A DNA stretch of 64,000 bases, taken from positions 2,202,466 to 2,266,465 of the forward strand of contig BPGV01000001.1 of the NCBI GenBank assembly GCA_026003215.1, in the 5' to 3' direction. A model generated the notes under the pieces. It saw only the letters and a program-made list of their open reading frames with translations, was not told where the DNA came from and searched no databases. Every line of letters begins with the position of its first letter. Position 1 is the first letter of the stretch. Of this stretch, positions 1 to 64,000 are shown in pieces. The position numbers and the translations under genes were made by a program. The DNA comes from Bacteroidia bacterium (GTDB taxonomy: Bacteria; Bacteroidota; Bacteroidia; SpSt-205).

Positions 1-106
1 CGACCAGGGGGCTTTCTTAGCCACAGGTATGCGCTGTATGAGGCCTATGCCCCCTTCCGCTACGAGCTGGGTCTGCCCCCAGAGTATAGCCCATAGCCCT
101 ATCCAG
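1..106 (+). CDS. 3' end of an unidentified upstream CDS (partial; reads RPGGFLSHRYALYEAYAPFRYELGLPPEYSP*)
   Basis: Open frame from the window edge to TAG at 104-106. Nothing further supports it. Confidence 0.2.
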
Positions 107-166
107 AGATGCTTTGGCTTCACGCTTCCCAAAGATACAACGGGCACCTTTTCGTAGCTTTGTTGG

Positions 167-865
167 GTGCGTAAGATAGGCTTCATACTTATCCTGTGGT
201 GGCTGGGGCTGAGCTGTGAGCCCGCCCCCACCGGCGAACTGACCCTCTCGGAAGCAGCGCTCTTGCGTATCTCCCCTACTGCCGGGGCACAGGTAATAGA
301 TACCTTAGAAGCAGGGCTTACCGTGTCCCTCCTAAAAACTTCAGGGGCTTGGGCTTATGTGTGTTATCGGGGGCAAAGGGGCTGGATCCTCACCCAAGGC
401 CAAGCCCTTGCAGAAGCCCCGGACCTCGAGGTCCAGCCCTCAGACCAAAGCCTCCTCCTGGCGCGCGACGATAGCGTGCTCGTAGGGATAGCCATAGACG
501 GCGGAGAACCCCAATATGCTCGGCTGAGCGAGTTTGCTCCATGGGTGCCAAGAGATAGCCTCGCTTATGCAGGCTTTTACGAAGGCCTGCCCGGGGAGGA
601 GATTAGCCTCATCATCGTCAATTTTGCGCCCCGCATAGCGCTTTTGGTCAAGCTTAGCACGCTTGACCCCGAGACTATGGAGGTACGCGAAGAGCAGGTC
701 ATTCTCGGTGCAGAAGTGCGCAGGGAGGGAAATGTAGCTTTGATAGAAAGCATAGAAGAAGTGCCTTTCCGTCGGGCAGAGTTTGTGCGTATGAATGGGC
801 GATATGCCCTGTTGGTGGAAAAAGCCCCCCATCAATATGTGATTTTGTGGCGTAGAGCTGTATAG
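167..865 (+). CDS. Lipoprotein with an SH3b-like domain
   Basis: N-terminal hydrophobic segment ending in the lipobox LGLSC. The GAWAYVCYRGQRGWI stretch resembles bacterial SH3 folds. It sits 4 bp upstream of der. Confidence 0.45.
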   Translation: MRKIGFILILWWLGLSCEPAPTGELTLSEAALLRISPTAGAQVIDTLEAGLTVSLLKTSGAWAYVCYRGQRGWILTQGQALAEAPDLEVQPSDQSLLLARDDSVLVGIAIDGGEPQYARLSEFAPWVPRDSLAYAGFYEGLPGEEISLIIVNFAPRIALLVKLSTLDPETMEVREEQVILGAEVRREGNVALIESIEEVPFRRAEFVRMNGRYALLVEKAPHQYVILWRRAV

Positions 866-868
866 TCC

Positions 869-2191
869 ATGCGGAAAGTAGCCCTTATCGGCCGGCCGAA
901 TGTCGGCAAGTCCAGCCTTTTTAATCGACTCTTAGGCCAGCGTAAGGCAATCGTAGAAGCTGTGCCAGGCGTGACGCGTGACCGGCATTACGGCCTTTTG
1001 CGCTTAGGAGAGGCGGACACGGCCCCGCTTCTTCTATTGATAGACACGGGGGGATTTTTGGGGGAAAAAGAAGGCTTAGAGGCGCAGGTAGCTCAGCAGA
1101 TTCGTTTCGCCGTAGAAGAAGCCGACCTCCTCCTCTGGGTAGTAGAGGCCTCAGGGGCCCATCCCGAAGACCAAACCTTTGCCGAATGGCTGCGTCGCTA
1201 TCGCCGCCCCGAGACGCCCCTCTGGCTGGTCGTCAATAAAACCGACAACGAACAGCGCCTCCAAGAAGCAGCAGACCTCTACCGCTTAGGCGTCGAGCCT
1301 GTCTTTTTTGTATCCGCTACCAGTGGTCGCGGGATTGCTGCTCTCAAAGAAGCGCTGCGTCAGCTTGCGGAGGAGGCCTCCCCCGAGAAGCCCCCTTCTG
1401 AAGGGCCGCGTTTTGCCCTCATAGGCCGTCCAAATGCCGGCAAGTCCAGCCTCCTCAATGCACTGCTTCGGGCCCCCAGAGCCGTGGTAAGTGATGTGCC
1501 TGGCACCACGCGGGACACCCTCTCCGAAGCGGCAGAGTGGCAAGGACGCCCTTTTTTCTGGGTAGATACCGCCGGCCTGCGCCGCAAAACCCATATTCCC
1601 CCCCACTCCATAGAACGCTACGCAGCCCTCCGCTCTTTAGAAGCCCTCTTTACCGCAGATGTAGTCCTCCTCACCATAGATGCTACCGAACCCCTCACCC
1701 AGCAGGAGATGACCCTCCTCCGACAAGCAGAAAGACACGGTAGGGGCATCGTGCTCCTCCTCAACAAGATGGACCTCCTGAGTAAGAAAGAAGAGGCAGC
1801 TTTACTGGACTGGGCTACACGCAAAGTACAACCGCTGGAACCTGTGCCCATTTTGGCGGTGTCGGCGCTTACAGGCCGGGGCGTGCGGGATATACCTGCA
1901 GCGGCTTTTCAAGTATATGAGGCAGGGCAGTACCGCATCCCTACCCGCACGCTCAACGATACCCTCCTCCCCATCCTTCGGCAGCATCCTCACCCTATGG
2001 TGGGTACGGTGCACCCCTCCGTGCGTTTTATCCAGCAGGTGGGCACAGCGCCGCCTACCTTCCTGCTGCACGTACGCCACGGGGATAAGCTGCGTAAAAG
2101 CTATTTAGACTTCGTGCGTAGGCAAATACGCGCTATTTATCCTTTCCCCGGCTGGTGGCTGAACCTTCGGTTGAAGGAAGAGAATGCTTGA
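869..2191 (+). CDS. der: Ribosome-biogenesis GTPase Der (EngA), with two tandem GTPase domains
   Basis: Two P-loops (GRPNVGKSSLFNRL and GRPNAGKSSLLNAL), DTGG/DTAG and NKxD motifs, and a KH-like C-terminus. 440 aa. Confidence 0.9.
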   Translation: MRKVALIGRPNVGKSSLFNRLLGQRKAIVEAVPGVTRDRHYGLLRLGEADTAPLLLLIDTGGFLGEKEGLEAQVAQQIRFAVEEADLLLWVVEASGAHPEDQTFAEWLRRYRRPETPLWLVVNKTDNEQRLQEAADLYRLGVEPVFFVSATSGRGIAALKEALRQLAEEASPEKPPSEGPRFALIGRPNAGKSSLLNALLRAPRAVVSDVPGTTRDTLSEAAEWQGRPFFWVDTAGLRRKTHIPPHSIERYAALRSLEALFTADVVLLTIDATEPLTQQEMTLLRQAERHGRGIVLLLNKMDLLSKKEEAALLDWATRKVQPLEPVPILAVSALTGRGVRDIPAAAFQVYEAGQYRIPTRTLNDTLLPILRQHPHPMVGTVHPSVRFIQQVGTAPPTFLLHVRHGDKLRKSYLDFVRRQIRAIYPFPGWWLNLRLKEENA

Positions 2192-2211
2192 GACTTTTTC
2201 TGGACAGGTGA

Positions 2212-5200
2212 ATGTGTTTGTATTTTTGCTCCATGAGCAAGTTACTTACAGTTTTTTGCGGACTATTAGGGAGTGTATATGCCCAATTGGTGCTCCTTCG
2301 GCAGGCAGACAGCCTACGCGCTGCGGGTAAGTATGCAGTAGCTTACAGCTTGTATGACTCGCTCGTACGGCAGCCAGGTATAGCAGATACATTACGGCTG
2401 CGAGTTTACATTGGAGGGGCCGAGTGTTTGGCAGGGCAGCGGAAGGTGTCTGAGTTAGAAGCTTGGACAGCTAAGGGAGCACAGCTGGCTTTGAGTCTGC
2501 GAGATACAAATAGTTGGGCAAGCGTGCTCTTATGGCGAGGGCAAGCATACCTTTTAGTGGGAGCTCTATCGGAGGGAAAAGAGCTCATAGATACGCTGCT
2601 CAGGGCATTAGTAGGATTGAGGCAAGTGGATTCCGTGGTCTATGCTCAAGTGGTTGATGTACTTGCTCAGCAATATTGGGATCAAGGGGAATATGCGGAG
2701 GCGGAAAGCCTACTTAAGGTAGTGATGGGCGTCAGGTATCGGTTGCTGGGCAAGGACCACCCAGCATATCTGAGTGCACTTAATAACTTGGCATCGGTAT
2801 ATTGGATCCAAGGGGAATACGCAGAAGCGGAGAGGCTATATAAGGCTGTGGTGGAAATACAATATCGGATATTGGGCGTAGAACATCCGCGACGGTTATC
2901 TTCGCTGAATAACTTGGCGGTTGTATATCAGGACCAAGGGCGGTATGTAGAGGCAGAGAGTCTACATAAGGCCGTCGCGGAAATGCGATATCGGGTACTG
3001 GGCGCAGAACATCCGCAGTACTTGGCTTCGCTAAATAATCTCGCGAATGTGTATGAAGATGAAGGGCGGTATGTGGAGGCGGAAAGCTTGCATAAGTTAG
3101 TCGCTGGGGTGATGTCGCGAGTATTGGGTGCAGAACATCCACGGTATTTGTATTCGCTGAATAATCTCGCAAATGTGTATCATGAGCAAGGGCGGTATGC
3201 GGAAGCGGAGAGTTTGCACAAGGTAGTGGCTGGGGCGAGGTATAGGATATTAGGTCCAGAGCATCCGGATTATTTGCTTTCGCTTTATAATCTGGCGAGT
3301 GTATATCGCGATCAGGGGCGGTATATGGAGGCAGAGAGCTTGTATAAGGCAGTGGTTGAAGCAAGATATAGGATATTAGGTGCAGAGCATAGAGATTATT
3401 TAGCTTCCGTAGATAATCTCGCGAATGTATATCATGAGCAAGGGCGGTATGGGGAAGCGGAAAGCTTGCATAAAGTGGTAGCAGAAGTTAGTCATCGTGT
3501 GTTAGGCAGCGAGCATCCGCTCTACATGGCTTCGCTGGGTAATTTGGCCAATGTATATCATGATGCAGGGCGGTATGCGGAAGCGGAGAGTTTGCATAGA
3601 GCTGTGGCAGTGATGCGATATCACCTATTGAGCGCAGAACACCCGCACTACTTAGTTTCACTAAATAACTTGGCGTGGTCATACGCAGCACAGGGGAAAT
3701 ACCTATTGGCGGATAGTGTATGGCCGGAGGTCATGTATGGAACTTTTCGTTTGATACGGCGAGAGTTTGTGGGGTTGGCTGGGGCGCATCAGCTGGCATT
3801 TTTAGAGAACAATCTCATGGGGCGTTTTATAGGCTTTCAGCGCTATGTAGGGGTTCGTGGAGGAGCTAATGCTGCGCTTTTACGGCTGGGGTATCGTGCG
3901 GCTCGGAGCGTGAAAGGCCTAGTGCTGAGTTCGGTGGAAGGGCTGCGGTATTTAGCGGAGCAGAGTAGGGATAGTGTGACGCAGGCGTTGTATCAGCGGT
4001 GGCTGCGGCTGACGCAGCAGTATGCGGCGCTCATGCTACGGGAGGACTACGAGCAGGCGAGGCGGGTACAGAAAGAGGCGGAAGCAGTGGAGGGGGAGCT
4101 GGCGCGGCGGTTGCCGGAGGTGCGGAGTTTTTTGCCGGACATAGAGGGGGAGGGGGAGCCTGAGCTGCGGAGCGGGGAGGCGGTGGTGGAGATAGTGCGC
4201 GTAGCGGATAAGGACACGGTATGGTATCTGTACTATATCTTGACGCCGAGGAGGCGAGGGGTGGATATACGACTTTTAGTGCGGCGGATAGGACGAGCGG
4301 AAGAGGAGCGGTGGGAGCGGGTGTATGAGCTCCTGCGTTCTCCTGGTGCGCAGGTGAGCGGGAAAGCATACGAGGGGCTATGGGCGTCGGTGGATAGCGT
4401 GCTCCCGGGGGGTATAAAGCGGGTGTATGTGTCGCCGGACGGGGTATATTATCGGGTGAATGTAGGTACGCTGTATGATGGGCGGCGGTATGTGATAGAG
4501 CGGTATGGAGTGAACTATGTAGCAAGCAGCCGTCGTCTGATAGTGCGTAAGCGGCGTGGGGAGGGCCGGCGGTCAGTGGTGGTGGGCGGTCCTGAGTTTG
4601 GGGGGGAGTCGCCTGCTGGGCAGCCTGTGCGCGGTAGTCGTTTTTTCCTGTATGGGATACCACCGCTTGCTGGTGCAGAGGCAGAAGCGCAGGAGGTAGC
4701 TCGGCTATTGGGTGTGGAGGCGGTGACAGGTTCGGCTGCGCGGGAGGAGGCCGTGAAGGGGGCCGTATCGCCGAGGGTGCTACACATAGCGACGCATGGG
4801 TATTATGATGCTGGGGCGCCGACGGGCTTGTTGGGATCGGGTTTGTTATTTGCGCAGGCGGCGGTGTGGGATAGCGTGTATCCACCAGCGGGGGTAGAGG
4901 ACGGCCGTTTGACGGCCAAAGAGGTGAGTGGCATGAATCTGCTGGGGACGGAGCTGGTGGTATTGTCGGCGTGTGAGACGGGTCTTGGGGAGGTGAGGGG
5001 GGAGGGCTTGTATGGGTTGCAGCGGGCGTTTTTGGAGGCGGGGGCTTCTCGGGTGATGGCGGCGTTATGGCAGGTGGATGATGCGGCGACACGGGCGTTT
5101 ATGGAGCGGTTTTATCAGCGGTGGGGCCAGGCCGGCTGGAAAGCCGAGACGATAGACCAGGCATACGAGGCGGTAGTGCGGGAGTTTAAGAAGCGGTACA

Positions 5201-5241
5201 GGCAGCCGTACTATTGGGGAGCGTTTGTGCTGATGCGGTGA
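2212..5241 (+). CDS. Secreted/periplasmic TPR-repeat protein with a C-terminal CHAT (caspase-like) protease domain
   Basis: N-terminal signal-like segment (MSKLLTVFCGLLGSVYAQ). Nine 42-aa TPR_10/12-type repeats (YLxSLNNLANVYxxQGRYxEAESLHK). The C-terminus has the CHAT His-Cys dyad context (HIATHGYYD ... LVVLSACETG). Confidence 0.8.
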   Translation: MCLYFCSMSKLLTVFCGLLGSVYAQLVLLRQADSLRAAGKYAVAYSLYDSLVRQPGIADTLRLRVYIGGAECLAGQRKVSELEAWTAKGAQLALSLRDTNSWASVLLWRGQAYLLVGALSEGKELIDTLLRALVGLRQVDSVVYAQVVDVLAQQYWDQGEYAEAESLLKVVMGVRYRLLGKDHPAYLSALNNLASVYWIQGEYAEAERLYKAVVEIQYRILGVEHPRRLSSLNNLAVVYQDQGRYVEAESLHKAVAEMRYRVLGAEHPQYLASLNNLANVYEDEGRYVEAESLHKLVAGVMSRVLGAEHPRYLYSLNNLANVYHEQGRYAEAESLHKVVAGARYRILGPEHPDYLLSLYNLASVYRDQGRYMEAESLYKAVVEARYRILGAEHRDYLASVDNLANVYHEQGRYGEAESLHKVVAEVSHRVLGSEHPLYMASLGNLANVYHDAGRYAEAESLHRAVAVMRYHLLSAEHPHYLVSLNNLAWSYAAQGKYLLADSVWPEVMYGTFRLIRREFVGLAGAHQLAFLENNLMGRFIGFQRYVGVRGGANAALLRLGYRAARSVKGLVLSSVEGLRYLAEQSRDSVTQALYQRWLRLTQQYAALMLREDYEQARRVQKEAEAVEGELARRLPEVRSFLPDIEGEGEPELRSGEAVVEIVRVADKDTVWYLYYILTPRRRGVDIRLLVRRIGRAEEERWERVYELLRSPGAQVSGKAYEGLWASVDSVLPGGIKRVYVSPDGVYYRVNVGTLYDGRRYVIERYGVNYVASSRRLIVRKRRGEGRRSVVVGGPEFGGESPAGQPVRGSRFFLYGIPPLAGAEAEAQEVARLLGVEAVTGSAAREEAVKGAVSPRVLHIATHGYYDAGAPTGLLGSGLLFAQAAVWDSVYPPAGVEDGRLTAKEVSGMNLLGTELVVLSACETGLGEVRGEGLYGLQRAFLEAGASRVMAALWQVDDAATRAFMERFYQRWGQAGWKAETIDQAYEAVVREFKKRYRQPYYWGAFVLMR
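2650..3720 (+). repeat. Nine tandem 126-bp near-identical coding repeats (TPR units) inside the TPR-CHAT gene
   Basis: Repeated DNA blocks (ggcggtatg[c/t]ggaagcggagag[c/t]ttgcataa...) are visible directly. The encoded peptide repeats are highly similar. Confidence 0.6.
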
Positions 5242-5275
5242 TAGGTACCTCGGCTTTTGCGTTAACTTCGTCGGG

Positions 5276-8086
5276 ATGAATATCGTGCTCCGGGGCGCCC
5301 GTACCCACACGCTGAAAAATATCACCGTCGCCTTTCCCCGCTATAAGTTTATCGTGGTGACGGGTGTGAGCGGCTCGGGAAAAAGTTCCCTGGTCTATGA
5401 TACGCTCTATGCAGAGGGGCAGCGCCGCTATGCGGAGACTTTCTCGGCTTATGCCCGGCAGTTCCTCCAGACCGTAGAACGCCCCGATTTAGACAGCTTA
5501 GAGGGCCTTAGCCCCGTGATAGCCATGGACCAGCACCGCTATACCCACAATCCCCGCTCCACCCTGGGCACTACCACGCAGATATACGATTACCTGCGCC
5601 TCCTGTACAGCCGTATTGCCGAACCGCACAGTTTAGTGACCGGCGAAAAGCTCGTCCGCTACACTGAAGAAGAACTTATGGCCCTTCTCCGACATCGATT
5701 CAGCGGCCGGCGCATCCACATACTCGCTCCGATCGTCCGTGCCCGTAAAGGCCACTACCGCGAGGAGCTCTCAGCCCTCCTCAAAAAAGGCTTTGACCAT
5801 GTGCGCATAGATGGGGAATGGTACGACCTTTCCACCGGCATCCCTACCCTCCAGCGCAATAAAATCCACGATATTGAGGTCCTCATAGATACGTTGGATC
5901 CCGCCCATCAGCATGAAGCCCTTCAGCGAGCGGTACAGCTGGCCCTCAGAAAGGGGAATCGTTCCCTCTTCGTGATTGAAAAAGGCAAGCCCGAGGTATG
6001 GGCGTATTCCTTGGATTATGTCGACCCTACTACCGGGACGAGCTTTGATGAGCCCCAGCCTAATACCTTTTCCCATAATAGCCGTTATGGGGCCTGTCCT
6101 ACATGTAAGGGCATGGGTACGGTACGGGTGCTGGCAGTAGAAGCGCTTTTCCCAGAGGAGGATTGGCCAGCAAGGGAGGCCTTGGCCCCCACGCGAGAGG
6201 ATGATAAGGTACTTTTTTTCTGGCAAGAACTTTTGCGCAGACACCACATAGACGTGGCTTTGCCTTGGCGGGAGGTGTCCGAGAATGTCAAAAAAAAGCT
6301 CGTATGGGGCACCGCAGAGGAAGGGCAGTTTTTTGTGGAGCGGGAGCCGGAAGGTGACCTTCCTTTGCTTCACTGGCAGCGGCCGTCTTCGGTATGGGAG
6401 TATATGCAAGCAGCCTATTATGAAGACCGTCCGCCCACATGGATAGATAAGTATGTGGTGCCTAAGACCTGTCCTACTTGCGAAGGACGTCGTCTCAAAA
6501 AAGAATCTTTGGCTTTTCGTTTGGGGGGCCTTTCTATCGGAGAAGTGGGACTTATGGAGTTAGCTGAGGTAGGGCGCTGGCTGGAAAGGCTTCCAGAAGA
6601 GCTGTCTCCCACCGCTCGGGCTATCGGGGGGGACCTCATCCGGGAGATACGCAAAAGAGTGGGATTCTTAGAGCGGGTGGGACTGGGCTATCTCTCCCTT
6701 TTCCGGCCTATGGCTTCGCTCTCAGGGGGGGAAGCCCAGCGGGTGCGTTTGGCCGCCCAGCTCGGCGTAGGACTTACCGAGGTGCTCTACATCTTAGACG
6801 AACCCAGCATAGGCCTGCATCCGAGGGATAACCGCTTCCTCTTAGAGGCGCTTAAGGGCTTGCGCGACCAAGGCGCTACGGTCATCGTGATAGAGCATGA
6901 TGAGGAAACCATGCGGGCTGCGGATTGGCTGATAGAGATTGGACCAGTCGGCGGGAGAAAAGGGGGCTACTTAGTGGCCGAGGGGAGCTATGAGGCATTT
7001 ATCCAGCAGCCCAGCCTCACGGCAGACTACCTTACCGGACGCAAACAGGTACCTCTTCCACCTCCACGCCAGGGCCCTTGGGAATGCCTCACTTTACACG
7101 GTGCCCGTGGCCATAACCTGAAAAAACTCACCCTACGCCTGCCCTTGGGGCGTCTCATCGTAGTGGCCGGCGTAAGCGGCTCCGGTAAGAGTAGCCTTAT
7201 TTTAGAGACGCTGTATCCCGCGCTTTTGCGGGCTAAGCGGGCAGAGTATCGCCCCAGCTTACCGTATGAACGTATAGAAGGGGCCGACAAAGTAGATAAG
7301 GTCATTTTGGTGGACCAAGACCCTATCGGGCGTACGCCCCGCAGCAATCCCGCCACTTATACCGGACTGATGGATGAGATACGGCGATGGTTTGCGGAGC
7401 TGCCGCTTTCCCGAGCCCGAGGGTATAAGCCCGGCCGATTTTCCTTCAATGTAAAGAATGCGGGGCGCTGCGAAACCTGCCAAGGCGCCGGCGTCCAAAC
7501 CATAGAAATGGGCTTCTTACCCCCCGTCTATGTGACCTGTCCGGCGTGCCACGGCCAGCGCTACAACCCCGAAACCTTAGAGGTCCGCTACAAAGGAAAA
7601 AACATTAGCGACGTGCTGCGCATGAGTGTAAGTGAGGCCCTCGAGTTTTTTTCCGCCCATCCGAAGGTTACGCGCTATTTAGCCGTAATGGAGGAGATAG
7701 GTTTAGGGTATTTGCCTTTGGGGCAACCTTCGCCTACGCTGTCGGGGGGGGAGGCCCAGCGGGTCAAGCTGGCGGAGCAGCTGGCCCGGCCAGATACCCA
7801 CCGTACCCTCTATATTTTAGACGAACCCACCACGGGCTTGCATATAGACGATATTGGGAAGCTCCTTGCTGCGTTGAATCGGCTGGTGGATAGAGGCAAT
7901 ACGGTGATTATCATTGAGCATAACTTGGATGTGATACGGCGGGCCGACTGGGTGATTGAACTCGGGCCTGAGGGCGGAGAGAAAGGCGGCTATTTGATTG
8001 CAGAGGGGCCCCCAGCTGTAATAGCTGAGAGCGACACCCCCACCGGGCGGGCTTTGCGAGAAGTTTTGGTGGGGCAAGTAGTATAA
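5276..8086 (+). CDS. uvrA: Excinuclease ABC subunit A
   Basis: The N-terminus MNIVLRGARTHTLKNI...VVTGVSGSGKSSLVYDTLYAEGQRRY is canonical UvrA. It has two ABC ATPase modules (LSGGEAQR signatures twice), zinc-finger Cys pairs, and is 936 aa long. Confidence 0.92.
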   Translation: MNIVLRGARTHTLKNITVAFPRYKFIVVTGVSGSGKSSLVYDTLYAEGQRRYAETFSAYARQFLQTVERPDLDSLEGLSPVIAMDQHRYTHNPRSTLGTTTQIYDYLRLLYSRIAEPHSLVTGEKLVRYTEEELMALLRHRFSGRRIHILAPIVRARKGHYREELSALLKKGFDHVRIDGEWYDLSTGIPTLQRNKIHDIEVLIDTLDPAHQHEALQRAVQLALRKGNRSLFVIEKGKPEVWAYSLDYVDPTTGTSFDEPQPNTFSHNSRYGACPTCKGMGTVRVLAVEALFPEEDWPAREALAPTREDDKVLFFWQELLRRHHIDVALPWREVSENVKKKLVWGTAEEGQFFVEREPEGDLPLLHWQRPSSVWEYMQAAYYEDRPPTWIDKYVVPKTCPTCEGRRLKKESLAFRLGGLSIGEVGLMELAEVGRWLERLPEELSPTARAIGGDLIREIRKRVGFLERVGLGYLSLFRPMASLSGGEAQRVRLAAQLGVGLTEVLYILDEPSIGLHPRDNRFLLEALKGLRDQGATVIVIEHDEETMRAADWLIEIGPVGGRKGGYLVAEGSYEAFIQQPSLTADYLTGRKQVPLPPPRQGPWECLTLHGARGHNLKKLTLRLPLGRLIVVAGVSGSGKSSLILETLYPALLRAKRAEYRPSLPYERIEGADKVDKVILVDQDPIGRTPRSNPATYTGLMDEIRRWFAELPLSRARGYKPGRFSFNVKNAGRCETCQGAGVQTIEMGFLPPVYVTCPACHGQRYNPETLEVRYKGKNISDVLRMSVSEALEFFSAHPKVTRYLAVMEEIGLGYLPLGQPSPTLSGGEAQRVKLAEQLARPDTHRTLYILDEPTTGLHIDDIGKLLAALNRLVDRGNTVIIIEHNLDVIRRADWVIELGPEGGEKGGYLIAEGPPAVIAESDTPTGRALREVLVGQVV

Positions 8087-8143
8087 GGGCGCTTTCCGGC
8101 CCTACGAAGCCTTATTTTCATCCAAGTAGTTTGGTTCGGTAAT

Positions 8144-8172
8144 AAAAAAGCCCCTCTCTGTTCGAGAGGGGC
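8144..8172 (-). terminator. Rho-independent terminator downstream of groEL, also positioned to stop uvrA on the other strand
   Basis: The hairpin gcccctctc-tgttc-gagaggggc (9-bp stem) is followed by a T-run on the minus strand, which is the A-run 8144-8149 on plus. It lies between convergent uvrA and groEL. Confidence 0.55.
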
Positions 8173-8197
8173 TTGAGGAGGCAAGAGGAGCTCTGGC

Positions 8198-9844
8198 TTA
8201 GAAGTCCATGTCGCCGCCGCCCGGCCGAGCAGGGGCTTTTTCTTCTTCCGGCTCCTCTACGACCACGCATTCCGTGGTAAGGAGGAGGGAAGCGATGGAA
8301 GCGGCGTTTTCCAGCGCGGTACGCGCTACCTTAGTCGGGTCTACCACGCCGTTTTCAAAGAGGTTTTCAAACTGCTCGGTACGGGCATTCCACCCAAAGT
8401 CGCCTTGCCCTTCCTTGACTTTTTCTACGATGATGGCGCCTTCTTTCCCGGCGTTGTAGGCGATTTGGCGGAGGGGTTCTTCCAGCGCACGGCGCACAAT
8501 CTCTACGCCGATGCCCATATCTCCTTTGAGGAACTTGTCATTGATGCCGCCTTTGCCGGGGAGAAGGGCAGGGATGCAGCGCAGGTAAGCCACGCCACCG
8601 CCTGGCACGATGCCTTCTTCTACGGCTGCGCGGGTTGCATGGAGCGCATCTTCTACCCGGGCTTTCTTTTCTTTCATGGCGACTTCGGTGGCTGCGCCTA
8701 CATAGAGCACAGCTACACCGCCAGAGAGCTTGGCCAGCCGTTCTTGGAGTTTTTCGCGATCATAATCAGAGGTGGTGGTTTCTATTTGCGCTTTGATTTG
8801 GTTGATTCGGGCTTTGATGCGTTCCGGATCACCTTGGCCACCGACGATGGTAGTATTGTCTTTATCTACCGAGATTTTCTTGGCTTTGCCCAGGTAATCC
8901 AGGGTAGCGTGTTCCAGCTTGTACCCTTGTTCTTCGGAGATGACCGTACCACCCGTGAGGATGGCGATATCTTCGAGCATGGCTTTACGGCGATCGCCGA
9001 AGCCAGGCGCCTTCACCGCCACCACCCGCAACGTACCACGCAGCTTATTCACCACGAGGGTAGCCAGCGCTTCTCCTTCCACATCCTCGGCTATAATCAA
9101 GAGCGGCTTATTGACACGCACCACTTGCTCGAGGATGGGGAGGAGGTCCTTCATGCTGGAGATCTTCTTGTCGTGGATGAGGATGAGCGCATCTTCCAGT
9201 TCCGCCACCATTTTATCGGTGTTGGTGACGAAGTGCGGGGAGATATAGCCCCGGTCAAACTGCATCCCTTCCACGACTTCCAGATAGGTTTCAATGTTGC
9301 GCGATTCTTCCACGGTAATAACGCCGTCCTTGCCCACCTTATCCATGGCGTCGGCGATGAGCTTGCCGATTTCTTCATCGCCGTTAGCGGAGAGAGTAGC
9401 TACTTGAGCTATCTCTTTGGAACTGGTAATGGGACGGCTGATTTTCTTCAGCTCTTCTACGACTACCTTGACCGCTTCGTCAATGCCACGCTTGATTTCC
9501 ATGGGGTTAGCGCCGGCCGTGACATTCTTAAGCCCTTCGCGGAAAATGGCTTGGGCCAGCACTGTAGCGGTAGTGGTTCCATCGCCGGCGACATCCGCCG
9601 TCTTAGAAGCCACTTCTTTTACCATCTGGGCGCCTAAGTTTTCCATGGGGTCTTTGAGGGTGATTTCTTTGGCTACGGTGACCCCGTCCTTGGTCACAAG
9701 CGGGGCGCCAAACTTCTTTTCAATCGCTACGTTCCGACCACGAGGGCCTAAGGTCACTTTTACGGCATTGGCCAGCGCATCTACCCCGGCTAAGAGTTTT
9801 GCGCGGGCTTCTGCATTGTACCGGATGATCTTTCCTGTCGCCAT
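8198..9844 (-). CDS. groL: Chaperonin GroEL (60 kDa)
   Basis: 548 aa. Characteristic GroEL motifs are present ([24 protein letters not shown], and a Gly-rich C-terminus ...GGGDMDF). The groES gene is immediately upstream. Confidence 0.93.
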
Positions 9845-9864
9845 AGTTTTTTCAGTTTGGGTTT

Positions 9865-10143
9865 TTAGCTGATAATAGCATAAATGTCCGACTCACGCAT
9901 AATCAAGTACTCTTTCCCGTCAATTGTAATCTCGGTACCGGCGTACTTACCGTACAGGACTTTGTCTCCGACCTTGACGGTGAGGGGTTCATCTTTTTTG
10001 CCGGGACCGACGGCTACGATGGTGCCCTTTTGGGGCTTTTCCTTAGCGGTGTCTGGAATGATGATGCCGGCTGCAGTTTTTTCTTCGGCAGGCGCCGGCT
10101 CTACTACCACGCGATCGGCTAAAGGCTTGATGTTCACCGACAT
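9865..10143 (-). CDS. groS: Co-chaperonin GroES (10 kDa)
   Basis: The track ORF carries a 40-aa non-homologous N-terminal extension. The protein from the internal Met ([16 protein letters not shown]...[16 protein letters not shown]) is a typical 92-aa GroES. The ATG was verified at 10141-10143 on the complement strand. Confidence 0.85.
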
Positions 10144-10240
10144 AGTGCTTTTTGGATTAGGTTTGGGGGAAAGAAGAGCAAAGGGCGTGCCAGTGCATGC
10201 GAAGGCCTCTTTTCTGACAAAGTGTGCGTCTTTTTGACAA

Positions 10241-10272
10241 AAAGAAAAGCGGCGAGCTGACAAGCCCGCCGC
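10241..10272 (-). terminator. Putative rho-independent terminator of icd
   Basis: Hairpin gcggcg-agctgacaagc-cgccgc is followed on the minus strand by ttttcttt. A pair of TTTGTCA direct repeats sits just downstream, in the groES leader. Confidence 0.4.
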
Positions 10273-10299
10273 TTCGGGTGCATAGTTTGACAGGGTACG

Positions 10300-11754
10300 T
10301 TACTCGCCTTGCCCCTTAGAAAAGCCCTCTATTCCGTCAAAACGGCAGAGGTGTTCAGTTTTGATAAAGTCCAGGCCTGCTTGCTTGTATGCTTGGAGGG
10401 CCGCAATCACATCGTCGTGGGTGATAGGCTGGCCGGTGGCCGAGAGCAGGCGGGTACGCCAGTGGTCTGTGAGAAAAGTCTCTTCTACGGTGTTGGGCCA
10501 TACGGCTGTACCTCTATTAGAAATCATTGTCAGCTTAAGCGTGGGGGGGATGGCTTTTTGGATTTTCTCTGCCAGTTCTTTGGGGTGCCCAGGTAGCCAC
10601 TCAACAAACACATCTACGCCGATGAGCTCTTTCTTCGGACGGTTTTTGCGCTCGTAAGGGGGGATATGAATGGCCTTGGAGGCGCCGCCTTCTTGGGTAT
10701 AGCGCACGACTCTAAGCTGCTCGGGTAGTTTCCCAAGGTTGCGTACCACTGCCTCCGCAAACTCTTTGGTACCTACTTTTTCGCGGGAGACCCCTTCTCG
10801 GTAGATGTCGTAGGTATGGTAGCCTTCTTCGATTGTACGAAGCCAGGCATTATGAACGCGCTCCGCTACTTCGGCTTGGCCGATATGCACCAGCATCATA
10901 ATACCCGCATGAAGGAGGCCGGAGGGATTGGCTAAGTTTTGGCCTGCACGGCGGGGGGCAGAACCGTGGATAGCTTCAAACATGGCCACATTCGGGCCAA
11001 TGTTTGCGGAGCCGGCCAGCCCCACAGAGCCGGCAATCTGGGCTACCATATCCGACAAAATGTCCCCGTATAAATTAAGGGTTACCACTACATCAAACTG
11101 TTCTGGCGTATCTGCCAGCTTAGCTGTGCCGATGTCTATAATCCAGTGTTCTTTTTCTATGTCGGGGTATTCGGCGCCGATTTCATCAAAGATTTTATGA
11201 AAAAGCCCGTCGGTAAGCTTCATAATGTTGTCCTTGGTCATGCACGTGACTTTTTTTCGATTGTAGGCCCGTGCGTATTCGAAGGCGTACCGAATGATTT
11301 TTTCAGTGCCGGGCCGTGTGATGATTTTGAGCACTTGGTAAACTTCGGGGGTTTGGCGATGTTCTATGCCCGCGTACAAGTCTTCTTCGTTTTCCCGCAC
11401 AATCACCACATCTAAGCCGGGGTATTTTGTCTCAATAAAAGGATGATAAGACACACAAGGGCGCACGTTAGCAAAGAGATTGAAGAGCTTACGAGTGGTT
11501 ACATTGAGGCTTTTAAAGCCGCCCCCCTGTGGGGTAGTAATAGGAGCTTTATAGAAGACACGGGTTTGCCGTATCACATCAATCGCCTCCGGGGTGATGC
11601 CGGCGGTATGCCCTTGGAGGTAGATTTTTTCCCCGATTTCAATCACATGAGGCTCTATTTGGGCGCCTGCTTCATTCAGAATGTGCAAACAGGCCGACAT
11701 AATCTCGGGGCCGATGCCGTCCCCGTACGCTACAGCTATGGGTACTTTGGCCAT
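10300..11754 (-). CDS. icd: Isocitrate dehydrogenase (NADP-type, isocitrate/isopropylmalate dehydrogenase family) with a C-terminal extension
   Basis: MAKVPIAVAYGDGIGPEI..., the substrate-binding region, and the NLYGDILSD metal/substrate loop typical of the IDH/IMDH family. 484 aa. Confidence 0.75.
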   Translation of the reverse strand: MAKVPIAVAYGDGIGPEIMSACLHILNEAGAQIEPHVIEIGEKIYLQGHTAGITPEAIDVIRQTRVFYKAPITTPQGGGFKSLNVTTRKLFNLFANVRPCVSYHPFIETKYPGLDVVIVRENEEDLYAGIEHRQTPEVYQVLKIITRPGTEKIIRYAFEYARAYNRKKVTCMTKDNIMKLTDGLFHKIFDEIGAEYPDIEKEHWIIDIGTAKLADTPEQFDVVVTLNLYGDILSDMVAQIAGSVGLAGSANIGPNVAMFEAIHGSAPRRAGQNLANPSGLLHAGIMMLVHIGQAEVAERVHNAWLRTIEEGYHTYDIYREGVSREKVGTKEFAEAVVRNLGKLPEQLRVVRYTQEGGASKAIHIPPYERKNRPKKELIGVDVFVEWLPGHPKELAEKIQKAIPPTLKLTMISNRGTAVWPNTVEETFLTDHWRTRLLSATGQPITHDDVIAALQAYKQAGLDFIKTEHLCRFDGIEGFSKGQGE

Positions 11755-11766
11755 ATCGCCGCAAAC

Positions 11767-12336
11767 CTACGAACTTTTTAAGGCTATCTGCAGGAGGTCT
11801 TCGGCGGTGCCTTCGGGCAGGGTAGAGAGGGCTTTTTCTAAGCGCGTGTGGGCTTCAGCGGCAGTGAATCCCAGAGCCAGCATAGCTTCGTACGCTTCTT
11901 GATAGGCAGGCGGAAGGGAAGCCGAAGGCAGGGCCTTTAAAGCAGAACGCAGCTCTAAAAGCAGGTGTTGGGCCAGTTTGGGGCCGATACCTTTTATGCT
12001 GCTAATCGTCTTAGCGTCGTTTGCTTGTATCAGGTGCATAAGCTGGGAAGGGCTGAAATGGGATAATAGCGCCAAGGCTTTTTGGGGGCCTACCCGCGGG
12101 ACTTTCTTAAGAAGAAGGAAAAAGTGCCGTTCTTCTTCCGTAAGAAACCCGTACAGGAGCGGCTCTCCTTCCTCCCGGGGGAGCCAAAGTACCGTAAAGA
12201 GGGTACAGCTCTGCCCCACGGACAAGCGTTTGCTCACGGATAGGGGCACTTGCAGCGTGATACCCAACGGGCCTACCTTCATGAGGATTTGGTGGGGTTT
12301 TAGGGCGAGCACTTCCCCGGCGAGGTAGGCGACCAT
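11767..12336 (-). CDS. ruvA: Holliday junction DNA helicase RuvA
   Basis: The internal start MVAYLAGEVLALKPHQILMKVGPLGITLQVP matches the RuvA N-terminal OB domain. HhH motifs are present (ISSIKGIGPKLAQHLLLEL) and a C-terminal domain III. The track ORF has a spurious 66-aa upstream extension. ATG confirmed at 12334-12336 on the complement strand. Confidence 0.8.
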   Translation of the reverse strand: MVAYLAGEVLALKPHQILMKVGPLGITLQVPLSVSKRLSVGQSCTLFTVLWLPREEGEPLLYGFLTEEERHFFLLLKKVPRVGPQKALALLSHFSPSQLMHLIQANDAKTISSIKGIGPKLAQHLLLELRSALKALPSASLPPAYQEAYEAMLALGFTAAEAHTRLEKALSTLPEGTAEDLLQIALKSS

Positions 12337-12388
12337 ACTTGCAAATGTGCCGGAAAATCTCCGTACCTTTGCGGCAAACACACACACT

Positions 12389-12931
12389 ATGCGGTACGCA
12401 CAGTACATCGCCGGAGTCGCCCTTTTATGGGCGGTAGTGGCCTGCAGCAGTGGGCCCAGCAAAGAGTTCGTAGAACAAGCCACAAAAGAACTCACAGACC
12501 TCAAGGGCGCATCAGAGAAGCTGAATGCTCTCAAGGGGGATGTGGCCAGTCTTCAGGATCCCTTCGCTGCCGTTAAGCAGGAGCTGGGTAAAGTTTGGAC
12601 AGAGAAGGTAGAAAAGGACAAAGAGCTGGTGGATAAAGCGAATGCCCTTACGGAGCAAGCGAAGAAGCTCTCTGAAGAAGTGGCTTCTGTCGAAGGACAG
12701 CTTAATAGCGCCCTGAGTGAAGCCCAAAGCTTTGTAGACGGCTTGGCTACGCAAAAGAAGGGAGACGAAGAGCTTAAGAAAGAATGGGAAGCTATCAAGA
12801 CCAAGATTACCGAAGCAGCAGGCAAGGTGGATCAGCTTGCTGGCCAAGTAGCTCAGCTCAAGCAAGAAGTGCAGGCGCACACCGAGGCTATTAAGGCGAA
12901 GTATGCGCCTAAGCCGGCGGCTAAGAAGTAA
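12389..12931 (+). CDS. Coiled-coil lipoprotein (hypothetical)
   Basis: Start MRYAQYIAGVALLWAVVACSS gives a signal peptide plus lipobox. The remainder is a K/E/A-rich coiled coil (apolipoprotein-like heptads). It is divergent from ruvA. Confidence 0.45.
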   Translation: MRYAQYIAGVALLWAVVACSSGPSKEFVEQATKELTDLKGASEKLNALKGDVASLQDPFAAVKQELGKVWTEKVEKDKELVDKANALTEQAKKLSEEVASVEGQLNSALSEAQSFVDGLATQKKGDEELKKEWEAIKTKITEAAGKVDQLAGQVAQLKQEVQAHTEAIKAKYAPKPAAKK

Positions 12932-12996
12932 GGAGTAGTAGAGCTTCCAGTAAGTCGAGGCGCAGGTCGTCCAGGCCTGCGCCTTTTTTCTTAACC

Positions 12997-13803
12997 TTGC
13001 GGTGGATGTGGCGTAGCTTCTACTGGAGCTTAGGGGGCATAGTTTTCCTGGGTGTTATGAGTGGATGTGTCTCTAAGTCGCAGCTTTTTCGTACGCCCTA
13101 TGATAAAGACCTTCGGAGAGCCCTCCGCAAACAAAAGCAGGGATGGGTGACCGCGGGGCCTTCGGCAAACATAGCTCCTGCGCCTACTACCCCGGTCTTG
13201 ATGGCCGGGCAGTTTTTGCGCATGGTATTAGAAACACCGAGGCCTATAGTAGAAGAAGGTAGCTTTTGGCAGGTCGTGCATGTGGATACCTTACGTATTC
13301 TGGAAGATAGCTTGGTGTATATTCCTTGGCTGGGGAGTATCCGGGTGGGGGGGGTGCCCCTGGATTCGGCTCAGAAGCTTTTAGAGGGGGTAGCCCAACG
13401 GGTATTTACAGGGGCACGTGTACGCCTTTATCCTTTGTATCCCTATTATATTTTTGGATATACTTCTCTGCCTGGGCGTATTTTTCTGGAAAAAAGCCGG
13501 ATAAGCTTGGTTGAAATTCTGTCTGTGTTGGCGGCAAATCCTTCTTTCTCAGCTTTAGACTTAGATTTTAGCAAGGTAAAGGTACTAAGGGGAGATCTCG
13601 GCAATCCTCAGGTTTTTCTCATAGATATCCGTGACGCTTATATGATGGATGGGGACTTTTATTTCTATGCCGGGGATATTTTGGTTATAGAACCTCGGCA
13701 AATGGTCAGATTGCGTTTGGAGGCTCAAAACTACCTGGCCTTTATAGGCATGACTCAAGTACTAAACCTCCTTTTGTTGGTTGCTTTTAGATTAGGGCTG
13801 TAG
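12997..13803 (+). CDS. Polysaccharide export protein (Wza/Poly_export-like with an SLBB-type domain)
   Basis: Signal/TM segment, then regions resembling Poly_export and SLBB beta-grasp domains. It lies directly upstream of a Wzc-like BY-kinase. Homology is only moderately clear by eye. Confidence 0.5.
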   Translation: MRWMWRSFYWSLGGIVFLGVMSGCVSKSQLFRTPYDKDLRRALRKQKQGWVTAGPSANIAPAPTTPVLMAGQFLRMVLETPRPIVEEGSFWQVVHVDTLRILEDSLVYIPWLGSIRVGGVPLDSAQKLLEGVAQRVFTGARVRLYPLYPYYIFGYTSLPGRIFLEKSRISLVEILSVLAANPSFSALDLDFSKVKVLRGDLGNPQVFLIDIRDAYMMDGDFYFYAGDILVIEPRQMVRLRLEAQNYLAFIGMTQVLNLLLLVAFRLGL

Positions 13804-13804
13804 T

Positions 13805-16186
13805 ATGGAAGCGACTGAAGTAAAAGATATATGGGACATTCGACGCATTCTTATTATTATTACTCGGAAGTGGTGGTGGCCTTTTCTTTCTCTTGTATTG
13901 GCCTTAGGGGCGGCGTGGGCTTACTTGCGGTATGTAGAGCCTACCTATAAAAGCGATGCTACTATACAAGTGGATTTATCTATTCCTTCTATATTGTCAG
14001 ACAAAAGAGAACATAGTACTTTTCCTACCGAACTATTTTTTGAGGGTTATATGGAAATTTTTACATTACATGAAGTTGTAAAACAGGTAGTAGATACACT
14101 GCATCTGGATTGGGAGATTTATTCAAGGGGAAAGGTGGGTAGAACGTTGATTTTTCCTCTTCCTTTCTATATTGAGCTGAGCCCATATACTTTGGACTCA
14201 ATATTTTGGCATAGATACAAAAGTGTAAGTGTTAGATTTTATGAGGATAAAAGTTATATGATTTATGCGGGAGATTCATTGTCTTTTTCTGGGGAGGTTG
14301 ACAAATGGGTTGCTATACAAGGCGGAAGGTGTAGGATACGTTGGGCAGAGGGCAGCAGGGTAGCCCCCGGTGAGTATGAGATTTATCATTTCCCTCGGCC
14401 ACAGGTGATTACTTCATGGCAGCAGCGGATAAGTATTGTGCCTAAACGTGGTCTTACTGTTTTGCAAGTCAGTATAATGGATAAATCGCCTACTCGGGCA
14501 GCTTATGTACTTAATATGCTTTTACATGTGGCTCGGGATTACGAGAAGTCTTTGAAACAAATCCAATATGAAAGAGCTATAAAATATATTGATACCCTTC
14601 TTGCATTTGTTGGCCGAGAGATTGGTAAAGTGCAGGATACTTTGGCTATCATAGAACGGCAAGCAGATGCCCCATTTATGCAAGCAAGGCGTGAATATGC
14701 ATTAAGAGCTTTTACTACAATACTTGATCAATCTGAATGGAATCAAAGGAAAGAAGTCCTAAATGATTTGCTATCACAAGTGCAATCTCTTATAACTATT
14801 CTGAAAGAAGGCCGAAAGAGTCCCCTTACTCCTATTACTTCGTCTCTTGATGACAAAGAGCTGGGGGCTGATATAGTAAATAAAGCTAATGATCTCATAC
14901 AAAAGTGGAATCAGTCCTTGCGTATTTATCATGAAAATGCCTATCCGCTAAATAAATTGCGAGAAGATTTGATACAATGGCTAACTTATGCGTATAGTGT
15001 GTTTTCTGTCCAAATTAAATATATTGATATGCTTTCTTTGCAAATTCAGAAGAGCTTTTTCAGTCAAAGAGGAAAGATGTTTCGTGATATATCAATGGAA
15101 AGGGATTTTTCTATACTTATGGAAAATCTAAATCTTAGCAGAGAAATATATAAGATGCTCTTGGAAAAGAAAATACAATTTTCTATTGATAAAGAAGCTA
15201 TTGTTTCTTCCATACGTATTACGCAGCCTTCTATCGTACCCATAGTGCCTTTATATCCAAATCCTTTTCAAGTGTATGTTATTGCATTAGCTTTTGGGCT
15301 AATATCAGGTGTCGGCGGTATTATATTGTGGTATGCTTTTACCCAGACTGTCTCTTATCGAGTAGATTTAGAGGGATTAGCACCGGTCTCTATTTTGGGC
15401 GAGCTACCGTATGCTTCGGCGGATAGGTCTGCTACTGTACCTATTTCTGGGATTCAGTTGGAGGTGCTTCGTAGTCTGCGTAGTGCGTTGAGTTTTGTGT
15501 GGGATGCGGAGGGCACGCCTACTTTGATTGTAAGTTCTACTGTAAGTGGCGAGGGCAAAACGTATGTGACCCGCAGTTTAGCTTATGTGTATGCCTTGGC
15601 GGGGCATAAAGTGCTTCTTATAGATGCGGATTTGCGGCGTGCTTCTCTTTCCCAAGAAACCGGCTTGCGGGGAAATGGCCTCACCCTCCTTTTGGCTAAT
15701 CCGCACCTTTCCGATTCGGATATAGAACAAGCGATAGTTTCGTATGGACGAGATAATTTCTTCTTCCTCTCGGCAGGTCCCTCCGCCCCTAATCCACCAG
15801 AGTTACTTGAAAGTCCCAATATGAAAAATATTATTGCGTATGTTCAAAAAAATTTTGACTTTATATTTATAGATACCGCTCCGCTTGGTCTTGTATCAGA
15901 TACCTTGTCTATAGTTCGTCATACATATAACTCAGTTATTTTGTATGTGTTTCGTGCAGATTATTCAAAAATCTCTTTTCTTAAGCATTTATATGATTTG
16001 GTGCAAAAAAACCACTTAAGGAAAGTATATCTTCTTTTCAATGGTACCAAGCTCTCAAAGCCGCGCTATGGGTATGGGTATGGCTATGGCTATTATGGGA
16101 AAGAGTATGAGCGAAAGTATTACTTCTCTCCCTCGGACCGGAAGGGGGCTACTTGGGCCAAACTTCGGGAGTGGCTTCCGCTATGA
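13805..16186 (+). CDS. Chain-length determinant / tyrosine autokinase (Wzc-like BY-kinase)
   Basis: Two TM segments flank a large periplasmic coiled-coil domain. Walker A (SSTVSGEGKTYVTRSLA), Walker A' (LLIDADLRR) and Walker B (FIFIDTAPLG) are present. The C-terminus carries the Tyr cluster YGYGYGYGYYGKEYERKYY. Confidence 0.75.
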   Translation: MEATEVKDIWDIRRILIIITRKWWWPFLSLVLALGAAWAYLRYVEPTYKSDATIQVDLSIPSILSDKREHSTFPTELFFEGYMEIFTLHEVVKQVVDTLHLDWEIYSRGKVGRTLIFPLPFYIELSPYTLDSIFWHRYKSVSVRFYEDKSYMIYAGDSLSFSGEVDKWVAIQGGRCRIRWAEGSRVAPGEYEIYHFPRPQVITSWQQRISIVPKRGLTVLQVSIMDKSPTRAAYVLNMLLHVARDYEKSLKQIQYERAIKYIDTLLAFVGREIGKVQDTLAIIERQADAPFMQARREYALRAFTTILDQSEWNQRKEVLNDLLSQVQSLITILKEGRKSPLTPITSSLDDKELGADIVNKANDLIQKWNQSLRIYHENAYPLNKLREDLIQWLTYAYSVFSVQIKYIDMLSLQIQKSFFSQRGKMFRDISMERDFSILMENLNLSREIYKMLLEKKIQFSIDKEAIVSSIRITQPSIVPIVPLYPNPFQVYVIALAFGLISGVGGIILWYAFTQTVSYRVDLEGLAPVSILGELPYASADRSATVPISGIQLEVLRSLRSALSFVWDAEGTPTLIVSSTVSGEGKTYVTRSLAYVYALAGHKVLLIDADLRRASLSQETGLRGNGLTLLLANPHLSDSDIEQAIVSYGRDNFFFLSAGPSAPNPPELLESPNMKNIIAYVQKNFDFIFIDTAPLGLVSDTLSIVRHTYNSVILYVFRADYSKISFLKHLYDLVQKNHLRKVYLLFNGTKLSKPRYGYGYGYGYYGKEYERKYYFSPSDRKGATWAKLREWLPL

Positions 16187-16209
16187 GCTGGTGGCCTTTG
16201 GGGAAAAAA

Positions 16210-16905
16210 ATGCCGGAAATTAATCTCGGGGTGGAGCTGGGGGTGGAGGTCCATAATCATGTGCTGCCTGGGGTAGATGATGGGGCTCGTACTATGGAAG
16301 AAGCCCTTCAAATGCTTTTCTTCTGGGCAGAAATGGGCTACCAGAAAGTCATCGCTACCCCACATCAAAATACGTATATGCGTCCTTCTTATACGGATAT
16401 CATTCAGGCGCATGAGCGCTTGCAGAAGCAGGCCCAGGAACAAGAACTCCCCATTTTGCTCACTTTTGCCGCAGAATACCTCCTTGAGCCAGAACTGCGC
16501 ATGGAGCTCCCCCAGCTTCTTACTTTTGGCCCCCAAAAATACCTCCTCGTAGAAATGGGGTTTTGGAGTCTGCCCGCCTCGTGGCAAGCCTTTTTCTTCG
16601 AACTCCAACGCGCCGGCTATACCCTCGTCATCGCCCATCCCGAACGGTATGAGTTTGCTGATGCAGCCCTCCTCAAAACTTGGTATGAACAAGGGCTTTA
16701 CCTTCAGATAAACTTACTCTCCTTAGGCGGATTATATGGAAAAAAAATACAAGAAAAAGCCGAATATCTCTTAGAAAAAGGATGGGTACATTTTGTAGGC
16801 AGTGATCTTCATCGGGTAGAACATATCCCTCTTGTACGGAGGGCGCTCATGCACAAGCTTTTGCGAAAGCGAATTGCTTCTTTCCTCAATCCTACACTCC
16901 TATGA
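16210..16905 (+). CDS. PHP-family manganese-dependent protein-tyrosine phosphatase (CpsB/YwqE-like)
   Basis: VEVHNHVLPGVDDGA is the CpsB N-terminal motif (HxH...DDG), with further His/Asp metal ligands. It overlaps the BY-kinase end, the typical Wzc-CpsB pairing. ATG verified at 16210. Confidence 0.65.
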   Translation: MPEINLGVELGVEVHNHVLPGVDDGARTMEEALQMLFFWAEMGYQKVIATPHQNTYMRPSYTDIIQAHERLQKQAQEQELPILLTFAAEYLLEPELRMELPQLLTFGPQKYLLVEMGFWSLPASWQAFFFELQRAGYTLVIAHPERYEFADAALLKTWYEQGLYLQINLLSLGGLYGKKIQEKAEYLLEKGWVHFVGSDLHRVEHIPLVRRALMHKLLRKRIASFLNPTLL

Positions 16906-17381
16906 AAGACTATTGGGGTCGAATCTGGATTATAGCTATTTTTATAGCTATTGTGGGGCTAAGCAGCTTCTTATGGTGGAAGGGTAGGCAGATTGTAGAG
17001 CCGGCGCGGGAAACTTACCTGCTGGCAGAATCGCAGCGCCTTTTAGGCTGTTCTCCTTATATGCTGAATAAAGGCATTATTATTGACCAAAATGATAATG
17101 GCATACCGGAATATATTTTTTCCTGTGACTCCACTTTGAGTGAAGCCCACCAGCGTTTTGTCTGGATAGAGGTGGAGCATAAGAAAGTACAAGTGCTCTT
17201 GCATTATACCGAGCAAGGCTGGCAGGTAGGCGGGGGTACAATCCGGGGCCCTTTTTCCTGGCTCATAGATAGAAGGAAAGGCCAGCTGCTGCTGGTGCCT
17301 GAAGAGGAGGGTACTGCTACTGAACCTATCGAACTCATATGGGATCCCGAGCAAAAATGCTTAACGTTAGGAGAGCTGTAG
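16902..17381 (+). CDS. Hypothetical membrane-anchored protein
   Basis: A single N-terminal TM segment (IWIIAIFIAIVGLSSFLWW). No recognisable motif. Has a 4-bp overlap with the upstream gene. Confidence 0.3.
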   Translation: MKDYWGRIWIIAIFIAIVGLSSFLWWKGRQIVEPARETYLLAESQRLLGCSPYMLNKGIIIDQNDNGIPEYIFSCDSTLSEAHQRFVWIEVEHKKVQVLLHYTEQGWQVGGGTIRGPFSWLIDRRKGQLLLVPEEEGTATEPIELIWDPEQKCLTLGEL

Positions 17382-17719
17382 GCCTGCATGGCGTAGAAGT
17401 ATATGGGCATGTAGGCTTTTTCCCTGAAGAACGTAAAATGGGACGCCTCTTTCGTATAGACGTGGAGGCTGAGTATGGGGTAGAGGAAGTGCAGGCTATC
17501 CCCCCCATAGATTATCGAGAAGTAGCCCAGCTTATCCGAGAGGCCTTTACGCAAGAAGGGGTGCTCATAGAGCATATCGCGCAATCGCTCGCGGAGGCTA
17601 TTTTGGCTCGGTGGGAAGCTGTGGATAAGGTATGGATACGCGTACATAAGGTTCATCCACCTATAGGTATCTTAGCGGAGAGTGCTTATGCGTATGTGGA
17701 AATGGTGCGTTCTGCTTAG
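17357..17719 (+). CDS. folB: Dihydroneopterin aldolase
   Basis: LHGVEVYGHVGFFPEERKMGRLFRIDVEAEY matches the FolB core (an E/K catalytic pair context). About 120 aa. Confidence 0.6.
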   Translation: MLNVRRAVGLHGVEVYGHVGFFPEERKMGRLFRIDVEAEYGVEEVQAIPPIDYREVAQLIREAFTQEGVLIEHIAQSLAEAILARWEAVDKVWIRVHKVHPPIGILAESAYAYVEMVRSA

Positions 17720-18287
17720 TCTATTGTGGGCGCAAGGGCGCGATACCCTCGTCGTGATAGAAACACCGAAGGGGGTCATGCGCCTCCAACTGTATCGCCA
17801 GACGCCCCAGCATCGGGCAAATTTTTTCAAGCTGGCCCAGCAAGGTTTTTTTGATGGGACTACTTTCCATCGGGTAATCCCAGGATTTGTTATTCAGGGC
17901 GGAGATCCTAACTCAAAAGACTCAGACCCTGCCAATGATGGGATGGGGGGGCCGGGCTATACTATTCCGGCGGAGATTCGTCCCGAGCTAAAACACACGC
18001 GAGGAGCCGTCGGAGCTGCGCGCTTAGGGGATGCTGTCAATCCGAGCCGAGCTTCCAGTGGGAGTCAGTTTTATATCGTAGTAGCTGAAAAAGGGACGCC
18101 TTTTTTAGACGGAAGTTATACGGTGTTTGGTAAGGTTTTGGAGGGTATAGCGGTGGCGGATAGCCTTGCGCAGGTGCCCCGAGATACGCGGGATAGGCCC
18201 CTTATGGATATGCCCATGAAGGTTCGGCTGGAAGTGGTCAAGGTGAAAAGACTGCGCAAGCGCTACGGCGATGCCTATCAGCCATAG
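17682..18287 (+). CDS. Cyclophilin-type peptidyl-prolyl cis-trans isomerase (secreted)
   Basis: Signal peptide, then cyclophilin motifs FHRVIPGFVIQGGDP, MGGPGYTIPAE, GSQFYIVV and YTVFGKVLEG. Confidence 0.8.
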   Translation: MLMRMWKWCVLLSLLWAQGRDTLVVIETPKGVMRLQLYRQTPQHRANFFKLAQQGFFDGTTFHRVIPGFVIQGGDPNSKDSDPANDGMGGPGYTIPAEIRPELKHTRGAVGAARLGDAVNPSRASSGSQFYIVVAEKGTPFLDGSYTVFGKVLEGIAVADSLAQVPRDTRDRPLMDMPMKVRLEVVKVKRLRKRYGDAYQP

Positions 18288-19008
18288 AACGGCTGCGCTC
18301 TCGGACCCAGGGCGGTTGAGAGAAAATAATGAGGATAGGGTGGCCTACCTTACCACCCGTTATGGGGCGGTGTGGATGGTATGTGATGGGATGGGTGGCC
18401 ATGCGGCGGGCGAAAAAGCCGCAGAACTGGCGGTGCAAGCCGTAGTGGATTTCTTTTCACGAGTTTCTGAAAGTTTGTCTCCTTTTTTGCTATTAGAGCA
18501 GGCCTTGTACGAAGCTAATGAGGCTATTTATAAAATAGCGCAGCTACACCCCCAGTATCGCAAGATGGGTACTACTTGTGTGATAGCTTTATATCAAGAG
18601 GGGCTCTTGTATTATGCGCATGTAGGGGATAGCCGGCTGTATTTATTTCGGGAGGGGCAGCTGGAACAAAAAACGCAGGACCATTCGTATGTGCAGTTTT
18701 TGATAGCGCAGGGGCTTTTGACGCCGGAGGAAGCGGAGTTTCATCCGCGCCGACATGTGATTTTGCGGGCGCTGGGCCTTACATCTCGGCCAGAGCCAGA
18801 GGTAGCACCGGAGCCGATTATTATACAACCGGGAGATTGGGCGCTTTTATGCACCGATGGCTTGAATACGATGCTCTCGGACAAGGAGATTCAAGCCATC
18901 TTATCGGCTCCAGTTTCTGTGGAGGAAAAAGCTCGGCGCCTCGTAGAGGAAGCCAACGCTGGGGGAGGCATGGACAATGTCAGCGTGGTCCTCGTGGAGT
19001 TTTTCTGA
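18271..19008 (+). CDS. PP2C-family Ser/Thr protein phosphatase
   Basis: LSDPGRLRENNEDR, VCDGMGGHAAGE, and a C-terminal DG...DN metal-binding motif (GGGMDNVSVV). Confidence 0.75.
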   Translation: MPISHRTAALSDPGRLRENNEDRVAYLTTRYGAVWMVCDGMGGHAAGEKAAELAVQAVVDFFSRVSESLSPFLLLEQALYEANEAIYKIAQLHPQYRKMGTTCVIALYQEGLLYYAHVGDSRLYLFREGQLEQKTQDHSYVQFLIAQGLLTPEEAEFHPRRHVILRALGLTSRPEPEVAPEPIIIQPGDWALLCTDGLNTMLSDKEIQAILSAPVSVEEKARRLVEEANAGGGMDNVSVVLVEFF

Positions 19009-19028
19009 TTTTCTTACCTTTGGGGGGG

Positions 19029-22000
19029 ATGAAAGCTTTGCTATATGTCTGTCTATGGGGTACCCTTTTATGGGCACAGGAGGAGCGGGAGCGCCCCACA
19101 GATCCGACGGGTAAGCCAGAGAAACCAGCTGCTGCTCGTCCTACGGCTATCACCCTTCAAGGGAAGGTTGTTTCGGCAGAAGGTGAGCCTTTGCCTGGGG
19201 CCTATGTTAAGGTTGTAGGTACCGTACAGGGTTCTGTCGCTGGAATAGAGGGGACCTTCAAGCTGGTGTTGCTTTCGCCGAGTGACCCTATTGAGTTGGA
19301 GGCGTCTTTTGTAGGGTATGAGGCGGCTCGGCTCTCTATACCGCTATCGCGTGCGGGTCAGCCGATAACTTTTACGCTTCAAGAGACAGGGGTACGGGCG
19401 CAGGAGGTGGTTATCTCAGCCAGCCGCGTGAGTGAGACCGTAATGCAGTCGCCTGTCACGGTGCTCAAAATGAGCGCTCGGGAGATTCAGGAAGCCCCGG
19501 GTGTCAATCTTTTTCAAAATATCACTTTTGTCAAGGGCGTAGAGCAGGTCTCTTCCAGCCTAACCTTTCAAGTAGTCAATACCCGGGGATTTAATGCAAC
19601 TACGAATGTGCGTTTTGTACAGCGTTTGGATGGAATAGAGATGCAGGCTCCTGCGCTGAACTTTCCTATCGGGGCTATTTCTAATACAGGAGATTTAGAT
19701 ATAGAGAGTGTAGAACTTTTGCCGGGGCCTGCATCAGCGTTGTATGGGCCTAATGCTTTTAGCGGGATAATGAATGTCTATACAAAGGATCCTTTCCGTT
19801 TTCCGGGGCTTTCGGCTTCGGTACGGCTGGGGGTGAATCATTTAGATAGGATAGACACTACGCCGCAGCCCCTATATGATATTTCTGTGCGCTATGCCAA
19901 AGCTTGGAACAACCGTTTGGGTATCAAGGTTTTTGCTAACTGGTTTGATGCGCATGACTGGATAGCGCAAGACCCTACCGATAGAGGTGTATATGCGGGA
20001 GCTGTAGGTCGGTATGCTATACCCGGTCTCCAAAATCCCGGCTACGATGCTGTAAATGTGTATGGTGATGAAGCGCGAGTGGACCCTACTACCGTGAGGA
20101 ATATTGCCTTAGGACTGGGTCCGAGCTTAGGCGGCGGATTGCCTAATGATACCAATGACCTGGGTTTTTATTTAGCCCGCACAGGGTATTGGGAACGCGA
20201 GGTGATTCGCTACAATGCTCGGGTAGGCAAAGCCAATTTTAGCGCGTATTATCGCCTCACAGATAAATTACAGCTAAGCTATACAGGTTTCGTCTCCACG
20301 GGGGCGACAGTATATCAAGGCGTGAATCGGTACAGCTTGCGGGAGTTTATCTTTAACGTGAATAAGGTAGAGTTAGCGGGCCCCGATTTTAGGGTATGGG
20401 CGTATGCAGCCTTAGAAAACTCTGGCAATAGCTATGATAGCCGCTTTGCAGCGCTCAACCTGCTGAATAGTGTCAAGCCCCATACCAACTGGATGGTGCA
20501 ATATACCCTGGCTTATACGGGGCAGTTGTGGCGGATGATGCAGGGATTAGGCGAAAATCCGGCTGATTATGGTGTGCCGGCTGGGGGGGATCACGCGGCG
20601 GCGCGGGCATTTGCGGACTCGGATAAGGCTAAGGCTATTCAGCAGGTGCTTCGCCAATATGGGTATCCGGACCAGATAGTGACGCTTTTTGGCGGAGATG
20701 CTCGGCCGGTGCCGGGTAGCTCGGCCTTTAAGGAAGCCTTGGATAGGGTGATAGGTCAGCCTAACTTTGCTCAAGGAGGCGCTAAGTTTTTTGATAGGAG
20801 CTCTTTTTATCACGCAGAGGGTCAGTATGATTTATCCAGGCGGATTCGCTGGGTAAATCTCTTAGTAGGCGGTAACTTTCGGTATTATATGATGAACTCA
20901 CGCGGTACCATTTTTTCGGATACCAGTGGTCCGATAGGCGTGTGGGAATATGGCGCTTTCGCGCAAATGAAGAAAGCGCTATGGCAGGAACGGCTCCAGC
21001 TCTTAGGCTCCCTGCGCTACGATAAGAATGTCAACTTTCAAGGGCGCTTCACGCCGAGGGTAGGGTTTATTTTAGCGGTGGATAAAGAGAAGAATCATAA
21101 TCTGCGTGCTTCGTATCAGACAGGCTTTCGCATGCCTACGCTACAAGCGCAGTACTTAGACTTGGATGTAGGACCTTTCAAGCTGATAGGCGGTTTGCGT
21201 TCGTCAGATGAGTACTATGGGATTGTTGGGAATAACTACTCGGGGGAGTCGGTGCAGGCCTTTCGGGACTCCTTGGCGGCTCGGACGCGGGGCTCGTCTA
21301 ATCCGGCCGATTATGCGGACCTTTTGCGGGTATTACCTATTGAAAATGTCAAACCCGAACGCGTAGCCGCGATAGAAGTGGGTTCTCGCCACCTGATTGC
21401 CAATAGGATTTACATAGACTTAGATTATGCGTATTCGCGCTTTACGGACTTTTTAGGGAGCATAGATTTTGTGGGCCCGCGTCGGTATTTGCAACCAGAT
21501 GGCACTTGGTATATAGGACGCCTTACGCCGGATTCCGCTGCCGTGGGCGCATACGCGCCGTATCGCCGCTATTATAACACCTCTTCCGTCGTTTTTACGC
21601 ACCATTTTGCTACTACAATACAATATACTATTAGCAGAAGCTTTTTTGTAAGTGGTAACTTCACTTATGCAGAGATAATCCTTAGTGAGGAAGCTAAACT
21701 GGATAAACTTATAGCGCAGTTCAATACCCCTAAATATAAAGCTTCGGCGTACTTCTCTGGCAGGGAGCTTCTCAAGAATAAACGTCTGAGCTTTACGGTG
21801 GGTTACCGCTGGATGAATGCTTATCTTTTTGAAGAGTCTTTTCATTCGCGCGTTATACCGACGTATCAACTGGTAGATGCGCAGGTAAGTTATAAGTTTC
21901 CTAAGCTAAAGAGCCAGTTTCGTATAGGCGGGCAAAATATCTTAAATAATCGGCATGTAGAAGTGCCGGGCGGACCTACCTTGGGGGCGTTGTATTATGT

Positions 22001-22031
22001 GCAGTGGATTTATGATCCGTTCCTTCCGTGA
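19029..22031 (+). CDS. TonB-dependent outer-membrane receptor with an N-terminal carboxypeptidase-regulatory-like domain
   Basis: Signal peptide MKALLYVCLWGTLLWAQ, with ATG verified at 19029. It has a CarbopepD_reg-like segment, a plug domain (SPVTVLKMSAREIQEAPGVNLFQNI), a long beta-barrel and a C-terminal aromatic residue. The track ORF start at 18837 is an artefactual extension into the PP2C gene. Confidence 0.7.
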   Translation: MKALLYVCLWGTLLWAQEERERPTDPTGKPEKPAAARPTAITLQGKVVSAEGEPLPGAYVKVVGTVQGSVAGIEGTFKLVLLSPSDPIELEASFVGYEAARLSIPLSRAGQPITFTLQETGVRAQEVVISASRVSETVMQSPVTVLKMSAREIQEAPGVNLFQNITFVKGVEQVSSSLTFQVVNTRGFNATTNVRFVQRLDGIEMQAPALNFPIGAISNTGDLDIESVELLPGPASALYGPNAFSGIMNVYTKDPFRFPGLSASVRLGVNHLDRIDTTPQPLYDISVRYAKAWNNRLGIKVFANWFDAHDWIAQDPTDRGVYAGAVGRYAIPGLQNPGYDAVNVYGDEARVDPTTVRNIALGLGPSLGGGLPNDTNDLGFYLARTGYWEREVIRYNARVGKANFSAYYRLTDKLQLSYTGFVSTGATVYQGVNRYSLREFIFNVNKVELAGPDFRVWAYAALENSGNSYDSRFAALNLLNSVKPHTNWMVQYTLAYTGQLWRMMQGLGENPADYGVPAGGDHAAARAFADSDKAKAIQQVLRQYGYPDQIVTLFGGDARPVPGSSAFKEALDRVIGQPNFAQGGAKFFDRSSFYHAEGQYDLSRRIRWVNLLVGGNFRYYMMNSRGTIFSDTSGPIGVWEYGAFAQMKKALWQERLQLLGSLRYDKNVNFQGRFTPRVGFILAVDKEKNHNLRASYQTGFRMPTLQAQYLDLDVGPFKLIGGLRSSDEYYGIVGNNYSGESVQAFRDSLAARTRGSSNPADYADLLRVLPIENVKPERVAAIEVGSRHLIANRIYIDLDYAYSRFTDFLGSIDFVGPRRYLQPDGTWYIGRLTPDSAAVGAYAPYRRYYNTSSVVFTHHFATTIQYTISRSFFVSGNFTYAEIILSEEAKLDKLIAQFNTPKYKASAYFSGRELLKNKRLSFTVGYRWMNAYLFEESFHSRVIPTYQLVDAQVSYKFPKLKSQFRIGGQNILNNRHVEVPGGPTLGALYYVQWIYDPFLP

Positions 22032-22801
22032 GGGAGGGCGAAGAGGGCCCGGGCATTCTCGGTGGTGCGTTCTATGAGGGTAGAGAGGGGGAGTTGGCGG
22101 AGTTCGGCTAAGGTGCGGGCGGTGTAGAGCAGGTAGCTACTTTCATTGCGGCGGCCCCGGAAAGGGGTAGGGGTAAGGTAGGGGCTGTCCGTCTCCAGAA
22201 GGAGGCGGTCCAGCGGGAGTTTCTTGACAGCTTCTTGTAAAGCCGTGGCTTTTTTGTAGGTAAGTACGCCGCCGATTCCTAAGTAAAAGCCTTGGTCAAT
22301 AATCTTTTTTCCTTCTTCGTACGAGCCGGTGAAGCAGTGGAATACCCCTTTAAGTCTCCCAATAAAAGGCCTAAGGACCTCAAGGGATTCGTCTAACGCA
22401 TTGCGAAAGTGAATAGAAACGGGCAAGTTATACTGGATGGCCCATTCGGCCTGACGGAAAAGCGCTTCTTCTTGCCAGGCGCGGGTGGAGGTTTCATGGT
22501 AAAGGTCTAAGCCTATTTCCCCGATGGCTATCCACGGATACGTAGAGAGGTGTTGTTCTAAGAGGGTCAGCTCTTCTGGAAAGTTTTCTTTTACGTGGTT
22601 AGGATGTAGCCCTATCATGCCAAAGTAAAAATCGGGGGCCAGCTGTATGAGTTTTTTCAAGTCAGGCAGGGTATGGCTGTCTAAGTTAGGCAAAAGCACG
22701 GCCTCGCATATGCTGCGGGCACGATGGGTAACGGCCTCTTCTTCACCAGCAAAATCTTTCAGAAACAAGTGCGCGTGCGTGTCAATGAGACGGGCTTCCA
22801 T
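22010..22801 (-). CDS. tatD: TatD-family metal-dependent hydrolase/DNase
   Basis: IDTHAHL at the N-terminus and a conserved His/Glu/Asp ligand pattern. 263 aa. Confidence 0.85.
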   Translation of the reverse strand: MEARLIDTHAHLFLKDFAGEEEAVTHRARSICEAVLLPNLDSHTLPDLKKLIQLAPDFYFGMIGLHPNHVKENFPEELTLLEQHLSTYPWIAIGEIGLDLYHETSTRAWQEEALFRQAEWAIQYNLPVSIHFRNALDESLEVLRPFIGRLKGVFHCFTGSYEEGKKIIDQGFYLGIGGVLTYKKATALQEAVKKLPLDRLLLETDSPYLTPTPFRGRRNESSYLLYTARTLAELRQLPLSTLIERTTENARALFALPHGRNGS

Positions 22802-23370
22802 GTGATAGTGGGATATATTTTGTGGAGTTCGTAGCGCATTCTATCTATAATAGGGGCTAAAGAGTCTTCGGCTCCAGCTACTTTGAAGTAAGAGGCTATC
22901 ATCACAGCATAGCGCGTCGAGTCGGTAAAAAATAAAAGCGCATGGGTAGGTACATCGCCATAGAGCTCGTAGAAAAACCCTTTACCTGTTTGGCTACGGA
23001 CAGGTTTTTCGCTGATATCGGTGGCCCTAATGGCGTGTTTATAGATGAGCTTTCGGTAGATTTCTAAGGCTTTGGCTGGGGTAGTATGGAGCTGGGCCAG
23101 ATCATGGGCTGTAATATGCCAGTAAGCATCTAAATCAGGAAAGTATAAATCAAACCAGCACGAGTCTTTGGGCACATAATGCAAGCGAGCATAAGCCGGG
23201 TAAGCAAAGCGTATAGGACATATTTCACAGGCGAGCGTATCATACCGTCCGGTATCAGGTAGCAGGAGCCTGGGGTAGGTCTTGGGGCGAGGAAACGGCT
23301 GACTCTGGCAGCCGATAAGCCCGAATACGCTCAATCCGATGAGGGCTTCTATCCACCACTTCAAAGGCAT
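22759..23370 (-). CDS. gldD: Lipoprotein, candidate gliding-motility GldD
   Basis: The lipobox (GLIGC), a ~200-aa length, and a position immediately downstream of a gldE-like gene match the gldE-gldD arrangement described in Flavobacterium. Sequence similarity cannot be verified by eye. Confidence 0.4.
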   Translation of the reverse strand: MPLKWWIEALIGLSVFGLIGCQSQPFPRPKTYPRLLLPDTGRYDTLACEICPIRFAYPAYARLHYVPKDSCWFDLYFPDLDAYWHITAHDLAQLHTTPAKALEIYRKLIYKHAIRATDISEKPVRSQTGKGFFYELYGDVPTHALLFFTDSTRYAVMIASYFKVAGAEDSLAPIIDRMRYELHKIYPTITWKPVSLTRTRTCF

Positions 23371-24592
23371 AGTTGCGGTAATATATGGTTTCTCCTTTCT
23401 CCGGGATGTCTTCTGCGAGCGAGAGTAGAAACTCAGCCAGGTTTTCGGCGTTTCTGGCGGCTTCTTCTTGGAAAAAGTCTGATGGCAGCTGAAGTACTTC
23501 TTGAACGATTACCAAAGGAGTATGCGCTTGAAAATATACGCTACCCTCGGACTGGATCTCGTAAAGGAAAGAGGTAGGATGTTCCTCTTCTCTGTATCCA
23601 AACACTACCTCTAACAAGCGCTGGAGTGAAATAATCCCCGCCACAGAACCAAACTCATCCACCACAATAGCTACATGCTGGCGCTGGTTTTTGAGTTCTA
23701 TCAAAAGCTCGTAGGCATTTTTATTTTCCGGCACAAAATAGGCGGGCCTGATAAGCGCCTGCCAGTTTGAAACTTCTTCTTTTGGCCAGTGCGGCAAGAT
23801 ATCCTTTACCATTAATATGCCTCGTATATCGTCTAAACTTTCTTGATAGATAGGGATGCGTATGTATGGAAGCGAGCTTAGGGTAGCTTTGAGCTCTTGC
23901 CAAGAAAGTGATATCGGGATAGCCTTCATGTCCATGCGAGATATCATAAAAGACTTTATCGGCAAGCGGCGTAAGAGAAGGAGATTCTTAAGAACTTTCT
24001 TTTCAATAGGAGGGGATAGCTCTGTGGGAAGGAGTTCTACGAGGTCGGAGAGGCTTTCTGGGGAAGAGGTGGGCTTCCAGTAGCGTTCTATCTGGTGGCG
24101 GAGTGTAGTCAGTTTTTGCGTAAGAGGATATACCAGCCAAAAAATGAGCTGCACAAGCGGAGTTCCCCAGCGAAGAAATACCCTCGGCCGCGTGAGGGCC
24201 AGCGTTTTAGGGAGGATCTCTCCTAATAGTACAATAATTGCCAACGCCATGAGCGCAGATAGCCCCTCGCCATAAGGAAGCCCCCACGCTTGGGCCGTAT
24301 AAAAGAGGAGGAGGGTAAGGCCGAGATTGGCTAAAGTATTGCCTACAAGGAGCACACTCAGGAGCACCTCGGGCTGCTCTGCAAAGTATCTGACCCAATA
24401 GGCCCATGGGCGGTGCTTGTAGGAGCTGAGAAGCTTATGTATGTCTCCTCCACTTAGGCTAAAAAAGGCCGTCTCGTATCCCGAGAAAGTGGCTGAGAGT
24501 AAAAGGAAAGCGACTGTGCCTACAAGGGGTACTGGGTCCAACGCAGGACAAAGGTAAGAAGATTCCGAAAGAGTGGTCCCTGCAACCGCCAA
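23255..24592 (-). CDS. gldE: CNNM/HlyC-CorC family membrane protein (DUF21 + CBS pair + CorC_HlyC), candidate gliding-motility GldE
   Basis: Four N-terminal TM helices, tandem CBS-like regions, and a C-terminal transporter-associated domain. It is 445 aa and followed by a lipoprotein, as expected for GldE. Confidence 0.65.
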   Translation of the reverse strand: MAVAGTTLSESSYLCPALDPVPLVGTVAFLLLSATFSGYETAFFSLSGGDIHKLLSSYKHRPWAYWVRYFAEQPEVLLSVLLVGNTLANLGLTLLLFYTAQAWGLPYGEGLSALMALAIIVLLGEILPKTLALTRPRVFLRWGTPLVQLIFWLVYPLTQKLTTLRHQIERYWKPTSSPESLSDLVELLPTELSPPIEKKVLKNLLLLRRLPIKSFMISRMDMKAIPISLSWQELKATLSSLPYIRIPIYQESLDDIRGILMVKDILPHWPKEEVSNWQALIRPAYFVPENKNAYELLIELKNQRQHVAIVVDEFGSVAGIISLQRLLEVVFGYREEEHPTSFLYEIQSEGSVYFQAHTPLVIVQEVLQLPSDFFQEEAARNAENLAEFLLSLAEDIPEKGETIYYRNYAFEVVDRSPHRIERIRAYRLPESAVSSPQDLPQAPAT

Positions 24593-24617
24593 GGTGTCGT
24601 GTGCGTATAAATAATGT

Positions 24618-24818
24618 ATGAAAAAGATAGCGTTAGTCGTGGTTCCCCTGCTGGGGGTGGCGCTGGCGAAAGCCGAAGCGCAAGTAGAAGTAGAAAAGGT
24701 GCACGAACGGGTGACGGTGACTGTGGGTCCGGGGAAGAACTATCGGGCGAAGCTGGCGCAGTCGTATTTTGGGGGGCGAGGGAAGTGTCGGAACTGGAAA
24801 CGTTTTTGTGGTCGGTGA
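24618..24818 (+). CDS. Small secreted cationic Cys-containing peptide (hypothetical)
   Basis: 66 aa. It has a clear signal peptide (MKKIALVVVPLLGVALAKA) and a basic C-terminus (GGRGKCRNWKRFCGR). GC-rich hairpins follow it directly. Confidence 0.3.
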   Translation: MKKIALVVVPLLGVALAKAEAQVEVEKVHERVTVTVGPGKNYRAKLAQSYFGGRGKCRNWKRFCGR

Positions 24819-24825
24819 GTGGAGG

Positions 24826-24880
24826 CCTGCTTAGGCAGGCCTTTTTGTGGGGCGGTGCAGCCGCCTGTGGCGGCTGCACC
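24826..24880. terminator. Two consecutive GC-rich perfect hairpins (ggcctgc-ttag-gcaggcc; ggcggtgcagccgcc-tgt-ggcggctgcaccgcc)
   Basis: Inverted repeats read directly from the sequence, with a T-run (ctttttgtgg) between them. They belong to a hairpin family seen elsewhere in the window. Confidence 0.45.
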
Positions 24881-25355
24881 GCCCCCTGCTTTTTACTAAA
24901 CTTGTCCTGGGCAAACATGTCCCCCTTTTTCTGGCTCCAACTCTGGGGCACCCCTCTCGCCCTGGCTTCAGAGGTTGCCCCCCGCTATACCTACCTACCG
25001 CTACGGTAGGCGCTCATAGACTGCGACTCGCTTCTGCGGCACGCCGGGCTGAAGGATACCATAACCTCCTTATGGGAGCCGTGAGAGGGCTATCGTTTAG
25101 CGCAGACTGCTAACGGAGTTACTCTCTCTGCAGGCGACACCCTCGGGTGGATATATGGTTTGTATGCCCTTCTGCAAGAGAAGTGGGGTTTTGTCTTCAT
25201 GCATCCGCAGGTCACGGTGCGCACGGATCATTTGCCCTGCTGGCGGGTACTGGAAGCGGTCCCTCGTTTCTCTTGGCGAGGATTGCATTTGCGTACGCAG
25301 CACCCTATCGAGCTTACCGAACCTTTACTGATCCTTCTTTTCCCGAGGGAGAGCG

Positions 25356-26339
25356 GTGGGTACAAGCGTATATAAATTGGCTTATTCGGAACGGGCAAAA
25401 CTATTTTGCGTTTTGTCTCTTGCGGACAGTAGATATTCAGCGGTGGTTACCTTACTTTCGGCGTATCGTAGCGTATGCTCGGGCTCGAGGGGGTTGAAGT
25501 GGGGGCTTGCCCTTTCCCTGCGCATGCAGCAGCAGCGCGCTTTCCCACTCTTGCCCCGATATGCTTTAAGGGCGAAGAATCGGGTGCTAAAAGAGCGGCT
25601 AATGCTTCTTGCTTCTACGGGTATTTCTCGGCTGAATGTAAACCTAAATGCCGCAGAGTTTGTAGGCAGAGACTGGGGAGGGGGGATAGATAGTCTGACT
25701 CAGTACGCTCGGGCATTAGGGATTGTTGTAATGTCTCGGCAGCATGTAGTGCCTGCGCATACGGTAGGTCGCTTTCAGCCTGCAGAACTGCCCCCAGCGC
25801 TTATCTTATGTGTGCATTCGGTAATGTGTTATGGGCTGCGCGATACGCTCGCACCCGTGTATAGGTGCAAAGATTTTTCGCATCTTGTACAAGCGCTCCG
25901 AGTAGAAAGGCAGCGGCGGAAAGTATGGTGTTATCCAGAGACGGCGTATTGGGTGACTTTTGATAATAGGGTGCCGGTGTGGCTTCTTTCGTACTTGTGC
26001 AGCCGCTGGGAAGATATGCAAGAAGTGGAGAGCCTGGTGGAAGGGCATCTTACTTTCTCTTCAGGCTGGGATGTTAGGTATGGGCTTTTTGATTGGAGTG
26101 CGGCGCGCTGGAGCGGGCGCTACCACCACGATGGGCGGCCGGCTTACACAGGCCGGGAGGAAGGCTTGCTCAGGCTATGTGGCGGGGATACTGCGGTGTG
26201 GAGGCAGCTTGTCCGTTTCCAAGACAGTGTCCTGGTAGGTAAGGATGTTTTGAGCTATATAACGCCTACCACGCCCATAGATGAAATAAGTTGGAGGTGG
26301 CTGCCGGCTTTCCAACCCCGCTTGGCTATACCCCCTTAG
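25356..26339 (+). CDS. Hypothetical protein with W/R/C-rich composition and no recognisable motif
   Basis: A 327-codon stop-free frame in ~55% GC DNA is unlikely by chance. It has no signal peptide. Composition is atypical compared with neighbouring genes. Confidence 0.3.
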   Translation: MGTSVYKLAYSERAKLFCVLSLADSRYSAVVTLLSAYRSVCSGSRGLKWGLALSLRMQQQRAFPLLPRYALRAKNRVLKERLMLLASTGISRLNVNLNAAEFVGRDWGGGIDSLTQYARALGIVVMSRQHVVPAHTVGRFQPAELPPALILCVHSVMCYGLRDTLAPVYRCKDFSHLVQALRVERQRRKVWCYPETAYWVTFDNRVPVWLLSYLCSRWEDMQEVESLVEGHLTFSSGWDVRYGLFDWSAARWSGRYHHDGRPAYTGREEGLLRLCGGDTAVWRQLVRFQDSVLVGKDVLSYITPTTPIDEISWRWLPAFQPRLAIPP

Positions 26340-26457
26340 CACATATATCGCCGGCCTGCGGCTCATCGGACTATGTTCCTGCCTAAGTTAGAAGGGATAA
26401 AAAACGGCTTTAGAACGCTGGCCTTCATGGCCGACGTGCCAGCCTCAGGATAGGACT

Positions 26458-26847
26458 TTGGCTATTTTGTGGCAGGAGTGCCGAGCCGCTTGGGAACTAA
26501 CCCGTCTGCGAGTGGCATTTCGGTACCACTGGCTTGCTGGGCTGCTTAGTGAGCGGAATAGCCCGGAGGAAAAAAAGTACATAGACATGCTGGAACAGCT
26601 ACTCCAGAAAGCTGCTTACTGGGTAAAACAACTGCCGGCGCGCTATTCTGTTTGTGCGGCCGGGCGGCTCTGTCGGGCGGGGCGACGAGGGTGCAAGCCT
26701 CCGCATCCCAGTTACCGGTTCGGGTATTTGTATCCTGCAGTGAGCTTACACTTCTGGCGGCGGGAATCGGGCCAGCTCAAAGAAGGGCGTTGGGCGGTGT
26801 GGTACCAAAATACCTGGGATATACCTCGTATCAAGGGGCTTTGGTGA
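26458..26847 (+). CDS. Hypothetical protein (129 aa, W/R-rich)
   Basis: ORF only. It is convergent with and slightly overlaps the rdgB end. Support is low. Confidence 0.2.
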   Translation: MAILWQECRAAWELTRLRVAFRYHWLAGLLSERNSPEEKKYIDMLEQLLQKAAYWVKQLPARYSVCAAGRLCRAGRRGCKPPHPSYRFGYLYPAVSLHFWRRESGQLKEGRWAVWYQNTWDIPRIKGLW

Positions 26848-27397
26848 AACGTGTAACTGATTGGAGGAACTTTTGAAAAGCTTGGGCGCGATGAGAATAG
26901 CTATTTTTCCACGTCGGACCCAGCTCAGCTAAGGTGCGGGTTTCCCCCAGCGGAATAAAAACGGGGTCATAGCCAAAGCCGGCCTCACCCCGCAGTTCGT
27001 AGGCGATATGCCCTGCGCAATAACCCGTATAAAAGCGATACGCATTCGGTCCCCAGTAGGCTACTATCACCGCAGCAAAATAAGCTCGGCGTTCGTGTTG
27101 GCCTTGGAGGGTTTCGAGGAGGCGTACAGGTCCGCCGTATCGGGCTGCCTTTGCCCCCGGCGATCCCCTTAAGGCTACCACAAAAAGCCCACTGTCTTCG
27201 GCGATTACTGGCTCTTGGAGCTTACCGTAATAAAAAGAAGCTTTCGCCAGCGCGTTCTCGTATAAGGTGTTGTAGGGCTCTGGTGCTTCAGGCAAGTCTG
27301 CCGCCAAGCCCTCTAAAATAAGCTTGCCTTCACATATTTGGAGAGCTTCTTCGAGTTTATGGCTATTCTTTGTGGCGAATACCCACTTAGCCACCAC
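26831..27397 (-). CDS. rdgB: Non-canonical purine NTP pyrophosphatase (dITP/XTP pyrophosphatase, Ham1 family)
   Basis: VFATKNSHKLEE, then the EDSGL and FGYDPVF motifs typical of RdgB/Ham1. Confidence 0.8.
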   Translation of the reverse strand: MVAKWVFATKNSHKLEEALQICEGKLILEGLAADLPEAPEPYNTLYENALAKASFYYGKLQEPVIAEDSGLFVVALRGSPGAKAARYGGPVRLLETLQGQHERRAYFAAVIVAYWGPNAYRFYTGYCAGHIAYELRGEAGFGYDPVFIPLGETRTLAELGPTWKNSYSHRAQAFQKFLQSVTRFTKAP

Positions 27398-27698
27398 TTT
27401 TTTTGGCGATATGTCCCTCTTTTTGGAGGAAAGCCAGCACCTTATCTATACAGTTTCCTTGGAGCAGGATAGTATTTTCTTGGATGCTGCCGCCTGTGGC
27501 ACATAGTTGACGCAGGCGTTTAGCGAAGGCTTCCAGGTCTTCCTTTCGGCCCACAAAGCCCGTGATTTCGGTCACTTCTCGGGTGCCGGCGATGCGGCGG
27601 CGCTGCACCCGTAAGTTTTGGCGGGGGGGCGTTGGTAGCTCCTCAGGAGGCTTAGCTGGGGAGGAACGGGTGGAAAAGACGAGTTTCTCCTCTGCCAT
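27387..27698 (-). CDS. yciH: SUI1/YciH-family translation initiation factor
   Basis: 103 aa. The conserved RQNLRVQRRRIAGTREVTEITGF ... ILLQGNCIDKVLAFLQKEGH matches the SUI1 fold. Confidence 0.7.
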   Translation of the reverse strand: MAEEKLVFSTRSSPAKPPEELPTPPRQNLRVQRRRIAGTREVTEITGFVGRKEDLEAFAKRLRQLCATGGSIQENTILLQGNCIDKVLAFLQKEGHIAKKSGG

Positions 27699-27776
27699 AA
27701 GTCAAAGGTAGTACAAGCCTTGGGAAGGTACAGTTTTTACATACAGTTTATCTCGGGTGCAGAGCTTTGACCTGAC

Positions 27777-30521
27777 ATGGGGATTCGGTATGGTTTAGCC
27801 TGCGTGGCGTTATTGGCAGCGCAGCAACCTTTTCGCTTCTTGGTCATGGATGGACAGACGCAGGAGCCGTTAGCGGGGGCTGCGGTGGTGCTGCTGGGGG
27901 CTGAGCCTAAGGGCGTGCTTACCGACAGCACCGGCGTAGCCACTCTCTCGGTGCGTTTTCTTTCCGATACCCTCAAAGTAGAAGTGCGCTATATGGGCTA
28001 TGAAAAAGTGGAGGTGGCCCTGACAGCCCGTTCAGCGCCTGGGGTAGAGGTACGCTTATGGCCTGAGGGGGTGCAGCAGCAGGAAGTAGTCATCACGGCC
28101 CATCAGGAGACACGCACAGAGGTAGCCCTGCTCTCGGCGCTTCAGCAGATGCCCCAGATAGCCACAGGCCTCTCTGCCCAAGCTATCCAGCGTACCCCCG
28201 ATAGGACCGCTGCTGCGGTATTGACGCGTATAACAGGGGTGACTGTAAACGAGGGCCGCTTCCTTGTCATACGTGGCATGAACGAGCGCTACAATGCCGT
28301 ACTCCTGAATAGACTGCCCGTGTTTAGCACAGAGCCGGAATCCCGCGCCTTTGACCTGGAGATCTTACCTGCGGGGATTATAGATCAAGTACGCGTGTAT
28401 AAAACGCCCGCAGCTTATCAAACGGGGGAGTTTGGGGGGGGAGTGGTAGAGGTGCTTACTCGGCGCAGCCAAGAGACGCCTACCTTTCACCTTCAGCTGC
28501 GTAGCGGCTATTTGGTGGGTACTACTTTCCGCCCTGGCCTGGCAAGTGTCTCTTATCCGGCGGATATATGGGGCAGCGGGGTGGTTTCTCGGGCCCTCCC
28601 TGGAGGGTTTCCTGAAGACCTTAACGCCCTTTCCCCCGCTGAAGCCCGCGCTTGGGCTCAAAAGCTACCCAATACTTTTCGTCTTCGTTCTATAAGCGCG
28701 CTGCCACCTAATACCCAGGGGTCTCTCACCTATGGGGTACCGCTTACTAAGAAACTATGGTTTTTATCCGGCCTCTCGTATGGACGCAGCTTTCAAAACC
28801 TGCTCGTAGAGCGAAATAGATATGAAGTTCGTGTATTGCAAGCCGGCGCTAATCCTAAGCTTTTTTCTTACATAGACCGGCAGACGACAGAGATGGTTCG
28901 GCTGATGGGTTTTACGAACTTTCTTTGGGCACCCGCGCCCGGCCAGCAGGTAGAGCTAAATCTTTTTGCTGCACGGCTTACTGAAAATGAAACTATCCTC
29001 CGAGAGGGCTATTCTTTCTATCAAAGGGGTACGGATGCTTTCTTTCGCAACTACAGCATGCAATATTTGGCGCGTACTTTGTCTTTCCTGCAAATAGGTG
29101 GGATGCATCGCTTGTCTGAGGGGATAGCCCTTCGGTGGGATGTGGGCGGCCATGCTACCTTACGCGATGAGCCGGATTATCGCCGAGTGCGTACTGTACG
29201 AGAGGCGGGCGACTCCGTTTTTCGGATAATCCTGCCGCCCGGGCCAACAACTTTTGATGCGGCGCGTTTTTATAGTCAGTTGCGTCAATACGGGGCGGAT
29301 GCCCAGCTCTCCCTACTTACAGAGCTATGGCGCTGGCGCATAGTGACGGGGATGCAGGTCGGGGCTATCACCCGTACTTTTTCAGCCCGGTGGTTTTCTT
29401 ATACCGTACCTTCCACGGCCTCGCCAAGCTTCGTAGCTTTTTGGACGGCCTTGCCCATAGAAGAGGCCTTTTCTGAGGAGTATCTACCCCAGCTGCGTTT
29501 GCGGGAGGGAACTAATCCCACGGACCGCTATGAGGCGCAACAAGCCGTAGCTGCGGCTTTCTTTTCCGCAGAACGGACTATGGGGCGCTTTTCTATACAG
29601 GCAGGCTTGCGGTATGAATACAGCGAGCAACGCCTCCAATCGGCTACGGCCACGCAGGCCCTCTCTGTCCAACCCCCTTTTCCTTTGCTGATGCCTTTTG
29701 TGAGTGCAGGGTGGGCGCTCAGTCCTACCCAAAAGCTCCGTTGGGCTTATAGCCGTACGCTCAACCGGCCAGCCCTGCGCGAGCTGGCCCCCTTCCTCTA
29801 CTATAACTTCGCTTTAGAGGTTCAGCAGGCCGGCAATCCTGCATTGCGTCCCGCTACCCTACACAATGTAGATATACGTTATGAACTTAGCCCATCCTTG
29901 GGGCAGCTTTTGGCTATTGGGTTATTTTATAAAAAACTTATCCAGCCTATTGAAACCTACATTTTGCGTGGGGCAGATCAACCTACCATACGGTTTGGGA
30001 ATGCGCCTTCGGCTCAGCTTGTCGGTGCTGAAATAGAGCTACGGGTGCGCCTTTCGCAGACCCTCTCTTTAATAGCTAATGGTGCCTATGTATGGAGCCA
30101 GGTAGATATGGGCTCAGCCGTATATGGCAGCAGTGGCGGGCAATCTGCCAGTCAAGCGCGTTTCCGTCCCCTCCAAGGCCAGGCGCCTTTCCTCGGTAAC
30201 CTCCTGCTTTCCTACACCTCCCGAAGTGGACGGTGGGAAGTTAGTACAGCAGGCCAGCTCACAGGGCCTCGTCTCTGGTGGGTGGGCGATAACTTCAACC
30301 CCAGCGTCTATGAAATGCCTCGCCCCATTTGGGATGCGACATTCCGCCATAAGCTGGGTAAAGCTTTCTATATTCAACTCCAGGCCCGAGATATCCTCAA
30401 TACCCCTTTTGTGTATAGGCAAGACTCAGACTTGAATGGGCGTATTAGCCGAAAAGAAGATGTAATCTTCCGCTACGTACGGGGTTCGGAGTGGAGCGTA
30501 GCGATGGGGTGGCAGTGGTAA
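27777..30521 (+). CDS. TonB-dependent outer-membrane receptor (CarbopepD_reg-like + plug + barrel)
   Basis: Signal peptide, then an N-terminal beta-sandwich. The plug region is VLTRITGVTVNEGRFLVIRGMNERYNAVLLNRLPV. The barrel ends in ...WSVAMGWQW. Confidence 0.7.
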   Translation: MGIRYGLACVALLAAQQPFRFLVMDGQTQEPLAGAAVVLLGAEPKGVLTDSTGVATLSVRFLSDTLKVEVRYMGYEKVEVALTARSAPGVEVRLWPEGVQQQEVVITAHQETRTEVALLSALQQMPQIATGLSAQAIQRTPDRTAAAVLTRITGVTVNEGRFLVIRGMNERYNAVLLNRLPVFSTEPESRAFDLEILPAGIIDQVRVYKTPAAYQTGEFGGGVVEVLTRRSQETPTFHLQLRSGYLVGTTFRPGLASVSYPADIWGSGVVSRALPGGFPEDLNALSPAEARAWAQKLPNTFRLRSISALPPNTQGSLTYGVPLTKKLWFLSGLSYGRSFQNLLVERNRYEVRVLQAGANPKLFSYIDRQTTEMVRLMGFTNFLWAPAPGQQVELNLFAARLTENETILREGYSFYQRGTDAFFRNYSMQYLARTLSFLQIGGMHRLSEGIALRWDVGGHATLRDEPDYRRVRTVREAGDSVFRIILPPGPTTFDAARFYSQLRQYGADAQLSLLTELWRWRIVTGMQVGAITRTFSARWFSYTVPSTASPSFVAFWTALPIEEAFSEEYLPQLRLREGTNPTDRYEAQQAVAAAFFSAERTMGRFSIQAGLRYEYSEQRLQSATATQALSVQPPFPLLMPFVSAGWALSPTQKLRWAYSRTLNRPALRELAPFLYYNFALEVQQAGNPALRPATLHNVDIRYELSPSLGQLLAIGLFYKKLIQPIETYILRGADQPTIRFGNAPSAQLVGAEIELRVRLSQTLSLIANGAYVWSQVDMGSAVYGSSGGQSASQARFRPLQGQAPFLGNLLLSYTSRSGRWEVSTAGQLTGPRLWWVGDNFNPSVYEMPRPIWDATFRHKLGKAFYIQLQARDILNTPFVYRQDSDLNGRISRKEDVIFRYVRGSEWSVAMGWQW

Positions 30522-30545
30522 GGGGCTCCAAGCTACCTTTGCTTT

Positions 30546-31166
30546 ATGCCCTACTGGGTAGGGATTACGGGGGGAAGTGCCTCAGGAAAAACCTTCTTGC
30601 TGGAAGCTCTGCGCCGCTCTCTCCCCTCAGAAAAAGTTACCTTCATCTCCATGGACCATTATTATAAAGATTTGCAGTTACAACCTCGAGATGCGGAGGG
30701 TAAGGTTAACTTTGACTTGCCAGATGCGATAGATAGCCAAAGATTTTATGAGCATCTTTTGGCTTTACGGCGGGGAGAGGCCGTAACACAGCGAGAATAC
30801 ACCTTCAACCAGCCCGGGGTAGTACCGCGGCTCCTGACTTTTCAGCCGGCGCCGCTTGTGATTGTAGAGGGACTCTTTCTCTTTTACTGGCCGCATATTC
30901 GGGCGCTTTTTGACCTGCGCTTATTCATAGAAGCGGATGAGCCCTATAGATTTATCCGCCGGCTTCAACGGGACCAAAGAGAGCGGGGGTATACGGTAGA
31001 CAGTATCATCCACCAATACTTGACACAGGTCCTGCCTGCGTATCGGCAGTTTGTGGAACCGCTGCGGATGTATGCGCACCTGGTCATCCAGAATCACTAC
31101 GGCGAGCTCACGCCGATTTTACGGGTGCTTTTGGACCACCTTCAAGCAGCCCTGAGAGATGTCTAA
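30546..31166 (+). CDS. udk: Uridine kinase
   Basis: P-loop GITGGSASGKTF, DHYYKD, and lid-region similarity. 206 aa. Confidence 0.85.
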   Translation: MPYWVGITGGSASGKTFLLEALRRSLPSEKVTFISMDHYYKDLQLQPRDAEGKVNFDLPDAIDSQRFYEHLLALRRGEAVTQREYTFNQPGVVPRLLTFQPAPLVIVEGLFLFYWPHIRALFDLRLFIEADEPYRFIRRLQRDQRERGYTVDSIIHQYLTQVLPAYRQFVEPLRMYAHLVIQNHYGELTPILRVLLDHLQAALRDV

Positions 31167-33126
31167 CTTTGTGCCCATGCGATGGGGAGTAACCCTACTA
31201 CTGGGGGTGGTGAGTCTATGGGCCCAGGATTGGAGCAAGCGACAAGGCGAGCTGGCCCGTTTAGGAAAGAGCGTAAAAGTCACTCAAGCAGAGTTTGAGT
31301 ATGCGTACGCCAAAGCTCATGGGGGCTGGTCTCAAGCGGCTACCCATACGCCTGACCAATATCGGGCGTACTTGGAGGCATACTTAGATTTCCGTCGGAA
31401 GGTAGCCGAAGCCTTAGACCGCAAGCTGGATACCGCCCGTACCTTCCGGGAAGAATACGAAAACTATCTGCGACAGCTGGCCAAACCGTATCTGTTGGAG
31501 AAGGAAGTCTTGGATACCCTCCTCCGCCAGCTGTATGGTCGGATGAAGGAAGAGATTCGGGCCTCCCATATTTTGGTCACTATCAAGGAAGGGGATACAG
31601 TAAAAGCCTATGAGCGGGCCTTAGCGCTGCGGGACTCGGTGGTCAAGGGCGGAAAAAGTTTTGCGGAGATAGCTCGGCTGTATTCGGATGACCCCAGTGC
31701 CTCTCAGAATGAAGGGGACCTGGGGTACTTCAGCGCATTTGACATGGTAGCACCCTTTGAAGATGCGGCGTATGCTACGCCGGTGGGTTCGGTTTCGCAG
31801 CCGGTCCTCACGCGGTTTGGGTACCACCTTATCTACGTGCGCGAGCGGGTGCCAAATGCTGGGCGCCGCAGGGTCGCCCATATTTTGGTGCGGTGGGGGC
31901 CTACCTATGCGGCTAAAGACAGCGTGGAAGCTGAGCGGCGCATTCGGGAGGTGTATGCCCGCTTAGCGAAGGGAGAAAAATGGGAAGACCTGGCGCGGGA
32001 TTTTTCGGATGACCCAATGACGGCCAGCCGAGGGGGGGAGTTAGGCTGGATGCGCCTCATGCCCCAAATGGAAGCTGTCAAGCGCACCCTTCGTGAAGGT
32101 GCCTATAGTGAGCCTTTCCGTACCCGCTTTGGATGGCATATCCTCAAAGTCTTGGAGGTTAAGCCAGTGGGCTCTTTTGAGGAAATGCGCGGCGAACTCA
32201 AAACCCGCCTCCAACGAGATGAACGGTACAAGGCTGCCGAGCGTGCCTACTTTGAGCGTCGCCTGCGCCACTATGCTTTCCAAGAAAACCCTGTCATGCG
32301 CCAAAATCTTTACGCAGCGCTGGATACGCTCTATCCCAATATAGATGTAGCTTTGGAAAAACTTTCACCAACGCTGCTGGGCAGCACGCTCTTTACCCTG
32401 GCTAAGCGCAAGTATGCGGTGCGGGACTTTCTCACCTATTGGAGTGGAAACCGGGGGCTTCTCCTTGCCCGCAGACTCACCCCAGAGGTTTTTGACGAGG
32501 CCCTTCGCAGCTTTGCTCATGAAAAGGTATTAGACATAGAGCTACCAGAGCTACCTAAGCGGTATCCAGAGTTTGAGCTTTTGCGCAGGGAGTATTACTA
32601 TGGTGTGCTTTTTTTCAACATAAGCGAGCAGGAAGTGTGGCGAAAGGCAGTGGAAGATACGGCTGGCTTACGGAAGTTTTATGAAGAACGTAAGACACAG
32701 TTTCCCGCGGGCGAAAGGTTAGAGGTGATAGAGATTACGGGTACAGACTCCGCCTCGCTGGCGGAGGTGCCTAAGCGTCTCCCGGAAGTCTCGCTGGCAG
32801 CGATAGACTCCCTCAATCGGGCTGGCCGCTATGGGTGGCGGATAGTACCTCAGTTTGTGGAGAAAGATAAAGCCCCCGAGCTTTACCGAGCGTATGGCGC
32901 TAACGGCCAGACTCCGGGCTGGACCCCTTTGGAAGGAAAGGGCCGAGAATGGCGCAGGGCGTATGTGCTGCGCCGCCTGCCCGCAGGATATAAAACCTTT
33001 GAAGAAGTACGCGTAGAACTCATCCAGAAGTATCAAGAAGACCTTGAGCGCAAGTGGTTAGAGCGCTTGCGGGCCAAGTATCCGGCAAAAGTCAATGAAA
33101 AGGTTTTTGCTCGTCTCTTTCGTTAG
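31159..33126 (+). CDS. Periplasmic parvulin-type (PpiC) peptidyl-prolyl isomerase with two rotamase domains
   Basis: Signal peptide, then two ASHILV/VAHILV parvulin cores (GDLGYFSAFDMV, GELGWMRLM) separated by chaperone-like helices. Confidence 0.7.
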   Translation: MSNFVPMRWGVTLLLGVVSLWAQDWSKRQGELARLGKSVKVTQAEFEYAYAKAHGGWSQAATHTPDQYRAYLEAYLDFRRKVAEALDRKLDTARTFREEYENYLRQLAKPYLLEKEVLDTLLRQLYGRMKEEIRASHILVTIKEGDTVKAYERALALRDSVVKGGKSFAEIARLYSDDPSASQNEGDLGYFSAFDMVAPFEDAAYATPVGSVSQPVLTRFGYHLIYVRERVPNAGRRRVAHILVRWGPTYAAKDSVEAERRIREVYARLAKGEKWEDLARDFSDDPMTASRGGELGWMRLMPQMEAVKRTLREGAYSEPFRTRFGWHILKVLEVKPVGSFEEMRGELKTRLQRDERYKAAERAYFERRLRHYAFQENPVMRQNLYAALDTLYPNIDVALEKLSPTLLGSTLFTLAKRKYAVRDFLTYWSGNRGLLLARRLTPEVFDEALRSFAHEKVLDIELPELPKRYPEFELLRREYYYGVLFFNISEQEVWRKAVEDTAGLRKFYEERKTQFPAGERLEVIEITGTDSASLAEVPKRLPEVSLAAIDSLNRAGRYGWRIVPQFVEKDKAPELYRAYGANGQTPGWTPLEGKGREWRRAYVLRRLPAGYKTFEEVRVELIQKYQEDLERKWLERLRAKYPAKVNEKVFARLFR

Positions 33127-33922
33127 TCTGGTAATCGGGTGTAAAAAGCAGCCGGCCGAACCGATTATAGCGCAGTATAAAGACAAGTACCTTACACGTT
33201 CGGAGGCGCTGGCGCGCGTGGTGATACCTGCAGGAGAAGATACCCATCTTATTTTACATGCGTATGGGCGGGAATGGATACGGCAGCAGGCGCTGGCAGA
33301 TACCGCGTATGCGCTTTTACCTCAGCTTCGGTCTCATATAGAAAGTCAAGTACAGGCCTACCGCACGAAGCTCTTAATTGCGTACCTTTCTCGGCTATTG
33401 TCTGAACAGATTGTAGGACAAGCGCACATATCTGATAGCGTATTACAGGCTGAATACATGCGTCAGCCAGAGGCCTTTCGTGCTTTGCAACCTTTTTATC
33501 AATATCGGTGGGTGAAACTGCCAGACACATGGACTAACCGTCGTGAAGTAGCCCGGAAACTGTATCAGCCGGATAGTGTCTGGATAGCGTGGCTGCAAGA
33601 AAACAAATATGTAGGGGAAGTAGTGCGGGAGTGGGTGCCTCGTAACCGATTAGATAGCCTGCAAGCATTTTTTTCTACTTCATTGGTAGGGTTAAGTATC
33701 CGAGGGGCAGCCCAGGCCAGTCGCATGGAAGGCGGCCAGCCATACCTGTTGGTGTTTCAGCTTACGGGGCTAATCTTACCGGGGCAAGTCCTCCCTTTGG
33801 AGCTTGTCCATAATCAGGTGCAAGATGTTGTCTTACAACAAAAAATACATGCGTGGTTGTCCGCTTTTGAAGATACCGTTTATCAGCGGGCTATGGCCCG
33901 TCCTGATGTGCGGCTCTATTAG
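33095..33922 (+). CDS. Hypothetical lipoprotein, possibly SurA-N-like chaperone
   Basis: Lipobox (LVIGC). It sits in the operon between two PPIase genes. No catalytic motif. Confidence 0.35.
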   Translation: MKRFLLVSFVSLVIGCKKQPAEPIIAQYKDKYLTRSEALARVVIPAGEDTHLILHAYGREWIRQQALADTAYALLPQLRSHIESQVQAYRTKLLIAYLSRLLSEQIVGQAHISDSVLQAEYMRQPEAFRALQPFYQYRWVKLPDTWTNRREVARKLYQPDSVWIAWLQENKYVGEVVREWVPRNRLDSLQAFFSTSLVGLSIRGAAQASRMEGGQPYLLVFQLTGLILPGQVLPLELVHNQVQDVVLQQKIHAWLSAFEDTVYQRAMARPDVRLY

Positions 33923-35216
33923 CTTGGCCCAGATTCGCGTAGAAGGTATAGCCGCTGTGGTAGGGGATGAGATTATTTTAGAGTCCCAAGTAGCGCAGCA
34001 GTATGCTTATCTTAAGCAGATGGGCCATGCCGATGATGGGGGCTTATACTGTGAGGTACTGGAGCAGTTGATTGTCCAAAAACTTTTGCTGGTACGAGCC
34101 CGGTTAGACAGCCTTAAGGTCTCTGACGAACAGGTGGAAAGGGAGTTAGAACGGCGCTTGCAGATTCTTACAGCGCAGTTGGGTTCCCCAGAAGCCATCG
34201 TAGAAATTTACGGAAGGCCACTTCCTGTCCTGAAACAAGATCTACGAGCTGAGGTCCGTAATCAGATTTTAGCTGAGGAAATGCGCCAAAAGATCCTCCA
34301 AGAGGTGAAGGTAACCCCCCAAGAAGTGCGGGACTTCTTTCGCAGTATTCCGCCGGACAGCCTGCCGTACGTGCCCGCAGAAGTAGAGCTGAGTCAGATT
34401 GTGGTATGGGCGAAGCCTTCCGCCGCTGAAAAGGAGGCTACCCGGAGCCGGTTAGAACAGATTCGGCAAGAGATCGTGGCTGGTAAGATGGATTTTGCTT
34501 CTGCGGCGCGGGCTTTCTCGCAGGATGTGGGTTCGGCGCGGCAAGGCGGGGCCCTCGGCGAGTTTAGCCGCGGCCAGATGGTTCCCGAATTTGAACGCAT
34601 GGCTTTTTCTGTGCCTATCGGTGAGGTCTCCCCCGTGTTTGAAACGCCGTACGGCTTCCATATCCTCCTGGTAGAGAAGCGGGTAGGCAATAAAGTGCAA
34701 GCTCGGCATATCCTCTTGCAACCAGCGATTACGGAGGCAGATGTAGAGACGGCTCGACACCAGTTAGAGGACCTGCGCGAGCGTATTTTACGAGATAGTA
34801 TCACCTTCGCTCGGGCGGTGGTGGAGTTTTCTGAGGATATTCCTACCAAGCAGGCAGGGGGTAGGCTCATGGATGAAGAAACAGGCAGTTATAGACTGCC
34901 GCTGGATAAACTGGATGCAGAGCTGTATTTTATTGTGGATGGCCTGCGACCAGGGGATATCTCCCCGGCGCATGCTTTCACAGCCAAGGATGGACGTAAA
35001 GGCGTGCGGATTGTTTGGCTTCAGCGGCGCTATCCGCCGCATAGAGCTTCCTTGGAGCTGGATTATGAGCGGTTTGCGGAGGCAGCCCTCGAGTTGAAGA
35101 AACAAGAAGCAGTAGCCCGGTGGTTAGAGAAAGCACGTAAAAATGTGCCCGTAGAAATACGGGCGGAGCGGTGCGCCGAGGCCCTTTCAGAGTGGGAACG
35201 GGGAAGGGAAAAGTAG
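33849..35216 (+). CDS. SurA-like periplasmic chaperone/PPIase (SurA_N + two parvulin domains)
   Basis: Parvulin cores (QGGALGEFSRGQMVPEF, ARHILLQP..., GGRLMDEE...), with the start chosen at a signal-like Met (ATG at 33849). The upstream alternative at 33804 is also possible. Confidence 0.6.
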   Translation: MRGCPLLKIPFISGLWPVLMCGSISLAQIRVEGIAAVVGDEIILESQVAQQYAYLKQMGHADDGGLYCEVLEQLIVQKLLLVRARLDSLKVSDEQVERELERRLQILTAQLGSPEAIVEIYGRPLPVLKQDLRAEVRNQILAEEMRQKILQEVKVTPQEVRDFFRSIPPDSLPYVPAEVELSQIVVWAKPSAAEKEATRSRLEQIRQEIVAGKMDFASAARAFSQDVGSARQGGALGEFSRGQMVPEFERMAFSVPIGEVSPVFETPYGFHILLVEKRVGNKVQARHILLQPAITEADVETARHQLEDLRERILRDSITFARAVVEFSEDIPTKQAGGRLMDEETGSYRLPLDKLDAELYFIVDGLRPGDISPAHAFTAKDGRKGVRIVWLQRRYPPHRASLELDYERFAEAALELKKQEAVARWLEKARKNVPVEIRAERCAEALSEWERGREK

Positions 35217-35220
35217 GGGG

Positions 35221-35297
35221 GCGGGCGGCGGCGCCGCCACAGCGGCGCCGCCGCCCGCATAAAAAAGGGGCGGGGCGGCCGTAGGCCGCCCCGCCCC
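35221..35297. terminator. Bidirectional terminator region made of two GC-only perfect hairpins between convergent genes
   Basis: gcgggcggcggcgccgcc-acag-cggcgccgccgcccgc and ggggcggggcggcc-gtag-gccgccccgcccc, flanked by A/T runs (ataaaaaa, caaaaaatc). Confidence 0.55.
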
Positions 35298-35321
35298 GTC
35301 AGCCAAAAAATCTCAGCCGCC

Positions 35322-37256
35322 TTATCGAGCCATGTCCGCCTTGATGAGCCGTATCGTTCGGACTTCTCCGCCATAGCTTACCACCGCATTATAGTTGCCC
35401 GCCGCTACTTGACTTAGGATACCGCTCAAATCCAGCGTATGTGTACCGGCGGCGAGGGTATAGTCACTTTTTACGACCAGCTTACCTGCGGCGTCATACA
35501 GCTGGAAGGACATAGGGCCTTCGGCGGGGAGAGAGACAAGCAGTTGGGCTTCGGTAACCACGGGGTTCGGTTGGAGCTGTACGGAGAAGCTTTCGCCTGC
35601 GCCGGGAAGCATCGCTTCCACAGTATTAGAATAGCGGATATTGCCGAAGATGTCGTGCTGTTCTACGCGGTAGAAGTAGCGGGTGAGGGGTTTCACGTAT
35701 TCATCTCGGTGGGTATAGCGGGTGCGTCCTTGCTTATCTACTTGGGCGATGCGGGTGAAGGCTACGCCGTCTGTACTACGGTAGAGTTCATACCCTAAGA
35801 TTTCGGGTCTTTCGGGGGAGACTTCCCAGGTGAGGGCGATAGCCGCGCCGGTAGGGGCAGCCGCTAATCGTATATCCTCGGAGGGGAGGGGGGCATTATT
35901 AGCAATCACCGTGGCGTAGAAGTAGGTACCGTTTTGGTTGTATGAGGTGAAGCCGGTACGCGTCACATCCCAGCCGGTGGAGTTGCCCTCACAGTTATTG
36001 GGGGGGGTAAGGAGGCCGCTAGTTGGGGCTTGGTTGTACCCTACATAGCAAAGATTAGTGGGGTAGTTGTTCCAGACGGGGTCGGAGCCGCCGGGAAGGC
36101 CGGTGCTGGTGCCTGCGGCGGGGCAGTTGCCAGTAGTGGTGGCGTTAGTGACGGTGCGGTTATACATGCGTACGCTGCTGGGACCGGAAGGAGTAGAGGG
36201 AGTTGTCGCATCTACGGCTGCAAAAGGCATGATTTCCCAGCGTCCGTTGTTGAGAGGGTTGTATTGACGGGAGGCGCCGGGGTCGCCCGGTCGGCAATAG
36301 GGAGGCTGAGTGAAGGGAGCTTGTACGGTAGGGTCAAACCGTACGCGCACATAATGGGCTGCGGCTGGGGTGACTTCTACGCCTTGCAGGCCATAGCCAT
36401 TGGGGGGAGTACCTATGGGAGCTGCTCCTACGGCAAAGGGATAGGCGGTGGCCGCAGCTACATTCCGCCGGAGGTAGCCGTATACGTAGCGGTCTTGGTT
36501 ATCGGGGTCCAAGGTAGCAAAGGAAGCGGGCTGGGCAGGCGCCCATGGAGTCCGGACTACGGCGTTAGCAGCTGGGTTGAGGACGCGCACTTCCAGCTGC
36601 GTGCCAAGACCAGCACCTGTGGTATGAATGCGCCCACTGACAAAGGTGAGGGTATTTCCTACCCAGATGTCTATGTAAGTTTCTCCTACGGGGATGGTAC
36701 AGATACCAGGACCAGTGTATGTCCCATCGGACGCATAGTCCGATCCCTCACAATCAATCGTGACGAAGCGCCCAGCCAGATTGGTATTGGTATTGTTGAT
36801 GCGGACATCATAAAAGGTCCAATCTTGTGAGTTACCCGAGCCATTCCGGATAGCAACGAGCTGGGGGGCATTTGCCCCGTTGAACTCTATGGTACCCCCG
36901 AGGGTAGTATTCCCGTTGGCATTCCATGTGCCTGTGGAGCGATGGGCACCTGAGATATTGTGGTAATGGCCTTGGAGGTAAATCCACGAGTTTGGGCGGG
37001 AGTTGACTTCGGCGCCTTGTCCAATCTTGAAGTGGCCGCGGTAGCCGCCGCTTCCATCCACGCAGCGGATGGTGCCGAGGTTTTCCAGGACGCCGTTATT
37101 GGTTCCGTTATCGTTGGTCTGCATGCCGCCCTGGACATATACCAGCGCACCGGATTGGACATAGACCAGTGCGCCTTGGTTGAAAAAGAGGTCCGGTTGT
37201 GCCCAGAGCAGCGCACCTGCCCAGCAAGCCAAATGGATAAGTGTCTGTCGTCTCAT
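35322..37256 (-). CDS. T9SS-secreted protein (fibronectin-III-like domain + C-terminal type-A sorting domain)
   Basis: Signal peptide (LIHLACWAGALLWAQ) and a C-terminal ~80-aa Por_Secre_tail-like domain (...FQLYDAAGKLVVKS...YNAVVSYGGEVRTIRLIK). Confidence 0.65.
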   Translation of the reverse strand: MRRQTLIHLACWAGALLWAQPDLFFNQGALVYVQSGALVYVQGGMQTNDNGTNNGVLENLGTIRCVDGSGGYRGHFKIGQGAEVNSRPNSWIYLQGHYHNISGAHRSTGTWNANGNTTLGGTIEFNGANAPQLVAIRNGSGNSQDWTFYDVRINNTNTNLAGRFVTIDCEGSDYASDGTYTGPGICTIPVGETYIDIWVGNTLTFVSGRIHTTGAGLGTQLEVRVLNPAANAVVRTPWAPAQPASFATLDPDNQDRYVYGYLRRNVAAATAYPFAVGAAPIGTPPNGYGLQGVEVTPAAAHYVRVRFDPTVQAPFTQPPYCRPGDPGASRQYNPLNNGRWEIMPFAAVDATTPSTPSGPSSVRMYNRTVTNATTTGNCPAAGTSTGLPGGSDPVWNNYPTNLCYVGYNQAPTSGLLTPPNNCEGNSTGWDVTRTGFTSYNQNGTYFYATVIANNAPLPSEDIRLAAAPTGAAIALTWEVSPERPEILGYELYRSTDGVAFTRIAQVDKQGRTRYTHRDEYVKPLTRYFYRVEQHDIFGNIRYSNTVEAMLPGAGESFSVQLQPNPVVTEAQLLVSLPAEGPMSFQLYDAAGKLVVKSDYTLAAGTHTLDLSGILSQVAAGNYNAVVSYGGEVRTIRLIKADMAR

Positions 37257-37274
37257 AGGTATCGCGAATTTAGA

Positions 37275-38222
37275 CTAAGGTACGGCGACTTTTTGAAACT
37301 TCCAAATGGGGTAGGTAGGTCGGCATAGGGCGTAGGCTTGCGGCTGGCCGGCCGGCGAGATTTTCCACAATCCTACTACAGCTCGGGCCCAGGTAGCCTT
37401 GCGCCGAGCGACGGGTTCGGTTTTGCAGCCGCTGCCGCTCACTACCACCCACTTATTAGAGGCAAGCTGGTGGATTTGTAGGTTATGGTCATGTCCAGAG
37501 AGGAGCAGTACGGGGCCCTGGGCCCCTTCTACATGCCGAAGTAAGCTATCCGCTAAGCGAGCATACCCCGGAAAGGCTAAGTCTGTGGGGTGCTTGCGGG
37601 CTTTCCGAGCTACGATAAAGAGAGTACCTATGCCGGGAAGGGGTATCCACAGGTATTTACTCAGCACCCGCAAGGGAAAAAGGTGAGCTATTAGCGGAAA
37701 ATAGCCTCCATGCGCGCCGGCGGTTTTAGGGGGGTGATGTAGGATGATTACGCACAGACGCTTGTCTAAAAGCAGGCTGTCTATGAGGCGCCAGTGGAAA
37801 GCTTGCGCGCGGGCGGAGTCTCGGATGAGCCGTTCAGAGTCTAAAAAAATGAGGAGCCAGTCGGGTCGGGAGAGGGTATCTGGGCCCACACGCCCAGGCA
37901 GGGGTTTGTGAGGGAGGGTTTCGGCTTGGTAGGAAAGTCCGGTGAGGCCGGCCTTCCAGTCGTGGTTACCTGGCGTGGCCCACACCTCACCGGGAAAAGC
38001 ATGCGCTACTTGGAGGAGCCTTTCCCAGCGTTTTTTATCTCTTTTTCGGCCACGATAGCCTGCAGGATAAAGGTTATCCCCTAAAAAGAGAAGGATATCC
38101 CCTTTTTGTGCGTGCTTCTGCCAGAAGTGCTTATATAGCTGCACTTGCCGAGCTGTAAGGGCTCCGGCGTCTCCTACGGCAAAAAGGGTTTGTAGCCAAA
38201 GATACGTTGCTACTAAGAGCAC
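37275..38222 (-). CDS. Calcineurin-like metallophosphoesterase
   Basis: GDNLYP, ATPGNHDW and GHDH motifs, with a signal peptide. Confidence 0.75.
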   Translation of the reverse strand: MLLVATYLWLQTLFAVGDAGALTARQVQLYKHFWQKHAQKGDILLFLGDNLYPAGYRGRKRDKKRWERLLQVAHAFPGEVWATPGNHDWKAGLTGLSYQAETLPHKPLPGRVGPDTLSRPDWLLIFLDSERLIRDSARAQAFHWRLIDSLLLDKRLCVIILHHPPKTAGAHGGYFPLIAHLFPLRVLSKYLWIPLPGIGTLFIVARKARKHPTDLAFPGYARLADSLLRHVEGAQGPVLLLSGHDHNLQIHQLASNKWVVVSGSGCKTEPVARRKATWARAVVGLWKISPAGQPQAYALCRPTYPIWKFQKVAVP

Positions 38223-38225
38223 GGA

Positions 38226-38867
38226 TTACTGAGTTCCCTCGCCGCGAGCTAACATTTCTTTGGCTTCTTTCATGGTGATGCGTACGCCGTCTTTGAAGGG
38301 CACTATCCACGCATCCCGGATACCCAGGCGCTTGATATCTTTTTGGAAGGCTTCCGCCAGCTCTAAGCTGCGGAATCGGCCTACCGTATAGCGGTTGATA
38401 TCGCCTAAGGCTTCCGCCTCAAAGAAGGGGTTATCCTGCGCGTACTTGCGCATGTCAAAAAGGCGAAAAGCCCCTATCTGCACTTTGAACACCAGCCCGG
38501 GCATCACATCCAAGCGAGCTTGCTTTTTTTCCGCTTCATAGGCGGCTTTGAGCCGTAGCACTTCACTTTGCAATGAGTCAAACGAATACTGCCGAGCCCG
38601 CAGTTGGTCCTCTAACTGGGCCACCTGCTCGGCCAGCTCCCGATTGCGTCGCTGGAGTTCTTCTATTTGCCTGTCTCTATCTTGTACTTGTTTTTGGAAG
38701 CTTTCTTCCCGAGCCTTGAGAGCTAAGGGGTTTTTTACATAACTTTTAGCTTTTTTCTTCCACTCCTTTTTGAGCTGCTTCTGAGGGTCGCCTCCTTTCT
38801 TTTTTTGCTGGGCTGGAAGGAGATTTATCCCCAGAAAAAGGCTTAGGACAAGTAATGGCCAGCGCAT
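38226..38867 (-). CDS. Secreted coiled-coil protein with a C-terminal SPOR-like peptidoglycan-binding domain
   Basis: Signal peptide, a long charged coiled coil, and a C-terminal FKVQIGAFRL...RYTVGRFRS...DAWIV pattern typical of SPOR repeats. Confidence 0.45.
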   Translation of the reverse strand: MRWPLLVLSLFLGINLLPAQQKKKGGDPQKQLKKEWKKKAKSYVKNPLALKAREESFQKQVQDRDRQIEELQRRNRELAEQVAQLEDQLRARQYSFDSLQSEVLRLKAAYEAEKKQARLDVMPGLVFKVQIGAFRLFDMRKYAQDNPFFEAEALGDINRYTVGRFRSLELAEAFQKDIKRLGIRDAWIVPFKDGVRITMKEAKEMLARGEGTQ

Positions 38868-38885
38868 GCTACAAAGTAAGTAGAT

Positions 38886-41030
38886 TTGTCTGGTATGGCT
38901 CGGCTGCTTTTACTGGGATTGGGGATAATCTGGGCACAAGTGGGCTTGCGGCGGATTGCTCCGCCGGTCGTAATGGCCCAGGAAACCCTACTTAATCCTT
39001 GGACAGGCGGGTGGAATGCACCGCAGTTTTCTACTATAGATGGCGATGGGGATGGGATAGCAGAGCTCTTTGTGTTTGACCGAGCCGATAACCGAGCTTT
39101 TCTTTTCCAAGCTACGCCTCAGGGCTGGCGATGGATGCCTCAGGGAGATACCCTTTTCCCCACCGAAAAGCTTTCCGCTTGGGTGCTTCTGCGGGATTAT
39201 GACGGGGATGGAGATAAAGACCTCTTTACAGCGGTAGGGTCAAATATCCGAGTGTTCCAAAATATAGCTTCAGCCGGGGCTCCCCCCCGGTGGCGTCTGG
39301 CTTATGATACCCTTAGCTCGGTGTATTATGGGAGTTCTACTTATCTCTACTGCGGCTCCATAGACATACCCACCCTCACCGACATAGATAACGACGGCGA
39401 TACAGACCTCTTAGTTTATGAGGTACTGGGGAGCCTGATAGAATGGCACCGTAACCAAGCGCAAGAGCTTTTCGGTCGGGCAGATACCCTTATCTTCGTG
39501 CTTCAGTCGGGCTGCTGGGGCCATGTGTTTGAAAACTACGACTACAACACCAATCAGTTTTCGTTTGTTTCGTATACCTGCGGTGCGGGACAAAGAACCT
39601 CAGGCGAGGGCCGTACCTATCATAGTGGAGGCACCATTTTAGCCATAGACCTTAATAAAGATGGTCTAAAAGACCTGATTGTAGGGGATGATGGACCGCC
39701 TTATTTGATTACCGGCTTCAATAGCGGCTCGCTCCAAGTCGCGCATATAGACCCGGCTACGGCTATCTCGCCGTATCCGCCTTTGGCGCCGGCGTATATG
39801 CCGAGTTTTCCTGCCACCTATTATGAAGATGGAACAGGGGATGGTTTGCCCGATCTAATAGTCGCCAATAACAGCCCGTTGGCGGGACGCGACACTTGGA
39901 GCGTGTGGCTGTATCCCAATACGGCGCGAGCTGACTCCCCCCACTGGGCTATGCCCATAGGGGGATGGCTCCACCGCAGCCAGATAGACATCGGTACAGC
40001 GGCTCATCCTACTTTGGCGGACCTCAATCGCGATGGGTATCCCGACCTGCTCCTAAGCTGCGAAGGCTTCTACACCGATACCGGCCAAAAGGCGCGAGCC
40101 TACCTTTTCTGGGGTTCTGCCACAGGCTTTACGCTGGCCGACTCTAACTGGCTGAGCCTGCCTACCTACACCTTGCGCAATCCTGTTTTTACGGTCGGAG
40201 ATATAGACGCGAATGGGCGTACAGACCTTTTGATGGGTACCAGTACGGGGGCTTTATGGCGCTGGGAAGAAAACAGCCCGGGCAGCGCCAGCTTTTCGCT
40301 CCTTACCCAGAACTTCGCTGGGATTAGCGGGCCAGCCTTTGCGGCGCCGCTCCTCTATGACTACGACCAAGACGGCGACCTGGACCTCGTCATAGGCGGA
40401 CGGCCCGGCCGCCTCTCCCTCTATCGGCAAGAAGCCGGCGGCACCTTCACCCACATAACCGACTCCTTGGGCCAAATCTTCATGAATGATACCCTCAGTA
40501 CTTTCTTAGGTTTTACCCGGCCAGCCCTAATAGACCTTAATAAGGACGGCACCTTAGAGCTACTGGTAGGGAACCTGACGGGTTTTTTGTGGGTGTACCT
40601 CCCGGACTGGAATACTCCCACAGCCCCTTGGCCTAAGGTGGCAGAGCTACCTTATGCCGGAGGCAAGCGGGCCAGCCCCACCGTATGGATGACACCTGAC
40701 TCGGTACTCTTACTGGTAGGTACCTTGCGCGGTGGAGTGCAAGCTTTTACCCTTGCGCCAGGAGGGCCGACGGCGAATGTCCTCCCCGCTGCCCAGCCTA
40801 AACCCTATGCCGTGTCTGTGCAGGGGCCAGGGCTGCACTTCGTAGCCAATGCGCCTTTGGAAGTGGAGGTATACACGCTTTTGGGAGAGCGGTTGCAGCG
40901 GTTTAGCGGCGTGGGGGAATTAAAGTGGGCTGTGCCAGGGCCAGGGGTATATGTCCTGCGGGTTTGGAGTGGGGTAGGGTTATGGGTGGAGAAGGTGTGG
41001 GTGGGGGGGGAGGGGGTGCCAGCGCCGTAG
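38886..41030 (+). CDS. FG-GAP/VCBS-repeat secreted protein with a T9SS C-terminal sorting domain
   Basis: Repeated DxDGDGxxDL calcium-binding FG-GAP motifs (DGDGDKDLF, DNDGDTDLLV, DANGRTDLL, DQDGDLDLV). The C-terminal ~80 aa are CTD-like (VEVYTLLGERL...VYVLRVWSG). Confidence 0.65.
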   Translation: MSGMARLLLLGLGIIWAQVGLRRIAPPVVMAQETLLNPWTGGWNAPQFSTIDGDGDGIAELFVFDRADNRAFLFQATPQGWRWMPQGDTLFPTEKLSAWVLLRDYDGDGDKDLFTAVGSNIRVFQNIASAGAPPRWRLAYDTLSSVYYGSSTYLYCGSIDIPTLTDIDNDGDTDLLVYEVLGSLIEWHRNQAQELFGRADTLIFVLQSGCWGHVFENYDYNTNQFSFVSYTCGAGQRTSGEGRTYHSGGTILAIDLNKDGLKDLIVGDDGPPYLITGFNSGSLQVAHIDPATAISPYPPLAPAYMPSFPATYYEDGTGDGLPDLIVANNSPLAGRDTWSVWLYPNTARADSPHWAMPIGGWLHRSQIDIGTAAHPTLADLNRDGYPDLLLSCEGFYTDTGQKARAYLFWGSATGFTLADSNWLSLPTYTLRNPVFTVGDIDANGRTDLLMGTSTGALWRWEENSPGSASFSLLTQNFAGISGPAFAAPLLYDYDQDGDLDLVIGGRPGRLSLYRQEAGGTFTHITDSLGQIFMNDTLSTFLGFTRPALIDLNKDGTLELLVGNLTGFLWVYLPDWNTPTAPWPKVAELPYAGGKRASPTVWMTPDSVLLLVGTLRGGVQAFTLAPGGPTANVLPAAQPKPYAVSVQGPGLHFVANAPLEVEVYTLLGERLQRFSGVGELKWAVPGPGVYVLRVWSGVGLWVEKVWVGGEGVPAP

Positions 41031-41118
41031 GCGCTGGCACCCCGTATGGGGCCGGGCGGGCCGCAGGCCCGGCCGGCCCAGCGGCGGCCGCTGCCGCAGG
41101 CAGCGGCCGCCGCTCCCT
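41015..41118. repeat. GC-rich triple-hairpin element, copy 1 (paralogous to 45786-45886)
   Basis: Three consecutive perfect palindromes: ggtgccagcgcc-gtag-gcgctggcacc, gggccgggcgggcc-gcag-gcccggccggccc and gcggcggccgctgcc-gca-ggcagcggccgccgc. It overlaps the stop codon of the FG-GAP gene. Confidence 0.65.
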
Positions 41119-41153
41119 TAGTTCTTTGTAAGAAACTTTTCTTTAACTTCGCT

Positions 41154-41513
41154 ATGATGCGCACTCTACCCTTTCTCTTCGTAGCTTGCTTTGTAAATGT
41201 CGGATGGGCCCAGCAATCGGCCGTTCCCCCGGCCGAGAAACTTGCCCATTATGAAGTCGTAGCTATCTGCCAGGACTGTAAGCCGGGGGCACCCGTAGAG
41301 CCGTACTTTGCGCAGGTACGGCAGCGTATGCTCCAGAAGGTGGGCATTTATGCGGTGCAGCTGGTGCGGGCAGAGGGGGACCAGCTAACCTTCCGCATCA
41401 GCGTAGCGCCAGACTTTCCTCAGGCCGACCTGTACGAAGTGTGCCGTTGGACCGGCTTAGCCGTACGAAGCCTCCTCCCTGCCCCACCCGAAAAACCTAC
41501 TAAAACCGAATAA
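41154..41513 (+). CDS. Small secreted protein (hypothetical, 119 aa)
   Basis: Signal peptide MMRTLPFLFVACFVNVGWAQ, with ATG at 41154. The longer track ORF starting at 41046 begins inside the hairpin repeat and is an artefact. Confidence 0.35.
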   Translation: MMRTLPFLFVACFVNVGWAQQSAVPPAEKLAHYEVVAICQDCKPGAPVEPYFAQVRQRMLQKVGIYAVQLVRAEGDQLTFRISVAPDFPQADLYEVCRWTGLAVRSLLPAPPEKPTKTE

Positions 41514-41516
41514 CCT

Positions 41517-44500
41517 ATGCGTCTCGTAGGCATATATGGGCTTGCTTCGCTTCTATGGGCACAGACTATCTTAGTGAACGGTACAGGTGCGGGTTCCTTT
41601 GAAGGGGGCACGGGTTGTACTGGTAACTCTTATACTGTGGATGGCTGGACCATCGTTAATGGCACGCAGACCAACCGCTGGGCTGTCAATACCGGCGCTG
41701 GGGCCCAGCATGGCAGCCGGGCTATCTATATCACGAATAACTGTGGCGCTACCCCCCCCTCCTAATTCGTATACTATAACTTCTTCCTCCGTTGTACATT
41801 TTTATCGGGATGTGGCGCTGCCAGCAGGAGAGCCTTACATGACTATTTCGTTTTATGTAAAGGTCGAGGGAGAAGGCACTACTACTCAGTATGATTATTT
41901 GGATGTTTTGGTGGCCCCGACGAGTGTAACGCCTGCGGCAGGTACTGAGGTGAGTAGCACCTATCGGCTGGCGCGGTATAACCTACTGGGGAGTAGTTGG
42001 GTGCAGCGGACAGTGCGCTTTTGTGGGACAGGAGGGCAGACCTACCGGGTGATATTTTCTTGGCGGAATGATGCATCGGCGGGCACGCAGCCGCCCGCTG
42101 CCGTAGATCAAGTGCATATCACCAGTTCGGCTACGCCGCCTCCTACGCCCTGGATTGTGAATGTTTCTGCCCTCCCCTACAGCCACGGCGCTGATAATAC
42201 CTGTGGGAAAGGGAATAACCTCACCAGCAGCAATGTGTCTCCTACTTGCGGGAGTACTTCCTATTATGGTGGGGAGGATATGGTATGGGTTTTCACGCCG
42301 AACAGCTCTGGTATGGTTACGATTACGCTGAATGCTTCTACTACCTATACGGGTCTTAAGTTGTATCAGGGGGGGACGCTCAATCCGTGTGGCGGGCTCA
42401 CGGGGGCCACCTGCGTAGGCGAGGCAAACTCGGGGTCGAGCACCGCCAGTAACCTTACCCTCACTGCCTGTGTTCAGCCCGGGCAGACCTACTACCTGCA
42501 AGTAGATTATTGGCCTTCTCCTACGTGCGGTGCGATTACGAATCTCACTATTTCGGCGCCAACGCCCCTGGAGCCTGTACAGGCTTGGGTACGGGCGTGA
42601 CGACCGTCACCGCGCTTCCCTACAATAGCGGAGCCGGCACTACGTGTGGCGCTGTGGATGACATCACCTCCAGTAACGCGTGGAGCTGTGGGAGTAGCAG
42701 CTACTTTACCGGGGAGGATAGGGTATGGGTCTTCACGCCTACCACCTCGGGCGCCGTAACGATTACCCTGACCCACAGTAATGCCAGCTCGCCCTGGTTT
42801 GGTCTGAAGGTGTATGAGGGCTGCCCGCGTACTTCCAGTTGCGGGGTATGTGTAGGCTCTTGTGAAAGTAGTAGTGGGCCTTATTCCTTTAATGTAAATG
42901 TCACAGCGGGGAAGACCTATTATGTGGTATTGGATCATTATGCCTCGCCTGCTTGCGCTTCGTATGACAATCTGTCCATCTCTGCCCCAGTGAGTGGGGG
43001 AGGCGGAGCCTGTGGGTCGCCGGTCCTCTCCAGCTTTCCGGTGATTACGACGGGCACGACTGCTGGGGCGCCGCCGTTGGGGGTCTCGCCGAGTTGTGCC
43101 GTAGGGGGTAGCTGTGGAGGGGGTGGCGCTGTCGGACGGTGGTATCAGTTTATCCCTACGGCTTCCAATATGACTATTCATGTAGCGCCGGGCACCCTTA
43201 CCGACCCCGCCGTGGTTGTATTCAGCGCGCCTTCGTGTGGTGGGCCTTTCACAGAGATAGCCTGTCAGCAGGATGGTAGCAACACGGGGAATGACTGTGA
43301 GAGTTTTCCCTACTATGCCCATTTAGACCTTACCGGGCTTACCGTGGGGCAGACCTACTACATAGCAGTTTTTGGGGCGTCAGGCAGTGGGGATTATACC
43401 TTGGCGATATGGGAGACGGCCGCGCAGCCTCCTTCGCAGTTTGGGCAGGACTGTAACGCGATATCGGGCAACCCCGCCACCGGTCCGCTCCCCGTATGTA
43501 GTTCTACCTTTTCGGTGGGTGCACCGGGTTTTTTGGGGTCTGGTTTTACCTGTGACCTGCCGTATCCTGCCTCAGGTTGTCCAGGAAGTTGCCTGACCAG
43601 TGGAGAACGGAATATTGTTTGGCTCCGCCTCCCGATTGCCAGTAGTGGTAACCTCTCCTTTGCCATCACCCCCGCTCAAAATGTAGACTACGACTGGACC
43701 TTGTACCGTATAGATAATGTGTCTAACCCCTGCCAAGCTATACGTAATGGCACATTGCAGCCTGTAAGGTGTAGTTATGATGCGCCTACCTCGTGCGATG
43801 GCACCTATGGTACAGGGGTAGCGTGTGGTACGCCGGGGTGTGCTTCCGGCACCTGTGAAGGATCAAGCGGGCAAGGGTGGCTGCAGTGCCTACCCGTAAA
43901 TGCCGGCGAGGTGTATCTTTTAGGGATTTCTAACTTTAGCACGAGTACCTTTCCCGGGTTTAGTGTAGATTTTGGGACATCGCCGATTGATTATGGAGCG
44001 GCGAGTGCAGGACCGGCGGTGTGGACGGGCGGCGGCGGCACCACCGCCTGGAATAACAACGCCAACTGGGGTGGGTGCGCCTTTCCAGATAACTGTGCCA
44101 AGGATGTGGTAATCTACGGCGGCGCCGCTAACCAGCCGGTGATTGCTGCTGCAGAGACCTGGACGGTACAAAATATCACCATTCCTGCTGGGGCTAAGCT
44201 CACCGTCAATGGCACCCTCAACGTCTGCGGTCACCTCACCGTAAATGGGGAGCTGGACGGCACCGGCTGGATTGTGTTTGTTGGGGGGGCTGCTTACCCG
44301 GTGCAGGAGATACGCGGCGTGCTCACAGGGCCTACCCAATACATCCCCAACCTGCGCATAAACCGTGCTGCCGCCGGGACGGTGCGCCTCATGACCAACG
44401 TCCAAGTGCGTGGCCATGTGCAAATAGACAATAGCGCCAATAACACCCTGAACCTCAACAGCTATACCTTATTCGTAGGGGGGAACTTCGTAAATGTGGG

Positions 44501-45782
44501 GGCAGCTGGGACCTTTACCCATGGCAATGGTAGGGTTGTCTTCAACGGCACTGGCCCACAGACCTATACCGACCCCGGCATAGACCCCTTCTATACCGTA
44601 GAGATGAACCAAAATCCCCCCTCCACCCTCACACTCAATAATCGCATGGACATCACGAATCAGCTTACGCTCACTTCGGGGGTGATTGTTACGGGCACAA
44701 ATGAGGTTCGGGTAACCAATACCGCCACTACGGCTGTGACCCCCGGCAACACCAATAGCTATGTGCGAGGATACCTTCGGCGGTATATTGGAGGTATGGG
44801 CGGGTATGACTTTCCGGTGGGTACTGCCTCGTACCAGCGGGCAAATGTGAACTTCACTGCGGCACCGGGGGTACATAACCTCTTAGCGTGGTTCAACGAT
44901 TGGGCTCCTTCTCCGCCGACCCCGCCTAATCCCACTGCGGAGTGCGGCGCTCAATACCACGCTTGTCCCATGCTGAATAACGGCTACTGGACTATCAATG
45001 CCTATAATAGCAGCTTTGCGCAGGTGACTTCCAGTGGTACTTACACGATGACGCTCTACAATACGGCCTATACGGCGTGTGCGGGAGCTGTACAATTCGG
45101 GGTATTGAAGAATACGGGCGCTGGGTGGTTCATTCAAAACCCGGGCTGTTATGCCAATGCCAGTGCAGCGACGGTTCAGCGGCCGGGCATGAGCGGCTTC
45201 TCTAACTTTGGTACGGGACAAAGCCTCACCCCTCTGCCGGTGTATCTCACCCGCTGGGAAGGGGAGGTTCGGCCGGATGAGTCGCACCTGCTGCGGTGGG
45301 ATGTGGTGGCGGAGGAGACGCGGGTTTCTCGCTTTGTGGTAGAGACAGGCGCTGCGCCGGAGGCACTCTCTCCATGGCGTACCTTCGGCCCCGAAGTACG
45401 GCAAGCTGTGCGGGAAAATCCGCCGTTTGGCAGCTCCTTCTATCGGCTGCGTATTTACACGGTGGAAGGGGCCGAGTTTGCGAGTTCGGTGATAGAGCTG
45501 CAGCGGGGAGTGGGGAGTATCAATCCCTTGCAAAGTCTGGAAGCCTTCCCGAATCCTACGACGGGAGAACTTACGGTGCGCTTTATGGTAGGTGAGCTGA
45601 CTCCGGTGCATTTGTCGCTGGTGAATGCGCTGGGGCAGCGCGTATGGGAAAAGGTAGTGGAGCCTGCGGCTAAGGGATGGGTGGAGGTGCCGGTGGATAT
45701 GCGGGCTTTGCCGGTGGGGCCGTATCTATTGCGGGTAGAGGGCGAAGGGGTAGTGCGGACGCGGGTGGTAGTGCGTGAGTGA
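41517..45782 (+). pseudogene. Giant T9SS-secreted adhesin-like protein split into three frames (41517-41765, 41587-42600, 42510-45782). Domains: Cys-rich domains, PPC-like, right-handed beta-helix, type-A CTD
   Basis: Signal peptide at 41517. The first frame change is exactly at a C8 tract (41752-41759), where C7 would give a continuous reading. A second frame change lies between 42556 and 42600, near a cccc run. Two tandem ~130-aa Cys-containing domains (ALPY..TCG..GED.VWVFTP..VTITL..GLK.Y.G..YY..NL.ISAP) bridge the breaks in the correct order. The CTD is ...HLSLVNALGQRVWEK...YLLRVEGEGVVRTRVVV. Confidence 0.6.
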
Positions 45783-45785
45783 GTA

Positions 45786-45886
45786 GGGGCGCCAGCGCCT
45801 GCGGCGCTGGCGCCCCGTATGGGGCCGGGCGGGCCTGCGGCCCGCCCGGCCCCGCGGCGGCCGCTGCCACAGGCAGCGGCCGCCGC
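45786..45886. repeat. GC-rich triple-hairpin element, copy 2 (about 90% identical to copy 1)
   Basis: ggggcgccagcgcc-tgc-ggcgctggcgcccc, ggggccgggcgggcc-tgc-ggcccgcccggcccc and gcggcggccgctgcc-aca-ggcagcggccgccgc. It lies immediately after the stop of the giant T9SS gene. Confidence 0.65.
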
Positions 45887-45891
45887 CCCCT

Positions 45892-46248
45892 TTATAACTG
45901 CACTTGCCCCGTGTAGTCTATCCCCTTATACGTTATCCGATACCGATAGCTGCCCGCTAACCCCTTTGCCCCAGGCAAACGCCGCTCCCGCTTCCCATTC
46001 AGACTGGGCCACTGGAAAAAATACACCACTGAATCCCCTTTCCCCAAAAGCCGCAGTTCTACCATCCCGTCAAAGGGGATTTCATAGCGTATGCTCAGCG
46101 CATCTTCACCTTCTTTTGTCAAAGCTTCCAGTTTGAAGGTGTTTTGTTTTTTGAGCGGCTGGGGGGGTTGGGCGTAGGTTATCCCGCCCCACACGCACAG
46201 AGCTATTATTTGAGCTTGGATAAAAGCAGGTAATCGCAATCGGTCCAT
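45892..46248 (-). CDS. Small secreted hypothetical protein (118 aa)
   Basis: Signal-like N-terminus (AFIQAQIIALCVWGGITYAQ). ORF only. Confidence 0.3.
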   Translation of the reverse strand: MDRLRLPAFIQAQIIALCVWGGITYAQPPQPLKKQNTFKLEALTKEGEDALSIRYEIPFDGMVELRLLGKGDSVVYFFQWPSLNGKRERRLPGAKGLAGSYRYRITYKGIDYTGQVQL

Positions 46249-46772
46249 ATTTGGCTGATTTTTTGAGTCAAGGCGACCATGCGGTCTAAGTAGCTTCGGT
46301 ATGCGGCCAACGTCTCCCGCACCGAAGGGGTGAGCTTATGTACGACTTTCAGCTCGCCAAAGCGGGTGTAGACGGCCATAAGCGCGTATTGGTGCGGAAG
46401 CCATTCATAATGCAGGTCTTTGAGCTGCTGGAGGGTGGCTTCGCTGCCGGCTCGGATGCGACCTGTGACCACCCGAAAAGAATCCACATAAAAAGGCAGC
46501 CGCTTCGGATACCGCGCTATCTCCATCATCTGGTTGAGGGTGTCACGGTAGGCTGTGAGGAGAGCTTCTATGGTATCCAGCGTCGGACGGTGGTACGCTA
46601 TTAGCCGGAGGATGGTGTGTTGATGGCTTTCAAAGGGGGTTATGGCGCTGTCTATCGGGGGTAAAGAGTCTTGGGGGGGAGAAGCGGCTGGGCCGGCCTT
46701 TTTGGGGGGAGACTGGCCCCACAGGCTAAGCCAAGCCAGGGCCCCCCAAAGATACAGGCGGAAGCCAATCAT
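46206..46772 (-). CDS. Hypothetical secreted protein (188 aa)
   Basis: Signal peptide (MIGFRLYLWGALAWLSLWGQ). Overlaps its neighbours by short stretches, suggesting an operon. Confidence 0.3.
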   Translation of the reverse strand: MIGFRLYLWGALAWLSLWGQSPPKKAGPAASPPQDSLPPIDSAITPFESHQHTILRLIAYHRPTLDTIEALLTAYRDTLNQMMEIARYPKRLPFYVDSFRVVTGRIRAGSEATLQQLKDLHYEWLPHQYALMAVYTRFGELKVVHKLTPSVRETLAAYRSYLDRMVALTQKISQIWTDCDYLLLSKLK

Positions 46773-47040
46773 CTTGGGCCGAGATTTCCCCGAAACGGCT
46801 CTCGTACTTGGCTAAGTTGTCCTGCATGGCCAGCAAAAGCCGCTTGTAGTGGTACGGAGAGAGGATGATGCGGGAACGCACCTTAGCCTTGGGCAGACCC
46901 GGCAAAACTTGGAGAAAGTCAATCACAAACTCCGCGGGCGTATGCGAAATTATCGCTAAGTTTGAGTAGGTGCCGCTGGCTACATCATCGGTGAGTTCCA
47001 CATTTAGGACGTTGCCTTCTTGGGGCGCTTCAGAATTCAT
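46726..47040 (-). CDS. DUF3467-like small protein
   Basis: The internal start MNSEAPQEGNVLNVELTDDVASGTYSNLAIISHTPAEFVIDF matches the DUF3467 family signature. ATG at 47038-47040 on the complement strand, preceded by ggaggt. The longer track ORF is an upstream extension. Confidence 0.5.
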   Translation of the reverse strand: MNSEAPQEGNVLNVELTDDVASGTYSNLAIISHTPAEFVIDFLQVLPGLPKAKVRSRIILSPYHYKRLLLAMQDNLAKYESRFGEISAQDDWLPPVSLGGPGLA

Positions 47041-47062
47041 ACCTCCACAAAGGTAGGTTTTT

Positions 47063-50008
47063 ATGCGAAAGGCACTCGGGCTGGCAATAGCTATTTTGGT
47101 AGGGGTAGGGGTGGGGATAAGCTTATACCGTAAAGCCCTTGTACGATGGGCTGCAGAGCAGGCGTTGAGTTTCTTTACAGGTACCTTGGTAAAGGTAGAA
47201 TCGCTCCAAGGCTGGAACTGGCACTGGGATGGACGCTGGAGCGTCTCCTTGCAGGGAGTGCGACTATCCAGTTCCCTCCCCGGCGACACTGCGGCTGCTG
47301 CCTACGTAGCAGAACTCCGCCTTGTTGGCCAGGGAAAGGCCATAGACACGGTGCTTGTGCGGGGCGCTGCACTCTCTTTTGTACGGCTTAGCAAGAGTCA
47401 AAAAAACTTTCGCTTTTTTCCGCGCAGGGGCACAGGCCAAACCCACCAGTCCTTTGTGGTACAAGCCGAAGGAATCCAGCTTCGGTTGGATAACTTGCCG
47501 CCAAGGGTGTCACTTTCGGTGGAGGCATCTCAGGTACGAGGATGTGTCTTTGTAGATACGGCTCAGGTGCGCATCAGCGAGGGAGAAGCCTCTCTCTCTC
47601 TCCGCGAGCTGTGTGTGCGCGACAAACTGTGGCCGTTTCCTCATTACCTAACCCTGCGCTTGGAGGGTGCTTACAAAAAAGGCCAAGATTTATGGGAGGA
47701 CTTACGACTCTATCTGCAGGGAGAGGGGGCCTCTCTCGCTTTTGAAGGAAGCTTGGCTGCTTGGGAGAAGCCGACCGGCTGGCTCTACGCGCATTTAGAC
47801 TCCACCCAGACCCAAGCTGTGGCTCAATCCCTGTCTCTTTCTCCGAAAGTATCCGAAGTCTCAGTCGCAGCATGGATCCACGAACGCTCTTACGCAGGCA
47901 TGCTTTGGGGCCGCTGGGAAGGAAGACCCTATGAGATATGCCTCCAAGGCCACGAAGCCACCCTCCATGCGGTAGAGGGGCGGCTTGCTCTGTCTTTTGC
48001 CCAGGTGCATTTCCGGGGCAAGCCCCCCTGGTTTGCGGTAGACGGGGCTTTTCACCATGAGGGCTTATCCGGCTGGGGAGAGGGCCTAATAAACCTCCGA
48101 CAGCAAACGGGGCGCCTGCGACTTCGTACAGCTTCGGGTGATGCTGTATGGGTATCGGGTTCGGTGGACAGCCTGCGAGGGACAGGCTACATAAAAGGCA
48201 TCCCGTTCAAGCTGGCTTGGAAAAAACCGAAGGGCCTTATCCTCTATTTAGACACTGTCGTGAAGGATACTCTGCTGCAAGCGTTCTCCTCGTATAGATT
48301 TCTTGTAGAAGGGAAAGGGCCCACCCCGCCCATAGAGGCGCATTGCCAGCGACTTATATGGGACTCGCTCACTGCTGCGCGGGAGGTTCGGCTTTGGCTT
48401 AGGGATACGCTTCTCTGGGCTGAGGGAAGGATAGGGTATCGGGATTTTCCTCCTTTTGCTCTCCGCATAGGGACTACCTCACGCTTGCAGCGTGGCTGGG
48501 TAGCTGCAGAAAATGAGCTGGGGTATGCCTTTGGCGAGTGGAAGGGAGATAGCCTCCGCCTCAGTGGCACAGGCAAGTGGGCAGATATTTTATGGACAGT
48601 TGCAGGCGAAGGTTCCTTAGTAGAAAAACGGCTTTGGCTCTACCAGGGCGTAGCGGAATCCCCTCGCGGGGATTGGGCCTCTGTAAGGGGAGCTTTCTCC
48701 CTTCAGGGGGCTGACGCCTCTCTCTCCGCCGAAATCGACCTTCCATGGCTTTTGCAGTTTCTCCCGCTGGAGGGTCTTACCCTTTCCCAAGGGAAAATAG
48801 CTTTACACCTGTGCGCTCAAGGCTCGTGGGATACCCTCCTCCGGTGGGATAACCCCACCGAAGGCGAGGCCACCCTCACCCAGATAAAGGGTTTTTTCCC
48901 GCGTATAGGCCTACCCCTGGAAAACCTTTCGTTACGGCTCACGTATAGCCCCGAAGAGACCAGAGTAGCAACCCTCTCTGCTCAAATCGGCCCTACGGTA
49001 ATCCATGCTTCTGGGCACCTCCAAGGGACCCTCAGTTACTTATACACCGATTGGTATCGGCTGAAAGGTCACTTGCAAGTGACTGCTGACGGGCTACCCT
49101 TAGACGCCTTTTGGCGACAAGTGGAAACCAAAGGTGCTCGTCGGCGCGTGCGCTTGCCTCAGCAGATGGACCTCCAGCTTGCTGCCCGCCTCTCTTCCAT
49201 AGATGTATATGGGCTGAACTTTCCCTACGCTTATCTAACGGGGGGGATCCAGGGAGGGCTTATCACCGTAGATACGCTCCTGCTTAACTATGCAGAGGGC
49301 CGTATACAAGCCCAAGGGACCTTAGATGCGCAAGATACGGCCTGCTATATGCTTGTGGGCCGACTCCAGCCAGAAGGGGTAGAGATAGCCCATATTTTGC
49401 GGGACTTTGGTTTAGATACCATAGAAACCTTGCGTAGGCTTCGTTTGAGAGGGCGATTTTCAGGGCAGGGGCAGGTAGCCCTAAGGTTTGCGCCTTCCGT
49501 CCAATGGCGGGACCAAAGTAGCTTTTGGGCCGGTGGGCGTATCTATGAGGGTTCTTTTAAGACGCCTCGCTTTTTGCGGTGGTTTCGTCCCTACTACTTA
49601 GCTGCTTATAAAGATAGCATGGATTTTCTTGCGGAGATCCCCACTTTTCAGCTTACGGATGGTTTCTTACGCATAGAAGATGCGCTCCTCCTTACACGGG
49701 TGGCGGCGTTTCGGATGTATGGATACCATTATTTAGCTGCGGATAGATTTTTTTATCGCCTGCAAGGGGCCCGACTCTATCGTCGGGTGCAGCGTCAGCC
49801 CACACTTGCCAGCTTGCCTACCTATGTGATAGACTTAGTGGATCGAAGCTTATTTCTCCTCTACGTGGAGAAATCGGGGAAAAAAGTCCGCTGGTACTAT
49901 CCTTGGCGATACCTTCTGCGGCGGCTTTTGCAACTCAGGTGGGCAGAACCGCGCCTCAGACCCGCAAAAAAGGCTCTCAGTACGCCTTCGCTTGAGCTAT
50001 TCCCCTGA
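47063..50008 (+). CDS. AsmA-family / TamB-like large membrane-anchored protein
   Basis: A single N-terminal TM segment (LGLAIAILVGVGVGISLY) followed by ~950 aa of predicted beta-rich repeat structure, typical of AsmA-like proteins. 981 aa. Confidence 0.5.
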   Translation: MRKALGLAIAILVGVGVGISLYRKALVRWAAEQALSFFTGTLVKVESLQGWNWHWDGRWSVSLQGVRLSSSLPGDTAAAAYVAELRLVGQGKAIDTVLVRGAALSFVRLSKSQKNFRFFPRRGTGQTHQSFVVQAEGIQLRLDNLPPRVSLSVEASQVRGCVFVDTAQVRISEGEASLSLRELCVRDKLWPFPHYLTLRLEGAYKKGQDLWEDLRLYLQGEGASLAFEGSLAAWEKPTGWLYAHLDSTQTQAVAQSLSLSPKVSEVSVAAWIHERSYAGMLWGRWEGRPYEICLQGHEATLHAVEGRLALSFAQVHFRGKPPWFAVDGAFHHEGLSGWGEGLINLRQQTGRLRLRTASGDAVWVSGSVDSLRGTGYIKGIPFKLAWKKPKGLILYLDTVVKDTLLQAFSSYRFLVEGKGPTPPIEAHCQRLIWDSLTAAREVRLWLRDTLLWAEGRIGYRDFPPFALRIGTTSRLQRGWVAAENELGYAFGEWKGDSLRLSGTGKWADILWTVAGEGSLVEKRLWLYQGVAESPRGDWASVRGAFSLQGADASLSAEIDLPWLLQFLPLEGLTLSQGKIALHLCAQGSWDTLLRWDNPTEGEATLTQIKGFFPRIGLPLENLSLRLTYSPEETRVATLSAQIGPTVIHASGHLQGTLSYLYTDWYRLKGHLQVTADGLPLDAFWRQVETKGARRRVRLPQQMDLQLAARLSSIDVYGLNFPYAYLTGGIQGGLITVDTLLLNYAEGRIQAQGTLDAQDTACYMLVGRLQPEGVEIAHILRDFGLDTIETLRRLRLRGRFSGQGQVALRFAPSVQWRDQSSFWAGGRIYEGSFKTPRFLRWFRPYYLAAYKDSMDFLAEIPTFQLTDGFLRIEDALLLTRVAAFRMYGYHYLAADRFFYRLQGARLYRRVQRQPTLASLPTYVIDLVDRSLFLLYVEKSGKKVRWYYPWRYLLRRLLQLRWAEPRLRPAKKALSTPSLELFP

Positions 50009-50026
50009 GTCCTGTACATTTGCCTC

Positions 50027-53000
50027 ATGGGCCGACTTTTGCTAAGGCTGCTATGGATAGGCGGGCTACTCGCACAAGAATGCGATATCATTTATGTCAC
50101 CCCGAATGGTGCCACCGGGCCTGGCGCCGGGACCCGCGATAATCCCGCCGAGCTCAACTATGCTATTGCTAACCTCCTCACGCCTACTATCCGCCGCATC
50201 TACCTGGGCTATGGGATTTACACCTTGACGCAGCCCCTCCCCCTCCATAACGGTCTACAACTGGAAGGGGGCTTTGACCCCAGCCAAGCCTGGGTAAAAA
50301 CCAACCTTTACCCTACTATCCTCTTCCGAGCAGCAGTGAATCCCCAGTCTAACCCCAGCCGGCTCGTGGCTATAGAGGGTATAAATGTGAACGGCTTCCG
50401 CATACAAGACCTGGAGGTGTATGTGGAGGATGCGACGGCCTTGGGGGCAGGTACTACTACCTATGCCCTCTATTTGAATGGGTGCAGCAACTATGTGGTG
50501 AATCGCTGTCGGTTTTCGGCGGGGGCGGGGGCGAATGGCGACCCTGGTCAAAATGGCGCTGCAGGCCGCAATGGGGCGGCTGGACAGATAGGCCAGCAAG
50601 GGGATGAAGATGCCGGCTGCTGCCGAGCCGGGGGCGCAGGCGGCAATAGCTGGTCGGGCGGTCTCGTAGCCGGCGGCCGCGGCGGCGACGGCGGCCAACG
50701 TGGCACCTGTGGCCCTGGTGGCCAAGCTTATAATGGCGCGCCGGGCCAACAAGGTATCCCTCCCTCTCCCCAGCCGTATGCACCCGCAGGCGGCGCCGGA
50801 GGGGCTGGCGGCGTAGGAAATAGCTCTATCATTTCTTTGGGGTGTGACAACTTCGCTGCTCAGAATGGCGCCGATGGACAGCCTGGCCAAGATGGAACCA
50901 ATGGCGCTGCTGGGGGGCCCGGTACGCCTACCCATGCCGGCGGCTTCTTTCGCCCAGGCGATGGGCAGGACGGCCAAGATGGCCAGCATGGCTCCGGCGG
51001 CGGGGGCGGCGGTGGTGGCGGTAGCCAAGGTAATCTGCTATGTTTTCCGTCTAATCTTAACGGGACAGGTGCCGGCGGCGGCGGCGGTGGAGAAGGCGGC
51101 GAAGGGGGCAAAGGCGGCAAAGGCGGCGGGGGCGGCGGCGGCTCCTTCGGCATCTACCTCTGGAATAACGGCGCTAATGCCCTCTTTGTGGATGTAATAG
51201 CCGCATCCAGCTTGCCGGGAGCCGGCGCCCCAGGAGGATTTGGCGGCATCGGCGGCATAGGGGGCAGTGGCGGCTGCGGTGGCGCTCGCGGCTGCGCCGG
51301 CCAGCCTAACGCTTGCGATATTGGCTATGGCGGTAACGGCGGCCGTGGGGGCAACGGGGGGAACGGCGGCAACGGCGGCCCAGGCGTCGCCGGCCTCGCC
51401 CAAGACGTCTATATCTCTGCGGGTAGCACAGCGCCTACCCTCTCGTCCTTCCGCAGTCCCGACGAACCTAAAATCTTTGTGCGTTACACTGGCTGCACCG
51501 AGCGTACCGTGAAACTTTGGACCGATGCGGCGGGCTACATCGTCTGGTTCTTCGGGCCAGGGAGTACCCCCCCTACAGCTATCGGCGATACCGTCACTAC
51601 CCGCTATACGACCCTCGGCCGTAAAAGCCTTTCCCTCATCGTCAATGGCCAGACCTACACCTATTACGAGTTTTTGGACATTCGGGATGATGGGACGGGT
51701 ACTAATCCTACCTTCACGCAAAGTGCCGATACGGTATGCTTAGGCGGGCAAGTCACCTTCACCAGCAGCTTAGCTGGTGCCGCTAACTACCTCTGGGACT
51801 TCGGCGGAGGCGCCCCGCCTGTCTCTGGCCCCCTCAATAACATAGCCCAGCCGACCTTCAATACCCCAGGTACTTTTGTGGTGACCCACCAGACCTATTC
51901 GCCCTGCTGCGGCTGGTCTGACCCCTACCAGGATACCATAGTGGTTTTGCCCACGCCCGCTCCTACGCTGACTATACAAACCTCTACGGGTTCTACGGAA
52001 ACGTGCGAGGGTACGCCTGTTATCTTTACCGCTCAGCTCCAAAACTTTGCGCCCAATCCGACCATCACTTGGCAGGTGAATGGTACCCCCCGCAGGCACG
52101 GGCCAGACCTTTATCCTCACCAATCCCCAGCCGGGCGACCAAGTGCAAGCCATCGCCATCGGCAATACCGCCTGTTCCCGAGGACAGCCCATTTCGTCTA
52201 ATACGATCACCCTTACTGTCCATCCCCGTCCTGTTATTCAGCCGCTGGCAGTGGGCTGCTTCCAAATCACAGGGAACCTTGTGCCCGGAGACCTGATTAC
52301 GCTCTCGGCTTCGGTCTCGGGCGGGAGCGTGCCCTATCAGTTTTATTGGGACTTAGGGGATGGGCGCGGCGCTACAGGCAATCCCGCTACCGTCATGTAT
52401 CCTACTGCGGGTACTTACCGCTTGCGGCTTACAGTAGTAGATGCCAACGGCTGTACCAGCAGTAATACCGCTGCTTGCGAGACTACCTTGGTGATTGCTT
52501 ATCGGCCGGTGGCGGCCTTCTCGGCCACGCCTCTCCAGGGCTGCCCACCCCTCACGGTCTCCTTCACGAACCAGAGCATCTACGCAAACGCTTACCTCTG
52601 GGACTTTGGCGATGGCTCTCCCACTACCACTCAGCTTAACCCCATGCATACTTACACTACCTCAGGCGAATACACGGTTACTTTATACGCCATCTCGGCA
52701 GGAAACAACGATACGGCCACCGTGCAAAATCAAGTGGTGGTCTATCCCGTACCGGTGGCAGATTTCTCGGTATTCCCGCCCGTACTTTATGAAGCCGATA
52801 CTGCCTATTTTGTCTCTCAGGCGCAAGGGGCAAGTAGCTGGCTGTGGTTCTTTGGCGACCCTGCTAACCCTAACGCCTCGTCCACCGACCCGAACCCCTC
52901 GTACTTTTACGCACAACCGGGCAGCTATACGGTCACCCTCATCGTAACCAACCTCTACGGCTGTAAAGATACTTTGGTCAAGACGGATGCCGTTATAAAA

Positions 53001-53258
53001 CTCCCCAATCCAGCGCCTACGGCTTTGGGTACGTTCCCCCGAGAAGCCGTGCAGGTGTGGCCTAATCCCTTCACAGACAAGCTCTATGTGCGCTTACCGG
53101 AGGAAGCCTCTCTCGTGATGTACGATGCGCATGGGGTCTTGATATGGGAAGGGCAGTTGTCCCGGGGCATGCAGGCTTTGTCTTTCATGCAGCTGCCGAC
53201 GGGATTATACTTTTTACGGATAGGCCCTTGGACAATCAAAGTACATAAACTCGGCTAA
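50027..53258 (+). pseudogene. Giant Gly-rich/collagen-like PKD-domain T9SS cargo protein, split at a C6 tract (fragments 50027-52201 and 52080-53258)
   Basis: Signal peptide, an N-terminal domain paralogous to the 53263 gene, and collagen-like GXY runs (GDPGQNGAAGRNGAAGQIGQQG). It also has poly-Gly, PKD-like WDFGGG/WDFGDGS units and a C-terminal CTD. The frame switches at the cccccc run 52086-52091, where C5 would read ...VNGTPAGTGQTFILT continuously. Confidence 0.6.
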
Positions 53259-53262
53259 TCTT

Positions 53263-56200
53263 ATGGCAAAAATATACGCTTTCTGGCTGGCTTCGTTATA
53301 TGTATATGGCCAGGCCTGTGGCTATTTGTATGTGTCTCCCATGGGTACAGCCACGGCTGCGGGTACGCCGGCGGATCCGCTTTCGCTGTCCGCGGCCATA
53401 GCCCAGGCAGCTGCAGGTCCGATAAAGCACATTCGGCTGGCGATAGGGGATTATCCGCTGACTGCGCCGCTCTCCTTGGAGGATAACCTTATTTTAGAGG
53501 GGGGCTTTGACCTAAGCAATCCCGCCCAACCGGTCAAGCGCAGTGGGGGCATCACGCGCCTACGTAGGCTCAGTGGTACGCCGGAGCCTAACCCCTGCCG
53601 CCTTGTAGCCGTTCAAGCTGTCAGCAAGACTGGCTTTGAGCTCCATGACCTCTATATAGAGGTAGAAAATGCCAGCTCGACGGCGGATGGGCCCAGCTGC
53701 TCTACCTATGGCTTGTACTTGAATGGCTGCGCTAACTATCAGATTGTGCGGTGTCGGATTCATGCGGGGAATGCTACGGATGGAAAGCCCGGCGATCCTG
53801 TGCCTAATGGCCGCGATGGGGCTCCCGGCACCAAGGGTGAAGATGGCTGCCGTCAGTGCCAGCCTGGGGTAGATGATCCCAATAACGACGGGGGGGGAGG
53901 CGGCAGTAGCTGGTCAGGGGGCGCCCAAGCGGGGGGTAATGGCGGTAATGGTGCTCCCATTGGTACAGGACGCGGTCCTGCTGGGTGTTTTGACCTTAAC
54001 TTTTGTAACGGCGCTTCAGCTCCTAATGGGCAGCCCGGCCAAAACGGTGCTACCACTGTCATGGGGCAGCCCGTAGGACTGGGCGGCGGGTCGGGTCAAG
54101 GCCAAAATATCTGTGCTAACTTCACTGATGCAGCGGGCTTTATCGGAGCCTTAGGGGGATGTCCGTCGGATGATCCGTTGCGCGGGGGCCAGCCTGGCAC
54201 GGATGGGGCTAATGGCCGGGACGGAGCGGATGGTCAGCCCGGTAGCCCCGCTTTTACAGGAGGGTGGTTTATCCCTGGGAATGGGCAGGATGGCCAGCCT
54301 GGGGAGCATGGCGCGGGTGGAGGTGGGGGGGGGGGGGAGGGGGTGCGCTCGGCGGAATCCCTTATGATATTGCCTGCTTTCGCATAGACGATGGCTACAC
54401 GAATAGTTCCGGTGGGGGCGGTGGTGGGGGTGGGGAAGGTGGGGAAGGTGGCCCTGGGGGCAAAGGCGGCGGTGGGGGCGGTGGGGCTTTTGCGCTCTTC
54501 CTCTGGAATAACGGCGCAAATGGGGTCATCCGAGACTGTCCCCTCACGGTGGGCCAGCCCGGCCAAGGGGCCCCCGGCTCGCCGGGGGGTTTAGGCGGAC
54601 AAGGAGGGGCCGGCGGCTGCGGTGGTGGATGGATTGGCTCACCTTGTACCCGCTTCTGTGGCTCGCCGCCCCTTCCCAACAATAGCTGTGGGGCCGGCTG
54701 CCAAGGGGGATGGGGCGGCAACGGCGGAAAAGGCGGCAACGGCGGCAAAGGCGGAAAAGGCGGCGATGGCGCTGCAGGTATTGCTCAGCCCTTCTATCAA
54801 AACCTTGCCGGCCAACCCCCTACCCAAACCAACAGCTTCGTTCCCACCGAAACGCCTATTGCCGTGTCGGGCCTCGTCTGTACCCACTCGGAGGTCACCT
54901 TCACTGTGGAGAATGCCGACCCTCTCACTCAATATGAGTGGGGCTTCGGCGCTAATGCGCAGCCCATCTTCGGCTATGGTCCTACCGCTACTACGGCTTT
55001 TACTTCGGCCGGCTTTCATACTATCCTGCTGCGCGTGAATGCCGTGCCCTTCCGATACACCCTTTTTGCCTCCCCGCTCCAACCGGGGGTTATTCCCGAT
55101 ATTCAACCAGTGGGCAGTCTTCCCGTGTGTTTAGGCGCTACTGCTACCTTCCAAGCTAACCTCACCAATCCCGCCAACCGCTCCATTCTGGAATACCACT
55201 GGCAGCTTACAGGCCCTGTCTCGGATAATGTTTCATCGGCGACGGCTTCCACTTATACTACGCCCGCTTTGACCCAAACAGGTACTTATACCCTGTACTT
55301 GCGGGTACGCTCCGAGTGCTGCGGGTGGTCCTTACGCGATTCGCTCACTTTTCAGGTAGTGCCTTCGCAGACGATGACGGCGCAGCTTATCGCCGCGCCG
55401 CCTGCCGTATGTGCAGGCGAGCCTATCACCCTTACGGTAGTAGGCGGAAACCTTGGCGCTACGCCTACCTTCGTATGGCGTAAAAACGGCAGTCCCATTG
55501 CAGGCGCACCTAATGCCCCCACTTACACCGACCCTGCCCCCCAAAACGGCGATGTATATGAAGTCCAGGTCACTTCCAGCCTGGCCTGTATCAGCAATAA
55601 CCCCCTCACTACTAACACGGTTACGGTGGTAGTGCATCCTCGTCCGCAGCTCGCTTGCACCTCGCCCCTGAGTGGGTATTTGGGGGCACCCGTAACCTTT
55701 ACTATTGATGCTTCCAATGCTGGGCAGCTCCAAGGGCCTTTCTCTTACCAGATTGATTTAGGTAATGGCTTTTCGGTGACAGGTCAGTCGGCTACTTTGC
55801 CCGCCTCAGCTGCGGCTTCGTACGGAGGCGCAGGAACTTATACGGCTACTATTACCATGACCGACGCCAATGGCTGCTCGGCCTCTTGCCAGGTCACGGT
55901 GAATATCTCTGCGGCCCCGCCTCCTACGGCAGACTTTACTGCTGACAGGCAGGAGGGCTGTGACCAGCTCACGGTTACCTTCACCGCTACCCCCCCAGCA
56001 GACGAATACCGATGGGATTTTGGCGATGGCACCCCACCCCTTACCACTACCCAAAATCCCGTCCAGCATACTTACGCCCAGGTAGGCTTCTACACCGTGC
56101 GGCTGGAAGCCCGCTTCGGAGCTACCTGGGTCCCCGTGGAAAAGGTGCATTATATCCGAGTGTATCGTACCCCTTCCCCCCAGATTGGCGTGCTAAGCGC

Positions 56201-57185
56201 TATTTGTGAAAACCAGCCCGTGCAGTTTGGCGATATCGGTTCGGATGGATATAGCTGGCTGTGGGACTTTGGAGATGGAACCACCAGTACAGCCCCGGGC
56301 CCCCAGCATGTGTATGCTACCTCGGGTACCTATACCGTGACGCTTACTGCGTGGAGCCATAACCGCGTGTGTTCTACCACTGTGCAGACGCAGGTAGTAG
56401 TAGCTCGCCAGCCCCAAGCCAGTTTCAACCTCTCTCCTACGGAGGGGTGTCCTCCCTTTACGGTCACGCCGGAAAATACGTCTAATCCCTCGGGTGCGCC
56501 GGGCGTGTATTATATCTGGGTCTGGGGTGATGGCAGCCGGGATACGGTTTCTGCGCTTACGGCGCCCAGTCATACCTATACGCAGAGTGGTACCTTTACG
56601 CTGCAGCTGGTAGCGGTAAGCTCGGAAGGCTGCCGCGATACGGCGCAGGCGCAGGTGGTGGTACGTCCTCGGCCGCAGGCGGCTTTCTCGCCGCAGCAGG
56701 TGACCCAAACCCAGCCCAATACGCAAGTCTCCTTTACCAACCAATCCCAAGGCGCTGCCTCGTACTTGTGGGACTTTGGGAATGGCCAGACTACCACCGA
56801 AGCCCAGCCGGGGCCGGTGGATTTCCCCAATCCAGGCACTTATACGGTGCTGCTTATTGCCTACTCGGCCCAAGGTTGCCCTGACACGGCCCGAGGTATC
56901 GTCGTCATAGAGCCCGGCCTGGATATCTTCATCCCGAATATCTTTACCCCTAACGGCGATGGTATCAACGATGTATGGCAGATTCGTGCCACCCTATCCT
57001 ATCAAGTATGGGTGTATGACCGCTGGGGCAACTTAGTCTTTGAGGGGGATAATACCCGGCTCTGGGATGGGCGCAAGCGCGGCGGAGGCGACTGCCCGGA
57101 GGGCGCCTATACCTACAAGCTTATTGCCAGGCTGCCGAACGGCCAGACCTTTACCCGTTCGGGTACCGTAACCCTTCTCCGCTGA
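53263..57185 (+). pseudogene. Giant Gly-rich/collagen-like PKD-domain protein with a T9SS type-B (CHU_C-like) sorting domain, split at a G13 tract (fragments 53263-54387 and 54264-57185)
   Basis: Paralogous N-terminal domain (YLNGCANYQIVRCRIHAGNA versus YLNGCSNYVVNRCRFSAGAG in the upstream gene), GXY collagen-like triplets and multiple PKD-like WDFGDGT units. The C-terminus FIPNIFTPNGDGINDVWQI...YDRWGNLVFEG is the type-B sorting domain. The reading frame changes exactly at the 13-G run 54325-54337. Confidence 0.6.
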
Positions 57186-57189
57186 GGCT

Positions 57190-57651
57190 ATGGGCGCTGC
57201 ACGAAGAGAGCCTGAGGGCTTATCGCCCGAGGAGAAGGCGGCTTTGCGCGAGACCATAGCAGAGCGCCGACAGGCTCGCCACTGGCAGAAAAATCCCGCT
57301 GCTGCCCAGGAGGCGGTAGAGTCGTATATCCGAACCTTGCCCCCTGCTGACCAGCAGCTCGCATGGAAGCTACATACCCTGGTGCAGCAGGTAGCCCCCG
57401 CCTTTCGGCCGCGCCTATGGTACGGCATGCCCGCTTATACCGATGTGCAGGGGCGAGTGGTGTGCTTTTTCCAGCCGGCCAGTAAGTTCAAAACGCGGTA
57501 TGCAACGATAGGCTTTACGGATGCGGCCTTGCTGGATGAAGGGAACCTTTGGTCCGTAAGCTATGCGGTGCGTGAGATAGGGGACTCGGAAGAGATTTTC
57601 TTCCGAGAGAAGCTACAACGAGCGTTCAGCAGCGCCTCTCTTAAAAAGTAG
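57190..57651 (+). CDS. Hypothetical protein (153 aa; possibly a YdhG/DUF1801-like alpha/beta domain)
   Basis: ORF lying 4 bp downstream of the giant gene. No secretion signal. Similarity is uncertain. Confidence 0.35.
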   Translation: MGAARREPEGLSPEEKAALRETIAERRQARHWQKNPAAAQEAVESYIRTLPPADQQLAWKLHTLVQQVAPAFRPRLWYGMPAYTDVQGRVVCFFQPASKFKTRYATIGFTDAALLDEGNLWSVSYAVREIGDSEEIFFREKLQRAFSSASLKK

Positions 57652-57682
57652 GTTTAGAGAAAACCGTAACTTTGTCCCAGTT

Positions 57683-58867
57683 ATGACCAATAGGGTACAA
57701 ATTTTGGTTTTGAGACTTGCTCTGGTACTAAGTAATCTTTTGGCGCAGAATGTAGGTATCGGCACGAGCACACCTGTTTCCCGGTTGCATGTAGCAGGAA
57801 CGAATGCTACCCTTACCGTAGGCCCCTTTGGTATAGGCCAGAGTGAGGGGCGGATCGTAGCCACAGGAAGTGCAGCAGAGATTTCATTTGTGAGGAGAAC
57901 TCTTACCACTTGGCCTACTTCCCCTCAGCCTGGAGATAGATTCGCTTGGCATAATCCTGACGGTACTGCTCGCCTGTGGTCCAATGCCGACTTGGTATGG
58001 GTAACTGCGGGGGGTTATGTGGGCATAGGGACTTCGCCTGGGGTGCCGTTGCACGTGCGGAAGGATGCACCTGCTTCTCAGCCTACCGCAGCTTTCTTGA
58101 ATGCGAGCGGCGTAGGAGTATACATAGGCCACATAAGTGGCACAGGTACCTATGGCTCTGTACAAGGTAGGAATGGCGGTTCCTCCGCAAACCTTATTCT
58201 CCAAGAAAATGGAGGGCTTGTAGGCATAGGAATCAATACCCCCCAAGTAAAGCTCCATGTTGTAGATGTGATTGAGGCTTCCGCACCTGACTATAATCAA
58301 AAATCGGCTTCTATTACTGGAGACGGATCCGTGGAGCTTCTGCGTAACCCAAACTCGGGTGCATTGCCTTGTACTGGTGTATGGGGTTATATTGATTTTA
58401 AGAACCTTCGTTCAGATGACCATGATGGGCGTATCCTATATGGGGATGGCCCCTGTTCCCCGAGCACTCCTCCGACAGAGGGTTTTTACTTTCTGAGAGG
58501 GCTAAATGGGCAATCCTCCATAGGGACCTACACCAGCACAGGCTGGGGACATTCCTCGGATGGTCGTCTTAAGACAGATGTACATCCCCTCTCTGGCGCC
58601 TTAGAGCGGGTTATGCGTTTGCGTCCTGTGTATTTCCGGTGGAAAAATGAACCTCATCAACGACAAGTGGGATTTATTGCGCAAGAGGTAGCCGACGTTT
58701 TTCCGGAGGTAGTTTCGCAGGTGGAGGATACCTATGTGCTCTACCACGGAAGCTTGACAGCGCCATTAGCGGGCGCCATTCAGGAGCTATATCAGATTAT
58801 CGAAGCCCAGCGTGAGGAGATCCGGCAACTCAAAGCGCGCATAGAAGCTTTGGAGCGGAGTAGATAA
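57683..58867 (+). CDS. Tail-fibre-like secreted protein with a C-terminal peptidase-S74 intramolecular chaperone domain
   Basis: Signal peptide, then repeated (N/Y/L)VGIGT..P...LHV motifs (x3+). The C-terminus SSDGRLKTDVHPLSGALERVMRLRPVYFRWK...VGFIAQEVADVFPEVV is followed by a coiled coil, which is the endosialidase-chaperone (S74) signature. Confidence 0.6.
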   Translation: MTNRVQILVLRLALVLSNLLAQNVGIGTSTPVSRLHVAGTNATLTVGPFGIGQSEGRIVATGSAAEISFVRRTLTTWPTSPQPGDRFAWHNPDGTARLWSNADLVWVTAGGYVGIGTSPGVPLHVRKDAPASQPTAAFLNASGVGVYIGHISGTGTYGSVQGRNGGSSANLILQENGGLVGIGINTPQVKLHVVDVIEASAPDYNQKSASITGDGSVELLRNPNSGALPCTGVWGYIDFKNLRSDDHDGRILYGDGPCSPSTPPTEGFYFLRGLNGQSSIGTYTSTGWGHSSDGRLKTDVHPLSGALERVMRLRPVYFRWKNEPHQRQVGFIAQEVADVFPEVVSQVEDTYVLYHGSLTAPLAGAIQELYQIIEAQREEIRQLKARIEALERSR

Positions 58868-58895
58868 GAGCTCCCGCTTTTGGGGTTGAAGGCTT

Positions 58896-59705
58896 TTACA
58901 CCGCCACCGGTGCAGGTAGCGCCGGATGATGCTGGTAGTTCAGGAGGGTAACATCTTCCGGGGTAAAATCATCCAGCTCTCGCTTGAAGGGATTTAGAGC
59001 GATTTGAGGGAGAGGATACGGTGTGCGACTAAGCTGAATGCGCGCCTGCTCCTCATGGTTTCGGTACAAATGCACATCCCCTAAGGCAAATACCACCCGA
59101 TGCGGCGTATAGCCTGTACAGTGAGCTACCAGATGAAGCAGGAGGGCATACGAGGCCACGTTGAACGGTAGGCCCAAAAACACATCGGCGCTGCGTTGAT
59201 ACACTTGGATAGATAGCCGCTGGCTGTCTGGCTCAGCATAAAACTGGAAGAGCACATGACAAGGGGGCAGTTTCATCTCTGGCAGCTGGGCTACGTTCCA
59301 TGCGGAGACGAGGAGGCGGCGGCTGTAGGGGTTTTCGCGCAGGCTCCGAATCACAGCACCCAGTTGGTCGTAGGCTTCGCCCTTGTAGCCGGGCCAGCGC
59401 CGCCATTGATACCCATAAATCGGCCCTAATTCCCCCGCTTCATCCGCCCACTCATCCCAAATCGTCACCTGGTGCTCATGAAGATAACGAATATTCGTTT
59501 CCCCCCGCAAAAACCAAAAAAGCTCAAACAAAATGGACTTGAAATGCACCTTCTTGGTGGTCAAAAGCGGAAATCCCTCCGACAGATCCACATCCAGCTG
59601 TACCCCAAAAAGCCCACGGGTACCTACGCCGGTCCTATCCATGCGGACGGGGGCGCTAAGGAGACGCTCCAGCAGAGAGAGATAGGCCCTTTCGTAGCGG
59701 CTCAT
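58896..59705 (-). CDS. thyA: Thymidylate synthase
   Basis: RTGVGT, LLTTKKVHFKSI, the catalytic Cys context (LPPCH), and a length of 269 aa. Confidence 0.9.
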   Translation of the reverse strand: MSRYERAYLSLLERLLSAPVRMDRTGVGTRGLFGVQLDVDLSEGFPLLTTKKVHFKSILFELFWFLRGETNIRYLHEHQVTIWDEWADEAGELGPIYGYQWRRWPGYKGEAYDQLGAVIRSLRENPYSRRLLVSAWNVAQLPEMKLPPCHVLFQFYAEPDSQRLSIQVYQRSADVFLGLPFNVASYALLLHLVAHCTGYTPHRVVFALGDVHLYRNHEEQARIQLSRTPYPLPQIALNPFKRELDDFTPEDVTLLNYQHHPALPAPVAV

Positions 59706-59751
59706 ATGTCAATAGTACAACAAATCTTGTGCCATTTTTTCCGCTATTTTT

Positions 59752-61287
59752 TCACAGGCCTCGCAGCCATTCAGGCACGCTGAGCTTTTCCCCCAAATAG
59801 AAGCGCACTTGGCTCATAGGAAGCCGAATCTGCTCCAGCGTATCGCGGTCTCGCACCGTCACGGTTTCCTCTTCAAGGGTCTGGCCATCTATGGTGAGGC
59901 AAAAAGGCGTACCCTTGGCATCATAGCGCCGATACCGCCGCCCGATGGAGTCTTTTTCTTCATAGGCTACCATAAAGTAAAACCGCAGCTCTTCATACAG
60001 CTTGCGGGCTTTTTCTATAAACTCGTCTTTACGCACCAGCGGGAAAATCGCCACAGGAATCGGCGCCAAAATAGGGTGTATTTTCAGTACGGTGCGCAGT
60101 TCTTGGCCGCCTTCGGCGGTGGGCGCCATCTCTTCGGTATATCCTTGCGCTAAGTGAGCCAGGACCAACCTATCCAAGCCCACAGAGGTCTCTATCACAT
60201 AGGGGATGTACGATTCGCCCAAGGCTTCGTCGTAGTACTCCAGTTTTTTGCCGCTGTATTGGGCGTGGCGGGAGAGGTCGTAGTTGGTGCGGGAATGGAT
60301 GCCTTCCAGCTCTTTGAAGCCGAAGGGAAACGCAAACTCAATATCGGTAGCCGCGCGGGCATAATGGGCCAGGTGTTCGTGGTCTTTGAAACGGAGGTTT
60401 TCGGGGCGCAGGCCCAAGTGCTGGTGCCAGCGCATGCGTTTTTCCTTCCAGTACGCGTACCATTCGTCTTCGGTGCCCGGCCGCACGAAAAACTGCATCT
60501 CCATCTGCTCAAACTCCCGCATCCGAAAAATAAACTGCCGCGCCACAATCTCATTCCGAAAAGCCTTACCTATCTGAGCAATCCCGAAGGGTATTTTTTG
60601 CCGGGCCGTTTTGAGTACCAGGGGGAAATCTACGAAAATGCCTTGGGCGGTCTCGGGTCTTAGGTAGATTTCTAAGGCTTCGTCGGCGATGGCGCCCAGC
60701 TGCGTGGAAAACATGAGGTTGAACTGGCGTACAGGGGTCCATTCGGTGGCTCCGCTTTCGGGACAAGGGATTTTTTCTTCTTGGAGCAGGGTAGTGAGGG
60801 CTGCCCAATCCCGCGCAGAAAGGGCCGCAGCGAGTTTTTGGCGCAGGGTCTGGGCGCGCACATAATCTTTGTGCGCCTGCAACTGCTCTTCTATGGCCTC
60901 GGGGGGAAGGCCTGCTTTGCGGGCTTTCTTCTCTACTTCCTTGCGCGCGCGCTCTTCTAATCGCTGGGCGTAGTCTTCTATAAGGGTATCTACCCGGTAG
61001 CGCTTTTTGGAAACTTTATTATCCACAAGCGGGTCATGAAAGGCTTCTACATGGCCGGAAGCCTCCCATACGCGCGGATGCATGAGTATAGCGGCATCTA
61101 AGCCTACGATATTTTCATGCAGCTGCACCATCGCCCGCCACCACAGTTCTGCGATTCGCCGTTTTAGTTCTACGCCTAAGGGACCATAGTCGTAGATGCC
61201 CCCTATCCCTTCGTAAAGCTCACTCCCGGGATAAATAAAGCCTTGCTCCTTAGCAAAGGCTGCCAGTTTGGTCAGGTCTATGGCCAT
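59752..61287 (-). CDS. glyQS: Glycine--tRNA ligase (dimeric class II, GlyQS type)
   Basis: MAIDLTKLAAFAKEQGFIYPGSELYEGIGGIYDYGPLG is the canonical N-terminus. Class II motifs and a C-terminal anticodon-binding domain are present. 511 aa. Confidence 0.9.
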   Translation of the reverse strand: MAIDLTKLAAFAKEQGFIYPGSELYEGIGGIYDYGPLGVELKRRIAELWWRAMVQLHENIVGLDAAILMHPRVWEASGHVEAFHDPLVDNKVSKKRYRVDTLIEDYAQRLEERARKEVEKKARKAGLPPEAIEEQLQAHKDYVRAQTLRQKLAAALSARDWAALTTLLQEEKIPCPESGATEWTPVRQFNLMFSTQLGAIADEALEIYLRPETAQGIFVDFPLVLKTARQKIPFGIAQIGKAFRNEIVARQFIFRMREFEQMEMQFFVRPGTEDEWYAYWKEKRMRWHQHLGLRPENLRFKDHEHLAHYARAATDIEFAFPFGFKELEGIHSRTNYDLSRHAQYSGKKLEYYDEALGESYIPYVIETSVGLDRLVLAHLAQGYTEEMAPTAEGGQELRTVLKIHPILAPIPVAIFPLVRKDEFIEKARKLYEELRFYFMVAYEEKDSIGRRYRRYDAKGTPFCLTIDGQTLEEETVTVRDRDTLEQIRLPMSQVRFYLGEKLSVPEWLRGL

Positions 61288-61296
61288 AAATGTGTG

Positions 61297-62565
61297 TTAT
61301 AGGTAAGCTTTTCGTAGGTAGGGTTGTAAGACTTCGGGCACGCGAATGCGTCCATCGGGCAGTTGATGGGTTTCTAAAATAGCCGCGACGATGCGCGGCA
61401 GCGCCAGCGCACTCCCATTGAGGGTATGCACCAGCTCGGTACTTTTACCTTTGCGGTAGCGAAGTTTCATGCGGTTAGACTGGAAAGTCTCAAAGTTGCT
61501 GATAGAACTCACTTCCAGCCAGCGCTGCTGGGCAGGACTCCACACCTCCACATCATACGTCTTGGCCGAAGCAAAACTCATATCCCCCCCACATAAAAGC
61601 ACCGTCCTAAAGCTAAGCTCTAACTTTTCCACCAGCCCTTGTACGTAGTGACGCATTTCTTCCAGCACGGTGTACGAATCTTCGGGCTTGACTATTTGCA
61701 CAATCTCCACTTTGTCAAACTGATGCAGGCGGTTGAGCCCCCGCACGTCCTTCCCATACGAACCCGCTTCGCGCCGAAAACACGGCGAGTACCCGCAAAT
61801 CTTTATAGGGAGTTGGCTTTCTTCCAGGATCTCCCCGCGGAAGTAGTTGGTAAGGGGCACTTCGGCGGTGGGGATAAGGTAAAGTTCGTCTAAGGGGATG
61901 TAATACATCTGGGCGTCCTTGTCGGGGAGCTGTCCTGTGCCAAAAGCAGTATCGGTATTCACCAGGAAGGGGGCCTCCATCTCTATGTAGCCGGCTTTTT
62001 CGGCTTCCTCCAAGAAAAACTGAATGAGGGCGCGTTGGAGCTTCGCGCCATCGCCTACATAAAAGGGAAAGCCCGACCCCGTGACCTTAGCGCCCCGTTC
62101 AAAGTCGATAAGTCTGCGCTTTTCGGCCAGCTCCCAGTGAGGCAGGCGCCCATCGGGTGGCAAAGGCGGACGGTCATTTTGATAAACGACTACATTATCT
62201 GCTGCTGAACGCCCCTCTGGTACTGAGGGATGGGGTGGATTAGGCAGGCGTATGAGAATCTCTTCCAGTTTAGCTTCGGCATCCTTGAGCTTTTGTTCGG
62301 TGGATTGGAGCTCTTCTTTGAGGGCAGCGCTTTGGGCTTTGAGGGCTTCGGCTGGGTGGGGGTTTTGGGTACGCATGGCTTCGCCGATAGCGCGGGCAAG
62401 CTGGTTGAGTTGGGCGCGGGTGTTGTCTATGGCTTTTTGCAGGCGGCGCCGCTCCTCATCGTAAAATAATACCTGCTGCACCAGCGGGCCCGCATCCATG
62501 CCTTTCTTGGCTAAAGCCGCGATAACCTCCTCCGGTGCTTCCCGCAAGCGAGGCAACGGTATCAT
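61297..62565 (-). CDS. serS: Serine--tRNA ligase
   Basis: N-terminal coiled-coil arm, class II motifs (FRREAGSYGKDVRGLNRLHQFDKVE, GSALALPRIVAAILE). Start set at MIPLPRLRE, with ATG at 62563-62565 on the complement strand. The track ORF carries 22 extra codons. Confidence 0.88.
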   Translation of the reverse strand: MIPLPRLREAPEEVIAALAKKGMDAGPLVQQVLFYDEERRRLQKAIDNTRAQLNQLARAIGEAMRTQNPHPAEALKAQSAALKEELQSTEQKLKDAEAKLEEILIRLPNPPHPSVPEGRSAADNVVVYQNDRPPLPPDGRLPHWELAEKRRLIDFERGAKVTGSGFPFYVGDGAKLQRALIQFFLEEAEKAGYIEMEAPFLVNTDTAFGTGQLPDKDAQMYYIPLDELYLIPTAEVPLTNYFRGEILEESQLPIKICGYSPCFRREAGSYGKDVRGLNRLHQFDKVEIVQIVKPEDSYTVLEEMRHYVQGLVEKLELSFRTVLLCGGDMSFASAKTYDVEVWSPAQQRWLEVSSISNFETFQSNRMKLRYRKGKSTELVHTLNGSALALPRIVAAILETHQLPDGRIRVPEVLQPYLRKAYL

Positions 62566-62623
62566 GGGCTGCAAAGTTAGCGCCGGGGCCCGCACCCTTG
62601 GAGAGAAGGTGTATTTTTGCTTT

Positions 62624-64000
62624 ATGGCCAAAAGTGGGTGGGTAATAGGGGGCCTTATAAGCTTCTTCGGGCTCTGGGCGCAGGAGGTTTTTTATGGGGA
62701 TTTGCGGTTTCGGGTGGCGCCGCCGGCCCGTACCTTAGCCGCTCAAGTAGAGTGGCACTTCCAAAACTTCCAGGGGCAGGAGATGGCCTGGGACTTGGGG
62801 CCCGGCTTAGAGATAGATACGCTGGCCGCCTCCGTGGGAGTAGATACCTTTTGGCGAGATACCGCCGCCCGCAAGGTATATGTGCGCTTCTCGGTGCCTT
62901 TGCAAGGCGAGCCGGCCTGGATACGCGTGACCTACCACGGAGAGCCGCGCAGCTCCGGCTTCGGTTCCTACGAAGTACAGAAACACGCCACAGGCTGGTG
63001 CCTCTGGACCCTCTCGCAACCTTATGGCGCGCCCGATTGGCTCTTTTGCCGAGATGGCCTCTCCGACAAAGTAGATTCTTTAGACATCCTTGTCAGCACG
63101 CCAGCGGAGTTATTGGGAGTAGCTAACGGCCGACTAATACAAGACAGCATAGACGTACAGGGGTGGCGCCATAGGAGCTTCCGACATCGGTACCCTATCG
63201 CGGTGTATCTTATTGCTTTTGCTGCTTCTAACTACGTAGTGCAGGAGTTTCCCGTGCAGACGCCTTATCATACTTTTACCCTGCGAAACTATGTTTTTCC
63301 ACAAGATACGGCCGCTGCTCGGCAGCTTTCGCAGCAGTTTATTCCGTACATATCTTGGTTAGAAGAACGCATAGGGCCTTATCCGTTTGCCTCGGAGGAT
63401 TATCAGCAGGTTCAGATAGGCTGGGGGGGCGGGATGGAACACCAGACGGTGACTTTTTTTTGGGCGTTATACGCTGGAGCTGTGGGCGCATGAACTGGCC
63501 CATCAGTGGTTTGGCGACTGGGTCACCTGTGGGAGCTGGCACGATATCTGGCTCAATGAATCTTTTGCGACTTACTTAGGGGCACTGGCTTACGAAGCCG
63601 TAGCTCCACAATGGTGGCCGGTGTGGCGTAAAGGAGCTATTCTGCGCGCTTGGCAAGACACTCTCCACACCATATGGGTCGACGACACCTCCGATTTCCG
63701 TCGTATCTTTCTATACGAGACCACTTACCTGAAAGGCGCGTTGGCCCTGTATACCCTGAGGCTGTATGTAGGCGATTCGCTCTTTTGGGGAGCCTTGCGT
63801 AGGTATTTGGACACCTATGCCCGTGGGTTTGCAAAAACTGGAGATTTTATCACAGCCACGGCCCCTATTTTGTCAGAAAGAATAGCTCAAAGCTTTGTAG
63901 AGAGCTGGATATATACGCCGCATTTTCCTCGCCTACGCATTACATGGATAGACGGTAAGAGCGCACAAGTAGAAAGCTTTACAGCTTATCCTATGCGAGT
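62624..64000 (+). pseudogene. M1-family aminopeptidase (aminopeptidase N-like), partial at the window end and frameshifted at a T8 tract
   Basis: Signal peptide MAKSGWVIGGLISFFGLWAQ. The GAMEN-like GGMEHQT motif is in one frame, and the zinc motif HELAHQWFGDW...WLNESFATY is in the +1 frame. The junction is the ttttttttt run 63454-63461, where T7 would read ...VTFFGRYTLELWAHELAHQWFG. Confidence 0.65.

What the first reader, a model, noticed from the sequence alone, without database searches (positions are those of the whole stretch)
54325..54337. 13-G homopolymer exactly at the frame break of a giant type-B T9SS collagen-like surface protein gene
The N-terminal 374-codon frame and the C-terminal 973-codon frame of one obviously contiguous protein meet at a G13 run that also encodes poly-Gly. 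The protein carries a paralogous N-domain, GXY repeats, PKD units and a CHU_C sorting domain. Gaining or losing a single G switches the 1,300-aa protein on or off. This is the classical slipped-strand phase-variation architecture, here in a gliding/T9SS cargo protein of a Bacteroidota genome, where poly-G switches are not commonly described. The alternative is a homopolymer sequencing error.
Basis: partly seen in the sequence, partly recalled or inferred. Interest (0 to 1): 0.7.

Follow-up and report, generated by a model that had tools for sequence, protein, structure and literature searches.

The report
Out-of-frame poly-G tract in secreted adhesin gene
A run of 13 G's splits a 1,306-residue secreted surface-protein gene of an uncultured hot-spring bacterium, whereas a near-identical strain has 11 G's and an intact gene, so this is probably a real slippage-type on/off allele, although a PacBio homopolymer miscall is not excluded.

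Summary
G13 lies at 54325-54337 and is the longest homopolymer in the window; the next longest is 8. It sits exactly where a 374-codon and a 973-codon frame of one gene meet. G11 or G14 gives a single ORF; G12 does not.

The protein has a signal peptide, a predicted pectate-lyase-like beta-helix, an ordered glycine-rich region, Ig-like and five PKD domains, and a type-B T9SS sorting domain. It is not collagen-like.

The window matches MAG KatS3mg025, which was built from PacBio HiFi reads with metaFlye and never polished with short reads. A sister strain seen in at least three other datasets differs by 1 SNP in 7 kb, carries G11 and has an intact 1,306-aa gene. About 40 orthologues all encode exactly Gly9 here, with mixed GGN codons. 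So G11 is the conserved "on" length and the long tract is specific to this species.

A k-mer assembly from what appears to be the same sample also gives G13, so it is not a polishing artefact. Four more homopolymer frame breaks occur in the window, all in T9SS cargo genes and none in housekeeping genes.

My reading is a genuine slipped-strand loss-of-function allele (about 0.5). A HiFi length miscall is about 0.3, and an evolved phase-variation system about 0.15. Reversible switching is untested.

The parts
54325..54337 (+). G13 homopolymer; out-of-frame length of the tract that encodes a conserved Gly9 segment (in-frame lengths are G11 and G14)
   Evidence: G11 in L002/L003/L017/L019
53263..57185 (+). 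Whole gene, frame-broken in this assembly. It encodes a T9SS type-B cargo protein of 1306 aa when the tract is G11.
   Evidence: intact 1306-aa ORF in L002, L003 and L015/16, and 1301-1304 aa in L023, L047, L049 and L053
53263..54387 (+). N-terminal frame (374 codons): signal peptide, predicted right-handed parallel beta-helix, first part of the glycine-rich region. Identical to GIV24298.1 (KatS3mg025_1957).
54264..57185 (+). C-terminal frame (973 codons from a GTG): rest of the glycine-rich region, Ig-like domains, five PKD domains, CHU_C
55644..56921 (+). PKD repeat region (five PKD_4/PKD stretches; boundaries approximate)
56928..57170 (+). CHU_C / TIGR04131 type-B T9SS C-terminal sorting domain
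50027..53258 (+). Upstream paralogue with a type-A Por_Secre_tail, also frame-broken in the window; one 1076-aa ORF in other assemblies
52086..52091 (+). C6 run that breaks the paralogue (C5 is in frame). The Logan DRR290133 contigs end at 52090 and start at 52087, which is the signature of a C5/C6 bubble in the reads.
41752..41759 (+). C8 run, the first break in the cargo gene 41517-45782. The Logan DRR290133 contig has C7, which is in frame.
42565..42568 (+). C4 run, the second break in cargo gene 41517-45782. C5 in L018 gives one 1421-aa ORF. The Logan DRR290133 contig L022 also has C4.
63454..63461 (+). T8 run that breaks an M1 peptidase carrying a T9SS type-A tail, just before its HExxH motif. 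T7 is intact in L002 and L004. The Logan DRR290133 contig L060 also has T8.

Best explanation
G13 is a genuine out-of-frame allele of a species-specific, intrinsically hypermutable poly-G tract. The tract encodes a length-conserved Gly9 segment of a T9SS type-B surface protein. Its domains are a beta-helix, an ordered Gly-rich region, Ig/PKD repeats and CHU_C.

- **Shown:** the in-frame length is G11.
- **Inferred:** replication slippage added two G's in the Katase hot-spring lineage.
- **Follows from how T9SS cargo is sorted:** translation stops after 374 codons. The signal-peptide-bearing fragment lacks the C-terminal sorting domain, so the adhesin-like protein is not displayed.
- **Inferred, not shown:** a tract of 11-13 G's should slip back at high rates, so the locus can act as an on/off switch.

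It is one of at least four or five homopolymer frameshift alleles confined to T9SS cargo genes of this strain. That pattern looks like standing loss-of-function polymorphism in dispensable surface proteins. It does not look like a dedicated, regulated switch.
For: **The tract and its in-frame length**
- The tract sits exactly at the frame junction.
- G11 with an intact 1306-aa ORF occurs in L002, L003/L017 and L019. This is one strain seen in at least three datasets, 0 SNPs apart from each other.
- That strain differs from the window by one SNP (K495N) across the two paralogues.
- About 40 orthologues keep exactly x-Gly9-x, with 90 nt between the flanking motifs. This makes G11 the functional length.

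**G13 is not a polishing artefact**
- Logan contig L001, apparently from the same sample (DRR290133), is 100% identical over 8168 nt and includes G13.
- The C4 and T8 breaks are also the dominant k-mer path in that sample.
- The C5/C6 site shows both alleles.

**Breaks are confined to cargo genes**
- All five breaks lie in T9SS cargo genes. These hold about 15-20% of the homopolymer runs, so random placement has P about 1e-4 to 1e-3.
- Der, UvrA, GroEL, ICDH, TonB receptors, PPIases, GlyRS, SerRS and ThyA are intact despite A8 and G8 runs.
- Apart from the G-tract and the T8 run, the other ten runs of 7 or more bases in the region shared with L002, including the G8 at 53890 in the same gene, show no length difference.
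- The sister MAG KatS3mg026 from the same assembly has both genes intact.

**Other context**
- Over 47-64 kb the indel-to-SNP ratio against the sister strain is 4:32, which is ordinary for natural polymorphism.
- G tracts of 7 or more drive phase variation in C. jejuni. Replacing every third G locks them there, which is what the orthologues here look like (PMC8437040).
Against: - The source assembly is HiFi only and unpolished (PMC9671151). Sequel II CCS homopolymer lengths are reported as insertion-biased and worse with length (PMC11878640). Four of the five breaks are extra bases in the window.
- One break (C8) is contradicted by the DRR290133 k-mer contig, which has C7.
- L001 is not independent evidence if, as inferred, DRR290133 is the HiFi run itself.
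- G13 is two steps from G11, and no G12 or G10 allele was seen anywhere.
- Only two strains are informative.
- No read-level data were available, so neither heterogeneity nor reversibility at this tract has been shown.
Confidence: 0.5

Rival explanations
1. Sequencing artefact. The true tract is in frame: G11, as in the sister strain, or G14. PacBio Sequel II CCS reads mis-call the length of this long G run, so both metaFlye and the k-mer assembly inherit G13. On this reading the gene is intact and nothing switches.
For: - The assembly used HiFi reads only, with metaFlye 2.8.3 and no short-read polishing.
- CCS homopolymer calls are insertion-biased and worsen with length. The authors advise against PacBio for homopolymer length (PMC11878640).
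- The window has C8 where the DRR290133 k-mer contig has C7.
- Every other assembly of the species that spans the tract has G11.
- A 13-mer is far beyond the run lengths at which this assembly can be checked against other assemblies.
Against: - A majority +2 miscall is needed, or a -1 miscall from a non-conserved G14 (Gly10).
- Two different assemblers agree on G13.
- The companion breaks at C4, C6 and T8 are too short to be majority HiFi errors, and they are confined to cargo genes.
- The other runs of 7 or 8 bases agree with the other assemblies.
Confidence: 0.3
2. An evolved contingency locus. The G tract is maintained by selection as a fast, reversible switch. It would be part of a multi-gene phase-variable repertoire of T9SS cargo proteins that lets the population vary its surface, for example against phages or predators.
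For: - On and off alleles occur in near-identical strains, and the gene is otherwise undecayed.
- Several cargo genes in the same strain are switched off at homopolymers. At two C runs the DRR290133 contigs differ from the window or end at the run, which suggests both alleles are present in the sample.
- A sister species (MAG SKW77, L049) carries an in-frame G20 encoding a different conserved poly-Gly segment (K-Gly7-A) of the orthologue, plus a G10 in its paralogue. Six consecutive GGG codons are unlikely under the observed Gly codon usage, in which GGG is 22-32%.
Against: - The tract is absent from about 40 orthologues.
- G11 arises from only three consecutive GGG codons, which is expected by chance somewhere in this Gly-rich family.
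- The other breaks are at C4 to C8 and T8, too short for programmed switching.
- The G11 strain shows the same length in at least three datasets.
- No minor-allele data exist.
Confidence: 0.15
3. Recoding. The genomic G13 is real, but full-length protein is still made because RNA polymerase or the ribosome slips on the long G run. The frame break would then be only apparent.
For: Only general knowledge: homopolymer runs longer than the RNA-DNA hybrid can cause transcriptional slippage. Nothing in the tools speaks for it here.
Against: - From my own knowledge, characterised bacterial slippage sites are mostly A/T runs.
- The sister strain and all orthologues encode the protein in a single frame, so there is no conserved recoding signal.
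Confidence: 0.03

Closest known systems
Poly-G/C simple-sequence-repeat phase-variable genes of Campylobacter jejuni (e.g. cj1139 G8 on / G7 off, cj1426), and from my own knowledge those of Neisseria and Haemophilus
   Same: An intragenic G homopolymer of 7 or more bases whose length sets the reading frame of a surface-related gene. On and off alleles occur in near-identical genomes. Codon-interrupted versions, with every third G replaced, are stable, and that is what the orthologues here look like (PMC8437040).
   Different: Switching, mixed populations and reversibility are demonstrated there and not here. Those genomes hold 12-29 such tracts conserved across strains, whereas this tract is species-specific. 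Here the tract encodes a structurally conserved Gly9 segment, so in-frame length changes are probably constrained as well. The phylum and the secretion route (Bacteroidota, T9SS cargo) also differ.
T9SS type-B CTD cargo proteins (SprB-type cell-surface adhesins of Flavobacterium johnsoniae; TIGR04131 / PF13585)
   Same: Sec signal peptide, long repetitive Ig/PKD body, and a C-terminal CHU_C/TIGR04131 domain scoring above the curated cutoffs.
   Different: At 1306 aa it is far from 'giant' (from my own knowledge SprB is about 6,500 aa). It has an N-terminal pectate-lyase-like beta-helix plus a glycine-rich region. No PorP/SprF-type partner gene was found next to it among the ORFs I scanned.
Homopolymer indel errors in long-read assemblies
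   Same: The frame break sits at the longest homopolymer of a HiFi-only, unpolished MAG. One neighbouring run (C8 versus C7) disagrees with a k-mer assembly of what appears to be the same sample. JGI orthologue contigs L010-L012 each carry a 1-nt deletion at a different place; two of the three (G6 to G5 in L010, C3 to C2 in L012) are in identifiable short runs. These look like such errors.
   Different: Here the breaks are confined to T9SS cargo genes. Most are reproduced by the k-mer assembly. Some include runs of only 4-6 bases, where majority HiFi errors are not expected.
Right-handed parallel beta-helix adhesins and polysaccharide lyases (PfbA of S. pneumoniae, pectate lyase Pel9A, phage tailspikes)
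   Different: Identity is 8-18%. No catalytic residues were checked. The confident but secondary-structure-free Gly-rich region (residues about 170-500) has no identified counterpart.

Membership tests
SSR (homopolymeric-tract) phase-variable contingency locus | Homopolymer of about 7 or more bases inside the ORF (or promoter) | tested here: met
   G13 at 54325-54337; G11 in the sister strain
SSR (homopolymeric-tract) phase-variable contingency locus | Tract-length change toggles between a full-length and a truncated product, with the rest of the gene intact | tested here: met
   G11 gives 1306 aa and G14 gives 1307 aa; G12 and G13 stop at codons 367 and 374. Only one amino-acid difference from the on allele.
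SSR (homopolymeric-tract) phase-variable contingency locus | Different tract lengths among strains and within one population | tested here: inconclusive
   Two alleles in two strains: G13 in the Katase sample, and G11 in one strain seen in at least three datasets. No reads were available, so within-population mixture at this tract could not be assessed. A C5/C6 mixture is inferred only for the paralogue.
SSR (homopolymeric-tract) phase-variable contingency locus | High-frequency, reversible switching | not testable with these tools
   Needs culture or deep time-series read data.
SSR (homopolymeric-tract) phase-variable contingency locus | Tract maintained across related lineages, or over-represented relative to codon expectation | tested here: not met
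   About 40 orthologues encode the same Gly9 with mixed GGN codons and a longest G run of 5-8. One other species has a G20 at a different poly-Gly segment.
T9SS type-B cargo protein | C-terminal TIGR04131 / PF13585 (CHU_C) sorting domain above the curated cutoff | tested here: met
   TIGR04131 46.2 bits (cutoff 35); PF13585 60.6 bits (cutoff 27)
T9SS type-B cargo protein | N-terminal Sec signal peptide | tested here: inconclusive
   A hydrophobic N-terminus MAKIYAFWLASLYVYGQAC and a conserved 'AQxC' motif in the alignment consensus. No signal-peptide predictor was available.
T9SS type-B cargo protein | Cognate PorP/SprF-like outer-membrane partner encoded nearby (typical, not obligatory) | tested here: not met
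   No PorP/SprF Pfam hit among the roughly 27 window ORFs scanned. The downstream gene is DUF1801. Not every small ORF was scanned.
Bacterial collagen-like protein | Long uninterrupted (Gly-X-Y)n region / Pfam Collagen PF01391 | tested here: not met
   The longest strict GXY run is 7 triplets. No PF01391 hit at E <= 0.01. The model is a beta-helix plus Gly-rich coils.
Long-read homopolymer assembly error | Platform prone to homopolymer length errors, with no orthogonal polishing | tested here: met
   PacBio Sequel II HiFi with metaFlye 2.8.3 only; the insertion bias of CCS is documented
Long-read homopolymer assembly error | Length not reproduced by an independent assembly of the same reads | tested here: not met
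   Logan DRR290133 contig L001 also has G13. The feature is met for the C8 run, where Logan has C7.
Long-read homopolymer assembly error | Broken genes scattered over all gene classes in proportion to homopolymer content | tested here: not met
   All 5 breaks lie in T9SS cargo genes, which hold 15-20% of the runs. Housekeeping genes are intact.

The most novel reading that the evidence does not exclude
In this lineage of uncultured thermophilic Bacteroidia, T9SS cargo genes form a multi-locus set of surface proteins switched on and off by homopolymer length. Long G tracts would evolve repeatedly inside length-conserved poly-glycine segments: G11/G13 here, and G20 at another segment in a sister species. 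Natural hot-spring populations would then be mosaics of on and off cells. That would be a contingency-locus system in a phylum where phase variation is known mainly from DNA inversions.
Probability: 0.15. Interest if true: 0.65.

Novelty: new member of a known kind. Interest (0 to 1): 0.38.

Why it matters
If real, this would be one of the few documented cases of slipped-strand on/off variation in Bacteroidota, in a T9SS-secreted surface protein, seen directly in a natural hot-spring population. From my own knowledge, phase variation in this phylum is known mainly from invertible promoters. My two library searches found no paper describing simple-sequence-repeat switching of T9SS cargo.

The wider pattern may matter more. 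Every frame-broken gene in this 64 kb is T9SS cargo. That suggests surface and secreted proteins are the dispensable, fast-turnover part of the genome in the wild.

There is also a practical lesson. HiFi-only MAGs cannot settle the length of tracts this long. Pseudogene calls at such sites need orthogonal reads before they are annotated or interpreted.

Tried and rejected
1. **Metagenome pattern scan.** An exact-pattern scan of metagenome contigs for the tract flanks with a variable gap returned nothing. The collection evidently lacks these contigs, so no tract-length census was possible that way.

2. **Exact-protein look-ups.** Look-ups with window proteins 41046-41513 and 16902-17381 returned only DRR290133 contigs. 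There is therefore no cross-strain comparison for 1-40 kb. For that region I relied on ORF integrity and Pfam coverage.

3. **Contig ends near the tract.** L004-L006 end near the tract, which I first read as a sign of heterogeneity. I rejected this. The ends lie 70-140 nt downstream in the GGTGGGG-type low-complexity region, and L004 begins with 96 nt of unrelated sequence.

4. **Short N-terminal database proteins.** P0002 and P0003 (357-359 aa, from L010 and L011) looked like recurrent breaks at the tract. I rejected this too. Their breaks, and the one in the 699-aa P0001 (L012), are 1-nt deletions at other places. Their Gly9 region is in frame with mixed codons.

5. **'Collagen-like'** is rejected.

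6. **Three independent strains with G11** is rejected. L002, L017, L019, L018 and L006 are 0 SNPs apart, so they represent one strain.

7. **MAG coverage.** The read coverage of MAG mg025 could not be found in the paper or in the supplements held.
Full report
**1. The observation**

The run GGTGGAGGT-G13-AGGGGGTG occupies window 54325-54337. It is the only homopolymer longer than 8 bases in the 64 kb. A dinucleotide-preserving shuffle gave as many G11 matches in 2 of 100 trials.

The 374-codon ORF 53263-54387 and the 973-codon ORF 54264-57185 overlap across the run. Editing the run in silico gives these results:
- G14: one 1307-aa ORF.
- G11: one 1306-aa ORF.
- G12: stop at codon 367.
- G13: stop at codon 374.

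So the frame is restored by +1 or -2, not by -1.

**2. The gene**

The repaired protein has these parts:
- a hydrophobic N-terminus;
- no Pfam match for the first 600 residues or so;
- Ig-like matches;
- five PKD stretches (PF18911, E = 1e-56);
- a C-terminal CHU_C/TIGR04131 type-B T9SS sorting domain, above both curated cutoffs.

The glycine-rich region, about residues 170-500 and 36% Gly, is modelled confidently but has no DSSP secondary structure. The Gly9 segment has a pLDDT of about 88-95. The longest strict Gly-X-Y run is seven triplets and Pfam Collagen does not hit, so 'collagen-like' is not supported.

A profile search of the PDB matched only the Ig/PKD part, to the Aureispira grappling-hook protein GhpA.

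The upstream gene 50027-53258 is a paralogue with a type-A tail.

**3. Where the window comes from**

The 374-aa ORF is identical to GIV24298.1, KatS3mg025_1957. That protein lies on a 2.27-Mb contig of a Bacteroidia MAG.

The MAG comes from Katase hot-spring sediment (52 C). It was sequenced only with PacBio Sequel II HiFi reads and assembled with metaFlye 2.8.3, without short-read polishing (PMC9671151).

This matters because Sequel II CCS homopolymer lengths are reported to be insertion-biased and to get worse with run length (PMC11878640).

**4. The same locus elsewhere**

*The source sample.* Exact-protein look-ups returned Logan contigs of run DRR290133 that are 100% identical to the window over 8.2, 9.7 and 12.4 kb. 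I infer that this is the same sample. Contig L001 also has G13. G13 is therefore not a metaFlye polishing product. It is also not independent of the HiFi reads.

*A sister strain.* Contigs from JGI 3300045136, SRR35365466 and SRR30649429 carry G11 and one intact 1306-aa ORF. These contigs, and MAG GCA_026416395.1, are 0 SNPs apart from each other, so they represent one sister strain. That strain differs from the window by a single SNP (K495N) across both paralogues.

*Other species.* I collected about 40 orthologous loci at 70-89% identity from other hot-spring MAGs and metagenomes. Every one encodes x-Gly9-x, with exactly 90 nt between the flanking GxGQDG and GGIPYD motifs. All are in frame with mixed GGN codons and a longest G run of 5-8.

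From this I conclude that G11 is the conserved functional length and that the long homopolymer is specific to this species. G14 would add a tenth glycine that no relative has.

**5. Other frame breaks in the window**

The window has four more frame breaks, all at homopolymers and all in genes with T9SS tails.

| Site | Gene | Window | In-frame length seen elsewhere | Logan DRR290133 |
|---|---|---|---|---|
| 41752-41759 | cargo gene 41517-45782 | C8 | C7-equivalent (the gene is one 1421-aa ORF in L018) | C7 (L013) |
| 42565-42568 | cargo gene 41517-45782 | C4 | C5 in L018 | C4 (L022) |
| 52086-52091 | paralogue 50027-53258 | C6 | C5 in four assemblies | contigs end at 52090 and start at 52087 |
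| 63454-63461 | M1 peptidase, just before HExxH | T8 | T7 in L002 and L004 | T8 (L060, plus 6 SNPs) |

The 4-nt overlap of the two Logan contigs at the C6 run is the signature of a C5/C6 bubble in the reads. The six SNPs in L060 point to a second sub-strain in the sample.

Housekeeping genes tell a different story:
- Der, UvrA, GroEL, ICDH, TonB receptors, PPIases, GlyRS, SerRS and ThyA are full length, despite containing A8 and G8 runs.
- The Logan contig L014 is identical to the window over 12.4 kb.
- Apart from the G-tract and the T8 run, the other ten runs of 7 or more bases in the region shared with L002 show no length difference.
- The sister MAG KatS3mg026, from the same assembly, has both paralogues intact.

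Cargo genes hold only 15-20% of the homopolymer runs. Five random errors landing only there has P of about 1e-4 to 1e-3. One caveat applies: for 1-40 kb I have only ORF integrity to go on, with no second strain for comparison.

Across 47-64 kb the window differs from the sister strain by 32 SNPs and 4 indel events. That ratio is ordinary for natural variation in which frameshifts survive only in dispensable genes.

One indel goes the other way. The S74 tail-fibre-like gene 57683-58867 is intact here and frameshifted (T2 to T3) in most other assemblies.

**6. Interpretation**

Three of the five breaks are the dominant path in the sample's own k-mers: C4, T8 and G13. Majority HiFi errors are not expected at 4- to 8-mers. 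Taken together with the restriction to cargo genes, this makes me think the Katase lineage really does carry homopolymer frameshift alleles in several T9SS cargo genes. G13 would be one of them, produced by slippage at by far the most mutable site of its gene.

The consequence follows from how T9SS cargo is sorted. The 374-residue product keeps the signal peptide but lacks the C-terminal domain, so the protein is not displayed.

A run of 11-13 G's is within the range that switches rapidly in C. jejuni. In that organism, interrupting every third G locks the gene (PMC8437040). Reversion is therefore expected here, but it has not been shown.

I put this reading at about 0.5.

**7. Rival explanations**

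*HiFi length miscall, about 0.3.* This remains a serious possibility. The platform is insertion-biased at homopolymers. Four of the five breaks are extra bases. One (C8) disagrees with the DRR290133 k-mer contig. A 13-mer is beyond anything I could calibrate. Every assembly of the other strain that spans the tract has G11.

- In its favour: on and off alleles occur in near-identical strains. Both alleles are inferred at two C runs within the sample. MAG SKW77 (81% identical orthologue) has an in-frame G20 encoding a different conserved poly-Gly segment, plus a G10 in its paralogue.
- Against it: the tract is absent from about 40 orthologues. The G11 strain shows the same length in every dataset. 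The companion breaks lie at runs too short for programmed switching.

*Transcriptional or translational slippage rescuing the protein.* This has no support (0.03).

**8. What is known, and novelty**

The closest known kind is the intragenic poly-G/C contingency locus of Campylobacter, Neisseria and Haemophilus. Against its defining features:
- The tract and the frame toggle are met.
- Strain-level length variation is met only minimally, with two alleles.
- Within-population mixture and reversibility are untested.
- Tract conservation is not met.

Membership of the T9SS type-B cargo class is met on the sorting domain.

Two full-text searches found no paper describing simple-sequence-repeat switching of T9SS cargo in Bacteroidota. 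If real, this is a new member of a known kind in an unusual phylum and gene class. It is not a new mechanism.

**9. Dead ends**

- The pattern scan of metagenome contigs found nothing.
- Contig ends near the tract in L004-L006 lie in downstream low-complexity sequence and are not informative.
- The short N-terminal database proteins P0002 and P0003 are broken elsewhere by single-base deletions that look like long-read errors.
- The coverage of mg025 could not be found.

**10. Verdict**

- The phase-variation interpretation is partly supported.
- The most likely reading is a real slipped-strand off allele, within a wider pattern of loss-of-function polymorphism in T9SS cargo genes.
- A PacBio homopolymer miscall is a substantial unresolved alternative.
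- Read-level tract counts and PCR-free short reads from the same DNA would decide the matter.

Noticed in passing
window 57683-58867; L002-L006, L008, L009: The Peptidase_S74 (tail-fibre chaperone domain) gene is intact (394 aa) in the window, L001 and L007. A +1 T at 58014 (T2 to T3) breaks it in most other assemblies, where a 270-aa gene is called. The gene is absent from the 89%-identical species (L015/L016). It is a second variable surface-type gene right next to the finding.
   Followed up: partly
window 62498-64000 (T8 at 63454-63461): An M1-family peptidase with a T9SS type-A tail is frame-broken at a T8 run just before its HExxH motif. T7 leaves it intact in L002 and L004. The DRR290133 Logan contig L060 also has T8 and differs by 6 SNPs, which points to a second sub-strain in the sample.
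   Followed up: partly
window 41517-45782: A large T9SS type-A cargo gene with tandem repeated domains lies in three frames in the window (C8 at 41752, C4 at 42565). It is one 1421-aa ORF in GCA_026416395.1 (L018). The 40.0-42.5 kb region is SNP-dense between strains, while the flanks are nearly identical.
   Followed up: partly
L049 6186-6205 and 3543-3552 (MAG SKW77, JAOAHZ010000012.1): An in-frame G20 homopolymer encodes the conserved K-Gly7-A segment of the orthologue (a 1301-aa intact ORF). There is also a G10 in its paralogue. This is a second, independent long G tract in the same gene family, at a different poly-Gly segment.
   Followed up: partly
L053 8928-8961: Two G11 runs lie 12 nt apart in the intergenic region just downstream of the orthologue in MAG SKYB116.
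   Followed up: no
window 45786-45890; also about 41039-41120: There are clusters of GC-rich perfect palindromes (REP-like hairpins) in intergenic DNA after the cargo genes. The middle hairpin of about 31 nt (about 45828-45858) is missing from the DRR290133 Logan contig L022. The 41.0-41.1 kb copy differs by indels from L018.
   Followed up: no
L010 about 3645, L011 about 6943, L012 about 8085: Each of three JGI metagenome orthologues carries one 1-nt deletion at a different place in the gene; in L010 (G6 to G5) and L012 (C3 to C2) it falls in an identifiable short run. These look like long-read consensus errors, and they explain the 357-359-aa and 699-aa database 'proteins'.
   Followed up: partly
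window 22759-24592 (minus strand): gldD (PF25593, full-length match) and a CNNM/CorC gene lie next to each other. From my own knowledge this looks like the gldE-gldD pair. At least this part of the gliding/T9SS-associated machinery is therefore intact in the strain whose cargo genes are broken.
   Followed up: no
L004 1-96: The first 96 nt of the GCA_026416395.1 contig JAOAFG010000014.1 are unrelated to the locus. They join it inside the G-rich region about 90 nt downstream of the tract, and a sister contig (L018) stops 20 nt before the tract. The short-read assembly breaks or mis-joins at this G-rich stretch.
   Followed up: partly
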